Both the position numbers and the translations under genes were made by a program. The notes below the pieces were generated by a model. The model ran no database searches and was not told the DNA's origin. It was given only the letters and a program-made list of their open reading frames with translations. A stretch of DNA of 24,000 nucleotides from Pyrinomonadaceae bacterium (GTDB taxonomy: Bacteria; Acidobacteriota; Blastocatellia; Pyrinomonadales; Pyrinomonadaceae), in contig DASVWH010000110.1 of assembly GCA_036389715.1 (NCBI GenBank), positions 23,952 through 47,951 of the forward strand, in the 5' to 3' direction. This document shows, one piece after another, positions 1 to 24,000 of the stretch; within the stretch, counting starts at the first letter, position 1; the number at the start of each line of letters is the position of its first letter.

Positions 1-384
1 CTCAATATTGCCCGTCGCAACGGCCACCGGAATGACATCCAGCGTGTACTGCAAGGCCAGGCTGCGATTGGCCGCCAGCGTTCGCCCGTAGCGGAAAGCC
101 GCGATGAAGAACCTGCGGTCCCTGGCCTCTTCTTCGCGCAGCCCGCCGAAGATTCTAGTCGCCTTGAACCCGATTCCTCCCCAGAAACCGAACTCGTTAT
201 CGCCGCGCTTGAGGCTGTAGGGCGAATCCTGCGCGCCGCTGCGGGCGGTTGACGGGTGCGCGGCGGCCGTGTCGCCTGCGGGCAAGGCGCTCCCGGCCCC
301 GTCCTGCGCGCTCGCCGGAGACGCGCCCGCCGCCAGGATAAACAGAACTCCGATGATGATATTAGTCCGAATCAGTTGCTTCAT
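1..384 (-). CDS. Secreted/outer-membrane protein, N-terminal 128 codons only (gene runs off left edge); possibly a PagL-like lipid A deacylase / acyloxyacyl hydrolase beta-barrel
   Basis: Missing from the ORF track because it is open-ended. The reverse-complement frame is open from ATG at 384 to base 1. It reads MKQLIRTNIIIGVLFILAAGASPASAQDG..., with a basic N-terminus, a hydrophobic core and an ASA-Q cleavage-like site. It continues GDNEFGFWGGIGF...FRYGRTL...LQYTLDVIPVAV, an alternating aromatic/aliphatic pattern like small OM barrels. The family call is from memory only. Confidence 0.6.
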   Translation of the reverse strand, partial: MKQLIRTNIIIGVLFILAAGASPASAQDGAGSALPAGDTAAAHPSTARSGAQDSPYSLKRGDNEFGFWGGIGFKATRIFGGLREEEARDRRFFIAAFRYGRTLAANRSLALQYTLDVIPVAVATGNIE

Positions 385-408
385 GCTTCTCTCCGTCGCT
401 CGATTTGG

Positions 409-936
409 TTATAGCGTGCCGTCCGATTGCTCTTCCCTGTAAAGCCTGGTGTACTCGACGTAATTTTTCCAGTATCCGTCGAGGCCCGCGACCTCTTCAT
501 CCGTCAACCGTCGCTTGACCCTGGCGGGCACTCCGAGGACCAGCGAGCGCGGCGGGACACGCGTGCCGGGCGAGACGAGCGCCCCCGCGGCGACGATGGA
601 CTGCGCGCCGATACGCACGTCATCCATCACGATTGAGCCCATCCCGATGAGGCATCCGCGCTCGATGTAGCAGCCGTGCAGCGTCACGTTATGCCCGACC
701 GTCACTTCGTCTTCGAGGATGGTCGGGTGCGTGCCGTTGGTGACGTGCACGACCGTCCCGTCCTGGATGTTCGTCCGGCTGCCGATGCGTATGTAGAAGA
801 CATCGCCGCGCACGACCGCGTTGAACCAGACCGAGGACTGCTCGCCGATCTCGACGTCGCCGATAATCTGCGCGCTCTCTTCGATAAAAGCTGTCGGGTG
901 TATCTGCGGGCGCGTGCCGCGAAAAGGTCTAATCAT
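409..936 (-). CDS. Gamma-class carbonic anhydrase family / left-handed beta-helix (hexapeptide repeat) protein, YrdA/PaaY-like
   Basis: The product MIRPFRGTRPQIHPTAFIEESAQIIGDVEIGEQSSVWFNAVVRGDV...IGSRTNIQDGTVVH...VGHNVTLHGC is the typical gamma-CA-like signature. I chose the internal ATG at 936 (175 aa). The 31-codon upstream extension in the track ORF (to 1029) is Arg/Pro-rich and looks non-coding. Confidence 0.85.
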   Translation of the reverse strand: MIRPFRGTRPQIHPTAFIEESAQIIGDVEIGEQSSVWFNAVVRGDVFYIRIGSRTNIQDGTVVHVTNGTHPTILEDEVTVGHNVTLHGCYIERGCLIGMGSIVMDDVRIGAQSIVAAGALVSPGTRVPPRSLVLGVPARVKRRLTDEEVAGLDGYWKNYVEYTRLYREEQSDGTL

Positions 937-1287
937 ATGAGCTACGGCCGGTTCGGGATGGACTGCTGCCCTTTTACGGAGTGCCGCTGACTTCTTCGGA
1001 TAAAGCGGAAACGGTAACACGAGCCGCATCGGCTGGGCAAGGAAGCCACTCCGGGAAGGACGGACGAGAATCGCGCTCCCGCCGCTCGGCTTTGACGGCC
1101 CTCAAGAGCGGGCGACCCCGGACGGCGCGCGGCGGGCGGTTTTCCTTTTACCACGGCTTTGTCCCATAATGCCTGCGCGGCCCGAACACTCGCGCCCGAA
1201 TCCCGGCCTTCCAGGGCTGCGGAGGCGGACGAGAATCAGGCCGCTCTTACTTTGACGAACGCAAATCATACTTAACCGGAGGAAAAG

Positions 1288-1713
1288 ATGAGACGTAATG
1301 CTTCAGCGGTCTGGCAGGGTGGACTTAAGGACGGGCGCGGGACGATTTCGACCGAGAGCAAAGTCCTCTCCGAGACGCAGTATTCATTCAGCACGCGCTT
1401 TGAGGATGGAATCGGCACTAACCCGGAGGAATTAATCGCCGCGGCGCACGCGGGCTGCTTCTCGATGGCGCTTTCCGGGCAGCTCGGCAACGCCGGATTG
1501 ACCGCCGAGAGCATCAATACCACGGCGACGGTCAGGCTGGAGAAGACCGACGCCGGATTCACCATCACGAGCGTGCACCTGGAGGTCAGGGCCAGAGTTC
1601 CGGGCGCAGACCGGGCGGCCTTCGAGACGGCGACCAACAATGCCAAGGCGGGCTGCCCCGTCTCCAGGCTCTTGAAGGCCGAGATTACGATGAACGCGAC
1701 GCTCGACGCATAA
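1288..1713 (+). CDS. osmC: OsmC family peroxiredoxin (organic hydroperoxide reductase)
   Basis: The 141-aa product starts [21 protein letters not shown]... and carries both conserved Cys contexts ([12 protein letters not shown] and AKAGCPVS). A GGAGGA Shine-Dalgarno lies just upstream of the ATG. Confidence 0.9.
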
Positions 1714-1797
1714 GCGCGCCGCCGGACGCCCGGCTCGCCCGGTGCAGGGGGCGGGCCACAGGGCGGGCCCGGGAAGAAGGCCGGGCTCGACTGGGCG

Positions 1798-2274
1798 ATG
1801 GTTGAAAAAGTGGGGCTGATTTATAATCCCTCTATGGAAACGAAGAAAGTGCTGCCGACCACTCCGCTCGAAAAGCCTGACGAAATCGCAGACGACAGCG
1901 ATGCGCCGAAGAACTTTCTGATTCTGGTGGTTGATGACGTGACCGACAACCAGCTATTAATCAGCCTGGACCTGCAACACCTGGGTTACCGCGTAGTGAC
2001 GGCTTCCGACGGCGAGGAAGCCGTCAAGGTGGCCTCCCTGACGTTTCCGAACATCATCCTGATGGATTTATCCATGCCCAATATTGACGGGCTCGAAGCC
2101 ATTCGGAGAATCCGCGAAAACGAGGACCTGCGAAAGACTCCGATCATCGCGCTGACGGCCCATAGCACGGCCGGGTTTCGCCGCGCCGCACACGACGCGG
2201 GCTTTGACGGTTACCTGACAAAGCCCATCAACTTTGAGCGCCTGCACGACCTGATCCGCAGCCTGTTGCGCTAG
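1798..2274 (+). CDS. Single-domain response regulator (CheY-like receiver)
   Basis: Receiver hallmarks are present: LILVVDD, phospho-acceptor context [12 protein letters not shown] and LTKP. There is no output domain. The start is uncertain (ATG 1798 or ATG 1834) and neither has a clear SD. Confidence 0.85.
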
Positions 2275-2284
2275 ACGGAGGACG

Positions 2285-2869
2285 ATGAGCGTCAGATTGG
2301 TTCGGGGCACGGTACTCCTTTTGCTACTGCTCACGCTGTTGCTCGCGGCGGGCTGCGGCGGCTCTATCTACAGGGTCAAGCCAGCCGTCGAAGCACCCGC
2401 CGGGGAGGGCAGGAGCGCGACGGCCGGAGGTTTTAGCGTCCGCGCCGTGCCGCTCCTTGCCGACGAGGAGAGCCAGGAGCTGTTTGAAGCCAACCTGCCG
2501 CTCGCAGGACTCCTGCCCGTGCGGTTTGAGCTGAGCAACGAGAGCGGCCAGCCACTCTCATTCAAGCGCGTTCGTTTCCGGCTGCGAGATGCGGACGGGC
2601 GTGAGTGGAAGGTGCGCTCGCCCAAACAGGTGGTCTCGCGCATCCTGGATGCCAACGAGATTTACCTCTACAATCCGAACTCCCGCAAGAGGTTTGAAGA
2701 AGGGCTGGCCGCGCATGCCTTCGACGTGGCGACGCCGCTCGCGGCGGCCGGGCGGCGGCAGGGCCTGCTCTTCTTTCAGACGCCGAAGAAAGAGCAACTC
2801 ACCGTCCGTGGCCGCCTGGTGCTGGCCATCGAAGGTTTGCCGCAGCCCGTCGAGTTGGCTTTGAATTAG
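2285..2869 (+). CDS. Lipoprotein of unknown function
   Basis: GGAGGA SD precedes the ATG. The N-terminus MSVRLVRGTVLLLLLLTLLLAAGCGG is a signal peptide with an L-A-A-G-C lipobox. The gene starts 10 nt after the regulator stop, so co-transcription is likely. I do not recognise the family. Confidence 0.7.
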   Translation: MSVRLVRGTVLLLLLLTLLLAAGCGGSIYRVKPAVEAPAGEGRSATAGGFSVRAVPLLADEESQELFEANLPLAGLLPVRFELSNESGQPLSFKRVRFRLRDADGREWKVRSPKQVVSRILDANEIYLYNPNSRKRFEEGLAAHAFDVATPLAAAGRRQGLLFFQTPKKEQLTVRGRLVLAIEGLPQPVELALN

Positions 2870-2908
2870 GAGTGGCTTTGAATTGAAGCCCCAAGGTTAA
2901 CCGCGGGC

Positions 2909-3385
2909 GTGCTTAATCTGATGAGAGAGCCTAGTCTTCAAGAGCAATATTCGCCGCGGGGCGCCTGCTTCGGGTGCGGCCCGGCGAACGAGCGCGGCCT
3001 GCGGATTCGCAGCTTCGCGCAGGGCACGGAGGTCGTCTGCGACTGGCAGCCAGAGACTTACCATGAGGCGTATCCGGGGATGCTCAACGGCGGCATCATC
3101 GGCACGCTGCTCGATTGCCATTCAAATTGGGCGGCGGCCTGGCACTTGATGCAGCGCACGGGCTCGCAGCACCCGCCCTGCACAGTGACGGCCGCCTACG
3201 CCGTCCGGCTGCTGCGCCCGACTCCGACCGGCGGCGTGCTCAAGCTCGCGGCCAGGGTGGTCGAATCGGAGGACGACCGCGCCGTCGTCGAAGCAGAGTT
3301 GAGCGCGGGCGGGAAAGTCTGCGCGACGTGCCGCGGGACCTTCGTCGCGGTCAGGCCGGGCCATCCGGCCTATCATCGCTGGTAA
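2909..3385 (+). CDS. Hotdog-fold thioesterase, PaaI-family-like, with N-terminal CxxC motif
   Basis: The motifs CFGCGPANERGLRI...YPGMLNGGIIGTLLDCHSNWAA...VESEDDRAVVEAEL...G.FVAV match the pattern of PaaI/4HBT-type thioesterases. The track start at 2909 is GTG; an alternative ATG lies at 2921. Confidence 0.75.
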   Translation: MLNLMREPSLQEQYSPRGACFGCGPANERGLRIRSFAQGTEVVCDWQPETYHEAYPGMLNGGIIGTLLDCHSNWAAAWHLMQRTGSQHPPCTVTAAYAVRLLRPTPTGGVLKLAARVVESEDDRAVVEAELSAGGKVCATCRGTFVAVRPGHPAYHRW

Positions 3386-3662
3386 CGGCACGCCGCCGAA
3401 ACCCCTTCCAGAGCCGCAATTATCCGGTCTCACACGGGCCGCCTCCCCTTAAAAAAAAACCGGCAGCGGTCCTTAGAATGTTCTTAACCGTACCGACTCC
3501 GTCCTTTGAGAGAGCTTACACTGCATTCTTAATAGTTTGGATTAGGCTGTCGCCAGGGCTGGAGTGTTTCCGTCCATAATCCTTCGATTTGTTCCCGACT
3601 ACAATAGCGTCTCAGAAACGCTGAAGTTACTTGAACTAGTTTGATCCTCACAGGTAATCTTT

Positions 3663-4103
3663 ATGCTGCACGATCAAAACTACATTCGCGTCCCCGTCAC
3701 TGCCGATGGCCCCTCGGCCGTCAAGCAGACGCGGCCCGCGGCCCGGACGATCATGGTCGTCGAGGACGATGACGATAGCCGTTTTATGATTAGAACCCTG
3801 CTGGAATTGAAGGGGTATCAGATCGTCGAAGCGCGCGACGGGCGGGAAGCCATCGAGTTGGCCGAGAGCGCACGGCCCGGACTAATCCTGATGGATTTAC
3901 AACTGCCGCGCCTCAATGGATTTGCCGTCACGCGCCAGCTGCGCCAGCATGACACGCTGTCCGATGTGCCGATAGTCATTCTTTCCGGCCATGACCCGGC
4001 CAAACACGGTGCGCTGGCGCGCGCTGCCGGGTGCAATGAATATCTGACCAAGCCGATTAACTTCGAGCTGCTCAACAAAGCGCTCGTCCGGCTCCTGCCC
4101 TGA
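3663..4103 (+). CDS. Single-domain response regulator (CheY-like receiver)
   Basis: Receiver residues IMVVEDDDD, LILMDLQLP, ILSG and LTKP are all present, with no output domain. The start is uncertain (3663 or the ATG at 3753). Confidence 0.85.
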   Translation: MLHDQNYIRVPVTADGPSAVKQTRPAARTIMVVEDDDDSRFMIRTLLELKGYQIVEARDGREAIELAESARPGLILMDLQLPRLNGFAVTRQLRQHDTLSDVPIVILSGHDPAKHGALARAAGCNEYLTKPINFELLNKALVRLLP

Positions 4104-4153
4104 GCTTAAGGCCGGAGCCACGGGACCCTCTGCCCGGCAATCAACGGGGCGGC

Positions 4154-4705
4154 CTATTCACGGTCGCCCGCCGTCTCGTCGCCCTCTTCATTCTCGTCGC
4201 CTTCTTCGCCCTCGTTGCCTTCGTCGCTCGCGGGCTCGAACTCGCTCATCCTGGCCAGCAGCCACTCCCTGAAGGTTTCGGCTTCCATCCCTTTGCCGGT
4301 CCAGCGCGCGCGGTCGAACATGACGAGCGCCATCATCAAGGCGTGATGCTGGCCCGCGCGGTCCTGCGCCAGCTCGAACTGGCGATAGAGACGGTCTATC
4401 AGCTCGACGCTGCTTTGCGCCGTCTCTGCGTCCTTGAAGCCGAGCTTGTTGGCAAAGAACTTCGAGTAGACGTTCATCGGGTGAGCGGTCGAGGTGTAGA
4501 GATCGAAATAGCCGCTCATCAATCCGGCTTCCTGCAAGATCGAGCCGACGTAGCTCGGCCTGGAGCCCGTGATAATCGCCAGGTCTTCAATCTCATTCAT
4601 CCCCGAAAGGTACAGTGAGATGATCTGATCCTTCTTGCTCGGACGACGCTGGCGCTGCTGCTGTGCGCGGCCGGGCTCGCCCTCCCGCTTCACCCTTGAA
4701 CTCAT
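4154..4705 (-). CDS. Hypothetical protein with basic N-terminus, possible helix-turn-helix segment and strongly acidic C-terminal tail
   Basis: I chose the ATG at 4705 (MSSRVKREGE...) because a GGAGGAG SD precedes it on the minus strand. The tail reads EPASDEGNEGEEGDENEEGDETAGDRE. The family is not recognised. Confidence 0.6.
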   Translation of the reverse strand: MSSRVKREGEPGRAQQQRQRRPSKKDQIISLYLSGMNEIEDLAIITGSRPSYVGSILQEAGLMSGYFDLYTSTAHPMNVYSKFFANKLGFKDAETAQSSVELIDRLYRQFELAQDRAGQHHALMMALVMFDRARWTGKGMEAETFREWLLARMSEFEPASDEGNEGEEGDENEEGDETAGDRE

Positions 4706-4893
4706 CAAACTCCTCCTCTGAACAATCCGGTCAACGCACCTGCGCCCGGCGTGCACGCTCTCGCGCCCTCCGGCCCAACTGAAGGTCACACGGGCACCGT
4801 CAGGTCGGACGCGAAGGGTTAGACGGCGCGCGTGACATGATGCGGCGGCGAGCGTTTAAAGGATGCGTGCCGCCCTGCTGCGCCCGTGCGCGA

Positions 4894-5106
4894 CTATTTC
4901 CCGGCCTTCTTGCCGGGCTTACGGTCGCCCTTATCGCCCTGTCCCGGCGGGGCTATCGTCTTGGCCTTGCGCTTCATGTCCTGCGAGAGCGAGCGGCCGA
5001 CATCAACGACCTCTTCAAACCGGCCCTGATTATCGCGCCGCACGTAGCGCTTGTCCGTCCCCGTGTCTATCAATTCACGCTTGCGCGTACCCTTCTTGGT
5101 CGCCAT
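4894..5106 (-). CDS. Small (70 aa) highly basic protein, unknown function
   Basis: A strong SD (GGAGGAAACAG-ATG) precedes the start. The product MATKKGTRKRELIDTGTDKRYVRRDNQGRFEEVVDVGRSLSQD... ends in a Lys/Gly-rich tail. It lies 78 nt downstream of ligD on the same strand. Confidence 0.6.
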   Translation of the reverse strand: MATKKGTRKRELIDTGTDKRYVRRDNQGRFEEVVDVGRSLSQDMKRKAKTIAPPGQGDKGDRKPGKKAGK

Positions 5107-5184
5107 CTGTTTCCTCCGTTCGTTTAGTTATCCGGCGTCTGCGTCTTCACACGCCGGAGGGTTTCGCCTCTCTGTGAGAGGACT

Positions 5185-6804
5185 TCAAGAGGAGTTCGCC
5201 GAGGGCTTCGCCTTTGTCCGGCCCGCCTTGCCGTTCAGTGCTTCGAGCGCATCGCCGAGGTCCTGCCTTTCGGTCAGGACGGGCCCGAAGAGGTCGCCGC
5301 GATGAGCGATTCGCCTGAGCATGTTCTTGATGGTGAAATCCTGGATGGTCAGCTTCTTGCGCTTGACCTCGCTCCATTCGAGCGGGGCGGAGACGGTCGC
5401 GCCCCTGCGCGGGCGCACAGAGTAAGGCGCGACGACCGATTTGCCGCGCGCGTTCTGCATATGGTCCAGGTAGATTTGGCCGCGCTTGCGTCCCTTCAAA
5501 GAGCGTTCGACGGTCGCGATTGACGAGTTCTCGGCGGCCACCTGCGTCGCGATTCGCTCGGCCAGTTCCGCCACCTCCAGATAACTGTAAACGGGCTTGA
5601 TGGGCACGTAGACGTGCAGGCCCCTGGAGCCTGAAGTCTTCGGATAGCCCTTGAGGCCGAGCCGGTCGAGGACATCCTTGACGGCCAGCGCCAGCTCGCA
5701 GATGGTGCTGAACTCGATGCCTTCTCCGGGGTCCAGGTCGAAGACGAGCCAGTCCGGGTGCTCCGGGTCCTGCACGCGAGAGTGCCAGGGATGGCGCTCT
5801 ATCGCGCCGAGGTTCGCCATGTAGAGCAGGCTTGCCAGGCCCCCGCCGACGATGTAATCCACAGCATGCCCCTGGACGGCTTCCAGCTCGGCCGTCCGCA
5901 CGTAACCGGGCGCTTCGTCAACATCATGCTGGTGAAACGAGCCGCCCGCGATGCCATCGGGGTAACGCTTCATAATCAGCGGCCGGTCTTTGAGATAGGG
6001 CAGAATGTATTTCGAGACCTCGTAGTAATAGCCGATGAGGTCGCCCTTCGTGTAGCCTTCGTCCGGCCAGTAAACCTTGTCCAGATGCGTCAGCGAGACG
6101 ACCGCCTCGCGCCCGGCCCTGACGTTGAGATCGCCCGCGAGGTTCCCCGTCTTGAAAGCGCGGCTCGCCGGGATGGCTTTGGAGTCCGGCTGCCGCTGCT
6201 CCTTGACGCCGTGCTTGACGACGGCCTTGCGGGCCGCGCCCGTGCGCCGCCCGGCGGCCTTTTCCCTGCGCTCGAACTCACCGCCCGCGTCATCCGTCGG
6301 CACTAGCAAATCCAGCTTCCAGCCGGGCCGCGCAAATTCGTCGCGGCTCTTAATCAGCAGCCATTGATTCTCCCTGCTGCCCATGCGGACGAGGTTGAAC
6401 TCGCCTGCGAGCTTGCGCCCGCTCAGGCGGAACTTGAGCTTGCCCGCGGCGAGCTGCACGAGCGGGTCGTCGCCGACGGTCAGCTCATACTCGCCTTCGT
6501 CCCAGATCATGTGCTCGCCCGCGCCGTAGTTTCCGGCGGGGATGTGTCCCTGGAATCTCAGATATTCGACGGGATGGTCTTCGGTGGGAACGGCGAGCCG
6601 CTTTTCAGCGGGGTCGAGCGAAGGGCCTCTACGGATGGACCAGGATTTGAGAACGCCGCCCATTTCGAGCCGGAAATCGAAGTGGAGCATCGAAGCGTGA
6701 TGCTCCTGGACGACGAAGCGCCGCCCGTCGCTCTTTGAGAGCTTGCCCCTGGGCTCTGGCGTCTTCCTGAAATCCCGCTTTTGATGATAGGTCTCAAGCC
6801 CCAT
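5185..6804 (-). CDS. ligD: LigD-type NHEJ protein with N-terminal 3'-phosphoesterase domain and C-terminal polymerase/primase domain; no ligase domain
   Basis: The PE signature is YHQKRDFRKTPEP...RFVVQEHHASMLHFDFRLE..GVLKSWSIRRGPSLDP...EDHPVEYL. The Pol signature is LTHLDKVYWP..GYTKGDLIGYY...LVFDLDP...KTSGSRGLHVYVP...YLDHMQNARGKSVVAPYSVRP. No K-x-D-G adenylation motif occurs anywhere in the 539 aa. Confidence 0.9.
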   Translation of the reverse strand: MGLETYHQKRDFRKTPEPRGKLSKSDGRRFVVQEHHASMLHFDFRLEMGGVLKSWSIRRGPSLDPAEKRLAVPTEDHPVEYLRFQGHIPAGNYGAGEHMIWDEGEYELTVGDDPLVQLAAGKLKFRLSGRKLAGEFNLVRMGSRENQWLLIKSRDEFARPGWKLDLLVPTDDAGGEFERREKAAGRRTGAARKAVVKHGVKEQRQPDSKAIPASRAFKTGNLAGDLNVRAGREAVVSLTHLDKVYWPDEGYTKGDLIGYYYEVSKYILPYLKDRPLIMKRYPDGIAGGSFHQHDVDEAPGYVRTAELEAVQGHAVDYIVGGGLASLLYMANLGAIERHPWHSRVQDPEHPDWLVFDLDPGEGIEFSTICELALAVKDVLDRLGLKGYPKTSGSRGLHVYVPIKPVYSYLEVAELAERIATQVAAENSSIATVERSLKGRKRGQIYLDHMQNARGKSVVAPYSVRPRRGATVSAPLEWSEVKRKKLTIQDFTIKNMLRRIAHRGDLFGPVLTERQDLGDALEALNGKAGRTKAKPSANSS

Positions 6805-6973
6805 CTTGATCCCCCGCCGGTCAGTAGGCCGATCAACTGCGCGATAGCTTATCCGATTTATCGTTTAATTCCAATACAGTTAAAATACATGACTGTCTAC
6901 TTATGACTCACTGCGGCCAGGCCAGCGAATCCCGCGCTGCTCATTGCAAGCGAGAGGCCGCGAAGAGCTGCGG

Positions 6974-7546
6974 CTACAACTTCCTGAGCACGCGCTTGAG
7001 CAGGGCGAAGTCCTCTTTGACCTTCCGGCCGAGGTCTTCCCTGTAGAACCTGACGGCCGGATGATAGCCGACCAGGTAGCTGCGCCCCTCATGCTCGATG
7101 ATGCGCCCGCGCGCCTCGTTGACGCTCTTGACGCCGAGCATCCTTCTGGCCGCGACGAGGCCGAGCAGCACGACGAGCTTCGGATTAATCAGCTCGATCT
7201 GCTCGAAGAGATAGTTCGAGGTGCAGGTTTCGACTTCCAGGCGCTTGGGGGTGCGGTTCTTCGGCGGGCGGCATTTGACCGTATTGGTGATGAAGAAGTC
7301 TGCACGGCTGATGCCCGTTCCTTCGAGCACGTGATCCAGGTAGCGTCCGGCCGAGCCGACGAACGGGTGGCCGCTCTCGTCCTCTTCTTTGCCCGGCGCT
7401 TCCCCGATAATCATCACTTTCGCGGACAGCCTGCCGTCGCCCGGCACGGCCAGGGTACGCGACTCGTGCAGAGGGCACTTGATGCAGACGCGAATCTGCG
7501 CCGCCAGTTCTTCGAGCCTGCCCGCCCTCCTCGATTTCGCCATCAT
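6974..7546 (-). CDS. Uracil-DNA glycosylase, family 4 (Fe-S type)
   Basis: Family-4 motifs are present: CIKCPL...[26 protein letters not shown]...[15 protein letters not shown] chose the ATG-ATG at 7546/7543, which follows a GAGGGGGAG SD-like stretch. The longer track ORF (to 7624) only translates the heptad repeat array. Confidence 0.85.
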
Positions 7547-7590
7547 CTCCCCCTCGACGAACCGCAAGGCTTGCAATTTACCATTATGGG

Positions 7591-7641
7591 TAAATAGTAA
7601 TAAGGGTAAATAGTAAATGGTCAATCGTGAATAGTAAAAGC
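7591..7641. repeat. Heptanucleotide tandem array A (T-N-A-A-T-N-G units on the + strand)
   Basis: Read directly: TAAATAG TAATAAG (GG) TAAATAG TAAATGG TCAATCG TGAATAG TAAAAGC. Bases 7607-7627 are the exact reverse complement of 7686-7706. Confidence 0.9.
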
Positions 7642-7685
7642 CGGAGGGCGGCGGCGGCTTTCAGCAATCGCCCTTAATCTATTTC

Positions 7686-7740
7686 CGATTGACCATTTAC
7701 TATTTACCATTGACGATTGACGATTTACTATTCACTGCTA
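7686..7740. repeat. Heptanucleotide tandem array B (C-N-A-T-T-N-A units), inverted copy of array A, ending at the ligase start codon
   Basis: Read directly: CGATTGA CCATTTA CTATTTA CCATTGA CGATTGA CGATTTA CTATTCA CTGCTA, followed by ATG at 7741. There is no purine-rich SD between the array and the ATG. Confidence 0.9.
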
Positions 7741-9372
7741 ATGAAGTTCTCTAAACTTGCACAGACCTACGACCGGATTCAGGAGGCGCGCGGCGAGCCG
7801 CAGCGGGTTCAGCTGCTGGCGGAGCTGTTTCGCGGCGCAGATGCGAAGACGTTGGCGGCGTTGGCGCACCTGACGATGGGCGAGCTGGTTGACCCGCAGT
7901 TGTCGGACAGGCTCGGCATCGGCCCCGGCACGATCAGGGGCGCGCTGGCCGTTCTTTCCGGTAAGCCCGAGAGCGTGCTTGACGACGAGGTCAGGCAGAC
8001 GGGCGACATGAGCGAAGTGGTCGCCGCGCACGCGGGCGGCGCTGACCGCCTGACGGTCAATGCGCTCCGGCTGCGCGTTAACCGCGCCGTCAGCCGCGAC
8101 GAAGACAGGCTCCAACTGCTCGCACACATCTTCGCCGAGACGACCGCCGCGGGCGCTAAGTATTTCACGCGGATGGTGCTCAACCAGATGCGTATCGGCG
8201 TCGGCGAGCGTACGCTGACCAGGGCCATCGCCAGGGCTTTCGAGGTTGACGCGGGGGCGGTCGAGCGTCTCTACGCGATGACCAACGACATGGGGCTGGC
8301 CGCCGCCCGCGCCAGGCAGGGCGCACGCGCCCTGGAGCGTGCCGGGCTCGTGCTCTTTCGCCCTTATCAATTTATGAACGCGCACAAGATGGACGACCCG
8401 GCGGAGATATTCGCGCGGCTGGCGGGCAAGCAGATCATCTTCGAGGTCAAGTATGACGGGGCGCGCCTGCAAATTCATCTCAAGGCCGGACGCGAGCCCG
8501 AAGTGAGGCTCTATTCGCGCCGTCTCAACGACGACACGGCGGCCATGCCGGATGTCGTTCGCGCCCTGCGGCAGGCCTGGCAGGGCGGCGACGCCATTCT
8601 GGAAGGCGAAGCGGTCGCCTACGACGCCGAGTTGAAGAAGAAGCAGCCCTTCCAGTCGGTCCTGATGCGCCTCGGGCGCGTCCATGCGATAGCGGAGAAA
8701 GCGCGCGAGATTCCACTTGTCCTGCATCTCTTCGAGCTGCTCTATCACGACGGCGAGGACATGATGAACGTCCCGCAGGCCGAGCGCCGCCGCAGGCTGA
8801 AAACTCTTTTCCGCCCGACCGACCGCGTGAAGATGACCGACGAAGTCGTCTCGGACCGGCGCGCCGACGAAGAGAGATTCTTCAAGCAGGCCGTCAAGTC
8901 CGGGCATGAAGGGCTGGTCGCCAAGGACCCGGATGCGCCGTACCTGCCGGGCAAGCGGACCGACTACTGGATGAAGATCAAGCCCGCGTTTGAGACCCTG
9001 GATGTCGTCGTGGTCGGCGCCATCTGGGGCTCCGGGCGCAGGCGCGGGCTGCTGTCGAGTCTCGTCATCGCCATCCGCGACGAGGACGAGTTCAAGACGG
9101 TCGGCAAGGTCGGGACCGGATTCTCCGAGGAGCTGCTTAGAGAGTTGACCGCGAAGCTCGAACCGCAAATCATCACGGCGCGCGGGCGTAACGTCGAGCT
9201 GGAGCCGGAGATGGTCATCGAGGTTGATTTCCAGGACATTCAAAAGACCCGCGCCTACGAAGCCGGTTACGTGCTGCGCATCCCGCGCTTCAGGCGCGAG
9301 CGCACGGACAAGAGCAGACGCGAGGCCGACACGCTGGCGCGCCTCAAGCGGCTCTACGATCAATCGCATTAA
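7741..9372 (+). CDS. lig: ATP-dependent DNA ligase with long N-terminal (DNA-binding-domain-like) region, adenylation and OB domains
   Basis: Motif I is FEVKYDGARLQIH, placing the lysine near residue 237 of 543. Further motifs follow: EGEAVAYD, HLFELLYHDGED, EGLVAKD and WMKIKP. I chose the ATG at 7741 (MKFSKLAQTY...); the 8 upstream codons in the track ORF are repeat-array translation. Confidence 0.9.
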   Translation: MKFSKLAQTYDRIQEARGEPQRVQLLAELFRGADAKTLAALAHLTMGELVDPQLSDRLGIGPGTIRGALAVLSGKPESVLDDEVRQTGDMSEVVAAHAGGADRLTVNALRLRVNRAVSRDEDRLQLLAHIFAETTAAGAKYFTRMVLNQMRIGVGERTLTRAIARAFEVDAGAVERLYAMTNDMGLAAARARQGARALERAGLVLFRPYQFMNAHKMDDPAEIFARLAGKQIIFEVKYDGARLQIHLKAGREPEVRLYSRRLNDDTAAMPDVVRALRQAWQGGDAILEGEAVAYDAELKKKQPFQSVLMRLGRVHAIAEKAREIPLVLHLFELLYHDGEDMMNVPQAERRRRLKTLFRPTDRVKMTDEVVSDRRADEERFFKQAVKSGHEGLVAKDPDAPYLPGKRTDYWMKIKPAFETLDVVVVGAIWGSGRRRGLLSSLVIAIRDEDEFKTVGKVGTGFSEELLRELTAKLEPQIITARGRNVELEPEMVIEVDFQDIQKTRAYEAGYVLRIPRFRRERTDKSRREADTLARLKRLYDQSH

Positions 9373-9507
9373 TGGAAGCGGAGGCGGGCCGCAAGTGATC
9401 CTCTTTCAATTCGGGCTGACGGCTTTAAGCATCAAGGGGTGGGCTTCGGTGGGAAGGCTTTGCGAGAGCGCGCCTTCCCTTCCTCCTCGGAAGAAAGGAA
9501 ACACCTG

Positions 9508-9966
9508 ATGAGAGCAAGTATCGGAAGAAAAGCCGGACTCTTTTTAGCCAGCCTGGTCCTGATGGGCCTCGCCGCCGACACAGTTTCGATGGCACGGCCT
9601 CCGCTGCCCAATCCCGTCCTGGTCTTCGTCGGGCAGGAGTTCTATTCGGCCAGCGGCAAGCAGTGGACGCGCTACAGGTACACGGTCGAGAACCTGGCCG
9701 TCTACCCGAACGAGCTTTTCGCGGCCGCGCCCAACCTCCCGCCCTGCGGGCAGAACACGAAGTCCGCGCGCACCTGGGTGGACATCTACGACCAGAACGG
9801 AAAACGGCTCTACGGATTCTGCGCCCTCGGAAATCACGACGGTCTGGGTAAACTCTGGTTCGCGCTGGAGAGCAATGCAATTCCTCCGAGCTATGTCTAT
9901 ATCGAGTTGAATGACAGGCAGACGGCGACCAAGTATAAGTCCAACCTGGCCGAGACTACGCAATAG
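9508..9966 (+). CDS. Secreted hypothetical protein
   Basis: I chose the internal ATG at 9508, which follows AAAGGAA. The product MRASIGRKAGLFLASLVLMGLAADTVSMA has a signal-peptide-like N-terminus. The family is not recognised. Confidence 0.55.
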   Translation: MRASIGRKAGLFLASLVLMGLAADTVSMARPPLPNPVLVFVGQEFYSASGKQWTRYRYTVENLAVYPNELFAAAPNLPPCGQNTKSARTWVDIYDQNGKRLYGFCALGNHDGLGKLWFALESNAIPPSYVYIELNDRQTATKYKSNLAETTQ

Positions 9967-10159
9967 GCTGCACGGTATCAGGCAAGGCTTCGGACCCTCT
10001 CGCGCGCAGAGGACCGCGCCGCGCATCTCTTCGCCGCCGGGTATCTCGCCGCCGGGCATCCGGGCCGTTTGCCTGCATTGATATTTCTCCGCGCAGACAT
10101 TGAACGGGTGGACGCGGGCCGAGGGCCGGGCTCCGACGCCGGATATTGACGAGGCAGTG

Positions 10160-10519
10160 ATGAGTCCAGAGGACGCGGCGGCGCTGATTATTTCCGAAGC
10201 AGGGACGAGCCGGGACGGCTTGCTGCCGGTTGTCCGCAACGGCCAGGACCCCGGCGAGGAGAGAATGCGCCGCCTCATCTCGGCCCTCTGGACCGTATAC
10301 CATTCGCTGGTCGGCCGGACGGAGCTGGACCGGAATCTGGCCGCCGCGCTCTTCACGCTCGGCTCGGATGTGCCGTTGACGATCAGCGCCCTGGCGAGCA
10401 AAGGCGTGAGCTGGCGCAGGGGGTTCATGGAGACGGAGGTCTACGAGCTACTGATGGCCGTGCAGAGCATCTTCGAGGATAGATGGCTGGAGACGGAGCC
10501 GACCGAGACGATTCATTGA
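10160..10519 (+). CDS. Hypothetical protein (119 aa)
   Basis: ORF with a GAGG 5 nt upstream of the ATG at 10160. Its composition is normal (not Arg/Pro-skewed), unlike the overlapping antisense ORF. The family is not recognised. Confidence 0.45.
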   Translation: MSPEDAAALIISEAGTSRDGLLPVVRNGQDPGEERMRRLISALWTVYHSLVGRTELDRNLAAALFTLGSDVPLTISALASKGVSWRRGFMETEVYELLMAVQSIFEDRWLETEPTETIH

Positions 10520-10566
10520 AGCCGTGCAGGCGCGACGAGGGACGAAGACGGACCAGGGAGGCGAGA

Positions 10567-11280
10567 GTGGTGAGCAGTAAAAAGCTCGGGGGCGGGCGCT
10601 CCGATTCGAGCGCAGGGGTGTCGGCGGGTGCGGCGCGCTGCCGCCGAAAATTTCTACGGTACTTCCCGGGCGGTTTCCGCGACGCGACTTACCTCGACTG
10701 GGAGCGAGATTATAAGTGGGAGACGCACGAGCGTTGGGAGGAGCAGTTGAACCGGGACGAGTTCCGGCGGCTGCTGGGGCGGGGCGAGTTTGCGGAGATT
10801 GCCGGGCGCGCCGTGCGCATCGAGCAGCGTTCGCGGCACAGCATGCTCTTCTCCTTCGAGAAGATGGCGCTGCGCGATGCGGTCAAGCTGCCGGAGGGCG
10901 CGCGCGCCTTTGCGGAGGGGCTCTACGCGCTGCTTCACGGCGAGGGCGCGGTCGAGGAGAGATTCGAGCGGTGGTGTGAGACCGTTGATGCTCTGCCGCG
11001 CAGGCAAACGCGTGTGCTGACGTGGCCGCTCGTCACCGTCTTCGGGTTCATCGCGCAGCCGGAGACGCACATTTTTCTCAAGCCGAACGTCACACGCACG
11101 GCGGCGCGCCGCTACGGCTTCGAGCTGCCGTACAGGTCCAGGCCGTCCTGGGAGATTTACGCCGGGCTGCTCGAATTCGCCGCCGTCATCGGCCGGGATC
11201 AACGCGGCCTCGGCCCGCGCGACATGATAGACATCCAATCTTTCATCTGGGTTCAGGGCTCTGACGAGTATCCTGAATAA
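10567..11280 (+). CDS. Conserved-looking hypothetical protein (about 237 aa)
   Basis: The composition is well balanced and aromatic-rich (FLRYFPGGFRDATYLDWERDYKWETHERWEEQL...TWPLVTVFGFIAQPETHIFLKPN...MIDIQSFIWVQGSDEY). A GGGAGG SD at 10556-10561 favours GTG at 10567 or 10570 over the track ATG at 10483, which overlaps the previous gene. Confidence 0.6.
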   Translation: MVSSKKLGGGRSDSSAGVSAGAARCRRKFLRYFPGGFRDATYLDWERDYKWETHERWEEQLNRDEFRRLLGRGEFAEIAGRAVRIEQRSRHSMLFSFEKMALRDAVKLPEGARAFAEGLYALLHGEGAVEERFERWCETVDALPRRQTRVLTWPLVTVFGFIAQPETHIFLKPNVTRTAARRYGFELPYRSRPSWEIYAGLLEFAAVIGRDQRGLGPRDMIDIQSFIWVQGSDEYPE

Positions 11281-11345
11281 GGGCCGAGTACACGGCCGGA
11301 ATCTCCGGCCTTGAAACATTCTCAAAGATTTCGGGAGCGTCCGAC

Positions 11346-11864
11346 ATGCGGAAAGTTATCTTCGGAGTTGCCAACAGTCTCGACAATTACATCGCGCGCG
11401 AGGACCACGCGGTTGACTGGCTGCTGTGGAGCGATGAGGTGTTTGCCTTCATGAAGGATTTCTGGAAGACGATTGACACGGTCGTGATGGGGCGTAAGAC
11501 CTACGAAGTCTCGCTCAAGCTCGGCGGGGGCTCATACCCGGGCGCTACGACTTACGTCTGCTCGCGGACGATGAAGGAGAGCCCCGAAGCGAAGGTCCGG
11601 CTCATCGCGGATGCGGAAGGGTTCATCCGCGATTTGAAGCAGGGCGAGGGCAAAGGCATCTGCGTGATGGGCGGCGGCGAGCTGGCGAAATCGCTGCTGG
11701 AGGCCGACCTGATTGACGAGATAGGCATGAACATTCACCCGGTGCTGCTCGGCTCGGGCATCCCGCTCTTCCACGAGATGAATCGCCAGCTTAATTTGGA
11801 GCTGCTCGAATGCAAGACCTTCAAGACCGGGTGTGTGCTGGTCACGTATGGCGTCAGGCATTAG
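11346..11864 (+). CDS. Dihydrofolate reductase family protein (RibD C-terminal domain type)
   Basis: MRKVIFGVANSLDNYIAREDHAVDWL...TVVMGRKTYE...ICVMGGGELAKSLLEADLIDEIGMNIHPVLLGSGIPLF is the typical RibD_C/YyaP-like pattern. Confidence 0.8.
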   Translation: MRKVIFGVANSLDNYIAREDHAVDWLLWSDEVFAFMKDFWKTIDTVVMGRKTYEVSLKLGGGSYPGATTYVCSRTMKESPEAKVRLIADAEGFIRDLKQGEGKGICVMGGGELAKSLLEADLIDEIGMNIHPVLLGSGIPLFHEMNRQLNLELLECKTFKTGCVLVTYGVRH

Positions 11865-11956
11865 AGCCCGCGCCCGTTTCCGCGAGAGCAGGCAGTAGCG
11901 CGGGCTCTTGCGGGCAAAGCCTTGAAAGACGACGGCAGGGAGCGCGAGTGTAGATG

Positions 11957-12002
11957 AAAGAACCCTGGCCGCCCTTTAACTAAGGGGCGGCCAGGGTTCT
12001 TT
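11957..12002. terminator. Bidirectional intrinsic terminator hairpin between convergent genes
   Basis: An 18-bp perfect stem (AAAGAACCCTGGCCGCCC / GGGCGGCCAGGGTTCTTT) encloses a 10-nt loop. A/T runs at both ends give a U-tract on either strand. Confidence 0.75.
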
Positions 12003-12024
12003 AGTCCGACGCTTCGTGCGCGCC

Positions 12025-13323
12025 TTATTTGAGGTCGGCGAGCGCCAGCGATGCGCCGATGAACCAGTCCCCGGCGACCGGGGCAGCCTTGGATTTGCCG
12101 CGCGGCTGAAGAATGCGATTTAAGGCCGCGAGCGCGGGCGGAGCGAGCGCATCGGGAGCCTGCGGCTCCGGGCGGCTCCGGTTAAAGGTGATGAGGCTGT
12201 CGAGCGAGCCGTAGATTTGCAGGTACATCTGCGTTTCCGTCGGAATCAGTGTCCGCCAGCCAGGGCCGCCCCGGCGCAGGTAGAGCGGCAGGCGCGCGGG
12301 GTTCGAGTTGTACCCGGCGGCGAGCAGCTCGGGCTGCGTGGCGATGCCCGAGCGCAGCGCGTCCTGTACGTCCTGGCTGCGGGCCAGCGTGTCCCAGGTG
12401 TCCTGCATGTAGAGCAGCATGGCCGAGAGCGCGTTGGCATGGTCGCTCATCCCCTCTACAAAATCGGGATTAAGCTCGACCTCCGGGTGCAGCCTCCTGA
12501 CCATCTCATAAGTAGAGGGAATCATCTGCACCATCCCGCCCGCGCCCGCGACGCTGACGGAATAGCGGTAGGTGTCGCCCGCGTTGAGCGCGTAGAGCGA
12601 GAGAATCTCTTCGAAGAGCGCCGAGCGATTCTCGGCTCGGAAGCGCCCGTGATCCGCGTGCTCGACGATGCAGAGATGCTCGGCCACGTCCACGATTTCG
12701 GGCGCGATGTTGATGCCCTCGACCCGCAGCCGCCGGGCCACCTCTTCGAGCATCCTGCGCACGTAAGTCTTGCCATCCGCGACGACCTCCTGCGAGAGAA
12801 TCGCAGGGTGCGCGGAGGTGTAATAGGCCAGCTTGCCGCTGCGCACCGGGTACTCTACCGCGAGCGGCACGAGGGAGCGGCCCGTGGCTTCATCCGTGAC
12901 CGTGACGGCAGTATTGACGCCGTTGGCGCGCACGATCTTCAGCCGCGCGCCGTGGCCGAGCGAGGTAGTCAGGCTCGTCTCAGCGCCCCTGGTCGAAAAA
13001 AGCTCCTTGGAGACGGGCAGCAGGTGTATCTGCGAAGTCGCCGGGTCGAGCGCGGCGAGCGTCACGAAATCGGACGAGGCGACGGTCGTGTGAGCCTTCA
13101 GGAGCCGCTTGGCGCTGGCTATCCGCTCGGCGGTCTGGACCATCGTCAGCGCGCCCGTGACCGACTGCGCATTAGCGAGTGCGGCCTGCGCGGCGACACC
13201 CTCTTTTTGCGAGAGCGACTGCTCTTTGGTCGTGGAAAGGTTCGTTGATTGCGCGAGCGCGAGCGGGGCTGCGAGCGCAAACAGAAGGATCAGCAAGGGG
13301 AACGATGCGCGTATTCTCATCAT
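12025..13323 (-). CDS. Secreted protein with probable lytic transglycosylase (SLT-like) domain
   Basis: The signal peptide is MMRIRASFPLLILLFALAAPLALAQS. The segment SVAGAGGMVQMIPSTYEMV resembles the SLT S-x-AGA-x-GLMQ-x-MP-x-T motif. The call rests on this motif only. Confidence 0.6.
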   Translation of the reverse strand: MMRIRASFPLLILLFALAAPLALAQSTNLSTTKEQSLSQKEGVAAQAALANAQSVTGALTMVQTAERIASAKRLLKAHTTVASSDFVTLAALDPATSQIHLLPVSKELFSTRGAETSLTTSLGHGARLKIVRANGVNTAVTVTDEATGRSLVPLAVEYPVRSGKLAYYTSAHPAILSQEVVADGKTYVRRMLEEVARRLRVEGINIAPEIVDVAEHLCIVEHADHGRFRAENRSALFEEILSLYALNAGDTYRYSVSVAGAGGMVQMIPSTYEMVRRLHPEVELNPDFVEGMSDHANALSAMLLYMQDTWDTLARSQDVQDALRSGIATQPELLAAGYNSNPARLPLYLRRGGPGWRTLIPTETQMYLQIYGSLDSLITFNRSRPEPQAPDALAPPALAALNRILQPRGKSKAAPVAGDWFIGASLALADLK

Positions 13324-13604
13324 GGGGTTTTACTTCGCCGGTCGGTTGAGAAATACGGGGGTTATCTAATAGATGCGTAGCGGAAAACGCGGGTTGTCGA
13401 GGTCAGCCGCCCGCGACGAAAATAATCGCGTGCCGGGGCGGAAGCCGCGCGAGCGAGGGGGCGGAATCCGGCCCGCAAAAACGCGGGGCGCGAAGATAAA
13501 GGGCTTTTAAAGCAGGGTGCGAGGCAGGGCGCGAGGACGAGGGACTTTTTCAGCTCCGCTCGCTGGTCAGGGTGAATCTCTCCGAAGGCTTCATTGTTAC
13601 GGCT

Positions 13605-14672
13605 TTATTCCTCGCCGCCCAGCCTCTCCTCCAACTCCTTTAAACGGCGGCGCAGGTCCTTCAGCTCGTCGCGCATCAACGGGACGCGCGCGAGGTGCGC
13701 GCTCAGCCGCTTGTACTGTTCGAGGGGCTGGACGGGGACGCCCCACCAGACGCCCGCGCGCACGATCTTGCCCGGCAGGATTCCGGCCTTTGAGCCGATA
13801 ACGGCCCCGCTCATCACGCGCGCATGGTCGCCGAGCCCGACCTGCCCGCCGATCACCACGTCGTCTTCGATGACCGTGCTGCCGCTAATGCCCGTCTGCG
13901 CAGCCACGACAACGCGCTCGCCGATCTCTACGTTGTGCGCGATCTGCACCAGGTTATCAATCTTGGTCGCGCGCCCGATGCGAGTCGGCCCGAGCGCCCC
14001 GCGGTCAATGCACGTGCCAGCGCCCACTTCCACGTCGTCCTCGATGAGCACCGTGCCGAGCTGCGGGAACTTATGGCGGACGTTCCGTTCGTCCGGGACA
14101 TAGCCGAAGCCGTCCGCGCCGACCACTACGCCTGCGTGAAGAATCACCCGGTCTCCCAGGCTGACGCCGTCGTACAGGACGACGTGCGGGTGCAGCACGC
14201 AGTCGCGGCCGATGCGCACGCCCTGGCCGATGACTACGCCCGCGTGAACCTGCGTGCCGGGGCCGAGGCTCGAACGCGCGCCCACTTCGACCCGCGCGCC
14301 GATGTAGGCGCTCTCGTCCACCTGCGCGCTCTGGTCCACCTGTGCCGTCGGGTGAATCGCGGGCGCGCGCCGCACGGGCGGATGCAGCACTTCCGCTATC
14401 AGCGCGAAGGCCAGCTTCGGCCGCGCCACTTTAATCAGGCATGGGCCTCCCGTTTGCTCTTCCGGCGCGCCCTGCGGCACGATGAGGCACGAAGCGCGGC
14501 CCGCGCCCGCCTTCGGCAGGAGCTTTAAATCCTCTATGAAGGCGACTTCGCCCGGCCCCGCGCTCTCAATCCCGGCAACACTCTTAATCGGAGTGGAGTC
14601 GTCGCCGACGGTGCGCCCGCCGACGTGCGCCGCCAGTTCCGCGACCGTTTTTTCGTTCATCTCTCTGCTCAT
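13605..14672 (-). CDS. lpxD: UDP-3-O-acylglucosamine N-acyltransferase
   Basis: An LpxD N-terminal domain (VAELAAHVGGRTVGDD...IKSVAGIESAGPGEVAFIED) is followed by hexapeptide repeats. The diagnostic stretch GADGFGY...KFPQLGTVLIEDDVEVGAGTCIDRGALGPTRIGRATKIDNLVQIAHNVEIG is present. Confidence 0.9.
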   Translation of the reverse strand: MSREMNEKTVAELAAHVGGRTVGDDSTPIKSVAGIESAGPGEVAFIEDLKLLPKAGAGRASCLIVPQGAPEEQTGGPCLIKVARPKLAFALIAEVLHPPVRRAPAIHPTAQVDQSAQVDESAYIGARVEVGARSSLGPGTQVHAGVVIGQGVRIGRDCVLHPHVVLYDGVSLGDRVILHAGVVVGADGFGYVPDERNVRHKFPQLGTVLIEDDVEVGAGTCIDRGALGPTRIGRATKIDNLVQIAHNVEIGERVVVAAQTGISGSTVIEDDVVIGGQVGLGDHARVMSGAVIGSKAGILPGKIVRAGVWWGVPVQPLEQYKRLSAHLARVPLMRDELKDLRRRLKELEERLGGEE

Positions 14673-14716
14673 CTCTCTCCTGGTTATAGCGCCGGGCTGC
14701 GGCCGAAAAGCGTCGG

Positions 14717-15541
14717 CTAAACGGGGAGCGGAGCCTGGTCTTGCGGGCGCTCGCCTCTTCTGCGCTCGCGCGGGAAGCCGCGTTTGGAGCCGCGTATGAA
14801 ATTGACCAGATGCTCGACGTTCGGGTCCGGCGCTTCCTGCGTCAAGAGGCCGAGCGCCTCTGCCAGCGGCAGGCCGGAGCGAAACAGCAAATGGTAAGCA
14901 CGCTTGAGCGCGCGCCGCTCGTCGGCCCCGAATCCGGCCCGCCTCAATCCGACCGTGTTGAGGCCGCGAACGCGCGGCGGATTCCCGTCCGTCGTCAGGA
15001 ACGGCAGCACGTCCTGCACTATCTTCGACTTACCGCCGACCATCGCGTAGCGCCCGATGCGGACGAACTGGTGCGCGCCGACGTTGGAAGAGAGAAAAAC
15101 GTGGTCCTCGACCAGGATGTGCCCGGCCAGCGCCACGCCGTTGGCAAAGATGTTATCGTCGCCGACCAGGCAGTTGTGCGCCAGGTGAACGCCGATCATC
15201 AGGAAGTTGCGCGAGCCAAGGCGCGTCTCCTGCCCCTCGCCGCTGGCCCTGTGCAGCGTTGCGCCCTCGCGAATCAGGTTCTCGTCACCGATGACCAGGC
15301 GGCTGTGCTCGCCCCTGAACTTAACGTCCTGCGGCAGGCCGCCCAGCACCACGTGCTCCGCGACGCGGTTGCCCCGCCCGAGGCTCGTAAAACGCTTGAT
15401 GACCGTGTGCGACGCGATCTCGCAGCCTTCGCCGATGACCACGTCCTCTTCGATGACAACGTATGGCCCGATGCGCACATCTGATGCAATCCGGGCGCGC
15501 GGGCTGATGATGGCCGTCGAATCAATGCTCATACCGGACAT
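14717..15541 (-). CDS. lpxA: Acyl-ACP--UDP-N-acetylglucosamine O-acyltransferase
   Basis: Diagnostic LpxA motifs are present: IGPYVVIEEDVVIG...LGGLPQDVKFRGE.S.LVIGDENLIREGATLHR...HLAHNCLVGD....ANGVALAGHILVEDHVFLSS....HQFVRIGRYAMVGG.SKIVQDVLPF...GLNTVGLRRAGF. Confidence 0.9.
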   Translation of the reverse strand: MSGMSIDSTAIISPRARIASDVRIGPYVVIEEDVVIGEGCEIASHTVIKRFTSLGRGNRVAEHVVLGGLPQDVKFRGEHSRLVIGDENLIREGATLHRASGEGQETRLGSRNFLMIGVHLAHNCLVGDDNIFANGVALAGHILVEDHVFLSSNVGAHQFVRIGRYAMVGGKSKIVQDVLPFLTTDGNPPRVRGLNTVGLRRAGFGADERRALKRAYHLLFRSGLPLAEALGLLTQEAPDPNVEHLVNFIRGSKRGFPRERRRGERPQDQAPLPV

Positions 15542-15543
15542 CG

Positions 15544-15571
15544 TAAATGGTAAAGAGTAAATAGTGAATAG
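15544..15571. repeat. Heptanucleotide tandem array C, 2 nt upstream of the lpxA start codon
   Basis: Read directly: TAAATGG TAAAGAG TAAATAG TGAATAG. These are the same unit type and the same orientation relative to the adjacent gene as arrays A and B. Confidence 0.85.
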
Positions 15572-15722
15572 AGGAAGCGCCGAAAGCCTTCTCTCATTTC
15601 GATTTACGGCGCATCCGGCGGCCGCTTTAGTGCTTGCCTTTACCCGGTCGAGCCTCTATTATGTCACGTTGCATTTGCTTTGTGCGGCCCGCCGTGTGCG
15701 GGGCAACAATCATTGAAATCAA

Positions 15723-15744
15723 TACTTTAGCTTTACTTTAGCTT
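15723..15744. repeat. Perfect 11-nt tandem duplication TACTTTAGCTT x2 in the lpxA / radical SAM divergent intergenic region
   Basis: Read directly. It sits in an AT-rich patch about 55 nt upstream of the TTG start at 15800. Confidence 0.85.
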
Positions 15745-15799
15745 TAATCACAGGGACGCCCGGCGCTTTTCGGGAGCCTCCCTTCTAGGAGAATCAGTC

Positions 15800-17776
15800 T
15801 TGTTCAGCGATCAATTTCGCAGGGGCGAAGCGGAAAAGGGTAAATTCAGCGGGGTCAAAAGCTCGACCCTGCTCTCGAACCTTTCGGACGTGGCCTGGAA
15901 GGTCTTCCAGTCGGTCAACAAACGTTTGCCCGAAGGCGAGGCCATTCGCCCCAGTTGGGCTCCGGGGCCGCTCCTGAAATCTCACGAGCGCACGGCCCCG
16001 CCGCTCGGCTTCCCGCGCGAGACCGACAGCTTGTGCCCGCGCTGCGTCAAGGAAGTGCGCGACGCCGTCATTACCGGCGAGACGGCGCTCGAAACACTGA
16101 TGCACGCGCATCCGGGCGAGATCAAGGCGCAGATTCTGGAAGAGGACGGACAGGTCATCATGCGCAAGACCTGCCCGAAGCACGGCGAATTCACGGACGT
16201 GATGGCCACCGACCCGAAGTTTTTGGAGCGCATCGAATCTCTCTTCTTCGGCCGGGACTTTCGCGTCGCCGAAGACTCGCACGTGCACAAGCACGGCACG
16301 TCGAACATCAAGTTCGGGCGCGGCGCTGTGCTCACGGTTGATCTAACCAACCGTTGCAACATGATGTGCAACCCCTGCTTCATGGACGCCAACCAGGTCG
16401 GCTATGTCCATGAGCCGACCTTCGAGGACACGAAGGCCATCCTTGATCGCGCCGTCTCCTTCAAGCCGCGCCGCCAGATCATCATTCTCTTTTCGGGCGG
16501 CGAGCCGACGCTCTCGCCCTATTACCTGGAGGCTGTCGCCTACGCCCGGAAGATAGGCTTCTACAGAATCCTGGCCGCGACCAACGGCATCCGCTTCGCC
16601 GAAGACATAGAGTTCTGCAAGGCCGCCAAGGAGGCCGGGCAGCACGGCGTCTATCTACAGTTCGACGGCGTCTCCGAGGAGAAGAACAAGCACAGGGGCG
16701 TCGGCAATCTCTTCGACGTGAAGCTGCGCGCCATCGAGAACCTGGCTTCGGTCGGCATCAAGGTCACGCTCGTCACGACCATCGTCAACACCATCAATAA
16801 CGACGGCATCGGCGAGATAGTCAAATTCGCCGCGCAGAACATAGACAAGGTCCAGACCATAGCCTTTCAGCCCGTCTCCTTTACGGGCCGTGACGAGGAC
16901 GTGCCCGACGACGTTCGCATCAAACAGCGCTACACGCTGGCCGGGATGACGCATGACCTCAAGGACCAGCTCGACGGGCAGTTGCAGCCGCTGCGCGATT
17001 GGTTCCCGCTCTCTTCCTACTCGGCGTTTACGAGCGTGATGGACATGTTACAGGGAGCCGACGCGCCCTGGGGCTGGTCGTCCTGTAACTGCCACCCGAA
17101 CTGCGGCATCTTCACGTTGATGGTCGTCAATCGCCGCACGGGCGCGATCACTTCGCTCTTCGAGTTCTTCGACTACGAGCAGTTCATGAAGGACGTGGCC
17201 GTCATCACGGACACGGCGCGCGGGCGTAAGCTCTCCTACGCGCAATTGGCGATGGCGATCATGAGAAACTTCGACGCCCGGCGCGCGCCCGAAGGCTTCC
17301 CCATTTCGCAGATCATCAATCTCTTCAAGCCGTCTTCGACCAACTCCAATTCGGACCGCAACGACCGGATGAAGACGCAGGCTCCCGGCTCGGAAGACGA
17401 GGGCGACATGTGGCGCGTGCTCTGCGTCGAGGGCATGTGGTTCCAGGACCTCTTCAACTACGATTTCCGCCGCACAGAGATGTGCGTTATCCCTTACGGC
17501 ACACAGGAAGGCGAAATCTCCTTCTGCGCCTACAACACCGGCGTCGGCTGGCGGCAGATTATCGAGAACATGCACAAGACCGCCAGCCTCTCCGAGTGGT
17601 ATCAGGAGCACGGACGCCACGCCGTCTATGCTAGGGGCAAGAACGTCCCGCTCAAGACCACCCGGCACACCTTGAGCCTGCCCATCGTCAACCGGATTCT
17701 GGCCGACGATGCGGACCAGCCGGTCGAGACGGTGACGCCCTATCTCGTCGAAGAGAAAGAGGAAGCGGCCGTTTAA
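15800..17776 (+). CDS. Large radical SAM enzyme with Tes/MJ0619-family architecture (candidate tetraether / membrane-spanning lipid synthase homologue)
   Basis: TTG start lies 7 nt after AGGAGA, and no in-frame ATG precedes the first conserved motif. The N-terminus carries SLCPRC...(x40)...KTCPKHGEF, a zinc-ribbon/rubredoxin-like motif. The radical SAM motif is VDLTNRCNMMCNPC (CX3CX2C), followed by FSGGEPT, ATNG, YLQFDG and IAFQPVSFTGR. The C-terminus has extra Cys clusters (CNCHPNCG; C...FCAYN). The match to the Tes family is by remembered architecture, not by search. Confidence 0.8.
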   Translation: MFSDQFRRGEAEKGKFSGVKSSTLLSNLSDVAWKVFQSVNKRLPEGEAIRPSWAPGPLLKSHERTAPPLGFPRETDSLCPRCVKEVRDAVITGETALETLMHAHPGEIKAQILEEDGQVIMRKTCPKHGEFTDVMATDPKFLERIESLFFGRDFRVAEDSHVHKHGTSNIKFGRGAVLTVDLTNRCNMMCNPCFMDANQVGYVHEPTFEDTKAILDRAVSFKPRRQIIILFSGGEPTLSPYYLEAVAYARKIGFYRILAATNGIRFAEDIEFCKAAKEAGQHGVYLQFDGVSEEKNKHRGVGNLFDVKLRAIENLASVGIKVTLVTTIVNTINNDGIGEIVKFAAQNIDKVQTIAFQPVSFTGRDEDVPDDVRIKQRYTLAGMTHDLKDQLDGQLQPLRDWFPLSSYSAFTSVMDMLQGADAPWGWSSCNCHPNCGIFTLMVVNRRTGAITSLFEFFDYEQFMKDVAVITDTARGRKLSYAQLAMAIMRNFDARRAPEGFPISQIINLFKPSSTNSNSDRNDRMKTQAPGSEDEGDMWRVLCVEGMWFQDLFNYDFRRTEMCVIPYGTQEGEISFCAYNTGVGWRQIIENMHKTASLSEWYQEHGRHAVYARGKNVPLKTTRHTLSLPIVNRILADDADQPVETVTPYLVEEKEEAAV

Positions 17777-17948
17777 CTTCCCAGGTCCGGCCGCTCACTC
17801 AGTTGGAGAGAGCGGCGGCCAACCGTTTTGAAGCGTTCCAGATACCTCTCTGGCCCCGTGAGCAACGGGCGTTACTGAACGACGCCCCGACTTACACACT
17901 TATGTTTCGTGTCTCCCGATAACCGAAACTCTCAACTTTGGAGACCTT

Positions 17949-18428
17949 ATGAAAAAACTTCTCGCCCTCCTGCTCTGCCTCTGCATCCTTTCCGCAGCAG
18001 TTCTCGCTCAGGGAAATCAATTCGAGATTCGTTACGTCGGCGGCTCCATCGCAAGCACCGTCAAGCCTGACGACTGGGGTAACAGCATCACCGTCAGCTC
18101 CGACTTGATTACCTTAAAATTGAAGGACGGCCAGGAAATCAAGATTGACCCGAAGAACGTCAAGCTCTTAACGCACAGTCGCCAGGCCAGCCGCCGCATC
18201 GGCGCGTATGCCGCCGCCGCAATCATCAGCCCGATCTTTCTGCTCGGGATGCTCAAGAAGAACAAGCGCCATTTCATCGGCATCGCGGTCGAGTCTCCCG
18301 ATGGCAAGAAGGACGGCTACAACTTGCAGGCGAAGAATGATAAATACAAGGCCCTGATTACCGCGCTCGAAGGCGTCACCGGGCTGAAAGTGGAAGAAGA
18401 AGTAGAAGAGAAAAAAGAGAAGAAGTAA
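17949..18428 (+). CDS. Small exported/membrane-anchored protein with Lys/Glu-rich C-terminal tail, unknown function
   Basis: The signal peptide is MKKLLALLLCLCILSAAVLAQG. An internal hydrophobic segment IGAYAAAAIISPIFLLGML is followed by KKNKRH. The tail reads EEEVEEKKEKK. The gene is visibly more AT-rich than its neighbours, and its stop lies 15 nt before the next gene. Confidence 0.65.
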   Translation: MKKLLALLLCLCILSAAVLAQGNQFEIRYVGGSIASTVKPDDWGNSITVSSDLITLKLKDGQEIKIDPKNVKLLTHSRQASRRIGAYAAAAIISPIFLLGMLKKNKRHFIGIAVESPDGKKDGYNLQAKNDKYKALITALEGVTGLKVEEEVEEKKEKK

Positions 18429-18443
18429 GGCTATTTTCACCAG

Positions 18444-19436
18444 ATGAACCTTCCAAAAAGACTTCGCCGCATCGCCGACACGACGCGCCTGCTTATCACC
18501 GGCCTACCGAAGAATGCCATCGGCTCGATTGATGTCACCAACCGCTGCAACCTGCGCTGCGAGCACTGCTATTTCTTCGCCGAAGATCACAAGGGCGAGA
18601 AGGAACTGTCCGTCGAGAAGTGGATCGAGAAGCTCGAAGAGATGAAGGCTGCCGGGCATCCGATGCTGCTCTGCACGTGGGTCGGCGGCGAGCCGATGGT
18701 ACGCAAGCAATTGATCGAGGTCGGCCGCAAGTATTTCAAGCATAACACCATCGTTACCAACGGGACGATGGAGCTGCCCGACTGGGACGACTGCAACTAC
18801 GTCATCTCGATAGACGGAACGGAAGAGGCGTTCGCGCGGATGCGAGCGCCCGGCATCTACCAGAAGATCAAGCAGAACGTCATCAATCACCCGGAGCTGA
18901 AGATTCAAATCTCCTGCGTCGTAACGAGCCTGACGAAGGACTGCATAGAGGATTTGGTCCGGGAGTGGGGGCCGCTGGCGCGCGGCGGCATCATCTTCGA
19001 TTTCTTCACGCCCGTCACGAACCTGGACGAGGCGCTCTGGCTCGACTGGGAAGAGCGCGACCGGATGATTGACCGGATACTCGAATTGAAGAAGAAATAT
19101 CCGGGCGTCATCAACATGATGGACTCGACCCTGGAGCTGATGCGTGCCAGGAACGCTAAGAAGGTGACGGACAATTGCGAGTTTCGCCTGAAGGCTTTCA
19201 CGCTCGGGCCGACGGGCGAGCCCAAGGGCAAGTGCATGATGGGCGACAAGGCCGACTGTGACCGCTGCGGCTGCGTCGTGCCCTTTCACATGGCGACCCT
19301 GAGCAGCCGTCGCCTGATGCTCAAAGAGACCGTGAAATCCTGGCGCGCGCCCAAGCGGACAGCCCCCGTGCCGCAATCGCCCGTGCAAATCTCGCCCCGC
19401 ACCTTCAAAGAGGCCGGGCCCGAAGACGCGTTTTGA
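18444..19436 (+). CDS. Compact radical SAM enzyme with C-terminal Cys cluster (CX7CX2CXC)
   Basis: Motifs are IDVTNRCNLRCEHC (CX3CX2C), WVGGEPM, VTNGT and ISIDG. The C-terminus carries KCMMGDKADCDRCGCVVPF. The subfamily is not resolved from sequence reading. Confidence 0.85.
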   Translation: MNLPKRLRRIADTTRLLITGLPKNAIGSIDVTNRCNLRCEHCYFFAEDHKGEKELSVEKWIEKLEEMKAAGHPMLLCTWVGGEPMVRKQLIEVGRKYFKHNTIVTNGTMELPDWDDCNYVISIDGTEEAFARMRAPGIYQKIKQNVINHPELKIQISCVVTSLTKDCIEDLVREWGPLARGGIIFDFFTPVTNLDEALWLDWEERDRMIDRILELKKKYPGVINMMDSTLELMRARNAKKVTDNCEFRLKAFTLGPTGEPKGKCMMGDKADCDRCGCVVPFHMATLSSRRLMLKETVKSWRAPKRTAPVPQSPVQISPRTFKEAGPEDAF

Positions 19437-19514
19437 GAAGACGCCTGGCTGACGCGCAGGGAGCGGCATCGCGCGCAGAATGACCTGTGGCCCAAACTGT
19501 CAGGAGACGCCAAC

Positions 19515-19850
19515 ATGCCTGAGCCGCAGATGAAGTCCTTCGAGAAATTCTGGCCGCACTATGTGGCCGAGCATAGCCGTCCGGCGACGCGCGCGCTGCA
19601 TTTTGCGGGGACGACCGCGGCGCTCGGATGCGCGGCCGCGCTGATTGCTAAAGGAAAGTGGAAGTGGCTGCCGCTCGCTTTCGTCCCGGGCTACGCCGCC
19701 GCCTGGGCCAGCCATTTTCTGGTCGAGAAGAACAGGCCCGCGACCTTTGAACATCCACTCTGGTCGCTCCGCGCCGATTACAGGATGTTTGGCCTGATGC
19801 TCGCCGGAAAGATGGACGCAGAGATTTCCAGGGTCAGGCCGAACGGCTGA
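19515..19850 (+). CDS. DUF962 / Mpo1-like membrane protein
   Basis: AGGAGA SD lies 7 nt upstream. FEKFWPHYVAEHSRPATRALHFAGT...GYAAAWASHFLVEKNRPATFEHPLWSLRADYRMF is the characteristic DUF962 pattern, including the conserved His residues. Confidence 0.8.
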   Translation: MPEPQMKSFEKFWPHYVAEHSRPATRALHFAGTTAALGCAAALIAKGKWKWLPLAFVPGYAAAWASHFLVEKNRPATFEHPLWSLRADYRMFGLMLAGKMDAEISRVRPNG

Positions 19851-20005
19851 CGTTTGACCGGCCCGGAACAATTCATTAAAGTCTTCTGGCGAACCCGCTC
19901 CCCACCGTCAAGTCAATAATTTTCAGGCACGCAGTTGATGGACTCGGCCGCGAGCAGCCGCGCGCTCGCCCCGACCTGTCAAAATCAAACTTAAGGGGTC
20001 AACAA

Positions 20006-21319
20006 ATGAAACTGTGCTTAAACCTAATTATCGCCCTCCTGCTGCTCGCGCCCGTTATCGACGCGCAGACGCAGCCGCCCTCTGAATCCGCGCTCGAACG
20101 CTTTCTCCGCTACGCGAAGATTGACACGCAGTCGAAGGAAGACCAGGGGAAAGTTCCGAGCACGGCCAAGCAGCTGGTGCTGGCCAACCTGCTGGCCAAA
20201 GAGCTGAAGGAGCTGGGCGCGCAGAACGTCCGCGTCAGCGAGTTCGGCATCGTCTACGCCAGCGTGCCGGGGAATCTGCCGGACAACTCCAGGGCTCCCG
20301 TCATCGGCCTGATCGCGCACATGGACACCTCGCCGGAGGTCTCTGGAGAGAACGTCCAGCCCATCATTCATAAGAACTACCGCGGCGGCGACATCGTGCT
20401 GCCGAAAGACCCCGCGCAGGTCATCTCCGTCGAGAAGAACCCGGACCTCAAGAACCTCATCGGCGACGACATCATCACCGCCGACGGGACGACCCTCCTC
20501 GGCTCCGACGATAAGGCAGGCTGCGCCGAGATTATGACGATGATTGATATTCTCAGGCGTAATCCGCAGCTCAAGCACGGCACGCTGGCCATCGCCTTCA
20601 CCCCGGACGAAGAGGTCGGCGGCGGGATAGACAAGTTCGACGTGAAGGGCTTCGGCGCGCAGTTCGCCTACACGGTTGACGGCGAGGAGCTGGGCGAGAT
20701 CAGCGACGAGACCTGGAGCGCGCGCACCGCCACCATTCGCTTCCAGGGCAAGAACACGCATCCGGGCACGGCCAAAGGCATCATGGTCAACTCGGCCTTC
20801 GCCATCGCCGATTTCGTCTCCAGATTCCCCGGCGACATGCTGCCGGAAACGACCGAAGGGCGCGTCGGCTTCGTTCACCCGTACACGGGCGAGGTCGGCG
20901 TCGAGGAATCCAGTCTCAAGATTCTGCTCCGCGACTTCGAGCTTGCCGGGCTGGATGCCAAGGAAGCGATGCTCAGGAAGATGGCCGAGCAGACGGGCCG
21001 GAAATTCCCGAACGTGAAGGTCTCCGTCGAAGTCAAAGAGAACTACAAGAACATGAAGGAAGTGCTCAAAAACTTTCCGCAGTTGACCGAGTTCGCGATG
21101 GAGGCGACGCGTCGTGCCGGGCTCAAGCCGCACATCAAACCGATTCGCGGCGGGACAGACGGCGCGCGGCTGACCTTCAACGGCCTCCCCTGCCCGAACC
21201 TCTTCACGGGGGGACATAACTTCCACGGCAAGCTCGAATTCAACTCGCGGCGCGGGCTGGAAAAGACGACCGAAACGCTCATTAACCTGGTTCAGATATT
21301 CGCCGGGAAGGGCAAGTAG
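20006..21319 (+). CDS. pepT: Peptidase T (tripeptide aminopeptidase, M20B) with N-terminal signal peptide
   Basis: PepT motifs are present: LERFLRYAKIDTQS, GLIAHMDTSPE, LLGSDDKAGCAEIM and AFTPDEEVGGG. The N-terminus MKLCLNLIIALLLLAPVIDAQ precedes the canonical start region, and no alternative in-frame start codon is available. Confidence 0.9.
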   Translation: MKLCLNLIIALLLLAPVIDAQTQPPSESALERFLRYAKIDTQSKEDQGKVPSTAKQLVLANLLAKELKELGAQNVRVSEFGIVYASVPGNLPDNSRAPVIGLIAHMDTSPEVSGENVQPIIHKNYRGGDIVLPKDPAQVISVEKNPDLKNLIGDDIITADGTTLLGSDDKAGCAEIMTMIDILRRNPQLKHGTLAIAFTPDEEVGGGIDKFDVKGFGAQFAYTVDGEELGEISDETWSARTATIRFQGKNTHPGTAKGIMVNSAFAIADFVSRFPGDMLPETTEGRVGFVHPYTGEVGVEESSLKILLRDFELAGLDAKEAMLRKMAEQTGRKFPNVKVSVEVKENYKNMKEVLKNFPQLTEFAMEATRRAGLKPHIKPIRGGTDGARLTFNGLPCPNLFTGGHNFHGKLEFNSRRGLEKTTETLINLVQIFAGKGK

Positions 21320-21387
21320 GAGCCGCGCTCGCAGCAAGGCCCGCGCCGCTCTGAAGCGCCGGGCAGGAACTGATTTTGAGTCGGCAT

Positions 21388-21444
21388 TAAAGCGGAGAGG
21401 GGCCGTTTTCCTTACTTACAGGAAAACGGCCCCTCTCCGCTTTA
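21388..21444. terminator. Very strong bidirectional terminator hairpin between convergent pepT and the Gly-rich gene
   Basis: A perfect 24-bp stem (TAAAGCGGAGAGGGGCCGTTTTCC / GGAAAACGGCCCCTCTCCGCTTTA) encloses a 9-nt loop, with T/A runs at both ends. Confidence 0.85.
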
Positions 21445-21512
21445 GTTGCGCGCGGCGATTATGCGCGTTTAGTTGTGCGCGGCAATTATGCGCGGGACTA
21501 AGTTTATGCGCG
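21441..21512. repeat. 27-nt tandem repeat (2 copies, 2 mismatches) plus degenerate partial copies
   Basis: TTTAGTTGCGCGCGGCGATTATGCGCG / TTTAGTTGTGCGCGGCAATTATGCGCG, then GGACTAAGTTTATGCGCG and GGACCAAGTT. It lies between the Gly-rich gene stop (21521) and the terminator hairpin. Confidence 0.85.
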
Positions 21513-21520
21513 GGACCAAG

Positions 21521-22696
21521 TTAACGACGTTTCTTACCGCCTCCGGCCCCACCCTTAGAGCCGCCTCCTTTAGAACCGCCCCCGCCACTCTTACCAGCGC
21601 CGCTTTTGGAACCGCCTTTGGAGCCGCCTCCTCCGCCCTTGCCGCCACCTTTAGAGCCGCCGCCGGAGCCTTTACCGCCACCGCCTCCCGAGCCTCCCCT
21701 GGCTGCTCCACCCTTCGAGCCTCCGCCGCCGCGACCGCCAGCCTTCGACCCGCCCTTGCCGCCGCCTTTTGAGCCGCCGCCTTTGCCCGTCGCTTTAGCG
21801 CCGCCCGCGCTGCCGCCTGAACGCGCTCCGCCTTTGGTGCTGCCTTTGGTCCCGGCCTTCGAGGCCTTCCGTCGCTTGCTGCCATCCTTGTTTGTGCCGC
21901 CGCCTGCGCTGCCGCGTCCGCCTCCGGCATTGCCGCCGGTCTTGGCCGCGCCCCTGCCGCCGCCCGTCGCACTGGTTCCGCGCGCGCTGCCGCTGACGCC
22001 GCCGCCGGTTATGCCGCCACGTGTATCAGCGCCACCGCGAGCGCCTTTTCCAGCGCCGCCTTTCGAGCCGCCGCCGCCAGCCTTCGAGCCGCCCTTGCCG
22101 CCACTCTTGGAGCCGCCGCCGCTGCCTCCGCGACCGCCGCCGGAGGCTCCTCCACCGCCGCCACCGCCCGTGCTCCCGCCGCCCTGACCAGCGCCACTTC
22201 CGGCTCCACCTTTAGAGCCGCCTCCACCACCCTTGCCGCCACCTTTAGAGCCGCCGGAGCCTTTACCGCCACCGCCTCCCGAGCCTCCCCTGGCTCCACC
22301 CTTCGAGCCTCCGCCGCCCTTGGAACCACCTGCACCGCCACCTCCGCGCGTGCCACCACCGGACGCGCCGCCACCGCCTGATGCCTCGCCGCCGGATGCG
22401 CCGCCGCCATCGCCCGTGCCGCCTGAGCCCCCGGAGCTGCCTGAGCCGGAACCTGTGCCCTCGCCTCCGCTGGCAGAGCCGCCCCCGCCTGCGCCGCTCC
22501 CGGACGTTCCGCCGCCGGTACTGCTGTCGTCGGCCATGTTTGCGCCCATGCCCGTGGCACGGCCGATGGCTGCACCGCCGTGGCCGCTTTCGCCGCCGCC
22601 ACCGCTTGCTCCGCCCGTGTCGCTCATCGCGCCGGTCCCTGCTCCGGCATCGCTTCTTTGATCGTCCCCGTTGTTTCCATTGCCTTGATCGGACAT
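21521..22696 (-). CDS. Extreme glycine-rich low-complexity protein (acidic/neutral N-terminus, GGSKGG / RGG-type basic repeats, KKRR C-terminus)
   Basis: The ATG at 22696 follows an AAGGAG SD, giving 391 aa. This single uninterrupted frame runs across 1.2 kb, while the opposite-strand Pro-rich frames are broken. Gly is encoded by a mix of GGC/GGA/GGT/GGG and Ser by TCT/TCC/AGC/AGT. Indels between internal repeats are multiples of 3. The gene ends at the strong terminator. Confidence 0.65.
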   Translation of the reverse strand: MSDQGNGNNGDDQRSDAGAGTGAMSDTGGASGGGGESGHGGAAIGRATGMGANMADDSSTGGGTSGSGAGGGGSASGGEGTGSGSGSSGGSGGTGDGGGASGGEASGGGGASGGGTRGGGGAGGSKGGGGSKGGARGGSGGGGGKGSGGSKGGGKGGGGGSKGGAGSGAGQGGGSTGGGGGGGASGGGRGGSGGGSKSGGKGGSKAGGGGSKGGAGKGARGGADTRGGITGGGVSGSARGTSATGGGRGAAKTGGNAGGGRGSAGGGTNKDGSKRRKASKAGTKGSTKGGARSGGSAGGAKATGKGGGSKGGGKGGSKAGGRGGGGSKGGAARGGSGGGGGKGSGGGSKGGGKGGGGGSKGGSKSGAGKSGGGGSKGGGSKGGAGGGKKRR

Positions 22697-22859
22697 CTCG
22701 TCTACTCCTTTTTTGAGTTGAACCCAAAGTGTTAGAGGGTGAATTAGGTGATCCCAAAGAGCACGACTTCTTTGCGGCGGAGAATAGCACAACTCGTGCG
22801 CGTGTGTTTCACTCTTTCTCCTCTCAAGGAGGAAAAATCGGGTGTCCGGCCGGGCCCGT

Positions 22860-22889
22860 TTGCCCGGCGCCCCCGGCAGCGTTTATAAA
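22860..22889 (+). promoter_or_regulatory. Putative sigma70-type promoter for the DUF2721 gene
   Basis: TTGCCC (22860-22865), an 18-nt spacer, then TATAAA (22884-22889), about 40 nt upstream of the ATG at 22929. This is a pattern match only. Confidence 0.3.
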
Positions 22890-22928
22890 TAGCCCGCGGC
22901 TGCCCCCTGGCGGCACTCCCGGACAGAG

Positions 22929-23486
22929 ATGGAAGCACTCTCTTCGACACTGACCGTGCTGACGGCCATGATTACGCCCGCCGTGCTGATTTCGGCCTGC
23001 GGGACGATGATTCTCTCGACCTCGACGCGACTCGGGCGCGTCGTAGACCGCGTCCGCAACCTCTCCGACAGGCTCGAAGAGCTGGCCGAGGGCGAGCAGA
23101 TGAAGCTGCTCGAAGAGAGGCGCATAGTCATCTTCGAGCAGCTGGACAAGCTGACCAGCCGCGCGCGCATTCTCCAACGCGCGATGACCCTCTTTTACAC
23201 GGCGCTCGGCGTCTTCGTCTTTACCAGCGTGGCCATCGGCATCGTCGCCGTCTCGGGCTCGCGCTACAACTGGATTCCCATCATCTTCGCCCTGCTCGGC
23301 GCTTGCTGTCTCCTGTACGGCAGCATACTATTGATCTTCGAGGCACGACTGGCCCTCGGGACCATCCATTCGGAGATGGATTTCATCTGGCAGTTCAGCA
23401 AGCATTTCGTCCCCGCCGAGGTGGTCGAGCGTTACAAGCCGCACTCGGTCCATTTCAGACGCCATGAGCGAAAGCCGAAGCCCTGA
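22929..23486 (+). CDS. DUF2721 domain-containing membrane protein
   Basis: LTAMITPAVLISACGTMILSTSTRLGRVVDRVRNL, followed by a coiled segment and two C-terminal hydrophobic helices, is the pattern I recognise for DUF2721. Confidence 0.75.
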   Translation: MEALSSTLTVLTAMITPAVLISACGTMILSTSTRLGRVVDRVRNLSDRLEELAEGEQMKLLEERRIVIFEQLDKLTSRARILQRAMTLFYTALGVFVFTSVAIGIVAVSGSRYNWIPIIFALLGACCLLYGSILLIFEARLALGTIHSEMDFIWQFSKHFVPAEVVERYKPHSVHFRRHERKPKP

Positions 23487-24000
23487 GCCGGACATCACCG
23501 GCCCATCAGAAGAGCCCTCTTACCTGCGTTTGCACAGGACCGGCGAGCTTGTCCGCCGCGTCGAGGCGCTCGAAGCCCTCCTTGAGCGCTGCACGGTCTG
23601 CCCGCGCGATTGCCTGAACAATCGTCTCAGGGACGAGATCGCGGCCTGCTATTCGGGACGGCTGCCGATAGTCTCGTCCTACACGCCGCACTTCGGCGAA
23701 GAGCCTGCGCTGGTCGGCACGGGCGGCGCGGGCAACATCTTTTTCGGCAACTGCAACCTGCGCTGCGTCTACTGCCAGAACTACCAGATTTCACAGACGC
23801 ACAAAGAGCAGCTCAGGAACCAGGTAACGCACGAACGCCTGGCCGCGATGATGCTCGAACTGCAAGCGCGCGGCTGTCACAACATCAACTTCGTCTCGCC
23901 CACGCACTTCGCGCCGCAACTGGCGCGCGCCGTGCTGCTGGCCGCCGAAGAGGGTCTGCGGCTGCCCATCGTCTATAACACCAACGCTTACGACGCGGTC
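23464..24000 (+). CDS. Radical SAM protein, PflX-like (pyruvate formate-lyase activase homologue, COG1313-type), 3' end outside the window
   Basis: Missing from the ORF track because it is open-ended. My translation from the ATG at 23464 is MSESRSPEPDITGPSEEPSYLRLHRTGELVRRVEALEALLERCTVCPRDC...SSYTPHFGEEPALVGTGGAGNIFFGNCNLRCVYCQNYQISQ...CHNINFVSPTHF...VYNTNAYD. The frame stays open to base 24000. The start overlaps the DUF2721 stop by 23 nt. Confidence 0.85.
   Translation, partial: MSESRSPEPDITGPSEEPSYLRLHRTGELVRRVEALEALLERCTVCPRDCLNNRLRDEIAACYSGRLPIVSSYTPHFGEEPALVGTGGAGNIFFGNCNLRCVYCQNYQISQTHKEQLRNQVTHERLAAMMLELQARGCHNINFVSPTHFAPQLARAVLLAAEEGLRLPIVYNTNAYDAV

Follow-up and report, generated by a model that had tools for sequence, protein, structure and literature searches.

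Can a soil acidobacterium build membrane-spanning lipids with a relative of the archaeal enzyme Tes, and which of the neighbouring genes would take part? This question is raised by a locus in a 24,000-nucleotide stretch of Pyrinomonadaceae DNA (the window), for which an earlier note had proposed a set of four same-strand genes: a Tes-like radical SAM enzyme (TesL), a signal-anchored small protein (p159), a second radical SAM enzyme (rSAM2) and an Mpo1-like protein, divergent from lpxA and lpxD. All of these reading frames lie where they had been placed, and the public gene calls of the source contig (ENA ERZ27253091 k141_609866) are the same:

13605-14672, minus strand: lpxD, divergent from TesL, above the NCBIfam cutoff
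14717-15541, minus strand: lpxA, divergent from TesL, above the NCBIfam cutoff
15542-15799: divergent lpxA/TesL intergenic region, 258 bp
15634-15662, plus strand: predicted sigma-70-like site in this intergenic region
15789-15794: AGGAGA ribosome-binding site of TesL
15800-17776, plus strand: TesL, Tes-like radical SAM enzyme, 658 aa (ORF, Pfam, NCBIfam and PDB matches)
17949-18428, plus strand: p159, 159 aa, signal peptide and single transmembrane segment, no family match
18444-19436, plus strand: rSAM2, second radical SAM enzyme, 330 aa (Pfam Radical_SAM)
19515-19850, plus strand: Mpo1-like/DUF962 protein, 111 aa (Pfam)

TesL starts with a TTG codon, the AGGAGA motif being located 7 nt upstream. 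Since the gaps between the four genes measure 173, 15 and 78 bp and no plus-strand terminator-like sites were found between them, their co-transcription is plausible on sequence grounds.

Family placement and cofactor sites of TesL

Pfam assigns Zn_ribbon_HMPTM and Radical_SAM to the 658-residue protein. The suggested membership of the Tes family is borne out by three types of searches, all of which rank Tes/GDGT-MAS first: (i) the top NCBIfam match is Tes with 319 bits, which falls under the 450-bit equivalog cutoff (NF045702), followed by TrsS (210) and NirJ1 (96); (ii) among PDB sequences, GDGT-MAS ranks best (E 1.5e-69, residues 107-604); (iii) by fold, 7TOM/7TOL leads (E 2e-27), the next structure reaching 8e-8. 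The margin of GDGT-MAS over the other PDB sequence and fold matches is about 20 orders of magnitude. The archaeal enzyme (MJ0619, PDB 7TOL/7TOM) and TesL are homologous over essentially the full length at about 30-34% identity, sharing the overall fold, a rubredoxin-like site of three Cys and one His, the CX3CX2C motif, a C-terminal set of three Cys and one Met, and the FQPVSFTGR loop; TesL is longer by about 75 residues at the N-terminus and about 50 at the C-terminus, and it has a clade-specific HxH motif and an extra cysteine pair. Homology along its whole length thus places TesL with archaeal Tes/GDGT-MAS, in a bacterial sister clade of its own, and outside the radical SAM enzymes that act on peptides or cofactors.

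The cysteine motifs that had been noted are all present: the rubredoxin-like site (C79-P-R-C82 ... C125-P-K-H128-G), the radical SAM motif (C186/C190/C193) and the C-terminal cysteines (429, 431, 435, 542, 562 and 576), of which C435, C562 and C576 together with M546 are the cluster ligands. The rubredoxin-like ligands, CX3CX2C, the C-terminal Cys triad and the counterpart of Met439 are kept in 80 out of 80 aligned clade members; the FQPVSFTGRD loop, which binds 5'-dA in GDGT-MAS, is likewise conserved. Peculiar to the clade are H163-x-H165 and C429/C431. The architecture is nevertheless not that of MJ0619, contrary to the earlier note: in addition to the score below the curated cutoff, none of the four residues that bind the N-terminal [4Fe-4S] cluster is retained (C73/C77/C80/His of GDGT-MAS correspond to H161/H165/S168/K171), and this segment contains no Cys anywhere. 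The loss need not abolish function, because the N-cluster cysteines are also absent in 3 of 25 true-Tes-like representatives, including P0312 at 584 bits, and because the cluster of GDGT-MAS is located at the surface, distant from the lipid pockets. The score and the deviation at a defining cofactor site are nonetheless observations that speak against a lipid-coupling function.

The clade is found in Terriglobia, Bryobacterales/Solibacteraceae, Blastocatellia and Vicinamibacterales, which presumably correspond to the acidobacterial subdivisions 1, 3, 4 and 6. It also reaches Latescibacterota, Gemmatimonadota, Polyangia and one alphaproteobacterial MAG, a spread that fits less well with lipid coupling. 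The matches are MAGs throughout, with no cultured strain of known lipid profile confirmed among them, which likewise counts against this role.

Proposed lipid coupling and its alternatives

Iso-diabolic acid is produced by Acidobacteria of subdivisions 1, 3, 4 and 6, and the type genus of the Pyrinomonadaceae makes this acid and its glycerol ethers. In Thermotoga and Thermoanaerobacter, (iso-)diabolic acids arise by the same type of reaction as proposed here for TesL, the tail-to-tail coupling of acyl chains by the radical SAM enzyme Mss, which reportedly shares the Tes catalytic architecture; according to its published description, however, Mss belongs to another family, which is known from anaerobes only. 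The earlier view that no bacterial gene set is biochemically defined is out of date, since Mss and Ger were established in 2022 through expression in heterologous hosts; both are absent from Acidobacteria, where no mss homologue has been found. [quoted passage not shown] With moderate confidence, we propose that TesL, a Tes/GDGT-MAS family member from a bacterial sister clade that lost the surface N-terminal [4Fe-4S] cluster, couples lipid tails by radical SAM chemistry. The full-length homology, the pattern of ligands and the setting in taxonomy and genome are observed here; the substrate, product and chemistry are inferred.

By analogy to GDGT-MAS, the enzyme could act in the following manner: SAM would be cleaved reductively at the CX3CX2C cluster, and the resulting 5'-deoxyadenosyl radical would take a hydrogen from the terminal carbon of an acyl or alkyl chain that is iso-branched (iso-C15-type). 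This chain would belong to a glycerolipid lodged in a hydrophobic tunnel; as the host is a bacterium, and bacteria have no archaeol as far as is known, the substrate must differ from that of Tes. The C-terminal cluster, with its three Cys and labile Met, may keep the first radical during activation of the second chain. Formation of a C-C bond between the two chains would then yield iso-diabolic-acid-type membrane-spanning lipids, the presumed brGDGT precursors. Pyrinomonas is an obligate aerobe and Mss works in E. coli only anaerobically, an observation that counts against lipid coupling.

As the earlier note had said, bacterial Tes homologues have been proposed in print for such lipids. Zeng 2022 and Chen 2022 suggested acidobacterial Tes homologues for brGDGT-type lipids, subdivision 4 was singled out by name as worth searching, and the homologues of Solibacter, Koribacter and Edaphobacter (Zeng 2022, Chen 2022, Halamka 2022) represent the same hypothesis and enzyme family. 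These studies pool the bacterial homologues, whereas TesL falls into a sister clade without the N-terminal cluster; the Edaphobacter homologue (32% identity, 4e-61 to MA_1486) is at the similarity level of this clade, and the Solibacter/Koribacter top matches (40-42% identity) are probably closer to true Tes. The reported presence of Tes homologues in only 3 out of 14 iso-diabolic-acid-producing acidobacterial genomes counts against lipid coupling; the thresholds used (E <= 1e-50, >= 30% identity) are those right on which the TesL clade sits. The literature contains no experimental proof of lipid synthesis by any bacterial Tes homologue.

The neighbouring lpx genes would also fit a different envelope lipid or reaction, for example the cross-linking or macrocyclisation of lipid A or outer-membrane acyl chains in concert with lpxA/lpxD. 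Of the 28 close loci, 18 have lpxD within 10 kb of TesL, as do 5 of the 10 intermediate ones, in two arrangements: lpxD-lpxA divergent from TesL, or TesL followed in tandem by lpxD with gaps of 71-250 bp (L032-L034). In Blastocatellia-type loci lpxB and lptD often join them, and in several relatives SIR2/nSTAND genes are inserted between lpxA and TesL. GDGT-MAS also forms an intramolecular macrocycle, and rSAM2-like genes lie beside genes of outer-membrane lipid traffic (OEP, MlaC). We regard this alternative as possible but rather unlikely: the lpx linkage is confined to Blastocatellia-type Acidobacteria, occurs in none of 42 distant clade members and could stem from vertical inheritance and one inversion; moreover, GDGT-MAS binds diacyl and diether glycerophospholipids, and no literature report was found that connects iso-diabolic or any other dicarboxylic acid with acidobacterial lipid A.

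A non-lipid role, TesL being a TrsS-like, cofactor or peptide radical SAM enzyme that resembles Tes by shared ancestry only, would fit the low Tes score, TrsS as second-best family, the altered cofactor complement with its HxH and CxC motifs, and the precedent of MJ0619, once misannotated as a pterin methylase. It appears improbable: TrsS covers only residues 107-396, whereas the Tes model aligns residues 75-593 including the C-terminal lipid/cluster domain, the ligands and Met of which are conserved, and for true Tes representatives the Tes and TrsS scores stand in the same ratio. Genes that recur near TesL concern lipids and the envelope, and no precursor-peptide or cofactor genes recur there. 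In the distant loci, an HpnR-like B12 radical SAM gene lies within the 10-kb flanks in 6 of 42 cases (directly adjacent in four of the six). A fatty-acid desaturase adjoins TesL in one Solibacteraceae locus. This lipid context, like the lpx and lptD genes beside TesL in Blastocatellia, also favours the coupling role.

The downstream genes

In p159, residues 1-25 form a signal peptide and residues 84-102 the single hydrophobic segment, in agreement with the earlier description. The protein has no match in Pfam or NCBIfam and was detected at no other locus; in 11 related loci its slot is held by an exported protein family (cluster 5) that, judged by sequence, is unrelated or very divergent. The 111-residue protein is solidly Mpo1-like (PF06127, 118 bits vs a cutoff of 24) and matches the full profile (positions 1-95 of 95), but consists only of the minimal domain; as it contains no strongly hydrophobic 19-mer, its designation as a membrane protein rests on the family name. 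Homologues of the two proteins were found beside TesL in 0 of 80 genome loci and 0 of 6 additional contigs, including loci whose TesL is 90-91% identical and has rSAM2 and/or a HisKA-only gene behind it; the window has gained Mpo1 and pepT and does not contain this conserved HisKA-only gene. As the Mpo1-like gene adjoins TesL on this contig only, it does not belong to a conserved module, and the four genes as a whole do not form one, although they may be co-transcribed here. A dedicated membrane-spanning-lipid module in which an Mpo1-like dioxygenase and the small membrane protein share the lipid, as suggested by the common strand, the short terminator-free gaps and the action of yeast Mpo1 on 2-hydroxy fatty acids (Pfam description), is therefore largely refuted by synteny and very improbable.

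rSAM2 is the one downstream gene with an evolutionary link to TesL. In all three contexts fetched from its homologues (72-87% identity), it follows TesL at a distance of 30 bp to 1 kb, with different genes in between, and the pairing is also seen on six further contigs. rSAM2 is present in 3 of 17 close TesL loci with enough downstream sequence and is absent from L088 despite 91% TesL identity. Most Tes-like loci are without it, an observation against lipid coupling; every close rSAM2 homologue examined sits just downstream of a Tes-like gene. Homologues of rSAM2 at roughly 50% identity stand first in an operon that continues with OEP, MlaC, a hypothetical protein and a GH42M-like protein; this operon adjoins genes for an HpnN-like transporter and a flippase-like protein as well as a PIP-synthase-like gene.

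No curated family matches rSAM2 or scores above 60 bits; its best fold matches are SkfB (E 3e-10, TM 0.57) and anSME. Like the twitch/SPASM enzymes (SkfB, anSME, SuiB, MoaA), it combines a radical SAM core (C35/C39/C42) with a C-terminal Cys-rich domain, the invariant motif of which (C245-x18-C264-x7-C272-x2-C275-x-C277) would be enough for one auxiliary cluster of the twitch/SPASM type. The motif differs from the 7-Cys SPASM pattern, and the genomic context consists of lipid and envelope genes instead of peptide genes. Most likely, rSAM2 acts as a second, optional enzyme on the envelope lipid that TesL would modify. TesL itself is a reasonable but already-proposed candidate for the iso-diabolic-acid/brGDGT enzyme; what is new here is the altered cofactor set of its clade and the accessory radical SAM family.

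Family placement and metal sites of TesL

The window is part of a 46.8-kb metagenome contig (ENA ERZ27253091 k141_609866), and the ORFs found in it agree with the public gene calls of that contig. The Tes-like radical SAM protein, TesL, is encoded among the following genes:

Genes around TesL in the window (coordinates, strand, product)
13605-14672, minus strand: lpxD, divergent from TesL
14717-15541, minus strand: lpxA, divergent from TesL
15800-17776, plus strand: TesL, 658 aa
17949-18428, plus strand: p159, signal-peptide protein, 159 aa
18444-19436, plus strand: rSAM2, second radical SAM protein, 330 aa
19515-19850, plus strand: Mpo1-like DUF962 protein, 111 aa

Both lpx genes score well over their NCBIfam cutoffs, and the Mpo1-like protein matches PF06127 above threshold and along the whole profile (118.4 bits, with the cutoff at 24; positions 1-95 of 95). 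TesL starts with a TTG at 15800, preceded by AGGAGA 7 nt upstream. No terminator-like sites were found on the plus strand between the four genes from TesL to the Mpo1-like gene, and scanning the window for Rfam families and tRNAs gave no matches.

Among NCBIfam families, Tes (NF045702) ranks first for TesL with 319 bits over residues 75-593, followed by TrsS with 210 bits over residues 107-396 only; all other families stay below 100 bits. The sole strong sequence match in the PDB is M. jannaschii GDGT-MAS (7TOL; E 1.5e-69, residues 107-604). A Foldseek search bearing on the four-domain fold of 7TOL, with its C-terminal lipid-binding domain, was run with an AlphaFold model of TesL and has 7TOM/7TOL on top (E 2e-27, TMt 0.68, 519 columns; next structure 8e-8). 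With a pLDDT of 57, and values under 50 beyond residue 548, this model, built from a 19-sequence alignment, is of low confidence, and its use was limited to confirming the top fold match. Thus, none of the NCBIfam, PDB and fold rankings is headed by a peptide-modifying or cofactor radical SAM family, and the assignment to the Tes type made in the earlier note is borne out.

Nevertheless, the 319 bits lie below the NF045702 equivalog cutoff of 450 bits and, judged by sequence score, TesL is not a Tes equivalog. Among representatives drawn from a 50%-identity protein library, five members of the TesL clade, which share 38-48% identity with the window protein, reach 171-299 bits against NF045702, and five true-Tes representatives, just 31-35% identical to it, reach 474-584 bits. 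In a neighbour-joining tree (108 sequences, without support values), the window protein and all 80 genome-derived homologues form one large bacterial clade, apart from the clade that holds MJ0619 and the high-scoring representatives. The nearest homologues of TesL, thousands of sequences with 84-91% identity, are labelled Pyrinomonadaceae, Blastocatellia or Acidobacteriota, which places the host in acidobacterial subdivision 4. Two Pyrinomonadaceae/Blastocatellia MAGs (loci L067 and L078) carry an Acidobacteriaceae-like subtype, ~50% identical to the window protein, as a replacement for, or an addition to, the Blastocatellia-type TesL, which suggests paralogy or horizontal transfer inside the clade; L078 also has a further radical SAM gene, of 365 aa, immediately upstream.

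The published structure of GDGT-MAS contains four metal sites: (i) a rubredoxin-like Fe bound by C9/C12/C33/H36; (ii) [4Fe-4S]N, bound by C73/C77/C80 and a His; (iii) the radical SAM cluster; and (iv) [4Fe-4S]C, bound by three Cys and the labile Met439. The motifs read from the TesL sequence in the earlier note, C79PRC82 ... C125PKH128G, C186x3C190x2C193 and six C-terminal Cys, are all present. The 108-sequence alignment places C79/C82/C125/H128 on C9-x2-C12 ... C33-x2-H36 of GDGT-MAS, a site conserved in every group (the Pfam family Zn_ribbon_HMPTM matches TesL with 55.9 bits), and the radical SAM CX3CX2C (C186/C190/C193) is likewise conserved in all groups. C435/C562/C576 and M546 align to Cys and Met columns conserved throughout; as the structure paper names only Met439, the C-terminal Cys ligands are assigned from conservation. 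The clade has an extra C429/C431 pair beside C435.

At the [4Fe-4S]N ligand positions, TesL has H161/H165/S168/K171, and the alignment is similarly devoid of Cys there across the whole clade. An alignment-independent count between CPxH and CX3CX2C gives no Cys in 29/29 close and 40/46 distant clade members, as opposed to at least three in 21 of 25 true-Tes-like sequences; at this spot the TesL clade conserves HxH(G/N) (67/75 sequences). The Tes architecture proposed for TesL thus holds for the rubredoxin-like, radical SAM and C-terminal sites, but not for the [4Fe-4S]N ligands or the 450-bit cutoff. Three of the 25 true-Tes-like representatives also lack the N-cluster Cys, among them P0312, which is over the equivalog cutoff (584 bits), so that even in Tes proper not every protein has [4Fe-4S]N. 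Since, moreover, the N-terminal cluster of GDGT-MAS is located at the surface of the protein, away from the lipid pockets, the significance of its loss is limited.

Gene neighbourhood of TesL

An alignment of four sequences, the window protein plus three distant representatives, served as query to collect 80 loci with 10-kb flanks among the GTDB species representatives. These loci are MAGs among the matches listed, and that Pyrinomonas K22 or other isolates do not appear there says nothing on whether they carry the gene; a homology search with an Acidobacteriaceae-type member for cultured, lipid-typed carriers also returned MAGs only. Three groups can be distinguished by identity to the window TesL: (i) 79-90%, from Pyrinomonadaceae, Blastocatellia and Chloracidobacterium; (ii) 64-73%, from other Acidobacteriota; (iii) 52-57%, from Terriglobia/Acidobacteriaceae, Bryobacterales/Solibacteraceae, Vicinamibacterales, Thermoanaerobaculia and Holophagales, and from Latescibacterota, Gemmatimonadales, Polyangia and one Dongiaceae MAG.

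lpxD and/or lpxA are found in 23/80 loci, all within the first two groups. The pair has a second arrangement in L032-L034, where TesL is followed immediately by lpxD in the same orientation (gaps of 71-250 bp); this could reflect selection for linkage or just one inversion. TesL might accordingly be directed at a different envelope lipid and be linked to lipid A, an alternative that has this linkage on its side and the confinement of lpx genes to the two closer groups against it, and that we consider unlikely though worth keeping in mind. Outside the Blastocatellia-type clade, all-against-all BLAST clustering of neighbours found no conserved TesL neighbour, and 20 immediate neighbours in distant loci mostly gave no Pfam match or were unrelated genes. 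A role of TesL outside lipid metabolism appears improbable.

In the three closest relatives examined (91% identity), the gene order is lptD-lpxB-lpxD-lpxA on one side and TesL-(rSAM2)-HisKA(-) on the other; two of the three have rSAM2, and Mpo1 occurs in none. The gene of the HisKA-only protein (~100 aa, the dimerisation/phosphoacceptor domain alone) comes right after TesL(-rSAM2) in the opposite orientation and is conserved in Pyrinomonadaceae. The window is without it and has Mpo1, pepT and unrelated genes instead; hence the four-gene arrangement is peculiar to the window contig. A phmmer search with each window protein against all ORFs of the 80 loci (E < 1e-5) detected homologues of the Mpo1-like protein and of p159 in 0/80 loci, as in 0/6 further contigs, and rSAM2 after TesL in L008, L015 and L026 (plus a contig-end fragment in L012), that is, in 3/17 close loci having at least 2 kb of downstream sequence. 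The lipid-synthesis module of four genes put forward as a candidate in the earlier note, to which the same-strand order in the window had lent itself, is therefore rejected as a conserved module, and as an explanation it is very improbable, because two of its members recur in none of these loci and contigs.

p159 was also considered as a divergent member of cluster 5, an exported-protein family that follows TesL at the same position in 11 related loci; the match (E 4e-4, 6 bits, single target) appeared with filters off and vanished with default filters, so that p159 is at most a positional analogue of this family.

Several close relatives carry, between lpxA and TesL, an inserted SIR2_2-domain gene and a large nSTAND/WD40 (STAND NTPase) gene, which look like an anti-phage defence pair at an integration hot spot; the intergenic region of the window has no insertion.

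Features in related loci
HisKA-only gene: L083:8087-8380, L085:8012-8329, L087:9342-9677, L088:8165-8503, L089:9259-9588 and 12 GTDB loci
SIR2_2/nSTAND insertions: L089:1768-5489, L003:5439-9514, L007:8471-9478, L008:4427-9456, L017:8587-9597

Farther from TesL, the window contains a non-homologous end-joining and repair set (5185-9372) and several genes of less obvious affiliation:

Other features of the window
5185-6804, minus strand: LigD (phosphoesterase and primase-polymerase)
6974-7624, minus strand: uracil-DNA glycosylase family gene
7717-9372, plus strand: ATP-dependent DNA ligase
12025-13323, minus strand: 432-aa signal-peptide protein downstream of lpxD, with no family match; homologue at the same position in L040 only
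21521-22792, minus strand: 423-aa ORF of nearly all Gly/Ser/Lys repeats (GGGSKGG...), no Pfam match; mirror-image Pro-rich and Arg-rich ORFs in other frames; 391-aa gene in the public annotation
22929-23486: DUF2721 gene
23464-24000, running off the end (L001:17665-18717): gene for a third radical SAM protein (350 aa; domains Radical_SAM and Fer4_12), directly after the DUF2721 gene with slight overlap; no NCBIfam family match, and near TesL in no other locus

rSAM2 and the HpnR-like enzymes

The rSAM2 family is small (771 matches at E <= 1e-5 among 5.8 billion proteins). Contexts fetched from the rSAM2 side (homologues P0121, P0133 and P0206; 72-87% identity) have the gene 30 bp-1 kb downstream of TesL in all three cases, with nothing, a 180-aa protein or an antitoxin in between. 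The pairing is thus seen on nine contigs (these three, L008, L015, L026, L087, L089 and the window), which characterizes rSAM2 as an optional accessory travelling with TesL. In addition to CX3CX2C, rSAM2 has an invariant C245-x18-C264-x7-C272-x2-C275-x-C277; the five C-terminal Cys differ in number and spacing from the canonical 7-Cys SPASM motif. No curated family covers it (best, ScmE with 60 bits vs a cutoff of 400), and its structural model (pLDDT 79.5) resembles generic twitch/SPASM enzymes only (TM ~0.5). HpnH, absent from the 25 best NCBIfam matches of rSAM2 and from the 22 matches of its homologue P0229, was dismissed as an identity. So was a Grs-like enzyme or truncated Tes paralogue: the alignment with TesL covers the radical SAM core only (24% over 170 residues), and GDGT-MAS is outside the top 50 fold matches.

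Homologues of ~50% identity to rSAM2 are not beside TesL; in 3/3 contexts they head an operon with OEP, MlaC, a hypothetical and a GH42M-like gene (L002:2597-13908 and two contigs of JGI sample 3300047160). The genes ahead of this operon in L002 encode an HpnN-like RND transporter, a flippase-like LPG_synthase_TM protein, a phosphatidylinositol-phosphate-synthase-like enzyme and a GFO/IDH/MocA oxidoreductase. The operon resembles a so far uncharacterised system of lipid head-group synthesis and export and, given the pairing with TesL on the other side, both rSAM2 branches are located among envelope-lipid genes.

In some distant loci, a different radical SAM enzyme accompanies TesL: B12-binding members occur inside the 10-kb flanks in 6/42 cases, directly beside TesL in L042, L054, L059 and L079 (three copies), and 2.2 kb and 7.5 kb off in L041 and L056. 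Of all families, HpnR, the hopanoid C-3 methylase, matches them best (351 bits vs a cutoff of 650), and they are candidate lipid-chain methylases. The hosts are Gemmatimonadales, Latescibacterota, Bryobacterales and other Acidobacteriota; in one Solibacteraceae locus, a fatty-acid desaturase follows TesL.

HpnR-like genes near TesL
L042:12043-13527, L054:11909-13426, L041:6269-7756, L056:974-2446, L059:7603-8262
L079:8115-9935, 12282-13763, 13937-15694

Possible implications for membrane-spanning lipids

Few proxies for palaeotemperature and pH on the continents are in wider use than brGDGTs, and we know of no enzyme identified for their membrane-spanning backbone in Acidobacteria.

The Tes-homologue hypothesis itself is already published and not new. 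A role in brGDGT synthesis was proposed for 456 bacterial Tes homologues, the named ones being from Koribacter and Solibacter, with 40-42% identity, and from Edaphobacter aggregans, with 32% (4e-61) (Zeng et al. 2022); building on this work, brGDGTs were found in Solibacter, and organisms of subdivisions 4 and 6 that have Tes homologues were pointed to as places to look (Chen et al. 2022). A Tes-based diether condensation pathway was proposed as well (Halamka et al. 2022). Mss and Ger expressed in E. coli yield diabolic acids and ethers; the same study found no mss in Acidobacteria and Tes homologues in only 3/14 iso-diabolic-acid producers (E <= 1e-50, >= 30% identity; Sahonero-Canavesi et al. 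2022), thresholds on which the TesL clade lies right at the edge. In the literature as of 2025-26, bacterial Tes homologues are experimentally unconfirmed. In Pyrinomonas methylaliphatogenes, which represents the family's type genus, membrane-spanning and ether lipids, iso-diabolic acid among them, account for more than 40%.

The best reading, for which the chances seem about even, is that TesL would be a Tes-type lipid tail-to-tail coupling enzyme making iso-diabolic-acid-based membrane-spanning lipids. rSAM2 would then act as a co-modifier in an optional role, with p159 and the Mpo1-like gene as incidental neighbours. A more far-reaching joint reading, which as a whole is rather doubtful, is the following: the TesL clade, with its Cys-less N-domain, may be the iso-diabolic-acid (brGDGT-precursor) synthase of aerobic Acidobacteria, operating with reduced cofactors (one Fe site and two clusters, not three); in Blastocatellia it may be tied to outer-membrane/lipid A biogenesis, because the linkage to lpx genes persists in both gene orders; and rSAM2 may be the founder of a new envelope-lipid-modifying radical SAM family, in which the distant members would act together with lipid export genes of the MlaC/OEP/HpnN-like kind.

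As the general hypothesis is published and the four-gene cluster fails, this window as such is of modest value. New are a distinct sister clade that differs in its cofactors, the pairing of TesL with rSAM2, a linkage to lpx genes that is limited to Acidobacteria of the Blastocatellia type, and, in other phyla, partners resembling HpnR. If the TesL clade provides the brGDGT-backbone enzyme, it would serve as a clade-specific marker by which producers could be mapped in soils and lakes, and its reduced cofactor set would reveal the essential parts of the Tes machinery. rSAM2 here and the HpnR-like B12 methylases in other phyla would then be candidates for the modifications that the proxies read, such as methylation.
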